A stretch of DNA of 46,688 bases, taken from the NCBI GenBank assembly GCA_017609465.1, contig JAFCDX010000006.1:1-46688 (forward strand), in the 5' to 3' direction. Source of the DNA: Candidatus Woesearchaeota archaeon (GTDB lineage Archaea; Nanobdellota; Nanobdellia; SCGC-AAA011-G17; JAFCDX01). The position numbers were made by a program, and so were the translations under genes. Under the pieces are notes generated by a model, which was not told where the DNA came from, made no database searches, and saw only the letters and a list, made by a program, of their open reading frames with translations. Positions 1-46,688 of this stretch are shown here, piece by piece; the first letter of the stretch is position 1, and every line of letters begins with the position of its first letter.

Positions 1-119
1 TCAATAAAGTTTATATATTTAGAATCTTTAGTCATATTTAATCACCTCTTGGTATTTTCGTAATAACTTGAGGTGATTATATTTTATATAAAATATGGGG
101 TTTCAGCACAGCCTGACAA

Positions 120-135
120 CCGAAAGGTTTAAAAA
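120..135 (+). promoter_or_regulatory. Archaeal BRE-TATA promoter
   Basis: CCGAAAGGTTTAAAAA about 30 nt upstream of the ATG at 162; near-identical elements occur at 24871 and 28152. Confidence 0.6.
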
Positions 136-161
136 AGGGGGGTTTTTATAGATAATGAAAA

Positions 162-581
162 ATGGCATTAAATTGTGGCGAATGTGGAGCAAAGATTACA
201 GGAAAACCTAAACATTGTAGTAATTGTGGAACTGAAATAATTTATCCTAAAAATATGAAGAAAGGAGAGGGTAATAAACATTACATAGCAATAATTGCAG
301 TTTTAGTCGCATTAGTCTCTATACTTATTTTCTTTATGAGTGGTGGAGCAAAGATTACAGGAAATGTTGTTCATAATATGGGTTGTGAAGAAATAACAAA
401 ATATAGAACAGAATATAAAACAGAGACTTATTATTCCAACTCCAAAAATTGCGATAGTTCTGTAGAATGCACATGTATACATGAAAGTTATTGGGGTTTA
501 GGAGCATGTGATAGTTGTAGGTGTTCCAAAAGAGTTTCATATCAAGTACCTTATACAGAGGAAAAATGTATGTGGGATTAA
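162..581 (+). CDS. Zinc-ribbon + transmembrane + Cys-rich extracellular protein
   Basis: N-terminal CGECG...CSNCG zinc ribbon, hydrophobic helix IAIIAVLVALVSILIFF, Cys-rich C-terminus. Confidence 0.75.
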   Translation: MALNCGECGAKITGKPKHCSNCGTEIIYPKNMKKGEGNKHYIAIIAVLVALVSILIFFMSGGAKITGNVVHNMGCEEITKYRTEYKTETYYSNSKNCDSSVECTCIHESYWGLGACDSCRCSKRVSYQVPYTEEKCMWD

Positions 582-583
582 AA

Positions 584-1075
584 ATGAAGTCAAAATTAAT
601 TATTGGATTACTGATAGTTTCAGTATTTTTATTAGCAGGTTGTAATGTAAATACAGGGGAGGTTGTTAAAGAAGTTAGAGAACAACTAACACAAGAAGAT
701 ATTAATAAAGTTATAACTTGTAATCCACCTTATATAAGATATGGTGCAGAATGTTGTTTAGACCAAAATAAAAATAGTATTTGTGATAATGATGAAAATA
801 TTGTTCCAAAACCACAATGGTCTTGTTCAGATACTGATAGAGGAAGTATATATGAAAAAGGAACTATTAAGGGAACTTCAAATGATGGTCAAGAATTTGG
901 TTCTATGACAGATTATTGTTCTAATGAAGATTATTTAAAGGAATACGAATGTGATAGTAAAGTGACAGCAGGGTGGGTTTCTGGATTAGTGCTTTGTGAT
1001 TATGGTTGTTCAAATGGGGCTTGTAAAGAAACATATATCCCGCCGGTAACACCATTACCAATAGGAATGTATTAA
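584..1075 (+). CDS. Cys-rich putative lipoprotein
   Basis: Likely start MKSKLIIG at 584; lipobox LLAGC; CxxPYI..ECCLDQNxNxICD module and CSDTD.G..Y.KG module; paralog of 10438..11319. Confidence 0.75.
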   Translation: MKSKLIIGLLIVSVFLLAGCNVNTGEVVKEVREQLTQEDINKVITCNPPYIRYGAECCLDQNKNSICDNDENIVPKPQWSCSDTDRGSIYEKGTIKGTSNDGQEFGSMTDYCSNEDYLKEYECDSKVTAGWVSGLVLCDYGCSNGACKETYIPPVTPLPIGMY

Positions 1076-1079
1076 TGCT

Positions 1080-2243
1080 ATGTTAATTCAAATACTTATT
1101 ATTCTTTTATTTATATGGATTATATTAGATTTACCTTTAATTATATATATAATATTTTGTTTATTAAGAAAAAAATCTAAAAAAATAAAAGATGTTAATT
1201 TTTTTGTATCTATTTTAATACCTTGTTATAATGAAGAAAAATACATTAAAAAATGTTTATTTTCTGTATCTAAACAATCCTATAAGAATTATGAAGTTAT
1301 TATAATTGATGATAATTCTAAAGATAATAGTTTAAAATTAATTAAAGAATTTATTTCAAAAAATAAACTTAAAAATTTTAAAATCTCAAGTTTAAATGAA
1401 AATATTGGGAGAGCAAAAGCATTAAATATAGGATTAAAAAAAGCAAAAGGAGAGTTAATTGTATTATTAGACGCCGATACAATTTTAAATGAAAATTCTT
1501 TAAAAAATATAATAAGTTATTTTGATAAAGATGTAGGAAGTGTTAGTGGAAACATACAAACTATTCAAAAGGAAAATAATTTAATAAATAAATTTCAAGA
1601 AATAGAATACGCATTATCACAAGAAGTTTTTAGATATGCACAAGGAATAAGCGGAAATTGTATAATTATTCCGGGTGCATTCTGTGCATATAAAAAAGAA
1701 TATATTGATAAAATTGAAGATGAAACATTATCAGAAGATTTTGATACTTCTTCAAAAATATTATCAAAGGGACTGAAAACTGTATTTGCAGAAGATGCTA
1801 TTGCATATACAGCAATACCTCAAAATTTAATTGATGTTATATCCCAAAGATTAAGATGGCAGCAAGGGGGGTTTGAAGTAGTTTCAAAATATCTTCTTAA
1901 ATTCCCAAGAAATTCCACTAAATTTTGGTATTTTTGGTTTATTTTTTCAGTTTTGCAAGGGAGTTTATTAAGAATGTTTATCTTAACACTTCTTCCTTTA
2001 TACATAATATATTCTAAACCAACTTTAATAATCTTGTTAGCCCATATCATATACACTAATTTTTTATATGCCATATTAATAATAACACATAATCATAAAT
2101 ATAAAAAAGGTAAAATAAGAAATTATTTTGGATTATTGCCTGCTTTAACAATTTATTATTTTTCAATATTCGCATTCGCGACTTATTTAGGGGTGCTTTG
2201 TGCAATAAAAGGAAATAAAGAATGGTTGAAAATAAGAAGATAG
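1080..2243 (+). CDS. GT2 processive glycosyltransferase (cellulose synthase-like / PgaC-IcaA-like)
   Basis: SILIPCYNEE, IIDDNSKD, LDAD (DxD), SEDF, QRLRW motifs; N- and C-terminal TM helices. Confidence 0.9.
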   Translation: MLIQILIILLFIWIILDLPLIIYIIFCLLRKKSKKIKDVNFFVSILIPCYNEEKYIKKCLFSVSKQSYKNYEVIIIDDNSKDNSLKLIKEFISKNKLKNFKISSLNENIGRAKALNIGLKKAKGELIVLLDADTILNENSLKNIISYFDKDVGSVSGNIQTIQKENNLINKFQEIEYALSQEVFRYAQGISGNCIIIPGAFCAYKKEYIDKIEDETLSEDFDTSSKILSKGLKTVFAEDAIAYTAIPQNLIDVISQRLRWQQGGFEVVSKYLLKFPRNSTKFWYFWFIFSVLQGSLLRMFILTLLPLYIIYSKPTLIILLAHIIYTNFLYAILIITHNHKYKKGKIRNYFGLLPALTIYYFSIFAFATYLGVLCAIKGNKEWLKIRR

Positions 2244-2542
2244 AAAAAATAAAGATTGGAATAAAATATATGGTAATAATTATTTTTATTATGTTAAGTA
2301 TAACTATGTTAAATTTATACTTTTTTAAAATAAATTTATCACCAAGTTTATGGACATTGATTTTAATTTATATCTTTTATATAATTCAACCATCAAAGTT
2401 AAGATATAAAATTTTAATGTTTATTCCTTTACTTCCAATAGAATTGTTAACGAGAACAAATATTTTACTTATGATAATTGGTTTTTTAGTATATTCTATG
2501 TATTGCACATTTATTTTATTAATTTATGTTAAAAAGAAATAA
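2222..2542 (+). CDS. Small multi-TM membrane protein
   Basis: 106 aa, almost wholly hydrophobic, overlaps the GT2 stop. Confidence 0.6.
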   Translation: MVENKKIEKIKIGIKYMVIIIFIMLSITMLNLYFFKINLSPSLWTLILIYIFYIIQPSKLRYKILMFIPLLPIELLTRTNILLMIIGFLVYSMYCTFILLIYVKKK

Positions 2543-2545
2543 ATC

Positions 2546-2884
2546 TTAAGCGTCTTCTTCTGTATACCAAAAAGACAAAGTCCCAGAACTAGAATTACTC
2601 CACATGGAATTAATTAACTCTCCTTCTTCCAAGATAATATTCCCGCCTATATTTGCATTTGCTATTTTTCCCATTACTCCAAATTCAACAGCAAAGAAAG
2701 TATCATAATTAGCACCTCTTTTAATTCTCAATGTTCCTGTTATATCTGTGTTTGATTGAAGCATGATATGCCATATTCTCCATCTCTTGCCTGCTGGCAC
2801 TGTTGTTCCTGTTAAATCCTTATTGCCCCCGCCTGCACCAAATACATTTGTTTCTATGTAATTGGAAGTTACAAATAGAAAGAT
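2546..2884 (-). pseudogene. 5'-truncated small beta-rich protein (possibly virus-like)
   Basis: Frame open from ~2884 without ATG (...KDLTGTTVPAGKRWRIWHIML...); the only start is an internal GTG at 2800. Confidence 0.35.
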
Positions 2885-2924
2885 TTATAAAGGAATATAT
2901 GGATATTACTTAATAGTGGTTAAA

Positions 2925-4403
2925 ATGGCAGATCATAATATAAAAAAGCCTTTAGAAATACATAGAAAGAGAATAATAGGTGAAATATTCACAAAGCTTG
3001 ATCCACTTAAGTATGAAAAGAAATTAGATATTAAAGAATTTTATGATAATGCTTTAGAATATTTTACTAAGCAAGCTGAAGGAGAATACACAATATTAAA
3101 TATAAATTTAAATCCTGAACAAAATTCTCTGATATATCCTGATTCTGTTATAGATATGAGGTTACCGTTAGTTTATACATATCCAAAAGAGCCATTACCT
3201 GAAGACCTTGAAAAATTAATATCTGAAGGTATGAATAATGGAGATGCATTTACATATGTTCCTGGAAGCTTGGAAAGTTTAAGAGAAGAAAGTATGAGTA
3301 TAGACCAAGAGAACACATTAGCTATAGGAAAAAGTCAAAACAATTATGAAGAAATAAATGGTAAAAAAACAAAATTAATAAAAGAATTGATGGTTGCTGG
3401 AGAAAACTTGGCTACATTAAGAGCATATGGTATTGGAAATGAAGATGAGGAATTTTTAAAATTATTTATTGATTGTTTTAGTGATGTTTTGGATACATTT
3501 GTTGGTATTAATTACCATTTAATGCGTGGAAGAGAATCAAGACTTGCAAATGGTATAAGAAAGGAAAAAGAAGAACAAGAAAAAGAGAAAAAATCAGAGA
3601 TAGAATTAAGGGAACAATCACAAGAAAGACAAAGAACAAAATCAATTGACCAACCAGGTGTTGGATATACAGTACCAAGCAGATTGAATGATACAATAGG
3701 ACAGATGCAATTTGAATTTGATCAAAGCATAGGAATATATGGTTATGTTAACGAATCATTCAGAAAATTATTTGGAGAACCTATAGAATCATTTTATAAT
3801 GAAAAGGAAAGAGAGATTTCCTTATTTAATGGATTTTTAGTTGACCAATTTTGCAAAGATAAAAAATATTCTAATGAAATTAGAGAAAATGCAGTTCTTG
3901 CTGCAATGTCTTTATTGACTCCAACAAACGATAGATTATTCAAAGGGGCAGATAAACAATCTTTGTTTGATAATATAGAAAGATCAACAAACCTTTTAGA
4001 GTTATATGTGGAGAGCAAGGACATTAATTTCACGATATTAAGAAAATTGTTAAAATCTATGGATAACATAATTGGAAATTCACAAAATCCGCTACCTGAC
4101 TTTTTGGAATTATCTAGAAGGTATTCAACATTAGTTCTTCCAAGTAATTATGGTTTTGGAGGACAGGATGAATTCAAAAGAGAATATCCAGTAAAACATT
4201 CTCTTTACAGACTTCCTACTTTGCTTGTAAATGAAAGAAAAAGGTCTGATAAGAACTTTGCAAAAGATAATAAGGAAAAAAGAAAATATGGGTGGAGTGT
4301 AGTAGATTTTATACAAAATAATTTAGTCCCTATTGTATGTGAAGAAGGTTATAATTATAAAGAAGAATTTAAAGACTTTATACAATCAAGTAATTCAAAG
4401 TAA
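2925..4403 (+). CDS. Hypothetical protein (acidic, helical)
   Basis: Long ORF; ATG at 2925 preceded by TATA-like GATTTATAAA; no motif recognised. Confidence 0.75.
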   Translation: MADHNIKKPLEIHRKRIIGEIFTKLDPLKYEKKLDIKEFYDNALEYFTKQAEGEYTILNINLNPEQNSLIYPDSVIDMRLPLVYTYPKEPLPEDLEKLISEGMNNGDAFTYVPGSLESLREESMSIDQENTLAIGKSQNNYEEINGKKTKLIKELMVAGENLATLRAYGIGNEDEEFLKLFIDCFSDVLDTFVGINYHLMRGRESRLANGIRKEKEEQEKEKKSEIELREQSQERQRTKSIDQPGVGYTVPSRLNDTIGQMQFEFDQSIGIYGYVNESFRKLFGEPIESFYNEKEREISLFNGFLVDQFCKDKKYSNEIRENAVLAAMSLLTPTNDRLFKGADKQSLFDNIERSTNLLELYVESKDINFTILRKLLKSMDNIIGNSQNPLPDFLELSRRYSTLVLPSNYGFGGQDEFKREYPVKHSLYRLPTLLVNERKRSDKNFAKDNKEKRKYGWSVVDFIQNNLVPIVCEEGYNYKEEFKDFIQSSNSK

Positions 4404-4745
4404 TTTCTTAGCCATTTTATAGATATCCTTATGAGCTCTTCTTGAAAATTCACCTGAAAAAGTTTTAGGAATATGCAATAACTCATGCAAAATAGTCTGA
4501 TTTTGTTCTCTTTCTGATTCTCTCTCAAAATTATGGTCATTAAATGTTATAACATAAAAAGGATTTATATGAGGGTATGGCAATTGAAGTGTCTTGAAGA
4601 AGCCGGATATTTTTGCAACTGTTTTTGTATTGCATGTATATCTGTAGAAATGAATTCTGTCAAAATCAATATGATTTAAATTCAATTTTCTTGCTATAAC
4701 AATTGCACGCTCTTTCAATTCAGGAGCCTCTTTGTAAGTCACCAT
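4395..4745 (-). CDS. Small putative zinc metallopeptidase
   Basis: TILHELLHIP (HExxH) in a 116-aa protein. Confidence 0.75.
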   Translation of the reverse strand: MVTYKEAPELKERAIVIARKLNLNHIDFDRIHFYRYTCNTKTVAKISGFFKTLQLPYPHINPFYVITFNDHNFERESEREQNQTILHELLHIPKTFSGEFSRRAHKDIYKMAKKLL

Positions 4746-4808
4746 CTATTAATCACCAGTATTACTATGAACAACAAAGTTTAAATATTTAATCAGTATT
4801 TAAAAGAT

Positions 4809-5360
4809 ATGAAAAAATTAATGATATTGTTGATTGCAATTCCTTTCTTGATTGCAGCATGCGGAGATACAACAGGAAATGTAATAAAAGAATCTTGTGA
4901 TGAACCATACATATTCGTTGGGGGAGAATGCTGTTTAGACCAGAATGATAATGATATATGCGACAAGGATGAAGTAGTTAAAGTATTACCTTCAATAAAA
5001 GAAGAATGTGTTATTAATGACAATGCATTATCTTGCATATCTGCAGAAGCTAATTCTGATGGAACTGTGAAAATAACATTAAGGCACAATAAATTTGGAA
5101 TTGCATCACCGACAAAAATATCATTGCCTAATGTAAATTCATGCTCAGAATCTTTTTCAGGGGAAGTTGAAGATGGATTTGATTACAAAGATAGCAAAGA
5201 ATTTGTATTAAATTGTGACATTGACAAAGGATATATTGATTCTCCTATTTATGTAAATTACAAGACATACGAGCCTACAAATTCAAATGGTCCTCAATTT
5301 GCACCATACACAATATGGAACACAGAATTAGAAGGTAGATTAGTAACTGTTGTTTCTTAA
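4809..5360 (+). CDS. Cys-rich putative lipoprotein
   Basis: Lipobox LIAAC then GDTTGNVI; CDEPYIFVGGECCLDQNDNDICD module. Confidence 0.75.
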   Translation: MKKLMILLIAIPFLIAACGDTTGNVIKESCDEPYIFVGGECCLDQNDNDICDKDEVVKVLPSIKEECVINDNALSCISAEANSDGTVKITLRHNKFGIASPTKISLPNVNSCSESFSGEVEDGFDYKDSKEFVLNCDIDKGYIDSPIYVNYKTYEPTNSNGPQFAPYTIWNTELEGRLVTVVS

Positions 5361-5953
5361 AATATTGCAGAAGAGAAGAATACAAGAATTATTCCCATTG
5401 CCAATGCTGTAAAGTAAACTGGCTTGTTCCACCTTAACACTTTAGCCCCATCAAAATTACCAAAGGGTATTAAGTTAAATAATCCTAACCATGCATTTAT
5501 CAGGAATCCGTAAGAAGCTATAAAATTTATAACTCCAAAACTTACTGTGTAGAATATTATTAAAAACACTAGAGCTATTATCATATTTGTTAAAGGACCT
5601 GCCAAAGATAATTTTCCGTTTCTTTCCCTTGAAACATATCCTGATATCATTACTGCTCCTGGTGCAGCTATTATGAATCCAAAGAAGCTCATTACCAATG
5701 CTAAAAACAGCATATTGTCAAAACTTCTGAATTCTGCATGACATCCGTATTTTTGCGCCAGTATTTTATGAGCCAGTTCATGAAAAACAAATCCTGTTCC
5801 AACAGATATTGCAGATACTAATAACATGAAAAAGAAACTTACATTAAACAAACCACCAAGACCTCCTGAGAGAACTATACCAAAAGCTATTGAAATCAAT
5901 GCCCATGCCTTAAACAAATCCTTAATTTCCCTGTCAGAAGTTCTCATTTTCAT
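5357..5953 (-). CDS. Site-2 protease (M50 family membrane metalloprotease)
   Basis: FHELAH, AGPLTN and FNLIPFGNFDG motifs, multiple TMs. Confidence 0.9.
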   Translation of the reverse strand: MKMRTSDREIKDLFKAWALISIAFGIVLSGGLGGLFNVSFFFMLLVSAISVGTGFVFHELAHKILAQKYGCHAEFRSFDNMLFLALVMSFFGFIIAAPGAVMISGYVSRERNGKLSLAGPLTNMIIALVFLIIFYTVSFGVINFIASYGFLINAWLGLFNLIPFGNFDGAKVLRWNKPVYFTALAMGIILVFFSSAIF

Positions 5954-5985
5954 GTTAAAAATAAAAATTTCATTTATTTAAATGT

Positions 5986-6684
5986 TTACTTTAAATTTTT
6001 CAGTTTTCCGAATTTGAATATCTTATCTTCTACTATGAATACTTCAAAATTTGATAAATCATTTTGTAAAAAAGGGCTTAAAGTTTTTTCATTTGTTATG
6101 TCTATTCCTTGTGTTACTAAATTTAGAGAAGGCATTACAATTAAAATTTTATTTTTCCATTTTCCTTTTAAGAAGCACTTGAATCTTTCATAAGGCCTTT
6201 CCTTGAATGAAATTGCCGGATGTTCGTGTCCTATTATTATTGTTTCTATGTCTTTTAGAATTTCCTTTTTTGGTATTTCATGTCCATGTATTATTAAGAT
6301 GTTGTTTATTTTATAATAATCTATCAATTTTAAATTCTTGAATTTCTTGCTTATGATTTTGTCATGATTTCCTTTTATGACTATTAATTCATAATTTAAA
6401 AATAGATTTAATATTTCAGATATATCTTTTGTTTCCTGAAAAGATGCTGAGCCAAATTCGTGCTTCAAGTCACCATTTATTATTACTTTCTTTATTTCAA
6501 ATTTTTTTAGAATATTTTCTATCTTTTTTATTAAATCTCTTAGCTGAAACTTGGGTATTAGAATTCCTTGTTTGTTTAAAACTTCCTCATAACCCATATG
6601 CAGGTCTGAAAGTATTAATGTTTTTTCCCTTTTTAAATATAAGAACAAATCTTCAGCAATTATGTTATCGTGAATTTTCATCAT
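5986..6684 (-). CDS. Metallophosphoesterase (SbcD/Mre11-related, calcineurin-like)
   Basis: SDLHMG, NGDLKH, KGNHD, HGH, GHEHP motifs. Confidence 0.9.
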   Translation of the reverse strand: MMKIHDNIIAEDLFLYLKREKTLILSDLHMGYEEVLNKQGILIPKFQLRDLIKKIENILKKFEIKKVIINGDLKHEFGSASFQETKDISEILNLFLNYELIVIKGNHDKIISKKFKNLKLIDYYKINNILIIHGHEIPKKEILKDIETIIIGHEHPAISFKERPYERFKCFLKGKWKNKILIVMPSLNLVTQGIDITNEKTLSPFLQNDLSNFEVFIVEDKIFKFGKLKNLK

Positions 6685-6839
6685 CAAAGGTTGTCATCTT
6701 CTATGACTTCCCTCAAAAGAGTTTCTGCATTGTAATCATCCTTTACGTCATTGCTTCCACAAGCAGGGCATTTCTTGGGAATGCTTTCTCCTCTTGTCAC
6801 AAACCTGTATGAGCAGGATTTGCAAAAGTATTTTGTCAT
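6684..6839 (-). CDS. Small zinc-ribbon protein (51 aa, not in ORF track)
   Basis: Manual translation MTKYFCKSCSYRF...KKCPACGSN...DDNL*; TGA overlaps the ATG of the phosphoesterase. Confidence 0.75.
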   Translation of the reverse strand: MTKYFCKSCSYRFVTRGESIPKKCPACGSNDVKDDYNAETLLREVIEDDNL

Positions 6840-6873
6840 GATATGGAGAATTAAAATTAATATTTAAAGTTTA

Positions 6874-7797
6874 TTATATTAAATCAATATTTAATCTTTC
6901 TTTATTTTCTATGTTAAATATTTCATTGCCAATGCCCTTTCCCATATAATAAAAAGATTCATGAATAATCCCTCCAAAAAGATTAAACACGTTTCTCTTT
7001 TGCCTGTAATAAATTAAATCAGCATCAGTTATGTTTGCCAAATTCTTTGTAAGATTTACAGCAAATTCCTCATCACCAACATAATCTATCAGGCCATTGT
7101 CCTTTGCCTCAACACCAAGGTAAATATAACCGTTTGCAAGATTCCTAACAGTTGATTCAGGCAAATCCCTGTTAATTGAAACCTGCTCCAAGAAATAATC
7201 ATATATCTTATTAATTGTTTTTTCCAACAATGCTCTTTCCTGTGAGGTTAAATTCTTGTAAGGGCTTCCAGTATCTTTGTATTTTCCTGCAGTTATGCTC
7301 TGATATTTAACACCATATTTTTCAAGCAATCCTGAAAACTCAAGATAAGACCCTCTTACACCAATGCTTCCTGTAATTGACATTGGATATGCAACTATTT
7401 CATCTGCTGCAGAAGCAACCCAATAACCGCCACTTGCACCTATGTCTCTTATTAAAGCAACAGTTGGTTTTTTTGCATTTTTTATCTTGTCTGCTATTAT
7501 CTCAGAAGCTATGACTGTCCCTCCTGGAGAATTAATATCAATGATTATTGCCTTAACAGAAGAATCACTTTCAGCTTTATCAATATAACTTCCTATAATA
7601 TCAGGGTCAACCTCTTCTGAACCAATGCCTGAAGAAATTCCTATAACTCCCTCTATTGGAATTACAGCTATTCTGTTTTCCATTTTAACATTTATCTCTG
7701 TAGCTATCAATGAGGCCAAATAGGCAAAAACTACAATTCCAATTATAACCAAGATTATTATCTTGAATTTACTTTTTCTATGTATGTTTTTGACCAT
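6874..7797 (-). CDS. sppA: Signal peptide peptidase SppA (S49)
   Basis: INSPGG, ASGGYW, TGSIGV, AGKYKD motifs; N-terminal TM. Confidence 0.92.
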   Translation of the reverse strand: MVKNIHRKSKFKIIILVIIGIVVFAYLASLIATEINVKMENRIAVIPIEGVIGISSGIGSEEVDPDIIGSYIDKAESDSSVKAIIIDINSPGGTVIASEIIADKIKNAKKPTVALIRDIGASGGYWVASAADEIVAYPMSITGSIGVRGSYLEFSGLLEKYGVKYQSITAGKYKDTGSPYKNLTSQERALLEKTINKIYDYFLEQVSINRDLPESTVRNLANGYIYLGVEAKDNGLIDYVGDEEFAVNLTKNLANITDADLIYYRQKRNVFNLFGGIIHESFYYMGKGIGNEIFNIENKERLNIDLI

Positions 7798-8246
7798 TTT
7801 TCAGTCCATCTTTTATTTCCTGAGTATAAAACATAAAACAAGTCAATTAAAAACAACAATGATAAGTTAGTTAATGCAAGTGATTTTGTTATGTTTCTTA
7901 TTAATATTTGTCTTAATCTTAATTTCTTCTCATCTGACTTAACCATTATCTTTACAATCATTTTTCCCAAAGTCTGTCCTAACTTGTATTCTAATGCAAC
8001 AAAGTAAATGTATGTTGCAAAAACAGATATTATTGAAATTATGAACAATAACTGATTTAATTCTGCTGATGAGATTCCAGATATGTAATTGTAAGTTTCA
8101 AGAATCCCCTTATCACCCATGTCTCCTACCAATTCATTTATTTTATTTCTAAAAGGCAATGAAACCAATAAATTAACTATGAATATATCAATTACAAATG
8201 CAAATCCTCTTCTCCATAAAGAAACTCTTTTATCTCCTCTTTTCAT
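7758..8246 (-). CDS. RDD family membrane protein
   Basis: LWRRGFAFVID and GQTLGKM motifs. Confidence 0.85.
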   Translation of the reverse strand: MKRGDKRVSLWRRGFAFVIDIFIVNLLVSLPFRNKINELVGDMGDKGILETYNYISGISSAELNQLLFIISIISVFATYIYFVALEYKLGQTLGKMIVKIMVKSDEKKLRLRQILIRNITKSLALTNLSLLFLIDLFYVLYSGNKRWTEKWSKTYIEKVNSR

Positions 8247-8300
8247 TGTTATAGATAAATATATAATATATTTAAATGTTTTTATGAAATATATAATAAA

Positions 8301-9899
8301 ATGACAGAAGAAATTGATAACATACTAAAGAAAATGAGAATGAATCTTGCTAAAAAGCATTCTCTAAAGAAAATTCCATCCAATATTGAAATGTTAAAAT
8401 ATTTGTCTGAAAAACCTAAAAACATTATTACAAAGCCCACAAGAACAATTTCAGGTGTTGCTCCTGTTGCTGTTATGACAAAGCCGATTAAATGTCCTCA
8501 TGGAAAATGTATAATGTGCCCGGGAGGTCCAGATTCTCATTTTGGTAATATACCTCAAAGTTATACAGGAAAAGAGCCTGCAACAATGAGGGGAATAAGA
8601 AACGAATTTGATCCTTATCTTCAAGTGTTTAACAGATTAGAGCATTACATTTTGTTAAATCAAAACCCCGAGAAAGTTGAAATAATAATAATGGGAGGAA
8701 CCTTTCCTAGTTTTGATAAAAGATATCAAGGTAATTTTGTGAAATATGTATTTAAGGCCTTAAATGATTTTTCTGAATTGTTTTATAATAAAGATAATTT
8801 TGATTTTGTTAAATTCAGGGATTTCTTTGAATTGCACAAAGACAAGAATGATGTTGAAAGATTTGAAAGAGTTAAAAGAAAACTGAAAAAATTAAAGGGA
8901 AAATGCGAACTGGAAAAAGAAAAGTTGAGAAACGAGAAAGCAAAGATAAGGTGTGTTGCTTTATGCATTGAGACACGTCCCGATTATTGCAAGAAAGAAC
9001 ATATAAAACAAATGCTTAAACTTGGATGTACAAGAGTTGAATTGGGTATTCAGTCCATTTATGATGATATCTTAAAGAAAATAAAAAGAGGGCATAATGT
9101 TGATGATACTGTCAAGGCAACAAGATTATTAAAAAATTCTTTTTTGAAAGTTGGATATCATGTTATGGTGGGCTTGCCTGGTTCTGACAAGAAAAGAGAC
9201 ATTGAAATGTTCAAGGAATTGTTTTCAAATGAAGATTTTAAGCCTGATGCCTTGAAAATATATCCTTGTCTTGTGTTAAAGGGAACTGAATTGTATAATT
9301 TATATAATAAGAAAAAGTATAAGCCTCTTGATTTGAAAAAAGCTTCTGATATTATATCTGACATAAAAAAATATATTCCGGAATATTGCAGAGTAATGAG
9401 AATTCAGAGGGATGTTCCAACTTATGCTACTGAAGCGGGTCCTGAAAAAACTAATTTGAGGCAGTATGTTGAAGAGCTTTGCATTGAAAAAAATATTAAA
9501 TGTAAATGCATAAGGTGTCGTGAACCCAGAAATAAAAAAATTGATTGGAATAATGTTAAATTGTTGAGAAAAGATTATGATGCTTCTGAAGGTCATGAAG
9601 TGTTTTTGTCTTATGAGGATGTCAAGAACAACATATTGATTGGTTTTTTGAGATTGAGAATCTTTGATAAAAAAGTTGGTGTTAGGGAATTGCATGTTTA
9701 TGGGAAGTCAGTTGAAATTGGAAAGAAAGGAGATGTTCAGCATAAAGGTCTGGGAAAGAAATTGGTTCTTGAGGCAGAGAAGATTGCAAAGAAAAAGAAT
9801 TGTGATAAAATGTATATTATTTCTGGTGTTGGTGTTAAGGAGTATTATAAAAAATTAGGTTATAGAAAAGATGGTGTTTATGTTGGGAAGAGATTGTAA
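8301..9899 (+). CDS. elp3: Elp3 tRNA U34 acetyltransferase (radical SAM + KAT)
   Basis: RTISGVAPVAVM, CPHGKCIMCPGG, ETRPD, RELHVYG, QHKGLG. Confidence 0.95.
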   Translation: MTEEIDNILKKMRMNLAKKHSLKKIPSNIEMLKYLSEKPKNIITKPTRTISGVAPVAVMTKPIKCPHGKCIMCPGGPDSHFGNIPQSYTGKEPATMRGIRNEFDPYLQVFNRLEHYILLNQNPEKVEIIIMGGTFPSFDKRYQGNFVKYVFKALNDFSELFYNKDNFDFVKFRDFFELHKDKNDVERFERVKRKLKKLKGKCELEKEKLRNEKAKIRCVALCIETRPDYCKKEHIKQMLKLGCTRVELGIQSIYDDILKKIKRGHNVDDTVKATRLLKNSFLKVGYHVMVGLPGSDKKRDIEMFKELFSNEDFKPDALKIYPCLVLKGTELYNLYNKKKYKPLDLKKASDIISDIKKYIPEYCRVMRIQRDVPTYATEAGPEKTNLRQYVEELCIEKNIKCKCIRCREPRNKKIDWNNVKLLRKDYDASEGHEVFLSYEDVKNNILIGFLRLRIFDKKVGVRELHVYGKSVEIGKKGDVQHKGLGKKLVLEAEKIAKKKNCDKMYIISGVGVKEYYKKLGYRKDGVYVGKRL

Positions 9900-10437
9900 A
9901 GTATTTATTATTAATATATGGGTATTTTATTTAATATTTTTAATTTTTATATACAATTCATCATTTCTAGATATAATATTTAATAGAATGTCCTAATTCT
10001 CTTTTTATTTCTCCAATATCTCTTCTAAATTGTTTGATACTCATTTTTTTATAATATTTATGTACTCCCATAATATTTAAGTATGTCCCTACTCTAAAGT
10101 TCATTCTTTTTAAATTGGCTTATATAAAATATATATTAATAGAATACATTTAGTTAAAAATTTCTTTTTTGTACAAAGATACTTCTAATCCAATTTATAT
10201 TACAATATTTTTCTATGTTAGAAAATCCGGTTCTTAACTTTGTTTGTGTTGGTATTTATTTTTACTCTCTTTATAAGATAAAAAAATGTAAATATTTAGT
10301 TACAAGTTATAATAGAACATTGTATGCCTATTTGCTTACAATTTTTATTACAAAATTATCTTTATATGCAACATTATTTGTTAATTCGAAATTTTAACAA
10401 TAATCACTACATTTAAGTTTTTGTTCATCTAAATTAT

Positions 10438-11319
10438 TTACTTACAAGCACCATCATTACAACCATTATCACAAAGCACCATTTCGGATTTCCAACTAGC
10501 TTCTGTATTCTCATCACATCTATATTCTTTAAGATAACTTGAATCTTGTGTTGAACAATAATCATACATTGGACCAAATTCATTTCCTTCGCTTGTAGTT
10601 CCACTTACACTACCTTTTACATATACACTTCCGCCATCAGTATCTATACATTCATTTTCTTGACATTCTTGTCCATAATATTCTGCTTTTCGGTTTTCAC
10701 ATTCAATTATTTCCCCATTAATATTTATCCAAGGATATGCAGTAACTTTTTCATTGGGCCCTCTCCCTCTTGCGATTTCAAATGTTTTTATCTCATATTT
10801 TTTTAATCCCAAACTTTCTCCAATTGTACCAAATTGGTCACATCTATCAAAAGTATAAGTTATTTTTTCTATATCAATATTCCCAGTATTTTTTAATGTA
10901 ACTAATATAGTAAATCCATTTAATTCTGTTTTATATATATGTAATCCCACATCATCACAAGAGGCCTTATTAGATTCTTCAGTAACATTTTCTTTTATAT
11001 CACAAACATTATTAGAATTTTTATCTAAACAACATTCTTGATTATATTCTGTAGAAATATAAGGATATCCACAATTAGATTTAATTTCTTCTTCAATAAT
11101 TAAACTTTCATCTTTGTCACAAATTTTATTATCATTCTGATCTAAGCAACAACCTACCTCATGTCTTATATAAGGGGTTTCACATTTAATTGCCTTATCA
11201 ATATCATCTTCTGTAATTTGACTTCTTATTTCTTTGACAACTTCCCCAGTATCAACATTACAACCAGCTATTAAAAATACTGAAATTACCAATAATCCTA
11301 TTATTAGTTTATTTTTCAT
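10438..11319 (-). CDS. Cys-rich putative lipoprotein
   Basis: Lipobox LIAGC; two CCLDxNxNxxCD modules; C-terminal CIDTDGG..Y.KG module; paralog of 584..1075. Confidence 0.78.
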   Translation of the reverse strand: MKNKLIIGLLVISVFLIAGCNVDTGEVVKEIRSQITEDDIDKAIKCETPYIRHEVGCCLDQNDNKICDKDESLIIEEEIKSNCGYPYISTEYNQECCLDKNSNNVCDIKENVTEESNKASCDDVGLHIYKTELNGFTILVTLKNTGNIDIEKITYTFDRCDQFGTIGESLGLKKYEIKTFEIARGRGPNEKVTAYPWININGEIIECENRKAEYYGQECQENECIDTDGGSVYVKGSVSGTTSEGNEFGPMYDYCSTQDSSYLKEYRCDENTEASWKSEMVLCDNGCNDGACK

Positions 11320-11386
11320 TCTAATTTTTTAAACTTATATACTAGAATATACATATTATTTATAAATCTTTTTGTTTGTTTTTTTC

Positions 11387-11500
11387 TGTGTAAAAAGTAA
11401 GCCTTTATTTAGACTTTATACACAAAGCCAGTAGATAGCAAAATTGATAAAGCTTTGTTCTCGAAACCTTAAAAATTAAATATAACTATTTGCTATCAAC
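11387..11500. repeat. Cluster of short inverted repeats in divergent intergenic region
   Basis: 11387-11398/11413-11424 (11 of 12), 11422-11428/11452-11458 (7 of 7), 11431-11442/11489-11500 (11 of 12). Confidence 0.5.
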
Positions 11501-11538
11501 CCAAAAAGCTTATAAATAAATTTTATCCCAAATTATTC

Positions 11539-11826
11539 ATGAAAAGAACAGGCGGTTCAGGAAGAAAGAGCAGGCACAAGCTTAAAAAGAGCAAGAGAGA
11601 AAAAGGAAAATTCTCATTAAGCAGATACTTCCAGGAATTCAAGGAAGGAGACAAAGTATACTTAAAAATAGAACCAGCAGTAAAAAAAGGAGTATTTTTC
11701 CCAAGATTTCACGGAAAAGCAGGAGAAATATTAAAAAGAAAAGGAGACTGTTATGAAGTAAAAATAAAGGATGGAAATAAGGTAAAAACAGTTATCTCAC
11801 ATCCTATTCACTTAAAGAGAGTTTAA
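11539..11826 (+). CDS. rpl21e: 50S ribosomal protein L21e
   Basis: FKEGDKV, PRFHGKAG, HPIHLK; precedes rpoF. Confidence 0.95.
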   Translation: MKRTGGSGRKSRHKLKKSKREKGKFSLSRYFQEFKEGDKVYLKIEPAVKKGVFFPRFHGKAGEILKRKGDCYEVKIKDGNKVKTVISHPIHLKRV

Positions 11827-11827
11827 A

Positions 11828-12154
11828 ATGCCAAAAATAAAAGTCATGGATGAAAGGCCAATAACTTTAGCAGAAGTAAAGGTCATATTAAAGAAAAACG
11901 AAAGGCCATTATCCAAGGGAGTGTCAACATTAGAATATCTTAAGAAGATTCCTATATTAAAAGAAGACAAGGCAAAGGAGCTCATAGAAAAGCTTAAAAA
12001 GCTGGAAATTACAAGATTAAAAGACAAACACATAGTGAAAATAGTTGACATAATGCCTAAAGACATGGACAGCTTAAAGATGCTATTGTCAGAAGATATT
12101 TCACTAAAACAAGAAGAACTTCAAAAAATACTAGATACCATAAAGAAAGCATAA
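11828..12154 (+). CDS. rpoF: RNA polymerase subunit F (Rpo4)
   Basis: PITLAEVK...KIVDIMP; conserved rpl21e-rpoF-DUF655 synteny. Confidence 0.88.
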   Translation: MPKIKVMDERPITLAEVKVILKKNERPLSKGVSTLEYLKKIPILKEDKAKELIEKLKKLEITRLKDKHIVKIVDIMPKDMDSLKMLLSEDISLKQEELQKILDTIKKA

Positions 12155-12186
12155 AATGTGTTTAAAAATAAACAACAAGACAGAGA

Positions 12187-12738
12187 ATGATGAGAGAAAA
12201 GGAAGAGTATGCAATAGTACTGGATTTCCTTCCAAATGGATATCCGTTCGACAAAAGACCCATGCACAAGAGGTCTTCAATAGCGCAAGCTATAGGCATT
12301 AAGAATTTTGTTCTATTAGAATTAGTTCCGAAAAAAGATCAGTTTCTAAAAGCACATGAAAACGTTTACATAGGAGAAGGCAAGAGAGACAAGATACATC
12401 ACATAGTAGGAAAAATACCATCAGGAAAATTAACAGAAACAGCAAAAGCAGAATTAAATTACATAATCAAGGACATGGTTTCAAAAAATGAAGGGAAATT
12501 CGTTGAATTTTTCAATAATGCTCGTCCTATAAACATGAGAAGGCATCAGATAGAATTATTGCCAGGAATAGGAAAAAGACATATGAATGAGATCATAGAT
12601 GAACGTGAAAAAGAGCCTTTCAAGAGCTTTGAAGATATAAGGAAAAGAGTAAAGTTAATGCCAGACCCTGAAAAGATTGTCATAAAGAGAATATTACTGG
12701 AATTGGAAGGAACTGAAAAGCATAATTTGTTTATATAA
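12187..12738 (+). CDS. DUF655 putative RNA-binding protein
   Basis: VLDFLPNG, AQAIG..FVLLEL, HQIELLPGIGK (HhH). Confidence 0.9.
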   Translation: MMREKEEYAIVLDFLPNGYPFDKRPMHKRSSIAQAIGIKNFVLLELVPKKDQFLKAHENVYIGEGKRDKIHHIVGKIPSGKLTETAKAELNYIIKDMVSKNEGKFVEFFNNARPINMRRHQIELLPGIGKRHMNEIIDEREKEPFKSFEDIRKRVKLMPDPEKIVIKRILLELEGTEKHNLFI

Positions 12739-12780
12739 AAATAAAAATATTTATAAAGACAATAAATTCTGAAATTCAAT

Positions 12781-13245
12781 ATGGCAGAGGAAAAAATAAG
12801 GAATATTATAAGAATTCTGGATACTGACATAGAAGGTAATGTAATTATGGAAAAAGGTCTTAGAAAAATAAAAGGAGTAGGCTTCTCATTTTCAAACGCG
12901 ATATGCAATATTTTTGACTATGACAAAAGAAAAAAAATAGGAACTTTAAATGATAAAGACTTAAAACAAATAGAAGAATTAATAAAAAACCCAAAAGACA
13001 AACTTCCTAAATGGATGTTAAACAGAAGAAGAGATATTTATACAGGGGAAGACATGCACTTAACTTCAACTAACTTGAAATTATCAAAAGAATTTGACAT
13101 AAAGAACATGAAGAAAACGAAATCATACAAGGGAATGAGACATGCACAAGGACTTCCCGTAAGAGGACAGAGAACAAAAGGACATTTCAGGAAAGGAAAG
13201 TCTGTCGGTGTATCCAAGAAAGTAAAGAAAGGAAAGAAATCATAA
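12781..13245 (+). CDS. rps13: 30S ribosomal protein S13
   Basis: IKGVG, PKWMLNRRRD, SYKGMRH..GLPVRGQRTK. Confidence 0.97.
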   Translation: MAEEKIRNIIRILDTDIEGNVIMEKGLRKIKGVGFSFSNAICNIFDYDKRKKIGTLNDKDLKQIEELIKNPKDKLPKWMLNRRRDIYTGEDMHLTSTNLKLSKEFDIKNMKKTKSYKGMRHAQGLPVRGQRTKGHFRKGKSVGVSKKVKKGKKS

Positions 13246-13246
13246 A

Positions 13247-13819
13247 ATGGGAGCTCCAAGAAAAATCAGGAAAAAGTACAAAACACCTAAACATCCATGG
13301 AACAAGGAAACTATTGATAAGGAAAGAGAACTTTTAAAGATATACGGCCTTAAAAACAAAAAGGAAATATGGAAATCAATTTCAAAATTAAAAAAACTTA
13401 CAAGACAGGCAAAGAACTTGATGGGTAAAGAAAGCGAGCAGGCAAAGAAAGAAAAAGAACAATTGATAAACAAATTAAAAAAATACAATTTAATTGATGA
13501 AAAAAGCAAGATAGAAGATGTGTTAAGCTTAAGCATAGAAGATATTTTAGAAAGAAGATTGCAGACAAAAGTCTTTAAAATGGGTCTTTCAAGAAGCATA
13601 AGACAGGCAAGACAGTTAATAACTCACGGTCATATAAAAGTTTCTGGAAGAAAAACAACAATACCTTCATATATAGTAAAAGACGGAGACTCAATAACCT
13701 TCATAGAAAAATCATCCTTTAATAATCCAGAGCATCCTGAAAGAATCAAGGAAGAAATACCAAAAGACAGGATTGTTGAAAAACCAGGAGAATTAAAACC
13801 AAAACCTATGGAAGAATAA
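13247..13819 (+). CDS. rps4: 30S ribosomal protein S4
   Basis: [32 protein letters not shown]. Confidence 0.97.
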
Positions 13820-13820
13820 A

Positions 13821-14225
13821 ATGGCAAAAGAAAAAAATAAGTTGAGATGGGGTATAGCACATATTTATTCTAGTTACAACAATACAATAATTCATATTAC
13901 TGACATAACAGGTTCAGAGTCAATTGCAAAAGCATCCGGAGGAATGGTTGTAAAAGCTCATAGACTTGAAGGCTCTCCTAGTGCAGCAATGACATGCGCT
14001 AGATTGGCTGCAGAAGGAGCATTGGAGAAAGGAATAAATGCAGTTCACGTAAAAATAAGAGCAAAAGGAGGACACAACGGACCTGTAAGTACTGGACCCG
14101 GTGCAAATGCAGCAATAAAAACACTGTCAAGAGTTGGATTAAAGATAGGGATAATAGAGGATGTAACACCATTGCCACATGACGGGTGCAAGAAAAAATA
14201 CGGAAGAAGGGGGAGAAGAGTATGA
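13821..14225 (+). CDS. rps11: 30S ribosomal protein S11
   Basis: [31 protein letters not shown]. Confidence 0.97.
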
Positions 14226-14995
14226 AAATTGAAAAAATAAAAGAAGACAAGAACAGATTTGTTTTTGTGCTAAAGGATTCCAATGACGTTACTGCAAACA
14301 CGTTGAGAAGAGCAATGATGTCAGAAGTTCCTGTAATGGCAATTGATGAGGTCAATTTTCACAAGAATGACTCTGCATTATTTGACGAAATGCTTGCATT
14401 AAGATTGGGTCTTGTTCCATTAATAACTGACCTTAAATCATACAAACTAAAAGAAGAATGCACATGCAAGGGAGAAGGATGTCCTAAATGTGAATTGATG
14501 TTAATATTAAAAGCAAAAGGACCAATAACTGTTTATGCGAAGGACATTCAAAGTAATGATCCAAAAATAAAAGCTGTATATCCTGATTTGCCAATAGTAA
14601 AGCTTGATGAAAACCAGGAATTGGAATTTGAAGCAAAGGCTGTATTGGGAAAAGGAAAAGAGCATTCAAAATACTCTCCTGGATTAATTTATTTCAAAGC
14701 TTATTCAATAATAGAAACAAAAGGGAATGTTTCAAACATAAAGAATTTATGTCCAAAAGATGTTCTTGAAGTAAAAGGAAATAAAGTTATCATAAAGGAT
14801 TTATTGAAATGTGATTTGTGTGAAGTATGTGCAGAAAACAATAATAACATATTTGTTAAGCCGAGTGAAAAGAACTTTGTTTTTGCAATAGAAACATGGG
14901 GACAATTGCAGCCAAAGCAAATACTGATAGAGTCCTTGAACATAATGGAAAAGAAGTTAGAGAATCTTGCTAAAGAGATAAAAAAGATAAAATAA
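14222..14995 (+). CDS. rpoD: RNA polymerase subunit D (Rpo3) with Cys-rich Fe-S-type insertion
   Basis: [38 protein letters not shown]...CDLCEVC; ATG at 14222 overlaps the rps11 stop (archaeal rpoD, not a sigma factor). Confidence 0.95.
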
Positions 14996-15000
14996 TTAGA

Positions 15001-15008
15001 TTTAAATA
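15001..15008 (+). promoter_or_regulatory. TATA box of tRNA-Leu
   Basis: TTTAAATA 23 nt upstream of the tRNA 5' end. Confidence 0.55.
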
Positions 15009-15030
15009 ATATTCATAAAAAGTGTCTTAA

Positions 15031-15136
15031 GCGGGAGTGCCGGAGTGGACAAACGGGACACGTTAAGGCCGTGTTGGCTTAGTGCCTACGCAGGTTCGAA
15101 ATAACCTTATGGTTAACGAAATTCCTGTCTCCCGCA
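15031..15136 (+). tRNA. tRNA-Leu(AAG) with 22-nt intron at position 59/60 (15101-15122)
   Basis: Acceptor GCGGGAG/CTCCCGC+A; anticodon stem ACACG/CGTGT with loop TT-AAG-GC; long variable arm; T stem GCAGG/CCTGT; BHB-like intron restores T-loop TTCGAAT. Confidence 0.9.
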
Positions 15137-15146
15137 TTAAAAAAAG

Positions 15147-15566
15147 ATGGTAGCTAACAAAGACGAAAAAATGGCAAGAGACATAAGTTCAATAATCTGT
15201 TTCCTAAGTAGATCAGGAAATAAGGATCTGGCATCCAAAGTACTTATAGCTACCTCCGACAATGGAGGTATGAAAGAAAAAGAATTGATAAATTATTTTA
15301 AAGAGGAATACGGAACTAGCGAGAAGGAAATAAAAAGAATTACAGATTATTTCACAAAGCATGGTGTTTTAATTAAAAATCTAGAAACCAAAAGAGAAAA
15401 AGAGGTTAAAAGACCAAGACCACGTTGCACTCCTGACAATAAAATAGTAGAGGGAAGATCAAAAGAAATAATAGTTACAGAAAAATTATACATGCCAACA
15501 AAGGGATGGAAAAAAAATGCAAGTAAGTTAAAAGAATATTTATCAAATCAAAAAGGTTATGAATAA
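15147..15566 (+). CDS. Hypothetical protein, probable winged-helix
   Basis: GMKEKELINYF...SEKEIKRITDYFTKHGVLIK followed by a long wing-like segment. Confidence 0.6.
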   Translation: MVANKDEKMARDISSIICFLSRSGNKDLASKVLIATSDNGGMKEKELINYFKEEYGTSEKEIKRITDYFTKHGVLIKNLETKREKEVKRPRPRCTPDNKIVEGRSKEIIVTEKLYMPTKGWKKNASKLKEYLSNQKGYE

Positions 15567-15567
15567 A

Positions 15568-15930
15568 ATGGCAAAAAGAACAGGACCAACAAATAAAAAT
15601 TTATCAAATTTAATAAGCGAGTTAAAGGAATTAAGCATTAAGGAAAAGGTTAATGTTTGGAAAAGAATAGCAAATGATTTGTCAAAACCTACAAGGCAGA
15701 GAAGGAAAACAAACATTTACAAGATAAACAAGTATACAAAGGAAGATGAGATAGCACTGGTTCCTGGAAAAGTATTAGGCCTTGGTGAATTGTCAAAAAA
15801 AATAACAGTTGCAGCATTCCAGTATTCAGACGTTGCAAAGGAAAAAATAAACAAGATTGGAAAAGCAATAACAATAAAAGAATTAATAAAACAAAATCCA
15901 AAAGGAAAAAAAGTGAGGATCATTGGATAA
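15568..15930 (+). CDS. rpl18e: 50S ribosomal protein L18e
   Basis: WKRIA.DL.KPTRQR, VPGKVLG.G, NPKGKKVRIIG. Confidence 0.96.
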   Translation: MAKRTGPTNKNLSNLISELKELSIKEKVNVWKRIANDLSKPTRQRRKTNIYKINKYTKEDEIALVPGKVLGLGELSKKITVAAFQYSDVAKEKINKIGKAITIKELIKQNPKGKKVRIIG

Positions 15931-15931
15931 A

Positions 15932-16348
15932 ATGATAATAATAGACGGAACAAACCTGTTGATGGGAAGACTTGCAACCTATGCCGCAAAAAAAGCATTA
16001 GAAGGTGAAAAAGTAGTAATCGTTAATTCTGAAAAAGTAATAATATCAGGGAAAAAAGAAATGGTCTTCAAAAAATACAAGGAAAAAAGAGAAAAAGGAA
16101 GTGCATTAAAAGGACCTTACACTCCAAGAAAACCTGACAGAATGCTTAGAAGAACAATAAGAGGGATGATTCCTTATAAAACAGGAAAAGGAAAAGAGGC
16201 ATTTGAAAGAGTAATGTGCTATGTTGAAGTCCCTGAAAAATACAGGAATGAAAAATTGGAAACACTTAAAAGCGCTGATTTTTCAAAATTAAAAACAATA
16301 AATTATATAACATTGGACAGATTAAGTAATATGCTCGGTGGAAAGTGA
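15932..16348 (+). CDS. rpl13: 50S ribosomal protein L13
   Basis: IIDG...MGRLA..AK..LEG, GPYTPR.PD..LRRTIRGM.P. Confidence 0.96.
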   Translation: MIIIDGTNLLMGRLATYAAKKALEGEKVVIVNSEKVIISGKKEMVFKKYKEKREKGSALKGPYTPRKPDRMLRRTIRGMIPYKTGKGKEAFERVMCYVEVPEKYRNEKLETLKSADFSKLKTINYITLDRLSNMLGGK

Positions 16349-16740
16349 AGCCAATAAACACATCAGGAAAGAGAAAGTCTGCATTAGCAAAAGCTGTTTT
16401 AAAAGAAGGTAAAGGTGTAATCAAGATTAATTCAAGACCAATTAATGTTTATTTTCATGACATGGCAAGAGACAGAGTTAATGAATTAATAACACTTTCA
16501 GAACCAACAATAAAAAAAGTTGATGTAAATGTGAATGTAAGTGGAGGGGGATGGCAGTCGCAATCAGAAGCTTCAAGACTTGCAATTGCAAGGGCTCTCG
16601 CAAAATATGACAAAAAACTGAAAAAAGTGTTCAGTGATTATGATAAGCATTTATTGATTGCTGATGTAAGAAGAAAGGAAACAAGAAAGCCAAACACATC
16701 AAATAGTGCAAGAAGTAAAAGACAAAAATCTTATAGATAA
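16345..16740 (+). CDS. rps9: 30S ribosomal protein S9
   Basis: SGKRKSA.A, VSGGG, AR.KRQKSYR; GTG start. Confidence 0.96.
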   Translation: MKPINTSGKRKSALAKAVLKEGKGVIKINSRPINVYFHDMARDRVNELITLSEPTIKKVDVNVNVSGGGWQSQSEASRLAIARALAKYDKKLKKVFSDYDKHLLIADVRRKETRKPNTSNSARSKRQKSYR

Positions 16741-16771
16741 AGTTATAAACATAAAAAATTTCATATTCAAA

Positions 16772-16966
16772 ATGATAATACCAATAAGATGCATGAGCTG
16801 TGGAAAGCCAGTTGGACATTTATGGCAGAAGTTCAATGAATTAAAGAAATCAAAGTCTGTAAAAGAAGCTATGGATGAAGCTGGTTTAGAAAGATACTGC
16901 TGTAGGTCATTATTCTTAAGTCATGTCGATTTGATAGATATAGTTTCAAAATTCAAAAGATTTTAA
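16772..16966 (+). CDS. rpoN: RNA polymerase subunit N (Rpo10)
   Basis: MIIPIRCMSCGK...RYCCR; ATG at 16772. Confidence 0.96.
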   Translation: MIIPIRCMSCGKPVGHLWQKFNELKKSKSVKEAMDEAGLERYCCRSLFLSHVDLIDIVSKFKRF

Positions 16967-16990
16967 AAGTTTTTTTTACAAAAATATAAT

Positions 16991-18028
16991 ATGGAAATTA
17001 ATATGAATTATGGAAGTAAAGGTTTATCCAATAAAGAAATAAATAAATGGAATTATGATTCTTTTTTAGAGCTTGAAGAAAGAAAAACAAATTTGTTGAA
17101 GTATATCCAAAGTTTTCCTGATATATATAAAAAAATAAATATGAATGGAGAAGGTTTGTTAATCCCAAAGAAAATAGAAGAAAATGATATAATAAATTAT
17201 AATAATTTAGAAACTTTGGTTAAGAAATTTTCTATTATGATCTCAAGAAAAAGAAAGCATAAAAATTTAAGAGAAAAGATAATTGAAAAGAGAAATGAGA
17301 TAGAGGAATACAATCTGGGCATAGTTCTAAAACGTGCAAGCCATTATAATGTATTTTTAAACAGGTCTTTTTTTGATATATTCCAGGATGGATGTCTTGG
17401 AAGTCAAAGAGCTGTAGAAAAATTCAATTATAAAAAAGAGTATAATTTCTCAACTTTCGCGATATATTGGATAGACCAATCAATAATTAGGGGATATAAT
17501 AATCATGCTTATACCATACGTATTCCTATCCATACCATAACAAAAATTAGGAAGATGGAAAAATTAGCAAGAAAATTAGATTTGGATATAAATAATACTT
17601 ATGATCTTTATATAATTTCAAAAGAGATGAATATGAATATTAAAGAGATTCTAAAACTTAGAGAATATAACATAAAAACAAGCTCTCTTAACAAAGAGAT
17701 TACAAAGGAAGATAGTAAAATAGAATTGGGGGACATTATTGAAGATAAAAACATAAAAAACCCATTTGAAATATACGAAAGCAAAAAAACTAAGGTGGAC
17801 GTACTGAATTTATTAAAATGTTTATCTCCAAGAGAAGAGATAATAATAAAAATGAGATTTGGAATTAAATGTCTTTATTCTGAAGACCCTCCTAGAGAAT
17901 ATACTCTTGAAGAAATTGGAGATTATCTTAATGTTACAAGAGAACGTGTGAGACGAATACAATATAAAGCACTTAAAAAGCTTAGATTGAATCAAGAAAT
18001 TGAGGGAATAACATTACATCAACAGTAA
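16991..18028 (+). CDS. Sigma-70 (RpoD/SigA-like) family protein
   Basis: Region 2: YNLGIV..ASHY, DIFQDG.LG..RAVEKF, FSTFAIYWIDQSI.R, TIRIPIH; region 3: SSLN..I...LGDIIED; region 4: LSPREE.IIKMRFG, TLEEIG..LNVTRERVRRI..KALKKLR. Confidence 0.92.
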   Translation: MEINMNYGSKGLSNKEINKWNYDSFLELEERKTNLLKYIQSFPDIYKKINMNGEGLLIPKKIEENDIINYNNLETLVKKFSIMISRKRKHKNLREKIIEKRNEIEEYNLGIVLKRASHYNVFLNRSFFDIFQDGCLGSQRAVEKFNYKKEYNFSTFAIYWIDQSIIRGYNNHAYTIRIPIHTITKIRKMEKLARKLDLDINNTYDLYIISKEMNMNIKEILKLREYNIKTSSLNKEITKEDSKIELGDIIEDKNIKNPFEIYESKKTKVDVLNLLKCLSPREEIIIKMRFGIKCLYSEDPPREYTLEEIGDYLNVTRERVRRIQYKALKKLRLNQEIEGITLHQQ

Positions 18029-18059
18029 ATTATAAAAATAGAGGATAATTGATAATTCT

Positions 18060-19133
18060 ATGACAAAAGAGGCATTTAATCCATGGAGTTCTAAATCCAT
18101 AAAGAATTATGAGGCTGCATTTGATGAATTTGGATTAAAGAAAATAGATAATAAATTAAAACTAGACCATCATTTATTCAGGAGAAACATAATAATAGCT
18201 CACAGGGACTTTGACAAGGTATTTAATAGAATAAAAAACAAAAAGCCTTTCATACAGATGACCGGAATAGCTTCATCAGGAAAACTTCATTTTGGTCACA
18301 AATCAATAATAGACATGTTCACATTTTTCTCAAAATTCCAAAATTCAAGAAATTATTTTGCAATCTCTGACATAGACGCTTATTGCTCAAGAGAGAAATT
18401 CAAATCCTTTGAAGAAACAAAAGAGTATGCAATAGAAAATCTTGCTAATGTGTTGGCATTGGGCGTTAAAAAGAAATATGTTTATGTTCAGTCAAAAAAA
18501 GAAAGTAAGTATTACAGCTTTATCTTTGAATTGTCAAAGAAAATAACAAGAAAGTCCTTTGAAGCAACATACGGGCATATTGACTTGGGAAAAATACAAG
18601 CCAGTTTAATACAATACGGCGACATATTGCATCCACAATTAAAGGATTATGAAGGAAAAATGCCTTCGTTAACAGGTATTGCGCTTGATCAAGATCCTCA
18701 TGCAAAAATAACAAGGGACATTGCAAGAAAATTCAAGTTAGAATTGCCAAGTTTTATTTATTTACTTCATCAATCAGGATTAAAAGATTCTAAAATGAGT
18801 GCTTCAAAACCAGAAACAGCAATTTTCCTTGATGATTCCAATATAGAAATAAAGAAAAAGATACAACATGCATTTACTGGTGGAAGAGATACTGTAGAAG
18901 AGCAAAAAAGGCTTGGAGGAGATCCTGAAATATGCAAGATTCATGAGTTTTTATTATTTCATCATCTAAAAGACAAGTTCGTTAAGGAAATATATGACAG
19001 GTGCCGTTCCGGGAATTTATTATGCGGAGAATGTAAGCAGTTATGTACTGATTTTATAATAGATTTTCTTGAAAAACACAGGGAAAAAGTAAAGAAAAAC
19101 AGAAAAATAGCAGAGAAAATTATAAATAATTAA
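18060..19133 (+). CDS. trpS: Tryptophanyl-tRNA synthetase (archaeal type)
   Basis: FNPW, SGKLHFGH (HIGH), DQDPH, KMSAS, AFTGGR, LLCGECK. Confidence 0.95.
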   Translation: MTKEAFNPWSSKSIKNYEAAFDEFGLKKIDNKLKLDHHLFRRNIIIAHRDFDKVFNRIKNKKPFIQMTGIASSGKLHFGHKSIIDMFTFFSKFQNSRNYFAISDIDAYCSREKFKSFEETKEYAIENLANVLALGVKKKYVYVQSKKESKYYSFIFELSKKITRKSFEATYGHIDLGKIQASLIQYGDILHPQLKDYEGKMPSLTGIALDQDPHAKITRDIARKFKLELPSFIYLLHQSGLKDSKMSASKPETAIFLDDSNIEIKKKIQHAFTGGRDTVEEQKRLGGDPEICKIHEFLLFHHLKDKFVKEIYDRCRSGNLLCGECKQLCTDFIIDFLEKHREKVKKNRKIAEKIINN

Positions 19134-19187
19134 TTATTGGTAGATAGTAACATTTAAATACTTATTCTAATACTCAAAAGTAGTAAA

Positions 19188-19979
19188 ATGATAGTTTCAG
19201 ACATATTTTTGAAAAAATTGAGAAGTGCATTCAATTTGAATATTTATGAAGCCAAAATATGGACAGCTTTATTGTCAAGAGGAGTGGCTTCTGCAAGTGA
19301 ATTGGCAGACATAGGAAATGTTCCAAGATCAAGAGCATATGACATTCTTGAGAGCCTTGAAAAGAAAGGTTTTGTAATAGTTAAATTGGGAAAACCAATA
19401 AAATACATAGGAATTAAGCCTGAAGAAGTATTTGAAAGAGAAAAAAAGAAAATAATGGAAAAAGCAAAGAATCAAGCAGAATCCCTGGAAAACATAAAAC
19501 AGACAAACTTATTCAAGGACCTCCAATTGCTATTCAATCAAGGCGTTGAACATATTGATGCCACAAACATATCAGGCTCATTAAAAGGACGTAACAATAT
19601 TTATGAACAAATATCATCAATGGTGAATAATTCAAAAAAAACCATTAACATAGCAACATCAGAAGAAGGCCTTATAAGAAAACATAATAAATTAAAAGAG
19701 GAAATCAAAAAAGCACACAAAAAGGGAGTTCAAATAAGAATAATCGCACCTGTAACAAATAAAAATAAAGATACTGTAAAAGAATTAAGCAAATACGCAA
19801 AGATAAAAAACCAGGATTTAAATGCAAGATTTGTAACTACAGATAAAGCAGAAGCTATTTTCATGACAAATGATGATAAAAATGTTCATGAAAGCTATGA
19901 CAATGCAATATGGATATCCTCACCTTTCTTCGTTAATACTCTTAATAATATGTTCAATGGAATGTGGGTTAAGAAATAA
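19188..19979 (+). CDS. TrmB family transcriptional regulator
   Basis: LNIYEAKIW.ALL, VPRSRAYDIL.SLEKKGF, GKPIKY; C-terminal PLD-like effector domain. Confidence 0.9.
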   Translation: MIVSDIFLKKLRSAFNLNIYEAKIWTALLSRGVASASELADIGNVPRSRAYDILESLEKKGFVIVKLGKPIKYIGIKPEEVFEREKKKIMEKAKNQAESLENIKQTNLFKDLQLLFNQGVEHIDATNISGSLKGRNNIYEQISSMVNNSKKTINIATSEEGLIRKHNKLKEEIKKAHKKGVQIRIIAPVTNKNKDTVKELSKYAKIKNQDLNARFVTTDKAEAIFMTNDDKNVHESYDNAIWISSPFFVNTLNNMFNGMWVKK

Positions 19980-20014
19980 AAAACTTTAAATAAACAAAAA
20001 GGAATAAATAAAAA

Positions 20015-20656
20015 ATGAAAAAAACAATATTATTCGGGGGTTTAATAGCTGTTTTGTTCTTATTGGCAGCATGCGGAGATACAACAGGAAATAGTGTTAA
20101 AGATACAGATACGATTCCTAGAGATGATTCTCAAGTGTCTACATGTGGAGATGGAGAATGTACTGAAGATGAAATGTGTGATGTAGATACTCTTAAAGTT
20201 GGCTGTATTGATGATTGCGGACCTTGTCCAACATCATTATATGCAAAAGGATTTGACTGTGCAACATCAAATTGTGTAGAAACAAGCGATAACCATTTTG
20301 ATATAACAGGAGAAGCAAGTGTTGAATTGGAAGTTGTTAACTTAGGTGGTGTATTGGCAAACACATTGGAAATAGATCATGTAAAATGCTATTCTGGAAA
20401 CACAAGAGTATTGGCAAGTTACGGAAAAGCAAATTACAAGGGGTACATATTCTACAATGAAGGTTTTAATGGTGACAATGAAGTTAGATTAGCATCACAT
20501 GGAAGCAAGAGAGACAGAGCAACATACACACTTACATTCCAAGAAGATGACTCTACACCAAAAGAAACACCATTCGAACTTAGATGTGTTCCAGAAATAA
20601 AAACACATAGTCCAATGATTGGTAAAGAACAAACAATCTATTTGAGCTTTAAATAA
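20015..20656 (+). CDS. Cys-rich putative lipoprotein
   Basis: Lipobox LLAAC then GDTTGNSV (same as 4809 protein); CGDGEC...C..DCG.C module. Confidence 0.75.
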   Translation: MKKTILFGGLIAVLFLLAACGDTTGNSVKDTDTIPRDDSQVSTCGDGECTEDEMCDVDTLKVGCIDDCGPCPTSLYAKGFDCATSNCVETSDNHFDITGEASVELEVVNLGGVLANTLEIDHVKCYSGNTRVLASYGKANYKGYIFYNEGFNGDNEVRLASHGSKRDRATYTLTFQEDDSTPKETPFELRCVPEIKTHSPMIGKEQTIYLSFK

Positions 20657-20987
20657 GCTTTAACTTTTTTATTATTTTATCTATTTTTTCTTTTTTATCC
20701 GGACCTATTCCAAGACAAGTTATTGTTGGTTTCTTGAAATAAGTTTTTCCTGCGTCTTTTATCAATGCTGTTTTTAACCCAAGAGTTTTTGCTTTCATGT
20801 TATAATTTTTTAATTCATTAAGATCTTTCACTTTTAGAATAATTTTTGGCATTCCTTTATCAACCCATTCGGAAATCTTTCTCTTGTTTGATTTTAGAAC
20901 TGCTTCAACAGATGCATGCGCACATTGCACGGACAGCTTTCCCTTTGGAAGCCTTAGATCACCCCTAACAAGAATCGCCTGTTTCAT
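20649..20987 (-). CDS. pth2: Peptidyl-tRNA hydrolase Pth2
   Basis: KQAILVR.DL.L.KGK...QCAHAS, DAGKT, TCLGIGP. Confidence 0.95.
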   Translation of the reverse strand: MKQAILVRGDLRLPKGKLSVQCAHASVEAVLKSNKRKISEWVDKGMPKIILKVKDLNELKNYNMKAKTLGLKTALIKDAGKTYFKKPTITCLGIGPDKKEKIDKIIKKLKLI

Positions 20988-21042
20988 ATTATAACTATAA
21001 TTAATCTAATTATTAAATCTTTCTATTTAATAAAAAGAAAAA

Positions 21043-21432
21043 TTAAAAGAAAATCTCTTTTATAGCCCACACAAACAAAGCAATCCACAATAATAATATC
21101 AGCCAGTTTCTTTTTACTATCTTTTTATCCTTAAGCATCTTCTGTGCCAATGACAACACCTCTTTTGAATATGCTCCAAATGCCATTGCCATTAACAATG
21201 CTGTGAAAACCATTGCTGCAAGTATCTGCACAATTGTCAATGTTTGTATAAGATAATACAATACAAATAATGCCAATACAAAAGAAACTACTATCAAGGT
21301 CTTAGGTCTTTGATAAATTGGTTTTGCGACTTTTTCAAACCATATCTTTGGATCTACCAAAATAACAAGAACTTTCAATAGGCCTAAAGAGATAAAAACA
21401 AGGGCTATTATTTCTATAGCTGTTAATACCAT
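21043..21432 (-). CDS. Membrane protein (four TM)
   Basis: Hydrophobic helices; SD GGAGGTGA immediately upstream of ATG at 21432. Confidence 0.7.
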   Translation of the reverse strand: MVLTAIEIIALVFISLGLLKVLVILVDPKIWFEKVAKPIYQRPKTLIVVSFVLALFVLYYLIQTLTIVQILAAMVFTALLMAMAFGAYSKEVLSLAQKMLKDKKIVKRNWLILLLWIALFVWAIKEIFF

Positions 21433-21483
21433 TTTCACCTCCTTTTATTAATATTTTAAAGAATTACAGGCTTATAAATATTA

Positions 21484-22134
21484 TTATTTGTTCTGACAAA
21501 CAAAAAAGCAATGGTCTTTCTGGAAAGGGTCCAATACTTTCTTATCTATTATTTTCAGCTTATCTTTTAGAGACATTTCAACATCCTTGTAGATATCTCT
21601 TGGATTTCTTGTAACATCAATGGATCTTGCTTTTATGGCAAGTAAAACATGACCTTTTTTTTTCAGGAATTTAAGATTCTTCAATAAAATATTGACCTGT
21701 TCTTTGTGTGCTATGTCCTGATAAATCACATTCACATTAGTTATTCTCTTTTCATATTCTTCTGGGTGAGAGGCATTCGCAAGTATTGGTATCATGTTTT
21801 TTCTTTTTTCACATATTAAATATAAATCTCTTACAACCCTTGGGGCAAAATCAACGCAAAATATCATTCCCCTTTCTATTATGTCTGATATGAAGCTTGC
21901 AGTATAACCGTGAGCCGCACCCAGATATAATATATCCTGATTTCTCTTCAAGGGCAATAAAGAGATGTTTTTTATTATTGCTGCCGCTAATTTAGATCTT
22001 CTTGGGTCAAATTCCCTATATCCGTTTTTTATTTGCTCATTAAAATAAGAAATATTGTCAAGAGATTTTGTATACAAGTATCTTTTCTTGTTTTTCTGAA
22101 TCTCATATATTCCTTTGTATTTTGTCTCTTTCAT
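21484..22134 (-). CDS. flpA: Fibrillarin-like 2'-O-methyltransferase
   Basis: YREFDPRRSKLAAAI, LYLGAAHGYT.S, N..PILANA..PE.Y, IKARSID, L.PF.KDH. Confidence 0.93.
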   Translation of the reverse strand: MKETKYKGIYEIQKNKKRYLYTKSLDNISYFNEQIKNGYREFDPRRSKLAAAIIKNISLLPLKRNQDILYLGAAHGYTASFISDIIERGMIFCVDFAPRVVRDLYLICEKRKNMIPILANASHPEEYEKRITNVNVIYQDIAHKEQVNILLKNLKFLKKKGHVLLAIKARSIDVTRNPRDIYKDVEMSLKDKLKIIDKKVLDPFQKDHCFFVCQNK

Positions 22135-22156
22135 AAGAAATAATTAAATTGTTGAT

Positions 22157-22570
22157 TTAAAAGCCTTCTGATTTTTTAAAGAATTCCTTCATATAATCTT
22201 TTAAATTCTTCCTATCTTCATAAAAAATAACCCTTTCAGATATACCATTTATTCTTTCTGCTTCTTTTCTCTTTTCCTCAGATAATTCTTCAGATGAGAA
22301 AAGAAAGATATATTTTGTATGACCTATAGCCTTTAATTCTCCAACTATGTTTTCAAGACAATCCTCTTTTAATAAGACAATATCTGCAATTAGGAAATCA
22401 TAAAATATCTTCCCGTTATTTTCAGGATTGTAAGATTTTTTAGATTTAATATATTCCAAAGCCATATCATAATTTTCTGCATAATTTAAATTACAATTAC
22501 TTGAACCATTTAAAAATTGAAATTCTTCTGTTGATATGCTTAAACCTTCATATCTTTTATCTGTATTCAT
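22157..22570 (-). CDS. Hypothetical protein, degenerate receiver (CheY-like) domain
   Basis: YAENYDMALEYI...YDFLIADIVL...IFLFSS pattern; likely start MNTDKR at 22570. Confidence 0.5.
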   Translation of the reverse strand: MNTDKRYEGLSISTEEFQFLNGSSNCNLNYAENYDMALEYIKSKKSYNPENNGKIFYDFLIADIVLLKEDCLENIVGELKAIGHTKYIFLFSSEELSEEKRKEAERINGISERVIFYEDRKNLKDYMKEFFKKSEGF

Positions 22571-22601
22571 ACTCACTATATAATAACAAAAATATATAAA
22601 T

Positions 22602-23255
22602 TTATTTATTTTTGAAATAATCCTTCTTAACAGCAATAGATATTTTGGAAGCTAGTTGCCTTGCTGCTTTTCCCTTGTTCTCTGCTTTAGAGATTGACTC
22701 ATGATTGAATATAACACCGAATTTAGGAGCTTTTGCTTTTTTTATTAAATGCCTAAAGAGGGCTTTTTCAGCACCAAGAACCTGTATCTTTGAGGAAGGC
22801 ATTTCTGCCAGATTCTTTAATGATCCTCCAAGTTCGATTAATTTCGCCCCTATTATGTCTCCTGCGGTTTCAAGCAGATTAGGACATACTTCTTTCATCA
22901 TATTTTCCATATACCTTCTTTGGGATTCTTTCAGATTTTTCAATGAATTTATTTCATTCAATAATTCTGACATTGACTTCAAATCTCTTTTGCCTAATTT
23001 AACGCTTAGGGCTCCCTCATTAAACTTTTCAACTTCCTTCAAGAATAATTCTGAATCAGGTATCTTTGAATCTTTTATATTATAATAGCTATATCTTTCT
23101 CTTAAATTTGCTATTAATTTATTCATTGATGAATTTAATATATCTACAGTGTGGATTGTGTGAATTATTAAAGTATCCTTTCTAAATGAATTAATCAAAT
23201 CTTCCTTTGTCTCTTTCAGGTTTAATTCTCTAAGATTCATGATAATTTTTATCAT
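22602..23255 (-). CDS. nop5: Nop5/Nop56-58 C/D RNP scaffold (short form)
   Basis: CPNL...G..IGAKLI..GG.L..LA.MPSS.IQVLGAEKALFRHL, PKFGVIF, ARQLASK..IA...DYF. Confidence 0.92.
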   Translation of the reverse strand: MIKIIMNLRELNLKETKEDLINSFRKDTLIIHTIHTVDILNSSMNKLIANLRERYSYYNIKDSKIPDSELFLKEVEKFNEGALSVKLGKRDLKSMSELLNEINSLKNLKESQRRYMENMMKEVCPNLLETAGDIIGAKLIELGGSLKNLAEMPSSKIQVLGAEKALFRHLIKKAKAPKFGVIFNHESISKAENKGKAARQLASKISIAVKKDYFKNK

Positions 23256-23314
23256 ATAATGTTTTTAAATGTTTTGAGAGAAACCTTTTTAAATATCCTT
23301 AATTTAAATAATTC

Positions 23315-23788
23315 ATGGGCGAAACCGAATATGTGATAGATGGCCTTGAAGTAAAATATGAAGGTGTTTCTAATATAGAGGAATTTCATGAATTCGTGAG
23401 GAATATTTTGGAAAATCTAGGGTATAGCATTACTGAAAAATCCCACGAGGAAAGTACAAACAAGAAATTTGTTATTAAAGGCAAGGCAGAAAAACCTGTT
23501 GATGATTACACTAAGTTAAAAATTAAGATAGGAATAAATGCTTCTTATGAAAACGTTGAAGTTAAAAACAAAAGAATGCAGAAAGGGAATTTCAAGTTAA
23601 AATTAAAAGGTGTTATTGAAAGAGATTTTCAAGATAAGTGGTCATCACCAATTAAGAGATTTTTAAGAGGTATTTACGACAAGTTTATTTCTCTAGATGA
23701 AAAAGAAAACTATGAAGAAGAATTAAAAGAGGATATTTATACTGTAGCAGAAAAAGCAAAAAGGTTCTTTGGTATGCATAAATTGTAA
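23315..23788 (+). CDS. Hypothetical protein
   Basis: Clean 157-aa ORF with upstream TATA-like element; function not recognised. Confidence 0.7.
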   Translation: MGETEYVIDGLEVKYEGVSNIEEFHEFVRNILENLGYSITEKSHEESTNKKFVIKGKAEKPVDDYTKLKIKIGINASYENVEVKNKRMQKGNFKLKLKGVIERDFQDKWSSPIKRFLRGIYDKFISLDEKENYEEELKEDIYTVAEKAKRFFGMHKL

Positions 23789-23849
23789 TTATATATAAGT
23801 AGTAACAAATAGAAAGATTTAAATATAGATATTTCTTTTAAAGATTAAG

Positions 23850-24326
23850 ATGAAATCAGAAACTTTGCTTAAAATATTGTATTTTGTAACATCCCTTATT
23901 ATACTAGATGGTATAATTTTAATTGTTATGGGTTCAAACCTAGTTGTTATCTTAGGGATATTTTTTTCAATATTATTTACATTTTTAGTATCAATATTCA
24001 ACAGTGATCTTTTCACAAGAAAATCATTTTTATTCACGCAGAACACTTCAAGATCTGAATTTAATATGGAAGAATTTGAAAATATATTGCACAAAATAAA
24101 TCATGAAACAGAAAGATCATTAAAAGATGCTGAAGATGTGAAAAAACAGATTAATATATTAAGGAACAATGTTCAAGGAAAATTTGTTGGAAATATAAAA
24201 AGTCATAAATATCACACAAGAGAATGCAGGTTCAGCAAGAAAATGGATGATTCTCATAAAGTCTTGTTAAAAAACAAGCAAATAGCAAAGAGAAAAGGTT
24301 TTATGCCTGGAAGATGCATTAAATAA
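23850..24326 (+). CDS. Membrane protein with C-terminal Ada-like metal-binding motif
   Basis: Two N-terminal TMs, coiled segment, FVGN..SHKYH..EC...A...GF.P..C. Confidence 0.65.
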   Translation: MKSETLLKILYFVTSLIILDGIILIVMGSNLVVILGIFFSILFTFLVSIFNSDLFTRKSFLFTQNTSRSEFNMEEFENILHKINHETERSLKDAEDVKKQINILRNNVQGKFVGNIKSHKYHTRECRFSKKMDDSHKVLLKNKQIAKRKGFMPGRCIK

Positions 24327-24328
24327 AG

Positions 24329-24336
24329 TTTAAATA
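24329..24336 (+). promoter_or_regulatory. TATA box of tRNA-Trp
   Basis: AAAGTTTAAATA about 25 nt upstream of the tRNA. Confidence 0.55.
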
Positions 24337-24361
24337 CTATCTATTTCTAATGATTTTATGT

Positions 24362-24524
24362 GGGGGCATAGTTTAGTGGTAAAATACGAGGCTCCAGTAA
24401 TGGAGCGATGAGTCATAAAGACAATGATATAAACGAGGTAAGTCGCTCTGATGAAGTTACCTCGAGCTCAGGGAAGGTGTTAGAAAAAATCTGCATCTCT
24501 GCAATTCGATTCCCTGTGTCCCCA
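24362..24524 (+). tRNA. tRNA-Trp(CCA) with two introns (37/38: 24398-24458; 53/54: 24474-24504)
   Basis: Acceptor GGGGGCA/TGTCCCC+A; D stem GTTT/AAAT; anticodon stem CGAGG/CCTCG with CT-CCA-G|A; T stem CAGGG/CCCTG, loop TTCGATT; both inserts fold into relaxed BHB motifs. Confidence 0.88.
24398..24458 (+). ncRNA. Intron-encoded box C/D-like guide RNA
   Basis: TGGAGC (24401-24406) is antisense to the anticodon GCTCCA; ATGA at 24408 puts C34 at D+5; K-turn geometry ATGA-gtc(ataaa)gac-AAT-GA; CGAGGTAA is antisense to the 3' exon junction; TGATGA at 24449. Confidence 0.65.
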
Positions 24525-24578
24525 CTTTATAATAATTACAAATAATAAATTTTATAAATAAATTATTTTGTTCTTCTC

Positions 24579-24882
24579 ATGAAATTTCCAAGACCTTTAA
24601 AGACATATAGAAATTGGTATACAAAAAGGTAAATGAATATAAAAGCCATCTTCAAGAATTTTTTTATGAATTACAATCAAATGAAAACCTGTCTTTAAAG
24701 GAAAAAGAGGAATATATGGAAGAGGCAATAATAAATCCAATTTCAATATTATTTGGGGAGATTCTCATATTTCTTCTCTAGAAAAGAGAATAGAAGAAAA
24801 AGTCCAAAAGAAGACACCTAAATCCATAACATTAAGAGAATATTTGACACTATTGAACAATAGTAAAAAACGAAAGGTTTAA
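24579..24882 (+). pseudogene. Fragmented hypothetical ORF
   Basis: Protein-like pieces in different frames (MKFPRPLKTYR.., ..NEYKSHLQEFFYEL..EEYMEEAIINP.., ..SSLEKRIEEKVQK..). Confidence 0.3.
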
Positions 24883-24885
24883 ATA
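24871..24885 (+). promoter_or_regulatory. Archaeal BRE-TATA promoter
   Basis: CGAAAGGTTTAAATA upstream of ATG 24924. Confidence 0.65.
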
Positions 24886-24923
24886 CTAAATCATTACTAA
24901 ATAACTACTAAAAGGTAACTAAA

Positions 24924-26411
24924 ATGACATTAAAAAGCTTTTATGATAAATATAAAACAAGGGTTAAAACCGCAGCCGCTATAACTGCATTAGGTTTAGG
25001 ATTAGGATTCTCTGGAGCAAAATATTGTCCTACAGAAGTATATGCGACAGAAAAACCAAAAGAAAAAATAGAAAAAGCAAGACCTGGTTTAGTGAAGGAT
25101 TTCAACCCAAACATGTATGGAGGGGTATTGCATGACATACAAACAGACAATGATTATAGAAAAGTAAATTCTAATGTTCAATACCTTACAGATAAGAATA
25201 TTAAATTAATAGACAAAGACAAAAATGGAAAAGTTGATCATGTTTATCTTGGATTAAGAAAGGATTCTAATGCAACTGTATTGTTAAATACTCATGAGAA
25301 TCCAAACAGATTTTTTGAAGATGGAGAATATCATCTTGATGAAGGACCTTATAATGAAGCTATAAGATTATCTGCAAAAGAAGATGGAATATATAGTGTT
25401 CCTATACCAGAAAACACAAACCTTGGTAAAATATACTTGACAAATTTTGAGAAACAACCTTCAAAAGAAGATGGAAAATGGAATTTTGAATCAGTATATT
25501 TTGGAAAAGGACTCATTTTTTATCCAAATGGAAAACCGCAAATAGTGAAAGATGCTCAAAGAGATGGCAGAAAGGATATTACTAAATGTCCCTCTGCTAT
25601 CCCTCCCTTACCTCAAATAGAAAAAGAAGATGGAAAAGAAGATTCAAAAGAAAAATATCAAGTTCCAGATAAAAAAACACCTAAGAAAGAATTTGGTTGG
25701 GATGGTCTTGAAGAAAAAGTTGAAGAACAGGCTAAAAAAGAACATTATGGTGTAAAGTTGGATGACTTGGTTGATGTTTATGTTAAGTATCCAACAAGCA
25801 TTTATGGTTTAGACCATGAAAAGAATGATGTTGATTTTGAAAACAATGATTCACTTACTATAATACCATATACTAAAGTTAGATTTGTACCAAAAGAAGA
25901 TGATGTAAATATATATGTTGTAAAACATTCAAATGAAGGAGAAATTATTGCAAAAGGAAAAGAAAAGCCAAGAAAAAGCAAGTTTGACGGAAGAAAAATT
26001 GCAGTTGGTGGACCTTTCAATAAATTGGGTGAAGAAACCTTGATTGATAAATTAGAAAGTGATGATATAGTAAGATTTGGATATGATGGAATTAATGTAT
26101 TTGATTATTTCCCAAAATTGACAACTAAAAAAACAAAGAATGGATTCAATGTTCCTGAATTAACATGGGATTATGATGTTGACAAATCAGGAATTGTTTC
26201 AGATGTATATGATATTATAGTTGAGCATGAAGGGAAAAAATATAAGATAACATTTGATATAAGCAATGATCCAGAAGCTATATTCACAACAGGTGCAGTG
26301 GTAGGTAGTGCAGGAGCAAGTGCTTACTTTAACAGCCTTCCGGATAATGGACATGGATCAAAAGTAAATATTCCTGGAAAAAACGGAGGAGACCAAATAG
26401 CTCCAAACTAA
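24924..26411 (+). CDS. Secreted/membrane-anchored hypothetical protein
   Basis: N-terminal hydrophobic segment TAAAITALGLGLGFSGA; DKDKNG Ca-loop-like motif; beta-rich. Confidence 0.75.
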   Translation: MTLKSFYDKYKTRVKTAAAITALGLGLGFSGAKYCPTEVYATEKPKEKIEKARPGLVKDFNPNMYGGVLHDIQTDNDYRKVNSNVQYLTDKNIKLIDKDKNGKVDHVYLGLRKDSNATVLLNTHENPNRFFEDGEYHLDEGPYNEAIRLSAKEDGIYSVPIPENTNLGKIYLTNFEKQPSKEDGKWNFESVYFGKGLIFYPNGKPQIVKDAQRDGRKDITKCPSAIPPLPQIEKEDGKEDSKEKYQVPDKKTPKKEFGWDGLEEKVEEQAKKEHYGVKLDDLVDVYVKYPTSIYGLDHEKNDVDFENNDSLTIIPYTKVRFVPKEDDVNIYVVKHSNEGEIIAKGKEKPRKSKFDGRKIAVGGPFNKLGEETLIDKLESDDIVRFGYDGINVFDYFPKLTTKKTKNGFNVPELTWDYDVDKSGIVSDVYDIIVEHEGKKYKITFDISNDPEAIFTTGAVVGSAGASAYFNSLPDNGHGSKVNIPGKNGGDQIAPN

Positions 26412-26412
26412 A

Positions 26413-28140
26413 ATGAAATTTTTAAAACACTTTTTAATGTTGATTGTAGTTTTGGCTAGTGTGCTTGCTGTAACTTACACAGACACTGTAATATTCACAA
26501 ACAATAACAATGAAGAACTGGATGTTGGTTTATTCAATTGTGGTTCAGACACATCATGTGAAAACCCTGATTTGGTTGATGATTATTTCAAGACTATTCA
26601 GGCTGATGAATACACCTTTGAAAGAGAAACATCCGAATACTATGCGGAATTCTTCTTTAAGGAAGGATATGCTCCAAAGGCATATTTAGTTCCTGTTAAT
26701 TATCAGGGAACAGATTATGTTACTTTTAACAAGTTTGAAAACTGTGATGCAGATATATTAAATGCGGACATTAATGAAATAAGTGTTACAGAAGGGGAAA
26801 ACGTTGTTATAAATGTTGAAGTTGAAAGCGCATTTACAAGAGATGAAACAAACCCTATATTGTATGAGCCAAGCGAATATGAAGACTGGTATGATGCAGA
26901 CACAGAAGTAAGATTAATTGTATTGGATTCAGAAAACAATACTGTATATGAAGATGTTGAATTAAGAAACATTTACAGGGATGAAACCGAAAACGTTGAA
27001 TTTATATTAAACACTTCTGAATTGACAGGAGATTATAATATTGTTGTAGAAACAAATGTAATTGATGAAATATGTGAAACACAGGAAACACAGGAATCTA
27101 ATTTTGACTTGACAGTAAATCCATTGCCTCAGGATTTGGAAGCGCCTATAGCAAATTTCACTTATGAATTTGTTGATTATTCAAATGTATCATTTGATGC
27201 TTCAGAGTCATTTGATATTGATGGTGATATAGTTTCATATGAATGGGACTTTGGCGATGGGGAAACAGGCGTTGGAGAAACAATTAATCATGTATTTGGA
27301 GAAGGAACTTACAATGTTACTTTAACAGTTACAGACAATGATACTTTAACAGACAGTATGACAAGAGAAATTACAATAACAATTGAAGATGAAAATATTG
27401 TACCTTCTGTTGAAATAGTTGCAAACCCGGAAGAAGGAGAAGCACCATTGACAGTAAACTTTTCAGCAATAGTTGAAGGGGATTCACCCATAGAATATGA
27501 ATGGGATTTTGATGAAAATGGGATTGTTGATAGCAATGAAGAAGAACCATCATACGAGTTTGAAGAAAATGGAACTTACTTAGTTACATTAAAGATAACA
27601 GATGCTGATGGTGAAGAAGCAGAAGATACAATAGAAATATTGGTTGGAGAAAAACAGGAAGCTAATGAAGATAATGAGCATGAATTATTGGTTGACCAGA
27701 TATTGGTTCCAGAAGACATATACATTGGAGATGAATTTAGTGTTGATATTGAATTGAGAAACAATGGAGATTATACTGAAAAGGATCTTTTAGCAAGAGT
27801 ATATGTTGAAGAATTAGGATTATATGAAATAATAACAGGATTTGATTTGTCACCAAAAAGTTCCAAATGGAAGCAGGTAACCTTTGAGTTACCTTATGGT
27901 ATAGAAGAAGGAGATTATACTTTAAAGGTATTTTTCTTTAATGATGATGCATCTGATATTGCATACAAGACATTTGATGTTAACTTAAGAGAAGAAATTA
28001 TAGTGGAATCTGTTGAAAACACTACCGAAAAGGAACAAATAGATTGGTTAGGTATATTGGAAATTATATTCTTAGGACTATTGATACTTGCTTTTTTAAT
28101 CGGAATAGCTGTATTGATTTACAATTTATTTAACAAGTAA
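26413..28140 (+). CDS. PKD-domain cell-surface protein with CARDB-like domains
   Basis: Signal peptide; two PKD repeats (FDASES.D.DG.IVSYEWDFGDG; APLTVNFSA...YEWDFD.NG); C-terminal TM. Confidence 0.88.
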   Translation: MKFLKHFLMLIVVLASVLAVTYTDTVIFTNNNNEELDVGLFNCGSDTSCENPDLVDDYFKTIQADEYTFERETSEYYAEFFFKEGYAPKAYLVPVNYQGTDYVTFNKFENCDADILNADINEISVTEGENVVINVEVESAFTRDETNPILYEPSEYEDWYDADTEVRLIVLDSENNTVYEDVELRNIYRDETENVEFILNTSELTGDYNIVVETNVIDEICETQETQESNFDLTVNPLPQDLEAPIANFTYEFVDYSNVSFDASESFDIDGDIVSYEWDFGDGETGVGETINHVFGEGTYNVTLTVTDNDTLTDSMTREITITIEDENIVPSVEIVANPEEGEAPLTVNFSAIVEGDSPIEYEWDFDENGIVDSNEEEPSYEFEENGTYLVTLKITDADGEEAEDTIEILVGEKQEANEDNEHELLVDQILVPEDIYIGDEFSVDIELRNNGDYTEKDLLARVYVEELGLYEIITGFDLSPKSSKWKQVTFELPYGIEEGDYTLKVFFFNDDASDIAYKTFDVNLREEIIVESVENTTEKEQIDWLGILEIIFLGLLILAFLIGIAVLIYNLFNK

Positions 28141-28151
28141 TAATTTTACTA

Positions 28152-28167
28152 CCGTAAGGTTTAAATA
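28152..28167 (+). promoter_or_regulatory. Archaeal BRE-TATA promoter
   Basis: CCGTAAGGTTTAAATA upstream of 28222. Confidence 0.6.
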
Positions 28168-28221
28168 TTAGTTTATAACTTAAATATAATAACAAAGAGG
28201 TAGACTAGGGGGTTTTAAAAG

Positions 28222-29526
28222 ATGCAAAGAATACAAAAAACGCTAAGCATATTTTTAGCATTTGTAGTAGGATTAGTATTAGTTGCTAACAGTGCTTATG
28301 CATTGACTTTTGAGGAAATACAAGTTAATGACGTTGAGTATGAAGCTGGAAACTCCATAATCCATGTAGATAGAGGAGACACTGTTGACATCAGAGTAGA
28401 AATGAAAGGTGGAGCAGTTGACGAGGAAAGAGTTAGAGTGAAATCATGGATTGGTGGTTACAAATACAACGAAATTGAAGACGCAACAGAAAGATTTTCT
28501 GTATTAGCAGATACTTTATATGTCAAGAATTTGGAATTAGAAATTCCTCATGACATGGAAGCAACAGATGACTATACATTACACGTTGAAGCATACGGAC
28601 CACAAGGAGAATCCATAAAGCATGAACAGTTCACTTTGAAAGTGACACCTACAGAAGATCTTGTAGTAATACAGGATGTTATTGTAAACCCGGGTTTAAA
28701 TGTTGAAGCAGGCAAGCCATTGTTTGTAACTGTAAGAGCAGAAAACCAAGGGGAAAATAAGCAGGAAGATGTAAGGGTTAAGGTAAGCATTCCTAAATTA
28801 GGAATCTCAGCAAGAACTTACATTGACGAATTGGTGTCAGAAGAATTTTGTGATCAGTTTGACTGTGATGACGATGAAGAAACATCTGAATCTTCTGATG
28901 AATTAATGTTAAAGATTCCAGAAGATGCAAAAGAAGGCACATATGAATTAAATGTAGAAGTTGAATATGACAGATTCCATAAATCAACTAGCGAATCAAT
29001 GTTAGTCTTTGTGGAAGGCAAAGAAGTTGTAGAAGATGAAGACGAAGGAGAAGTAAAGAGAGTAATTAACGTGGATACAAAGACACAGGAAATTACTCAA
29101 GGTGAAAAAGGTGTTGTTTACAGAATAACATTGGCAAACCTTGGCGACTCAGCAGAAACATACAACTTAGAAGTAAGTGATGTCGGAACATGGGGAACTG
29201 CAAGAGTAGACCCAAGTTTAGTAACTGTACAAAAAGATTCAACTGGAGAAGCATTCGTATATGTTGCAGCAAACGAGAACGCAGTTGAAGGATTGCATGT
29301 ATTTACAGTAGAAGTGAATAAAGACGGCCAAACTGTTAAGGAAATTACTTTGACAGCAGATGTCAAAGAAGGAAAATCTGGACTTGAATTGACACAAGCA
29401 CTCTGGATAGTTTTTGGTGTTTTGGTGTTAATAGTAATAGTATTGGGAATTGTACTATTAATAAAAAAGTCTGGAGAAGAAGAAACAGAAGAGCCAAGCA
29501 TGACTGAAGGCCAAACTTACTACTAA
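28222..29526 (+). CDS. Putative S-layer/cell-surface protein with three Ig-like (CARDB-type) domains
   Basis: Signal peptide ..AYA, acidic beta-rich repeats (V.AENQG, ITLANLG), C-terminal TM; strong promoter and T-tract terminator. Confidence 0.7.
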   Translation: MQRIQKTLSIFLAFVVGLVLVANSAYALTFEEIQVNDVEYEAGNSIIHVDRGDTVDIRVEMKGGAVDEERVRVKSWIGGYKYNEIEDATERFSVLADTLYVKNLELEIPHDMEATDDYTLHVEAYGPQGESIKHEQFTLKVTPTEDLVVIQDVIVNPGLNVEAGKPLFVTVRAENQGENKQEDVRVKVSIPKLGISARTYIDELVSEEFCDQFDCDDDEETSESSDELMLKIPEDAKEGTYELNVEVEYDRFHKSTSESMLVFVEGKEVVEDEDEGEVKRVINVDTKTQEITQGEKGVVYRITLANLGDSAETYNLEVSDVGTWGTARVDPSLVTVQKDSTGEAFVYVAANENAVEGLHVFTVEVNKDGQTVKEITLTADVKEGKSGLELTQALWIVFGVLVLIVIVLGIVLLIKKSGEEETEEPSMTEGQTYY

Positions 29527-29527
29527 A

Positions 29528-29551
29528 TTTTTTTTCTTTTTTTCTTTTTTT
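29528..29551 (+). terminator. Archaeal poly-T terminator
   Basis: T8-C-T7-C-T7 directly after the stop at 29526. Confidence 0.65.
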
Positions 29552-29622
29552 AATTAAATTATTATTAATAGAAGATATTATTCCAAAATTATATAAAAGA
29601 TATTGTATTAAGAAAAACTAAA

Positions 29623-30181
29623 ATGTTAAAGAGACTATTCACATCAAAAACAAGAACAAGGATATTAGAATATCTATTTTTTCAAAAGAAAGAGACCTAT
29701 CTTAGAGAAATTGTTAGAGAACTTAGTCTTTCACCCAATGCTGTAAAAAGAGAGATAGATAATCTAATTGCTTTTGGATTAGTTAAAAAGAATAAAATAA
29801 AATTAGTTTAAATGAATCTTGTCAAATAATTAATGAATTGAGAAATATTTTTATAAAAACGATTATTTGGTTTATCCGATTAAGAAAGCCTTAAATAAGA
29901 AAGATATAAAATTTGCTTTAATTTTTGGAAGTTTTGCAAAAGGAAATTATGGTTCAGAGAGTGATATTGATTTACTTGTTATCGGAGATGTTAAACAGAA
30001 AGAAATCTTCAAATTGTTGAAACCTGTTGAAAAATTAATAAAAAGAGAAATCAGCCCTGTTGTTTGGACAGTTGAGGAATTAAAGAAAAATAAAAGCAAG
30101 GGTTTTGTTAAGGATATTGCAAAAAAAAGAAAGATAATGATTAAAGGAGGGGGAGATGAATTTCAGAGAATTATTAAATAA
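29623..30181 (+). pseudogene. wHTH-MNT (minimal nucleotidyltransferase) antitoxin, frameshifted
   Basis: LFTSKTR..IL...YLREIVREL wHTH, then IFGSFAKG....SDIDLLVIG; continuity needs frame changes near 29795 and 29860. Confidence 0.8.
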
Positions 30182-30559
30182 TAAAAAAAATAGAGAAAGT
30201 AGAGAAAGAAAAATTTGATGTTGACCTTGCTGAAAAGGATATTAGATCTGCTGAGCATAGTTTTAATTCAGAGGATTATGACTGGGCAATATCAATTGCT
30301 TATAATGCAGTTTTAAGATCTGGAAGAAATTTCATGTTTTATCTAGGTTATAGGCCTATTGGAAGAGAGCATCATAAAAATGTTTTTGAATTCTTAAGAA
30401 AAGCTGGGTTTGATAAAGAATTAACCGATTATTTTGATAATATAAGGAAAGAAAGAAATAAATTTGTTTATGGGGTTGTTGAGGGAGCTTCAAAGGAAAA
30501 TGCTGAAGAAGTAATAGAAAGCAAAAGAATTTGTTCAAAAAATTGGAACAGAAAAATGA
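30156..30559 (+). pseudogene. HEPN-domain toxin, frameshifted
   Basis: ATG 30156 with SD GGAGGGGG; A8 run at 30183-30190 shifts frame; LAEKD..SA......DYDWA...AYNA, HH, RKERNKFVY; further shift near 30520. Confidence 0.78.
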
Positions 30560-30932
30560 AAGGATTAACAAAAATACAAGGGTTTCATTGGAAGAAATTT
30601 TAGAAGTTCTTAAAGAAAATGATATTGAATTCAAGCAAAGATCATCAACAGTTAAAGATAGTATCCCTCATTTCAAAAGAAACAGAATAATAATCAAAGA
30701 CAAAAACATTAAAATATGATATATGAAAATCTTGGAAGACCTGCTGAATCTTCTAGAGATGAGGATATATGTTTCTAAATGGAAGATAAATTCTGTTAAT
30801 GGTATAAGAGAAATATCCAAAAATTATGATGAATATGTGATTCATATTAAGGATGGCCATATATTGGAAGAGATTTCTTTATGTTATGTGTAAAAAAAAA
30901 GATTTATAAATAGTTAAGTATGTTAAAATAAT

Positions 30933-33707
30933 ATGAAAAAGAGGTTATTTTTACTATTATTTTATTTAACTTTAATAGTATTAAGTGTATTTGCTGCTGA
31001 TAAAATTATCATACCTGATGGTGGGGGGGATTATCAGAATTTAACAGCTTGCTTAAATGCTTTAAATAATACAAGAGGAGATGCATGTATTTTTAATTAC
31101 ACCTCTGGAACAAACTCCACTATTTTTACTTTGCCTAAAACTTATTATAACTTAAGTAAAAGTACTTCACATGTAGATACTTCTGGTTCTATTATATTAA
31201 ATAATGTAAATAATATAACAATTGACTGTAATTTCTCTATAATAACAGGTATAGAATATTCCAATGGAAGTGGATTTTTCATTCATAATTCATCCAATAT
31301 AACTATAAAAAATTGCAACATAAAGAATTATATAATTACAGGTATTTATGTAAATGATACTAATAATATCACTATTGATAATTTTAATTTATATAATATA
31401 TCCTATAGTTCAATATATTTTGATAAAACAAATAATAGTTTCATTAGAAATATAAATGTATCTACTAATAGAAAAAGTTGGTTTGAATTATACTCGGGAC
31501 TTGGTTATGCAAATTTTTATGGTATATATTTTAAAAAATCTAATTCAAATATAGTAAATAATTTTACTTTATTGGGTCAGGGTTTTGTAGGAACAGGAAA
31601 TAATGCAGGTTCTACAGGTATCCGCCTAGAAAGTTCTACTAATAATAATTTTTCAAATGGGACCATAGATAGATTTAATTGGAATTCTGCACTTTTTTTA
31701 TATTATGATGATACTGTCAATAATACATTTATATATATTAATTTTACGCATAATAATAATATTCTTGATTTTAGTAGTGGTGGAAAACCTATGTACAATC
31801 TTATAAATAAATCAAATTTTATATGGAATAATAATATAAAAATTTGGGAATGGGGGTTTCCTCATGGATTAAATTGTTCTGAATGTATTATGGATAATAT
31901 AAGAGATGATCAAATATTGATAGGAATAAATAATACACCAAATAAAACTACTGGAGAATTTATTAACTTTAATGTCACATTCAGGGAAGTTTCATTTTTA
32001 AATAATTTAGGAGATCCTAATAATTATAATATATCTATTTATCCAGAGCCAACTAATCTACAATATCATAAATCTGGGCCTTATTTGTTTGGTAATTTTA
32101 CTGCTGAAAGACCAGGTATATATACTATCAAAATCAATATGACAGATAATAAAAGTAATGTTATATTTAGAAATAATCATATATATGTTAATACAACACC
32201 AAATACAATTACATACTATTTTGCTGCAAATAGGACCATGTTACATGGACAGCCAAATGTTATAGGACGTGGCTCTACCGATGCAATTGGGATGTTATTA
32301 ACAATACCTGAAGTAGATGGTGTTGGTTTCTGTAGCAATTGGTGGGCAGCATCCCCTGATGAAATACCCCCATCTCCATTTGGAGTATTAGTTGATTATA
32401 ATTTTAGTATGTATCATAATCAAAGTGGATCAAGTTCTACAACTATGGAATTAGGAAGATATGCTACATATACTGGAGGGGGCAATCCAGATCATGATGC
32501 AGAGGCAAGACCACTTTTTTATGGAAGAGAAAAACCAATGTGGTATAATACTACAAAGATAAGTAATTATTTAATTCCAATAGAATCACAACAAGACTGG
32601 TTCTGGTTACAATTTTTGGAAGAGGATAATTCTGCAGGTACATTAGACCCTCATGTTTTTACAGGTCCAACAAATACAAGTAGTATTAATATAACTTATT
32701 TATACACATATCCAAAAATATCAAATATAACAAATTTAAATGTTAGATTATTATCAGCAACTTTGATTAAAGATAATTCAAAAAATGCGACTATACAATT
32801 AGAAACAAATAAATATAGTTTATTAGATGGTGATACATCTACAAATATAACTATAGAAATGCCTGTTACTTCAACAACTTACAAAGCATATTATGATGGA
32901 ACTTTATGTTTAAGTGGAGGTATATGTAATTATAGTGCAATAGATAATGCAATTACATTACAAATTAATGTAGGCTCCATCCATGAAATTGGGATAGAAG
33001 AAGATATAATTTCTGTTGATACCTTTCCTAATATTGATTTTAGTATGTATCTTAATGATATAAAAGAAGTATCATGTTCAGCATCAAATACTATTGGAAT
33101 AAACAAAGTAGAATTGACAATTGGTAGTGATGTTATATGTAGAGGAACAGATTCATGTTCATCAGATTATAAAGCAAGTGATTTGGGTGTAAAAAAGATG
33201 TTTTGTACAGCAACAGATGATATAGGAAACGCTAAACAAACATTACCAATTGATATAACAGTAAGATCAACAAGAAGTTCAGATGATGGAGGTTCAGATC
33301 CGGGACCAACTACAACAATAACTGAAGATACACAAGACATAACAGTAGACAAAGGAAGAATAATAATGGTAAAAGAAGGTTATTCTATAGAAATAAATAA
33401 TATATTGGGTGATTCAATAGATTATACAATATATGACAGTGGTAAAGAAGTATTAAAAGATAATATTAAATTAAAGGATTCTAAAGATATAGATCTTGAT
33501 AATGATGGAAATAATGATATTAGATTAAGATTAAATTCCATTAAACTTAATAAAGCAGATATTACTATAGAAAGATTGGGTTCTTCTGAAGATATTATTG
33601 AAGAAGTTACAGAAGAAGAAAAATCTTTATTATGGGTGTGGATATTAGTATTTATTCTTATAATTGGTGTTGTTGGTTATTTTGTTTATGATAAGTATAA
33701 GAAATAG
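30933..33707 (+). CDS. Large surface protein with parallel beta-helix (NosD/pectin-lyase-like) repeats
   Basis: Signal peptide; NITIDCN, NITIKNCNI, GIYV..TNNITI repeats; many NxS/T sequons; Ig-like domain, DLDNDG..D domain, C-terminal TM. Confidence 0.82.
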   Translation: MKKRLFLLLFYLTLIVLSVFAADKIIIPDGGGDYQNLTACLNALNNTRGDACIFNYTSGTNSTIFTLPKTYYNLSKSTSHVDTSGSIILNNVNNITIDCNFSIITGIEYSNGSGFFIHNSSNITIKNCNIKNYIITGIYVNDTNNITIDNFNLYNISYSSIYFDKTNNSFIRNINVSTNRKSWFELYSGLGYANFYGIYFKKSNSNIVNNFTLLGQGFVGTGNNAGSTGIRLESSTNNNFSNGTIDRFNWNSALFLYYDDTVNNTFIYINFTHNNNILDFSSGGKPMYNLINKSNFIWNNNIKIWEWGFPHGLNCSECIMDNIRDDQILIGINNTPNKTTGEFINFNVTFREVSFLNNLGDPNNYNISIYPEPTNLQYHKSGPYLFGNFTAERPGIYTIKINMTDNKSNVIFRNNHIYVNTTPNTITYYFAANRTMLHGQPNVIGRGSTDAIGMLLTIPEVDGVGFCSNWWAASPDEIPPSPFGVLVDYNFSMYHNQSGSSSTTMELGRYATYTGGGNPDHDAEARPLFYGREKPMWYNTTKISNYLIPIESQQDWFWLQFLEEDNSAGTLDPHVFTGPTNTSSINITYLYTYPKISNITNLNVRLLSATLIKDNSKNATIQLETNKYSLLDGDTSTNITIEMPVTSTTYKAYYDGTLCLSGGICNYSAIDNAITLQINVGSIHEIGIEEDIISVDTFPNIDFSMYLNDIKEVSCSASNTIGINKVELTIGSDVICRGTDSCSSDYKASDLGVKKMFCTATDDIGNAKQTLPIDITVRSTRSSDDGGSDPGPTTTITEDTQDITVDKGRIIMVKEGYSIEINNILGDSIDYTIYDSGKEVLKDNIKLKDSKDIDLDNDGNNDIRLRLNSIKLNKADITIERLGSSEDIIEEVTEEEKSLLWVWILVFILIIGVVGYFVYDKYKK

Positions 33708-33889
33708 TTTCTATTTATAATAGAAAGATTTTTGGGGTAGATATTGAAATAAAATCTACAAATAAACAACTATAACAATTATTTTATATAAATTAAGTTA
33801 AAATAACTATGTTTGCAATATCTATGTTTTTATTAAAGAATATTTATATATTAATGTTTTCTCTTTAAAATGATAAAGAAGGTGAATTT

Positions 33890-36400
33890 ATGCATAGTAA
33901 CAAATATATAATAACTTTAATTGCATTAATACTAATCAGTTCTGCTTCTTCATTAGAATTAAACGCTGGAGAAAATGCTGTTTCAGTATGCCCTAGAAGC
34001 ACTCAATTATTCATAGATAATATAGTAAATGATGAATCTGTTCAAAAGGAATATACAGTTAATGCTGTTGGAGAGGCTTCTGCTTTTGCAACACCAGCAA
34101 CAAATGGTTTTATCCTTGAGCCTGGAGAGTCAAAAGCAATATATACTTATGTAACCCCTTTTTCTGACACTCTTCCTAAGCAATACAGTCTTGATGTTAA
34201 AATAAGCACAAAGGATTCTTTTGTAATCGCATCACACATAGTAAATGTAAAAGATTGTCATATATTAAATACAGCAATAGGACAGATACAAAAAGAAACT
34301 TGTCCTGGAGAAACAGCCCAATTTGAATTTAATATACAAAACAATGGGGAATATCAGGAAATTTATTCATTGTATGCAGAAGGAGAAATATCTGAAAAAA
34401 TATCATTAAGCGAAGAGGTAATAAAATTAAATCCAGGAGAGTCAAAAACAATAATAGCTTATGCTAAAGCAGATCCTGATGATGAAGGGATTTATGAATT
34501 TTCAGTAACTGCAGATTCGCAGGTAAGTAATGCAATATCAACAACAAAAGCAACTCTAAAAGTAAATCCTTGCTATGAATATGATGTTTTTGCTGAAGAG
34601 GATTTTGTTGAAATTTGCGAACATAGTAGAGAAGTAATACCCATAAGAATTGATAATAAAGGCTCTGTTGTTAATACTTTTAATTTGGGCGTTGAAGGTC
34701 CTTCATGGGCCTCTGTATCAAACAACAAAGTAACTGTAAATCCAGGTTCAAGTGCAGTTAGTGAATTAATATTAACTCCTAATTATGAGGTGGAAGATGG
34801 ATTTAACATAGAAGTTGAAGTAACTCCTGAAAAAGGAGAATTAAAAGCAAGACAAACTTTTAAGGCAATTGTAAGAAAATGCCATTCTGTTCTTGTTGAC
34901 ATACAGGCAGATGAAGACAAGATATGCAATTCAATTTCAAACAATTATAATGTACTTGTAAAAAACACAGGGGAAGTTTCAAAGCAATTTGCATTAGAAG
35001 GCATAGGTCCCTCATGGGTTACAACAGATGCACCCGCACAATTTTCATTAGATGCAGGAGAGGAAAAATCATTCATAATAAATGTAAATCCTAATTTTAA
35101 TACAAACCCTAGTGATTATGATATAACTTTAAGAGCAAAAGCATTGGATGATTCAGGAGTATCATCTGAAGACACTTTCACAATAACAACAGTGTCTAAA
35201 GAAGATTGCTACAAGCCAAAAATAATTTTAGAAAAAGACAGTATAGATGTTTATTATGATGGAAGCGCTAAATTGCCTGTTATTGTTGAAAATACAGGAA
35301 CATATGATGCTATTTATGAATTAGGCATATCCGACACTGCTTCATCATTCGTTGAATTAAATCCTTCTGTAGTTGAAATATCTCCTGGAGATTCAGAAGT
35401 TGTTTATGTTTACATTGCACCAAATGCTCAGATTGATGATGGAAGTTATCTTGCAACAATTTCAGCAAAGTTGCCTGATTCAACAATACTTGCTTCAGAA
35501 GATCTTGATATTGAAATAATAAATGTAAAACCAAAGGATACTATTCCAAGAGAAGACAAGGTTTCTTTCTGGCAAAAAATTACAGGATTTTTTGTAAGTT
35601 TATTTTCTTTTGAACCTACAAATGAAACAGAATCCGTCGAAGAGATTGAAATCATTAACGAAACCCCTGATATTGGTTTAGTTGAAGAAGAACCATTAGA
35701 AGATATAACAACGGTTGTTGAGCCTGTGGAAGAAGATATTACTGAAGAAGTTGTTGAAAAGGAACCAATAATTGAGGAAGAACCTGTAATAGAAGAAACC
35801 ATTAATGAAACAGAAGAAATTGTAGAAGAAGTCACAGAGGATGGTTCTGATGTTGAAGAAGAGATTACTGAAGAAGTTGTTGAAGAGAGTGAACCAGTAC
35901 AAAGCGGAGATGTCAAATGCCAGATAAATGGGGTTGATTCTCTTGATTTAGTAGATTCAATAAGCATAACATTAACAGAAGATGAAGATTATGAAATAAT
36001 AGTAAAAGAGCAAAAGCATAATATAAAAGTCAGTGCAATAGATGAAAATAGTGTATTCTTGATAATAACATCTGAACCACAGCAATTGCTAATAACAGAA
36101 GGAGAAACAAAAAATATTGATCTTGATAATGATGGAGGCTTTGATATGAAGATAACATTGAATGAAGCTAATAGGGACAATGCGAATTTTGTGTTTGAAA
36201 AAGTTGAAGAAGAAAATCCTGTATTCAAAACATTAGATTATTTAAAACAATATGAAAATTACATAATAGCAGGAATAATAGCAGTAATAATATTAATCAT
36301 AATAATAAAGACAAAATTTTACCAGAAGGCAATTGATTTCTTTGAAGAAGAGATAGAAGAAGAAGATATTAAAGACGAAGAAAAGAAAGACAAGGAATAA
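33890..36400 (+). CDS. Large surface protein with tandem Ig-like domains
   Basis: About five ~100-aa repeats with C...N.G...L.PGE pattern; Glu-rich linker; IDLDNDG domain; C-terminal TM. Confidence 0.8.
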   Translation: MHSNKYIITLIALILISSASSLELNAGENAVSVCPRSTQLFIDNIVNDESVQKEYTVNAVGEASAFATPATNGFILEPGESKAIYTYVTPFSDTLPKQYSLDVKISTKDSFVIASHIVNVKDCHILNTAIGQIQKETCPGETAQFEFNIQNNGEYQEIYSLYAEGEISEKISLSEEVIKLNPGESKTIIAYAKADPDDEGIYEFSVTADSQVSNAISTTKATLKVNPCYEYDVFAEEDFVEICEHSREVIPIRIDNKGSVVNTFNLGVEGPSWASVSNNKVTVNPGSSAVSELILTPNYEVEDGFNIEVEVTPEKGELKARQTFKAIVRKCHSVLVDIQADEDKICNSISNNYNVLVKNTGEVSKQFALEGIGPSWVTTDAPAQFSLDAGEEKSFIINVNPNFNTNPSDYDITLRAKALDDSGVSSEDTFTITTVSKEDCYKPKIILEKDSIDVYYDGSAKLPVIVENTGTYDAIYELGISDTASSFVELNPSVVEISPGDSEVVYVYIAPNAQIDDGSYLATISAKLPDSTILASEDLDIEIINVKPKDTIPREDKVSFWQKITGFFVSLFSFEPTNETESVEEIEIINETPDIGLVEEEPLEDITTVVEPVEEDITEEVVEKEPIIEEEPVIEETINETEEIVEEVTEDGSDVEEEITEEVVEESEPVQSGDVKCQINGVDSLDLVDSISITLTEDEDYEIIVKEQKHNIKVSAIDENSVFLIITSEPQQLLITEGETKNIDLDNDGGFDMKITLNEANRDNANFVFEKVEEENPVFKTLDYLKQYENYIIAGIIAVIILIIIIKTKFYQKAIDFFEEEIEEEDIKDEEKKDKE

Positions 36401-36430
36401 TTTTATAAATAAATAATATCTTATAATAAC

Positions 36431-39400
36431 ATGAAAAAAGAGGCATTAAAAAGTATAACTTTTATATTTGTTTTTTCAGTAGTTTTATTATCAATTTATA
36501 TTTTGATATATCCAGGCAAGGATGATTTATCTCAAATATCTGGTAAATCTGTAAACTCTAAAGACGGTATTATTGATTCTCCTGATTTGATGTTTGGAGT
36601 TCAGCAAGATTATATTAAGCAAACTTACTTTTTGGACTTGAATGGAGATGGTTATACAACAGAATCAGACTGCGACATGATAATATATAGAACCCCAAAT
36701 CCAGATTATAAGTGTGATTTTACCCCAAATTGTAAAACAGGAGATGCAAACCTAGACGGATCAATCTTTGCAACAGATGCTTCTAAGTGTAGAAGTGTAA
36801 CATCTCATCAAAGTCTAAACTTACCACAAACTCTAAACATAAGCGTTGTTTCAAATACATCAAATATAATAACTTTAAGAGTAATGGGAAAACTTTTAGG
36901 TAATGAGAATCCTATGGCAGGAATCATGGTGGAGCCTGAAACAGGAAATAAAAACAATGTATCTTTTAATGTAGATTATAATTATACAAATGATAGTGGA
37001 ATGGTTTCATTTAAATATGTTATTAATCAATTTAATACTCAGCAAGTTCTTAATTTTACAATATATAATGGTTCTGTGATTGGAAAAACTCTTGATGGTA
37101 TGGGAACAACAAAAGAATATAGTATAGGAAATGCTCTGAATACCACATTTAACTTTAGCAAAAAATCTCCTGTTATAATGGATATAAAAAATGTTACACT
37201 TGAGCCAAATATAACAATAATGTATTACTGGGAAAATTTAACCTTTAATTGCTCTGCAACTTTTTATGATACAGAAACAAAATATAATAATATATCATGG
37301 TATTGGTACCAAGAAGACAGTGTTTTTATAAGCAATTTAACAAATGGAATGAATATGAGCAATCACACAAATGTAATAAATGGAACTTATTGGAGCCCTG
37401 TAAATCTAAGTAATGGCACAGGAACTAAAAACTATAAATTTGGGTATAATTATTCCTGCGGTATTGGTATATGGAATGGATCAAACATGTATTTTGCAAA
37501 TTCTTCTAATGTAAGCATTGATGGTGACTTAAAGATTACAAAACTCAAATATCTAGGAAATCCCAGGGCTTTTTCATTAGATATTGAGGATTATGTATTA
37601 GGAGTTAATTCCAATGACACATGGGGCAATTATCATCAATATAATGATGGTTTAAGAGATCTAATGTATATTTATGACAAGACAAATGAAACCAAGTTCT
37701 CAGTAGGATTAATACCAAGACCTTCAACTTCAGAATGGTTAAATAGCTCTAATTTAAGTAGCACAGATTATAATTTCAGATATGTTACTGCAGATTTAAA
37801 TTATGATAGATATATGTATGTTTATCTTGATGGTGATTCGCACAATACTACTGCAGGAATAGAATATGTAGCAAGTACAAGCAAGCCTAATAACTTAACT
37901 CATACCTATAATATAACAATTGCTTCTTTTAATATATTCTCAAGCATTATGGGAAGAAATGCAACTGCATGGAAATTCCCTGACTTTAATAATGGACCTT
38001 TTGGTGATAAAGTAATAAAGTCAAATGAGATATTTCCATTCAAAATTTTACTTAAGTCTCATCCAGAACCAGAACTGCATACAGTGGAAAAAGATATAAA
38101 TAACACATTAATAGTTCATGAAACTCACAAGGAATCAAGTATTCCCACATCTTTTGGATTGAATTATTTCTTAAACACAAACATATGTCCTAATGGAACA
38201 TATGTTTCATGTATAAACAAAACAGATTATGTAAATGATGTAATAAACTTAATAAATTATGCAGAAGCGCAAGAAAATATATCATATGTTGATTACGGGG
38301 AAATAGGAGAATTAAGCTCTACATATGAAAATACTGTATTGAATATACAAAACAACACTATGTTTGAAATAGTTTCTAATAGCAATTGGACTTATAGAAA
38401 AAGAATGGCTATTAATATAACAGGAATATTTACTGCTTCAAATCAATATTTGAATTTAACAACTCCTTCAGGACTCACAATAGCACAAAATATGACCACT
38501 TATACCGATACTGGTAAAGATAGAGCAGCATTAATAATAATACCAGTAGAGGATGGGAATTATACATTAATTCCAATAGATGTGCAAAGCCCTGATCCTT
38601 ATTTTGAAATAGAAAACTTAACAATATATGCAAATAATACTAAGACTACTTTCAATGGAACTGATGCAAATTCTTCTGCTTATGCAATATTCAAGATAAA
38701 ATGGACAGGGAACTCAAATGTATGGGGAGATTACAATAATACAAATATTGACTTTAATTTAACTCATGGATTTAGATTTAATCATTCCAAAGGAGATGAA
38801 TGGTGGGTTGAGCATGACATGAAAACAGGCAAATTACATATATTGGGTAATTCCAGTTCAGGCACTGAATATATAACAGCACAAATGCCATTTGTATTTT
38901 CAAAAACGGTTAATAAGATAGGTAAAAAAGAATATTATATTAATACCACAGGGATGTTCAAGAATATAAGTTCAAATCATATGAACTTAAGCATCCCCGA
39001 GGATTATCATTCTGATTGGACACTGGAAGTAACTTATGCTAATGGAACCAAAGTATCAAAAAGTTTCTATGAATCATCCTCTATTATGTTTGATGTTCCT
39101 AAAATAGAGGAAAGAAGCTCTTTGAAAATAGAGTATTATGATGGAGTAAATCCTTCTATAACTGAGTTAACACCTTCTTCTGGAAATGTTAATTTGAATG
39201 AGGATGTAATTATATCCTGCTCATGCTCTGATAATTTTAATCTATCTACAATTGAAGTTAAAGTTGATGGTAACATTGTATGCTCTGCAAGCGATAATAA
39301 ACAGGGGCTTTCATGCAGTTCAGATTATAATTTTGGAACTCTTACCTCTAATAACACATTTAATATTCTTGGAGATCACACAATAGAATGCACTGCAACA

Positions 39401-39799
39401 GATACAAACGATAATATAGCCACACAATCAACAACAATAACTGTTAGAGCAACAAGCGGTTCTTCAGGAAGTGGTGGTGCTGGAGATGGAACTAGTGACA
39501 GTGGAGAACCTGTTATTGAAGAAGAATCAGAAGAAATAATACAGCCAGGAGAAAGTGAAGAAGGATCATTAACTGCAAGAGTGTTAGGAGAAGACATAGA
39601 AGCTGTATTGGAAGTTGGATTGGTTGATATAGGGTATTACAGAAAGATACCAAAAATGTCTGTTAAATTAAAAGAAAAAATAGAGGATAAATTGGATGCA
39701 GAAAAATTACAGTTTATTCCTTGGAGATTAATTGTTCTAATATTAATATTAATTACTTTAATAGTAGGGATATATTATTATAAAAAGGAAAAATTTTAG
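36431..39799 (+). CDS. Large surface glycoprotein with dockerin-like repeats and NodB/polysaccharide-deacetylase-like domain
   Basis: DLNGDG.....D and GDANLDG.I...DA; FSLDIEDY...DGDSH...GRNATAWKFP; N- and C-terminal TMs. Confidence 0.7.
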   Translation: MKKEALKSITFIFVFSVVLLSIYILIYPGKDDLSQISGKSVNSKDGIIDSPDLMFGVQQDYIKQTYFLDLNGDGYTTESDCDMIIYRTPNPDYKCDFTPNCKTGDANLDGSIFATDASKCRSVTSHQSLNLPQTLNISVVSNTSNIITLRVMGKLLGNENPMAGIMVEPETGNKNNVSFNVDYNYTNDSGMVSFKYVINQFNTQQVLNFTIYNGSVIGKTLDGMGTTKEYSIGNALNTTFNFSKKSPVIMDIKNVTLEPNITIMYYWENLTFNCSATFYDTETKYNNISWYWYQEDSVFISNLTNGMNMSNHTNVINGTYWSPVNLSNGTGTKNYKFGYNYSCGIGIWNGSNMYFANSSNVSIDGDLKITKLKYLGNPRAFSLDIEDYVLGVNSNDTWGNYHQYNDGLRDLMYIYDKTNETKFSVGLIPRPSTSEWLNSSNLSSTDYNFRYVTADLNYDRYMYVYLDGDSHNTTAGIEYVASTSKPNNLTHTYNITIASFNIFSSIMGRNATAWKFPDFNNGPFGDKVIKSNEIFPFKILLKSHPEPELHTVEKDINNTLIVHETHKESSIPTSFGLNYFLNTNICPNGTYVSCINKTDYVNDVINLINYAEAQENISYVDYGEIGELSSTYENTVLNIQNNTMFEIVSNSNWTYRKRMAINITGIFTASNQYLNLTTPSGLTIAQNMTTYTDTGKDRAALIIIPVEDGNYTLIPIDVQSPDPYFEIENLTIYANNTKTTFNGTDANSSAYAIFKIKWTGNSNVWGDYNNTNIDFNLTHGFRFNHSKGDEWWVEHDMKTGKLHILGNSSSGTEYITAQMPFVFSKTVNKIGKKEYYINTTGMFKNISSNHMNLSIPEDYHSDWTLEVTYANGTKVSKSFYESSSIMFDVPKIEERSSLKIEYYDGVNPSITELTPSSGNVNLNEDVIISCSCSDNFNLSTIEVKVDGNIVCSASDNKQGLSCSSDYNFGTLTSNNTFNILGDHTIECTATDTNDNIATQSTTITVRATSGSSGSGGAGDGTSDSGEPVIEEESEEIIQPGESEEGSLTARVLGEDIEAVLEVGLVDIGYYRKIPKMSVKLKEKIEDKLDAEKLQFIPWRLIVLILILITLIVGIYYYKKEKF

Positions 39800-40419
39800 T
39801 TTAATTTTTTTATTTTTTTAAGCAACTCTTCTTTTTTTAGCTTAAACTGCCTTGGATTCAAATCAAGATATTTTATATCATCAAAATTTTTAATTATTTT
39901 TACTAATCTGTCCAAGAAATTTTCCAATTTATACTTCTTAAGCAAGGAAAAATATTTTTCAATGTTAATATCGCTATAAATCAATAGAGTCATTATATCT
40001 ATTTGATCTTTTTTTCCTTTTGTTGATTCACCTCTATCAAGTTCAGCACCCTGCTTTAATACCAAGAGAACTTCAGGAATAACAATATCTATATTTTCAA
40101 TTTTTGCTGAATAATTTTTAATATCTTCTACAGGAATGCTTAATCTTGAAAAATAAGGAACATATATATCTAAATCAATTTCATCAAATTCTATCTCATA
40201 TTTCTTAAGACTATCATTTTTCTTTAAATTATAATTCTCTTTAAGAAATTTTAAATCTTTCATGCTTTTTAATGCAATGTCAATATCTTTTGATTTGTGG
40301 AGTCCCGTCCATAAATATGCGGCCCATCCCCCAATTAGTATAAAATTAAAGTGTTTTTTTGTCAATTCCTTCAATATATTATAACTTTTCTCTGTTAGCA
40401 GACTATTCCAAAATTCCAT
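39796..40419 (-). CDS. Nucleotidyltransferase-fold protein (AbiEii/type IV TA toxin-like)
   Basis: FILIGGWAA......SKDIDI, LLVLK, K..KD..DI. Confidence 0.75.
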   Translation of the reverse strand: MEFWNSLLTEKSYNILKELTKKHFNFILIGGWAAYLWTGLHKSKDIDIALKSMKDLKFLKENYNLKKNDSLKKYEIEFDEIDLDIYVPYFSRLSIPVEDIKNYSAKIENIDIVIPEVLLVLKQGAELDRGESTKGKKDQIDIMTLLIYSDINIEKYFSLLKKYKLENFLDRLVKIIKNFDDIKYLDLNPRQFKLKKEELLKKIKKLN

Positions 40420-40987
40420 TTATTTTTTCCTCCAATGCTTTTAAAAAATCTTTTGCATACCATTCCTTTAAATTCCATAAGTCAACGAAGGTATGCGCGA
40501 TTGTAGTTGTTTTTTCTTTCATAAAATCATCTTTTTTTAATATGAATAAATTAGGGGTTTTATTATTTTCAGGAAATCTCTTTTTTATTTCTTCAACATC
40601 ATTGGAATAAATATAAACCTCTGAGTAATCCGCAGGAACATCCTTAAACTTGTATTTGTATGCTGAATAAGCTCCAAAAACACTGTCAGATGTAACTTCT
40701 GCTTCTATGTTTTTTACTGGTTTGTCAATCCTTGTTTTAAATATTATATCTTTTTCTATGTTCCTTATTGAAGCCCAGTAATATAATATTTTTTTTATAT
40801 CAATGATTTCTAAAGATCTTAATTTTACATTTACTGCATTCATCTTAATCAAAGGTTTTATAGCGTTATTTACAGTGCTCAAAGATATTTTAAGATATTT
40901 AGAGAGCGATAGCTGAGTAAGATTCTTGTTTCCTTTTTCAATTGCTGAAAAAAGCAATTCTCTGTATACATATTCTGATTTTTTCAT
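40403..40987 (-). CDS. wHTH transcriptional regulator (AbiEi-like antitoxin)
   Basis: TQLSLSK.L.ISLSTVN.AI..L HTH; AYSA, VYIY, AHTFVDLW; overlaps the NTase gene. Confidence 0.7.
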   Translation of the reverse strand: MKKSEYVYRELLFSAIEKGNKNLTQLSLSKYLKISLSTVNNAIKPLIKMNAVNVKLRSLEIIDIKKILYYWASIRNIEKDIIFKTRIDKPVKNIEAEVTSDSVFGAYSAYKYKFKDVPADYSEVYIYSNDVEEIKKRFPENNKTPNLFILKKDDFMKEKTTTIAHTFVDLWNLKEWYAKDFLKALEEKINGILE

Positions 40988-41062
40988 ATTTCTATTTATT
41001 ATTCATAAATTTATAAATGTTTCTATTTTTATAGAAATATATTTAAATCTTATATTTAAAAA

Positions 41063-43822
41063 TCAAAACTTCAAACTAACTACTTTTGATATTCCATCCT
41101 GCATTGCAACCCCATAAACTTGATCTGCTTCTGTTATAACATTATCATTGTGAGATATTATTATGTATTGGGCGTTATTTGAATATTTCTTTATTAATTG
41201 TGACAATAATTCTGAGTTTGCCTTGTCAAGGGCAGCATCAACTTCATCGAAGAAATAAAATGGTGCTGGATTATATTCATGAATAGAAAATATGAAAGCA
41301 AGGGCAGTTAATGTTTTTTCTCCTCCAGAGAGAGATTTAATATCCAGAAACTTATTGCCTACTATCTTAACTTTTATCTCAACACCTGAATTAAAAACAT
41401 CTTCCTCATCTTCAATCTCAATATGTGCAGACCCTTTTGTGCTTAATTGAGAGAATATTCTCTTAAAATTATCATTTATTTTCTTAAAAGTTTTCATGAA
41501 TATGTCTTTTTTCTGTTTTTCTATTTCATTTATTGCATTAAGAACATCCTCTTTCTCATTTTTCAATTTGTCTGTTTTTTCAACAAGTTCATTGAATTCT
41601 TTTTCAAGACCTTCATAAATCTCAAGAGCCCTTAAATTAACATTTCCTATTCTCATTATTTCTCTTTCATTTTCCCTTATCTTCAATGCAAGCTCATCAA
41701 ATGAAATATTATTTTTTATCTTAGCGTCCTTGAATTCCTCAAATTCCTTGTCAAGACCTTCCAATTCACCAATCAATTTTGCCTTGTTTATGTTATGCTC
41801 ATTAATAACATTTTCAATTTGTTTTGATTTCTCCTCTTCCTTAATTATCTTTGTTTCTATTTCCTGTATCTTTACTGAAAAAGAATCTCTTTTCTTTGCC
41901 ATGTTCTTGAAGCTACTATGGGTTTTTTGCTCTTCCTTTTCATAGTCTTTCAATGAATTCTTACTTTTTGTTATCTCTAAATTTAAATTCTTTAATTCTT
42001 CCTCAAATTCTTTTTTCTCTTTTTCATATTCCTTAAGAATTTTCTCGCTTCTGCTTGTTTCTGGGATGTACATATTTTCCAATTGCAAAATTATATTATT
42101 TACTTCAGAGCGCATCATCATTATTGTTCTCTCTTTCTCCATTTTTTCTTTTTCAAGAGATTCAAATGATTTTCCAGTTGATTTTAATGACAATTTTGAT
42201 TTTCCCAGATTTCCTTTTCTAACATAACCTCCAATCATTGCTCCGCTTGTTTCCATCAAGTCTCCTTCAAGAGTTACCATTCTTGCTCTTCCTATTCCTA
42301 TTTTTCTTGCCTCTTCTATATTGTTTACTATAAGGGTTAAAGAAAATATATACTCAAATATGTTCTTGAATTTTGAATCAAATTTTATTAAATCTATGGC
42401 GAGACCTTCTGTTTTTTTTGATAATTCTTTTATATCGTTGGAAGGATTCCTGGGTTTTATCTTGTTCAATGGTAAAAAAGTTGCAATTCCCAGTTTTTTG
42501 TTTTTTAATATCTTTATGTACTTTTGTGCTATAAAATCATCCTCAACAACTATGCTCTTTAATCTTGCTCCTGCAGCAGTCTCAATTGCCAATGCATATT
42601 TATTATCAACATCTATCAAATCCCCGACGGTTCCATAAACATTATCATCAGAGGCCTTTATTACTTCCTCAACAGCAGGATTGGGCCTTATGCTTGGGAT
42701 TGTTCTTAATGATTTCAATTGTTTATTCAATTCTTCCAAATCCTTTTCCAAACCATTTATTTTATCTTCATAGGATTTTTTCTCTTCCCTAAGAGATTTT
42801 ATTTTTTTTGAAGTTGAACTTGAATCTGATTTTATCTGCTTGCTTCTCTCTGTTATTTTTTCAATCTCGTTTTTGCAGACATTTATTCTTTCCTCCTTTC
42901 TTATTATTTCTTCTTTAAGATTTTCAATATTTTTTCTTAATTCAAGACTTTCTCTTTCGCCTTTGTCCTCAAGATTCTTGTTTAATTCAGAAATATTATT
43001 CCTTATTCTTGAAATATCTTCCCTATATTTTTTTATGTTGTTATTTATCTTGTTTAATTTTTCCTTTTGTTCATTTATCTTTTTGTCTATACCTTCTTTT
43101 TTCTTTTGTCTGTTTTGAATCTGCATATGAATCAATGTTGCCCTATTATCTTTCAAATCCTTTTCAAGCTTTTTGTATTTTATTGCCTGATCTTTTTCTT
43201 TTTGAAGTTCTCTTAGATTTGCCTTTCTCTCAGTTAATATTATTTCAGCTTCCTTTAATTTTGATTCTACTTTATCAAGTTCTCTCAGGGATTTTTGTTT
43301 TTTGTCTTCATAAATTGATATTCCTGAAGCATCTTCAATGATTCCTCTTCTCTCTTCAGACCTCATCTCTGTGAATTTTACTATGTCTCCCTGGAGCATT
43401 ATATTATATCCGTCAGGGTCCAAACGTGCAGTCCCCAATAGTTCAAGCATTTGTTGCCTTGTAGAAACATTATCGTTTATCTTGTAAATACTCTGTCCGT
43501 TTTGTCTTACTATTCTTGATATTTTCAAATATTCCTCTTCAACAGGAAATTCCTTTTTCTTATTATCAAAGAATATATCAACCTGAGCTTCCTTTGCAGG
43601 AGAGTTGTTTTTTCCACCATTATAAATCAAATTAGCTGATTTCTCAGCCCTCATTCCCTTTGCAGAGCTTTTTCCCAACACAAAACAAAGAGCATCACAA
43701 ATATTACTCTTTCCAGATCCATTGGATCCTATTACTGTTGAGAATCCATTCGGAAATACAAATTCTGTATGTTTTGCAAAGGATTTAAAGCCCTTCAACC
43801 TCATTTTTTGGATAATGGTCAT
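41063..43822 (-). CDS. smc: Chromosome segregation protein SMC (short, 919 aa)
   Basis: GFKSF, Walker A GSNGSGKSN, hinge GTVGDLI...TFLPLN...GDL..SGAMIGG, signature LSGGEK, FDEVDAALD, ISH. Confidence 0.93.
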   Translation of the reverse strand: MTIIQKMRLKGFKSFAKHTEFVFPNGFSTVIGSNGSGKSNICDALCFVLGKSSAKGMRAEKSANLIYNGGKNNSPAKEAQVDIFFDNKKKEFPVEEEYLKISRIVRQNGQSIYKINDNVSTRQQMLELLGTARLDPDGYNIMLQGDIVKFTEMRSEERRGIIEDASGISIYEDKKQKSLRELDKVESKLKEAEIILTERKANLRELQKEKDQAIKYKKLEKDLKDNRATLIHMQIQNRQKKKEGIDKKINEQKEKLNKINNNIKKYREDISRIRNNISELNKNLEDKGERESLELRKNIENLKEEIIRKEERINVCKNEIEKITERSKQIKSDSSSTSKKIKSLREEKKSYEDKINGLEKDLEELNKQLKSLRTIPSIRPNPAVEEVIKASDDNVYGTVGDLIDVDNKYALAIETAAGARLKSIVVEDDFIAQKYIKILKNKKLGIATFLPLNKIKPRNPSNDIKELSKKTEGLAIDLIKFDSKFKNIFEYIFSLTLIVNNIEEARKIGIGRARMVTLEGDLMETSGAMIGGYVRKGNLGKSKLSLKSTGKSFESLEKEKMEKERTIMMMRSEVNNIILQLENMYIPETSRSEKILKEYEKEKKEFEEELKNLNLEITKSKNSLKDYEKEEQKTHSSFKNMAKKRDSFSVKIQEIETKIIKEEEKSKQIENVINEHNINKAKLIGELEGLDKEFEEFKDAKIKNNISFDELALKIRENEREIMRIGNVNLRALEIYEGLEKEFNELVEKTDKLKNEKEDVLNAINEIEKQKKDIFMKTFKKINDNFKRIFSQLSTKGSAHIEIEDEEDVFNSGVEIKVKIVGNKFLDIKSLSGGEKTLTALAFIFSIHEYNPAPFYFFDEVDAALDKANSELLSQLIKKYSNNAQYIIISHNDNVITEADQVYGVAMQDGISKVVSLKF

Positions 43823-43877
43823 TATTAAAAATAGAGATGATTGTTTTAAATAGTTTACTGTGAGAGAAAATAAATAA

Positions 43878-44189
43878 TTAAGATAGACCCTTTAATTTAT
43901 TAACTAACTCATCAAATACTTTCTTTTTCTTTTCCTTGGATAAAGAAAATAGTAACTTTTCCACCATTTCCTCAGATATTGTAAAGATATAGTTTAATTT
44001 TATAATGCTGTCCTTTACTGCACCTTCTCTTTTAGATAAAGATATTCCCTTCATTTCAGTATTGCTAGTTATCCCAGCAACAATAAGATTATCAAAATCT
44101 TTGAATAAAATCAATGCTGGTCTTCTTTTAACCTCAAATGTATCTGTATATTGTATTTTAGTTAGAATAATATCTCCTGATTTATACAT
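43878..44189 (-). CDS. PemK/MazF family toxin
   Basis: GDIIL....YTD...K.RPALIL, ITS, S.IKL..IFTI; likely start MYKSG at 44189. Confidence 0.85.
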   Translation of the reverse strand: MYKSGDIILTKIQYTDTFEVKRRPALILFKDFDNLIVAGITSNTEMKGISLSKREGAVKDSIIKLNYIFTISEEMVEKLLFSLSKEKKKKVFDELVNKLKGLS

Positions 44190-44406
44190 TATCCCATACC
44201 TCATCCTCTTTATTATCCCATAACTCCCTCATCTTTGATTGCTGGATTTTATGAAGAAACTCATCATATTGATTATTTTTCTTTATATTTTTGAATATAT
44301 GGATCATATTTTTTATTAACTCATTATAAGTCTGCCTGGGATATTCTCTAACTTCTTTTAAAGAATCAACAATTTTTTTATTAAGTTGTATTGTTGTATT
44401 TTTCAT
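44182..44406 (-). CDS. Putative antitoxin (RHH-like)
   Basis: TTIQL....L......TYNELI, acidic WDN.EDEVW tail; overlaps the toxin start. Confidence 0.75.
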   Translation of the reverse strand: MKNTTIQLNKKIVDSLKEVREYPRQTYNELIKNMIHIFKNIKKNNQYDEFLHKIQQSKMRELWDNKEDEVWDNV

Positions 44407-44456
44407 TATATATCACCTATAAATATTATATAATTAATTATATATAAATCTTTTGG

Positions 44457-45104
44457 TCAGAAATCAAGTATATTTTTTTGTTTTTTTGCATGTTTTTTGT
44501 AAGGAAGCCATGATTTTCTGAATATTCCATCATGTTTCTCATAATTTTCTTTTAGAAATTTTTGAGTTCTCTCATCAGACATATATCCTGAGCCAAAATC
44601 CTCTTTAATTTTCTTTTTTATTTTTTCAATTTCCTCTTCTCTTATGAATTTTGACAATACTGATGCTGAAGCACATTCAATGAAATTTAAATCTGCTTTG
44701 TGCTCTATCATTAATTCTGCTTCATGCTTGAGAAAAGTTCTTAAATAATTCTTGTATTCTTCCTTGTTTGGAGAAGGACAATCTATTATTACCTTGTCTG
44801 GCTTCAGATGATTTATTATCTTTGCTGTATTTATAGCTTCTAATCTGTTAAGATTTAAATTTTGAGAATTCAGTGCATCATCAATCTCTTCAACAGGAAC
44901 TATGAATGTCTTGTAATCTTTTACTATTTTCTTAATTTCCTTGTACAAATAATCTCTTTGTCTTTTTGTAAGTAATTTAGAGTCTTTTACTCCTAATTCT
45001 TTTAACTTAAAAACATCTTCCTCATTTATTAAAATACCCGACATTATTAAAGGACCGATGATGCAACCTCTTCCAGCTTCATCTATCCCGCATATTGTTT
45101 TCAT
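44457..45104 (-). CDS. rnhB: Ribonuclease HII
   Basis: GIDEAGRG, GVKDSK.L, EHKAD, ASVLSK, DFGSGY.SD, RKSW. Confidence 0.95.
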   Translation of the reverse strand: MKTICGIDEAGRGCIIGPLIMSGILINEEDVFKLKELGVKDSKLLTKRQRDYLYKEIKKIVKDYKTFIVPVEEIDDALNSQNLNLNRLEAINTAKIINHLKPDKVIIDCPSPNKEEYKNYLRTFLKHEAELMIEHKADLNFIECASASVLSKFIREEEIEKIKKKIKEDFGSGYMSDERTQKFLKENYEKHDGIFRKSWLPYKKHAKKQKNILDF

Positions 45105-45300
45105 ACATATAAGAAAAATAAATTTATTATAAATTTATCTATTAGAAAAAGATTTATAAATTAATTTATATGTAAAAATATTAATATAGAAGGTACTGTA
45201 ATAATGTTAAAAAAGAGGAATTTAAAATTAATATATAATATTAATTTTACTTATTATTCTTGGTGCTTTAGGATATTTCTTATACTATAAGTATAATAAA

Positions 45301-45591
45301 TTATACTTCCTTTATTTCTTTTTCTATCTTTCTAATCTTTTCAAGTCTTTCATTAAGTTTTTCATACTTAGAATTAATCTTTTCCTTGCTTTCACTAAGT
45401 TTTGATTCTCTTTTCATTAAATTAGAAATTTTGTTTCTTAATTCAACTTCCTGACTTTTTGTAGAATTAAGCTTTTCTTTTAATCTGAATAAACTCCTTA
45501 CTATCTCTCTTTTTTGTTTATTTAATGCTGACAGCTCTTTTTTAATATCTTTTAGAGCCTCATTAAGCATCTGCTTTTGTTTCTTAGGCAT
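45301..45591 (-). CDS. Coiled-coil hypothetical protein
   Basis: 96-aa heptad-rich, Lys/Glu-rich ORF. Confidence 0.65.
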   Translation of the reverse strand: MPKKQKQMLNEALKDIKKELSALNKQKREIVRSLFRLKEKLNSTKSQEVELRNKISNLMKRESKLSESKEKINSKYEKLNERLEKIRKIEKEIKEV

Positions 45592-45615
45592 AATTATTTT
45601 TATATTTTTTAATAT

Positions 45616-46311
45616 TTAAAGCTTTCTGTTATTTATCTTTGACATTATCTTGTTTATCTTATTCTTGCTTGAGTTATAGGTTTTTTTAGATATATATTTA
45701 GATTTGTATGCTTTTTGAAGCAATTTTTTCTTTTTTTCAAGTTTTTTAATTACTTCTTTTTTCTTCTGCCTTTTCATGAAATTCTTGTAAATTCTATCCA
45801 ATTTTGAATCAAGATTTTTGCTTATGTTTTTTAACTTCAATCTCTCTAATATTACAAAAACCAAGACAGAAATTATAATTAAGGTTATTATTATTGATAT
45901 AAGATAATTAACATTTCTAGATATTTTGCTACTTTTACTCTCATATAATTGAAATGTTTTTGATTCAGTATAAGTTTTGTTATTATGTTCTATGTTAACA
46001 GAAAATGTGTATATCCCGGGTTCTGTTTTTGGTATGTAAAATCCTCTTGTGAGATTCAATTCATCATCAAGAATTAATGTCTTTGTCTCTTTCATTATTA
46101 TTTTTTCATCATGAACAACAAAATCCACAATCAAGGGAGTCTTTATCATGTCAACATTATCTCTTATTATTATATTTGCATCAAGACTTTCATCAAAAGA
46201 AATATTATTGTTTTCCAAATTCACTTCAAGACCGATATCTAAAATACCATAAACCAATGGCATCAATAGAATTATTAAAAATAACCACCCCTTCATTTTT
46301 AAGAATAACAT
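45616..46311 (-). CDS. Membrane-anchored protein (signal peptide, Ig-like domain, TM, basic tail)
   Basis: LFLIILLMPLVYG, PGIYTFSV, TM, Lys-rich tail. Confidence 0.7.
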   Translation of the reverse strand: MLFLKMKGWLFLIILLMPLVYGILDIGLEVNLENNNISFDESLDANIIIRDNVDMIKTPLIVDFVVHDEKIIMKETKTLILDDELNLTRGFYIPKTEPGIYTFSVNIEHNNKTYTESKTFQLYESKSSKISRNVNYLISIIITLIIISVLVFVILERLKLKNISKNLDSKLDRIYKNFMKRQKKKEVIKKLEKKKKLLQKAYKSKYISKKTYNSSKNKINKIMSKINNRKL

Positions 46312-46327
46312 ATTTTAATTTATAAGT

Positions 46328-46688
46328 TTAACGTTTCTTACTTTTTTTTATTAATCCTTTCTTGTAATATTCTTTTACTAATCTCACCTTTTTGCTTAAA
46401 TCAGTTTTCTTTTTTGGAGATTTTGTCCTTGCATATCTTATTTTTCTTATTGTTCTTAAATTAAATATCATTATTGTTAATATTATTGCTATCATCCCAA
46501 TAAATAACAAATATTTTGCTATATCAAACTTTTCTAGTCCAAGAACAGTTCCTTTAATTTTAAAAGAAGCACTTGCAACAGATGTTATGTTTTCATGCTT
46601 TACCAAGATACCAATAATATAATCTCCTTCTTTTAATTTTAAGTTTTTGAAAGATTTTCCGTAATTAACAAGATCTTTAACTGTCAAA
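46328..46688 (-). CDS. Partial membrane-anchored protein (C-terminus; runs off window)
   Basis: EGDY...SASF.I then TM and basic tail resembling the neighbouring gene. Confidence 0.6.
   Translation of the reverse strand, partial: LTVKDLVNYGKSFKNLKLKEGDYIIGILVKHENITSVASASFKIKGTVLGLEKFDIAKYLLFIGMIAIILTIMIFNLRTIRKIRYARTKSPKKKTDLSKKVRLVKEYYKKGLIKKSKKR

Follow-up and report, generated by a model that had tools for sequence, protein, structure and literature searches.

A divergent sigma-70 family gene between rpoN and trpS in a Woesearchaeota chromosome, with a candidate role as an accessory promoter-DNA-binding regulator

The rpoN-sigma-trpS locus and its product

In the window, i.e., the whole 46,688-nt stretch of DNA analyzed here, an archaeal cluster of polymerase and ribosomal protein genes is followed on the same strand by a sigma-70 family gene and trpS (Table 1). 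ORF and Pfam analysis revealed Rpo3/rpoD, L18e, L13, and S9 upstream of rpoN and a TrmB regulator downstream on the trpS side, and the spacers that separate the sigma gene from rpoN and trpS measure 24 nt and 31 nt, respectively. An earlier note on this DNA had described an intact 345-aa ORF with RpoD-like regions, set between archaeal rpoN and trpS with short spacers, and a T-tract behind rpoN; all of these features were recovered here, with Pfam regions 2, 3, and 4 matched and RpoD models as the top NCBIfam hits. At 26% GC, a run of 345 codons without a stop is far longer than chance would produce (P ~1e-14, a hand estimate from ~0.086 stops per random codon). An alternative in-frame ATG at 17003, which is the start used in the database copy P0001, would give a product of 341 aa.

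Table 1. Positions of the genes, protein regions, and sequence elements at the sigma locus (window coordinates)
Feature	Position	Strand	Evidence or remark
rpoN (Rpo10)	16772..16966	+	PF01194, E 2.6e-22; closes the rpoD(Rpo3)-L18e-L13-S9-rpoN cluster
A/T-rich TATA-like stretch TTTTAAAA, candidate promoter element	16961-16968	+	23-30 nt before the sigma ATG
T8 tract, putative terminator	16970..16977	+	follows the rpoN stop codon (16964-16966) and precedes the sigma ATG
Sigma-70 family gene, 345 aa, ATG start	16991..18028	+	intact ORF; Pfam r2/r3/r4; RpoD models
Orphan N-terminal part, aa 1-95	16991..17275	+	predicted helices at aa 14-40, 43-51, and from 73
Region 2 (Sigma70_r2, PF04542), aa 126-169	17366..17497	+	E 1.1e-8; 35.2 bits vs gathering score 24
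Region 2 parts: 2.2 helix FFDIFQDGCLGSQRAVEKF; 2.3/2.4 segment FSTFAIYWIDQSIIR	within 17366..17497	+	alignment to E. coli RpoD
Region 3 (Sigma70_r3, PF04539), aa 209-260	17615..17770	+	E 1.4e-7; 32 bits vs 25.3
Region 3.2 "finger" motif LGDIIED	17726-17746	+	aligns with E. coli HLGDFIED
Region 4 helix-turn-helix (Sigma70_r4, PF04545), aa 274-332	17810..17986	+	E 1.7e-15; 56.7 bits vs 24.1
6-aa insertion KCLYSE in region 4	17867-17884	+	in 1 of 36 other DPANN sigmas and 0 of 8 bacterial sigmas aligned
Region 4 recognition helix TRERVRR	17936-17956	+	R584, E585, R586, R588 kept; Q589 = R
trpS (class I W/Y tRNA synthetase)	18060..19133	+	PF00579, E 2.5e-29

Region 3 (PF04539), a marker of sigma groups 1-3, is present in the encoded protein above its gathering score, and neither region 1.1 (PF03979) nor region 1.2 (PF00140) was found by Pfam at E<=0.01. 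The best NCBIfam matches are RpoD models that score below their cut-offs (TIGR02393, 184.1 bits, E 3.2e-54, cut-off 354; NF004208, 185.3 bits, cut-off 555), and these sub-threshold scores and the missing regions 1.1 and 1.2 set it apart from a primary sigma RpoD/SigA (group 1). SigA/RpoD chains in the PDB match the protein (E 3.8e-38), and its AF2 model (pLDDT 78.9, falling below 50 at aa 1-13 and 50-71) has sigma A/RpoD chains as top Foldseek matches; we are confident in the predicted sigma2/3/4 fold. The N-terminus, which the earlier note had called unrecognizable, remains so: it has no Pfam match at E<=0.01, and its ~90 residues found no match among 1.84 billion representatives, with all matches beginning at approximately query residue 84-103.

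Residues are numbered here as in E. coli K-12 RpoD, as checked by alignment. The window sigma carries D, Q, D, C, S, and Q at D403, Q406, E407, N409, L412, and M413 and F, Y, W, D, Q, I, R, R, and H at Y430, W433, W434, R436, Q437, T440, R441, R451, and H455, respectively. The divergence of the core-binding and melting motifs (DIFQDGC, aa 129-135; FSTFAIYWIDQ, aa 153-163) and the intact -35 helix TRERVR (aa 316-321) are thus as had been claimed from the sequence. Among Y430, W433, W434, Q437, T440, and R441, which we take to be the -10 melting/recognition residues of E. coli, the protein reads F, Y, W, Q, I, and R, i.e., three are kept, two show conservative aromatic changes, and the last is T440I. 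The -35 set (R584, E585, R588, Q589) retains R, E, and R, with R at 589, where all 35 other DPANN sigmas that have a residue there and all eight bacterial sigmas carry Q. The DNA-reading residues retained are W434, Q437, R441, R451, H455, R584, E585, R586, and R588.

Across the DPANN sigmas (n = 37, window included), the hallmark -10-melting and -35-reading residues are nearly invariant, which is a new point; the DNA-reading residues are kept as follows: W434 in 37, Y430, Q437, and R584 in 36 each, R586 and Q589 in 35 each, E585 and R588 in 34 each, W433 in 33, and R451 in 30. In the region 2.2 helix, position 403 is D or E and G408 is present in 36 of 37 sequences each, and N409 is present in 28 of 37. 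When column conservation was computed over 47 other aligned sigmas, the window sigma proved to keep the consensus at 17 of the 22 columns that are at least 90% conserved, at 25 of 37 columns in the 70-90% range, and at 14 of 76 columns below 30%; such a gradient of retention, from 77% to 18%, would not be expected from neutral decay. The five departures among the most conserved columns are K89, L412S, Y430F, W433Y, and Q589R, and in combination with a branch of 2.2 changes/site, the third-longest in our careful tree, they suggest that the function of the window sigma may be altered or weakened. Within the family, dN/dS was 0.29 (G080/G081) and 0.43 (G034/G150), the window gene having no relative close enough for a value of its own.

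Occurrence, ancestry, and residence in the genome

Sigma-70 genes in DPANN archaea (fam00359), "particularly prevalent in Woesearchaeota", were reported in 2021 by Castelle et al. (PMC8204110, Front Microbiol). The RpoD_Cterm model found matches in 115 of the 240 genomes from the same order and in 113 of the 301 genomes of a phylum sample. The earlier view of this gene as the best candidate for an undescribed system does not survive that publication and the 115 genomes of the order; the window gene adds a further example to the sigma-70 genes known from these archaea and is not a new discovery.

The window sigma is a lone, unusually divergent lineage. An exhaustive search of 1.84 billion representatives revealed no relative above 43% identity, and identity to the 36 other DPANN sigmas aligned ranged from 20 to 31%. 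No orthologue was found in seven genomes of the same family, in which sigmas reach 30-36% identity vs 68-74% for Rpo1N. A quick tree joined the window sigma to the DPANN sigmas (SH-aLRT 87-88), with end branches of ~0.5-2.4 changes/site for DPANN sigmas vs 0.03-0.9 for bacterial rows. This placement within the DPANN sigma clade was not upheld by the careful tree and the AU test: the window sigma grouped with bacterial-side rows in 770/1000 bootstrap trees and with DPANN rows in 161/1000, and the bacterial-side placement was not rejected by the AU test (p 0.84).

The rpoD(Rpo3)-L18e-L13-S9-rpoN cluster is conserved in three related genomes (G005, G007, and G002), with no sigma- or trpS-like gene after rpoN in any of them; in G005, a sigma gene lies directly behind rpoK. 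Conserved synteny was rejected, as tblastn searches with rpoN, S9, L13, trpS, and TrmB at 19 sigma loci of relatives recovered a trpS-sigma pair in G053 only, in the order opposite to that of the window. A conserved partner gene was rejected as well: clustering of 136 neighboring ORFs (at least 100 aa; loci L001-L050) produced no family present in more than four loci, and the recurrent families are housekeeping ones, i.e., a Pth2-like protein, an isoaspartyl methyltransferase-like protein, and ribosomal proteins. Sigma matches number up to six per genome, with tandem arrays of three or four, and turnover of sigma genes is seen between two genomes of one genus that share 99% identity in Rpo1N. 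In the one sister-genome pair compared, they are flexible, fast-turnover genes that sit in swappable islets, the latter being a new point.

That the sigma-70 family gene is genuine and intact, evolves under selective constraint, and resides in a Woesearchaeota (DPANN) chromosome is well supported, and the scenarios that the earlier note had named as refuting are mostly excluded. We regard an assembly chimera or bacterial contamination inside an archaeal contig as extremely improbable. Four public DNA runs gave short, low-depth contigs that agree with the window with zero differences at 17212-17481, 17583-17733, and 17771-18051 (sigma) and at 18216-18358 (trpS); these cover only pieces inside genes, with none spanning the junctions 16966/16991 or 18028/18060, and to that extent would accommodate a chimera. 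However, the spacers, strand, and codon usage are host-like (49th percentile of 444 genes for synonymous codon usage and 49.5th percentile for GC3), the GC content lies below rather than above the genome mean (25.9% vs 29.6%), and the gene sits deep in the contig, 17 kb and 28 kb from its ends, flanked by archaeal core genes. Genome completeness is 89%, and contamination is 0.8%. Moreover, related genomes in one to four contigs (G005, G007, G008) carry sigma genes too, and a true bacterial contaminant looks different (contig C170 of G075, 1963 bp long and with an RpoD score above the cut-off). A fading relic, i.e., an old bacterial acquisition that has lost its role and is undergoing slow decay in this lineage, is also quite improbable. 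The lack of same-family orthologues, the low identity of sigmas relative to Rpo1N, the long branch, the altered conserved columns (Y430F, W433Y, and Q589R among them), and the grouping with bacterial-side rows rather than with the 36 other DPANN sigmas would all fit a relic, but the frame is intact over 345 codons of AT-rich DNA, the changes at aromatic positions are conservative, codon usage matches the genome, and consensus retention falls steeply with column conservation. As for a singleton recent transfer evolving neutrally, the lone lineage is real, but the codons are host-like, no near donor was found, and substitutions avoid conserved columns. Taken together, the host-like codon usage, the absence of a relative above 43% identity, and the 17 of 22 columns kept argue against chimera, recent transfer, and neutral drift.

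Archaeal transcription setting and possible roles of the sigma

Archaeal transcription is TBP/TFB/TFE-dependent. The genome encodes a single largest-subunit gene, archaeal Rpo1N, with no second largest-subunit gene or bacterial core enzyme, and carries TFE as well as one copy each of TBP and TFB. Since TFE is present, there is no gap for the sigma to fill, and with TFB and TBP also in place, we ruled out the sigma as a substitute for a missing basal factor. Sigma 2.2 binding requires R275, E295, and A302 of the beta-prime coiled coil (PMC8321222), and Rpo1N has I244, L264, and H271 at these positions; judged by this alignment, the archaeal clamp lacks the three bacterial sigma-docking residues, which is a new point. 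Beta-prime 260-309 aligns gap-free with Rpo1N 229-278, i.e., the coiled coil is homologous in both domains, and over this 50-residue segment Rpo1N and the E. coli subunit share 13/50 residues, with net charges of -6 vs +1. This Rpo1N segment shows no variation among 26 sequences from the order, both in genomes with a sigma and in those without one, and thus gives no sign of co-adaptation. A complex prediction with sigma aa 73-345 and Rpo1N aa 1-450 (run with alignments) scored 0.01 (mark 0.32) and, being without controls, is uninformative either way.

Sigma-type promoters, defined as TTGACA-N16-18-TATAAT-like with at most one mismatch per hexamer, were not enriched genome-wide (17 of 459 upstream regions vs 18.0 ± 3.6 simulated), and one of the 37 DPANN sigma genes has such a promoter upstream. 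In comparison, the TATA-like TTTATA was observed 261 times vs 128.6 simulated. No DNA target of the window sigma was found in the genome or in the upstream regions of the 37 DPANN sigma genes.

As the best joint explanation, we tentatively propose that a genuine resident sigma-70 gene acts as an accessory promoter-DNA-binding factor, a regulator of this type being the most likely role of the protein. The sigma would act within the archaeon, in a sequence-specific manner, and at few targets at most because sigma-type sites are no more frequent than in the simulation. Its almost canonical region-4 helix-turn-helix would bind duplex DNA, contacts with A/T-rich or locally opened DNA would fall to the aromatic/basic surface of region 2, and the DNA-bound sigma would modulate TBP/TFB/TFE-dependent initiation. 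Sigma-70 fragments without region 1.1 bind promoter DNA in the absence of core enzyme. A classical bacterial-type holoenzyme would not be formed because there is a single Rpo1N, with I244/L264/H271 at the docking positions and an acidic, invariant coiled coil, and because TBP, TFB, and TFE are present. The sigma gene itself would probably be transcribed from an archaeal TATA-type promoter, either on its own or together with rpoN, by transcripts that read through the T8 tract. A counterpoint to a regulator is that the melting aromatics, the 2.2 helix, and LGDIIED appear to fit polymerase contact better than free DNA binding.

Polymerase contact is central to a hybrid initiation/clamp factor, in which the sigma would dock at the clamp coiled coil of the archaeal polymerase and in the cleft that houses TFE and the TFB linker/reader and, as an alternative or competing initiation factor, would capture the non-template strand. 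We consider this reading unlikely. In its favor, residues that a sigma needs only on a polymerase (those of the 2.2 helix and of part of the 3.2 finger, and the melting aromatics) are retained in the family, the clamp coiled coils of the two domains are homologous and align without gaps, the sigma gene lies directly behind rpoN here and rpoK in G005, and TBP and TFB are each encoded only once; however, Rpo1N has not kept the three beta-prime residues on which sigma 2.2 binding depends, the segment is acidic and does not vary with the presence of a sigma, sigma-type promoters are not enriched, TFE is present, and adjacency to polymerase genes at 2 of ~37 loci is, by estimate, at chance level. 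Less probable again than a relic is an effector or decoy that, by analogy with phage sigmas, would redirect or sequester the core RNA polymerase of a bacterial partner, host, or competitor. Such an effector would explain why the family conserves a bacterial-type 2.2 interface and melting residues although the cell's own clamp has no matching residues, why sigma-type promoters are not enriched in the genome, and why the genes evolve fast, multiply, and are swapped between near-identical genomes; region 1.1 is also absent, and the nearest language-model look-alike clusters include phage sigmas, which is a lead only. On the other side, the window protein has no recognizable export signal, its gene has housekeeping genes as neighbors, phage sigmas are no more similar to it than bacterial sigmas are, no relative was found on a viral contig, and nothing links the organism to a bacterium. 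We know of no delivery route for such a sigma effector, and, as far as we are aware, all hosts so far established for DPANN are archaea.

Hundreds of sigma-70 genes in DPANN set against TBP/TFB/TFE-based transcription pose a question of role that was first raised in 2021, and no test of this role was found in the literature searched. The window gene is a compact test case, i.e., a single-copy gene for 345 aa and the sole full-length sigma in a 0.8-Mb genome. It sharpens the question in that polymerase-type sigma residues are kept vs an archaeal clamp that appears to lack the docking residues of bacteria, sigma-type promoters are not enriched in the genome, and sigma genes are flexible and turn over fast in one sister pair. 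If the effector reading were true, Woesearchaeota sigmas would act in trans on bacterial polymerase and would not be regulators of their own archaeal polymerase.

Comparison with known sigma-containing systems

The sigma domains of MzaA (MZA anti-phage system) match the window sigma (NF041931, E 5.2e-50; PADLOC MzaA, E 3.5e-30), but only over model positions 435-658 of 683 and with 171 bits vs a cut-off of 800; the long N-terminal part of MzaA is missing here. With the sigma domain alone matched and rpoN and trpS as adjoining genes, a defense reading was rejected. Phage sigma-70 factors (PHROG 351, match E 2.2e-46) are likewise compact and without region 1.1, and phage sigma families are among the clusters nearest to the window sigma in language-model feature space (a lead only), but phage records reach <=38.6% identity, which is no better than bacterial ones, and the neighbors of the window sigma are instead chromosomal housekeeping genes. 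As no relative of the window sigma was found on viral contigs, we also rejected a viral origin.

Compared with bacterial group 1/2 sigmas (RpoD, SigA, RpoS), the window sigma has the domain order, the fold, and most promoter-reading residues (2.3, 2.4, 3.0, 4.2) in common, with 33-43% identity over aa ~95-335. It differs from bacterial primary sigmas in scoring at half the RpoD cut-off (184 vs 354 bits), in lacking region 1.1, Pfam region 1.2, and the non-conserved insert, in its 6-aa region 4 insertion, and in the changes N409C, L412S, M413Q, Y430F, W433Y, R436D, T440I, E458T, and Q589R; unlike for bacterial sigmas, no bacterial core enzyme is encoded in its genome. The closest parallel is the DPANN sigma-70 genes (fam00359) of PMC8204110, and the window gene represents the same phenomenon. 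Like these, it encodes a sigma-70-class protein in a Woesearchaeota-type genome and sits on an archaeal contig, where the archaeal rpoD-L18e-L13-S9-rpoN cluster and trpS on its flanks provide the archaeal-marker context; its locus likewise has no nearby anti-sigma partner, and TBP, TFB, and TFE are in the same genome. The window copy differs from the DPANN sigmas in having <=43% identity to any relative and in falling outside their clade in the careful tree.

A divergent sigma-70 protein at a break in archaeal synteny

The window's sigma gene is an intact ORF in which Pfam regions 2, 3 and 4 all score above their gathering thresholds (see table), with neither region 1.1 nor region 1.2 found in the Pfam search. 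RpoD models were the top NCBIfam matches, at about half of the cut-off score (TIGR02393: 184 vs 354 bits), and the closest solved structure by sequence was B. subtilis SigA (7ckq_F; E = 3.8e-38, aa 91–333). The AlphaFold2 model, built on a 48-sequence alignment (mean pLDDT 78.9), showed the sigma2, sigma3 and sigma4 domains confidently and disorder at residues 1–13 and 50–71; its best Foldseek matches were SigA/RpoD chains of holoenzyme structures (E ~1e-15). The motifs quoted in the earlier note, its short spacers around the gene (24 nt and 31 nt) and its T-tract (T8, 16970–16977) were all borne out on sequence checking. The protein is securely a member of the sigma-70 family, as a very divergent example of an already published kind.

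The host genome (801 kb, 89% complete, 0.8% contaminated), of which the window is one entire 46.7-kb contig, encodes TFE, TFB and TBP and a single largest-subunit gene, archaeal Rpo1N (857 aa), whose nearest named relatives (57–71% identity) are Candidatus Woesearchaeota, Candidatus Nanoarchaeia or Nanoarchaeota. The sigma gene is preceded by Rpo3 (rpoD), an unannotated 139-aa ORF, L18e, L13, S9 and rpoN and followed by trpS and a TrmB-family regulator. Three other genomes (G005, G007 and G002) share the rpoD-L18e-L13-S9-rpoN cluster, which in all three stops at rpoN, placing the window's sigma gene at a synteny break. Several other features were observed nearby and elsewhere. The 139-aa ORF, lying within this otherwise conserved cluster, had no match in Pfam or PADLOC. 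The TrmB-family regulator, on the same strand as trpS, gave weak Csa3-like PADLOC matches (E = 4e-5). Farther downstream, six large ORFs in series probably encode surface proteins; several carry PKD, beta-helix or FixG_C Ig-like domains, and two lack any family. Frames of ~200 aa resembling the one behind a second, weak region-4-like match in the host genome also occur in G005, G006 and G007. Among 19 sigma loci of relatives, trpS adjoins the sigma gene at only one (L006), and that sigma falls within the main DPANN clade.

Coordinates of the sigma-70 gene, its domains and other features (G, genome, with G000 the host; C, contig; L, extracted locus; plain numbers refer to the window)
Feature	Location	Strand	Remarks
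Unannotated ORF	15147–15566	+	139 aa; overlaps L18e start by 8 nt
Sigma-70 family ORF, intact	16991–18028	+	345 codons
Sigma-70 region 2	aa 126–169	+	Pfam, above gathering score
Sigma-70 region 3	aa 209–260	+	Pfam, above gathering score
Sigma-70 region 4	aa 274–332	+	Pfam, above gathering score
TrmB-family regulator	19188–19979	+	PLD-like C-terminal domain
Six large ORFs	24924–39799	+	434–1122 aa
Region-4-like match	G000 C14:33376–33519	−	TIGR02937, 25.5 bits; 203-aa frame
Sigma islet L005	G007 C1:272921–276685		Absent from syntenic G005 site
HELGH protein, archaemetzincin-like	L005 2367–3020		In the G007 islet
Sigma islet L007	G005 C2:222208–226161		Absent from syntenic G007 site
L006	G053 C1:37906–41574		Order trpS, then sigma
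L021	G075 C170:23–736		RpoD C-terminus, 362 bits; 1963-bp contig
L082, Rpo1N	G020 C8:29421–33503		Single 1367-aa frame
Tandem sigma array	G132 C36:1586–4086
Tandem sigma array	G397 C3:16375–20157
Tandem sigma array	G364 C6:9111–11698

Occurrence, placement and turnover of DPANN sigma genes

The earlier note had proposed a candidate for an undescribed system, which does not hold: Castelle et al. 2021 (PMC8204110) describe sigma-70 genes (fam00359) in DPANN as "particularly prevalent in Woesearchaeota," rule out their mis-binning, report no anti-sigma factors and term the mechanism unclear. Our literature search found no functional study of DPANN sigma-70 genes. They are also common in the order, where the RpoD_Cterm model matched 115 of 240 genomes (E ≤ 1e-5; 53 of 107 in the high-quality subset). 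In a phylum sample it matched 113 of 301 genomes (E ≤ 1e-10), a tally that includes two unpublished genomes with a match each (G439 and G440; 111/299 without them), and the window protein itself matched 24 of 61 related genomes (E ≤ 0.001). Matches reach six per genome in some genomes, and arrays of three or four genes in tandem were seen in the order and class; two G397 copies and one G411 copy exceed the RpoD cut-off. The sole match in the order to do so (L021) clusters with bacterial rows and is probably bacterial contamination of its bin.

An exhaustive search of 1.84 billion representatives, with which a word-indexed search agreed, returned 55,743 relatives (E ≤ 0.001), none >43% identical to the window's sigma and none covering its first ~90 residues. 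Within one alignment, it is 20–31% identical to the 36 other DPANN sigmas and 29–36% to bacterial RpoD rows. A quick tree of 71 rows grouped it with the DPANN rows, a grouping not upheld by the careful tree, which split 36 DPANN rows from 34 bacterial-side rows (support 69/79) and set the window's sigma among the latter on a branch 2.2 changes per site long. Of 1000 bootstrap trees, 770 placed it with the bacterial-side rows and 161 with the DPANN rows, and 69 left it unplaced; the AU test did not reject bacterial-side placement (p = 0.84), the constrained tree surpassing the quick tree by 17.5 log units. These placements apply to a protein of atypical amino-acid composition and to bacterial-side rows taken as best matches from our own searches, with no group 3 or 4 sigmas included. 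The gene may equally likely have been acquired independently long ago or belong to the main DPANN clade.

Within the host's family, sigmas are 30–36% identical to the window's copy, and Rpo1N sequences are 68–74% identical. Sigma dN/dS was 0.29 in G080/G081 (dS 0.43) and 0.43 in G034/G150, other sigma pairs being saturated; Rpo1N dN/dS in the congeneric G005/G007 was 0.034. The latter two genomes have 99% identical Rpo1N, but their single full-length sigmas share only 34% identity and occupy different loci. Sequence flanking each locus was recovered in the other genome (70–94% nucleotide identity), with the sigma-bearing 2.2–2.6 kb replaced by 0.5–1.1 kb. Sigma genes are part of the flexible genome in this pair at least. 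In G005 the sigma gene follows rrp42 and rpoK. In G020, Rpo1N carries ~1.5 kb, which looks like an intein, inserted at residue ~447–449 directly before the catalytic NADFDGD motif.

Interfaces, host polymerase and possible roles

Aligned to E. coli K-12 RpoD, the 37 DPANN sigmas (the window's included) keep W434 (37/37), Y430, Q437, P453, G408 and R584 (36/37 each), R586 and Q589 (35/37), E585 and R588 (34/37), W433 (33/37), R451 (30/37), N409 (28/37) and E407 (25/37), with D or E at D403 in 36/37. Given the literature roles of these residues, the family retains the determinants of −10 strand capture and −35 reading and the core-binding helix.

Residues 229–278 of the host Rpo1N align without gaps to E. 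coli beta-prime 260–309, with 13 of 50 identical and a net charge of −6 vs +1. Beta-prime R275, E295 and A302, whose substitution abolishes holoenzyme formation according to PMC8321222, correspond to I244, L264 and H271. Across 26 Rpo1N sequences from the order, taken from genomes with and without a sigma, none of these three positions varies and most of the coiled coil is likewise unchanged, with no sign of clamp adaptation to a sigma. Among 459 upstream intergenic regions, scanned with ≤1 mismatch per hexamer against first-order Markov simulations, TTGACA-N16–18-TATAAT-like sites were not enriched (17 regions observed vs 18.0 ± 3.6 simulated). TTGACA occurred 7 times (10.5 expected), TTTATA 261 times (128.6 expected) and TTATATA 95 times (35.5 expected). 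A sigma-type promoter precedes only 1 of the 37 DPANN sigma genes, and TATA-like hexamers cluster 10–49 nt before their starts. Host promoters are thus archaeal, and any sigma regulon is small or relies on another motif.

These results bear differently on five readings, ranked here by their odds. The leading one, held tentatively and at less than an even chance, is that the window's sigma acts as an accessory promoter-DNA-binding regulator inside the archaeon, without a classical holoenzyme; docking on the archaeal polymerase as a factor is unlikely. Both are weakened because the family conserves polymerase-only features, yet the sole polymerase lacks the known docking residues. A fading relic is more doubtful still: the consensus residue is kept in 17/22 columns conserved at ≥90%, 25/37 at 70–90%, 13/41 at 50–70%, 32/94 at 30–50% and 14/76 at <30% (vs 47 other aligned sigmas), and this graded retention argues against neutral decay, leading us to reject neutral evolution. 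The boldest reading, in which the protein targets a bacterial polymerase as effector or decoy, is improbable, but it alone explains together why the bacterial-type interface stays conserved, the archaeal clamp does not match it, sigma-type promoters are missing and the genes turn over.

Least probable by far is an assembly chimera, against which stand synonymous codon usage and GC3 at the 49th and 49.5th percentiles of 444 host genes; GC content is 25.9%, lower than the genome mean of 29.6%. The same host-like codon usage and GC3, with a nearest relative at ≤43% identity, led us to reject recent transfer. Four public runs with the label hydrothermal vent metagenome yielded contigs of 151–270 bases (depth 2–4) that matched within window 17212–18358 with zero differences, indicating that the organism or a near-identical strain occurs there at low abundance.

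The window's copy retains most of the listed family residues and departs from the family at Y430 (F), W433 (Y), N409 (C), L412 (S) and Q589 (R). R436D and T440I are further changes, and region 4 contains a 6-aa insertion present in only 1 of the 36 other DPANN sigmas. In region 3.2, the motif LGDIIED closely resembles LGDFIED in E. coli RpoD.
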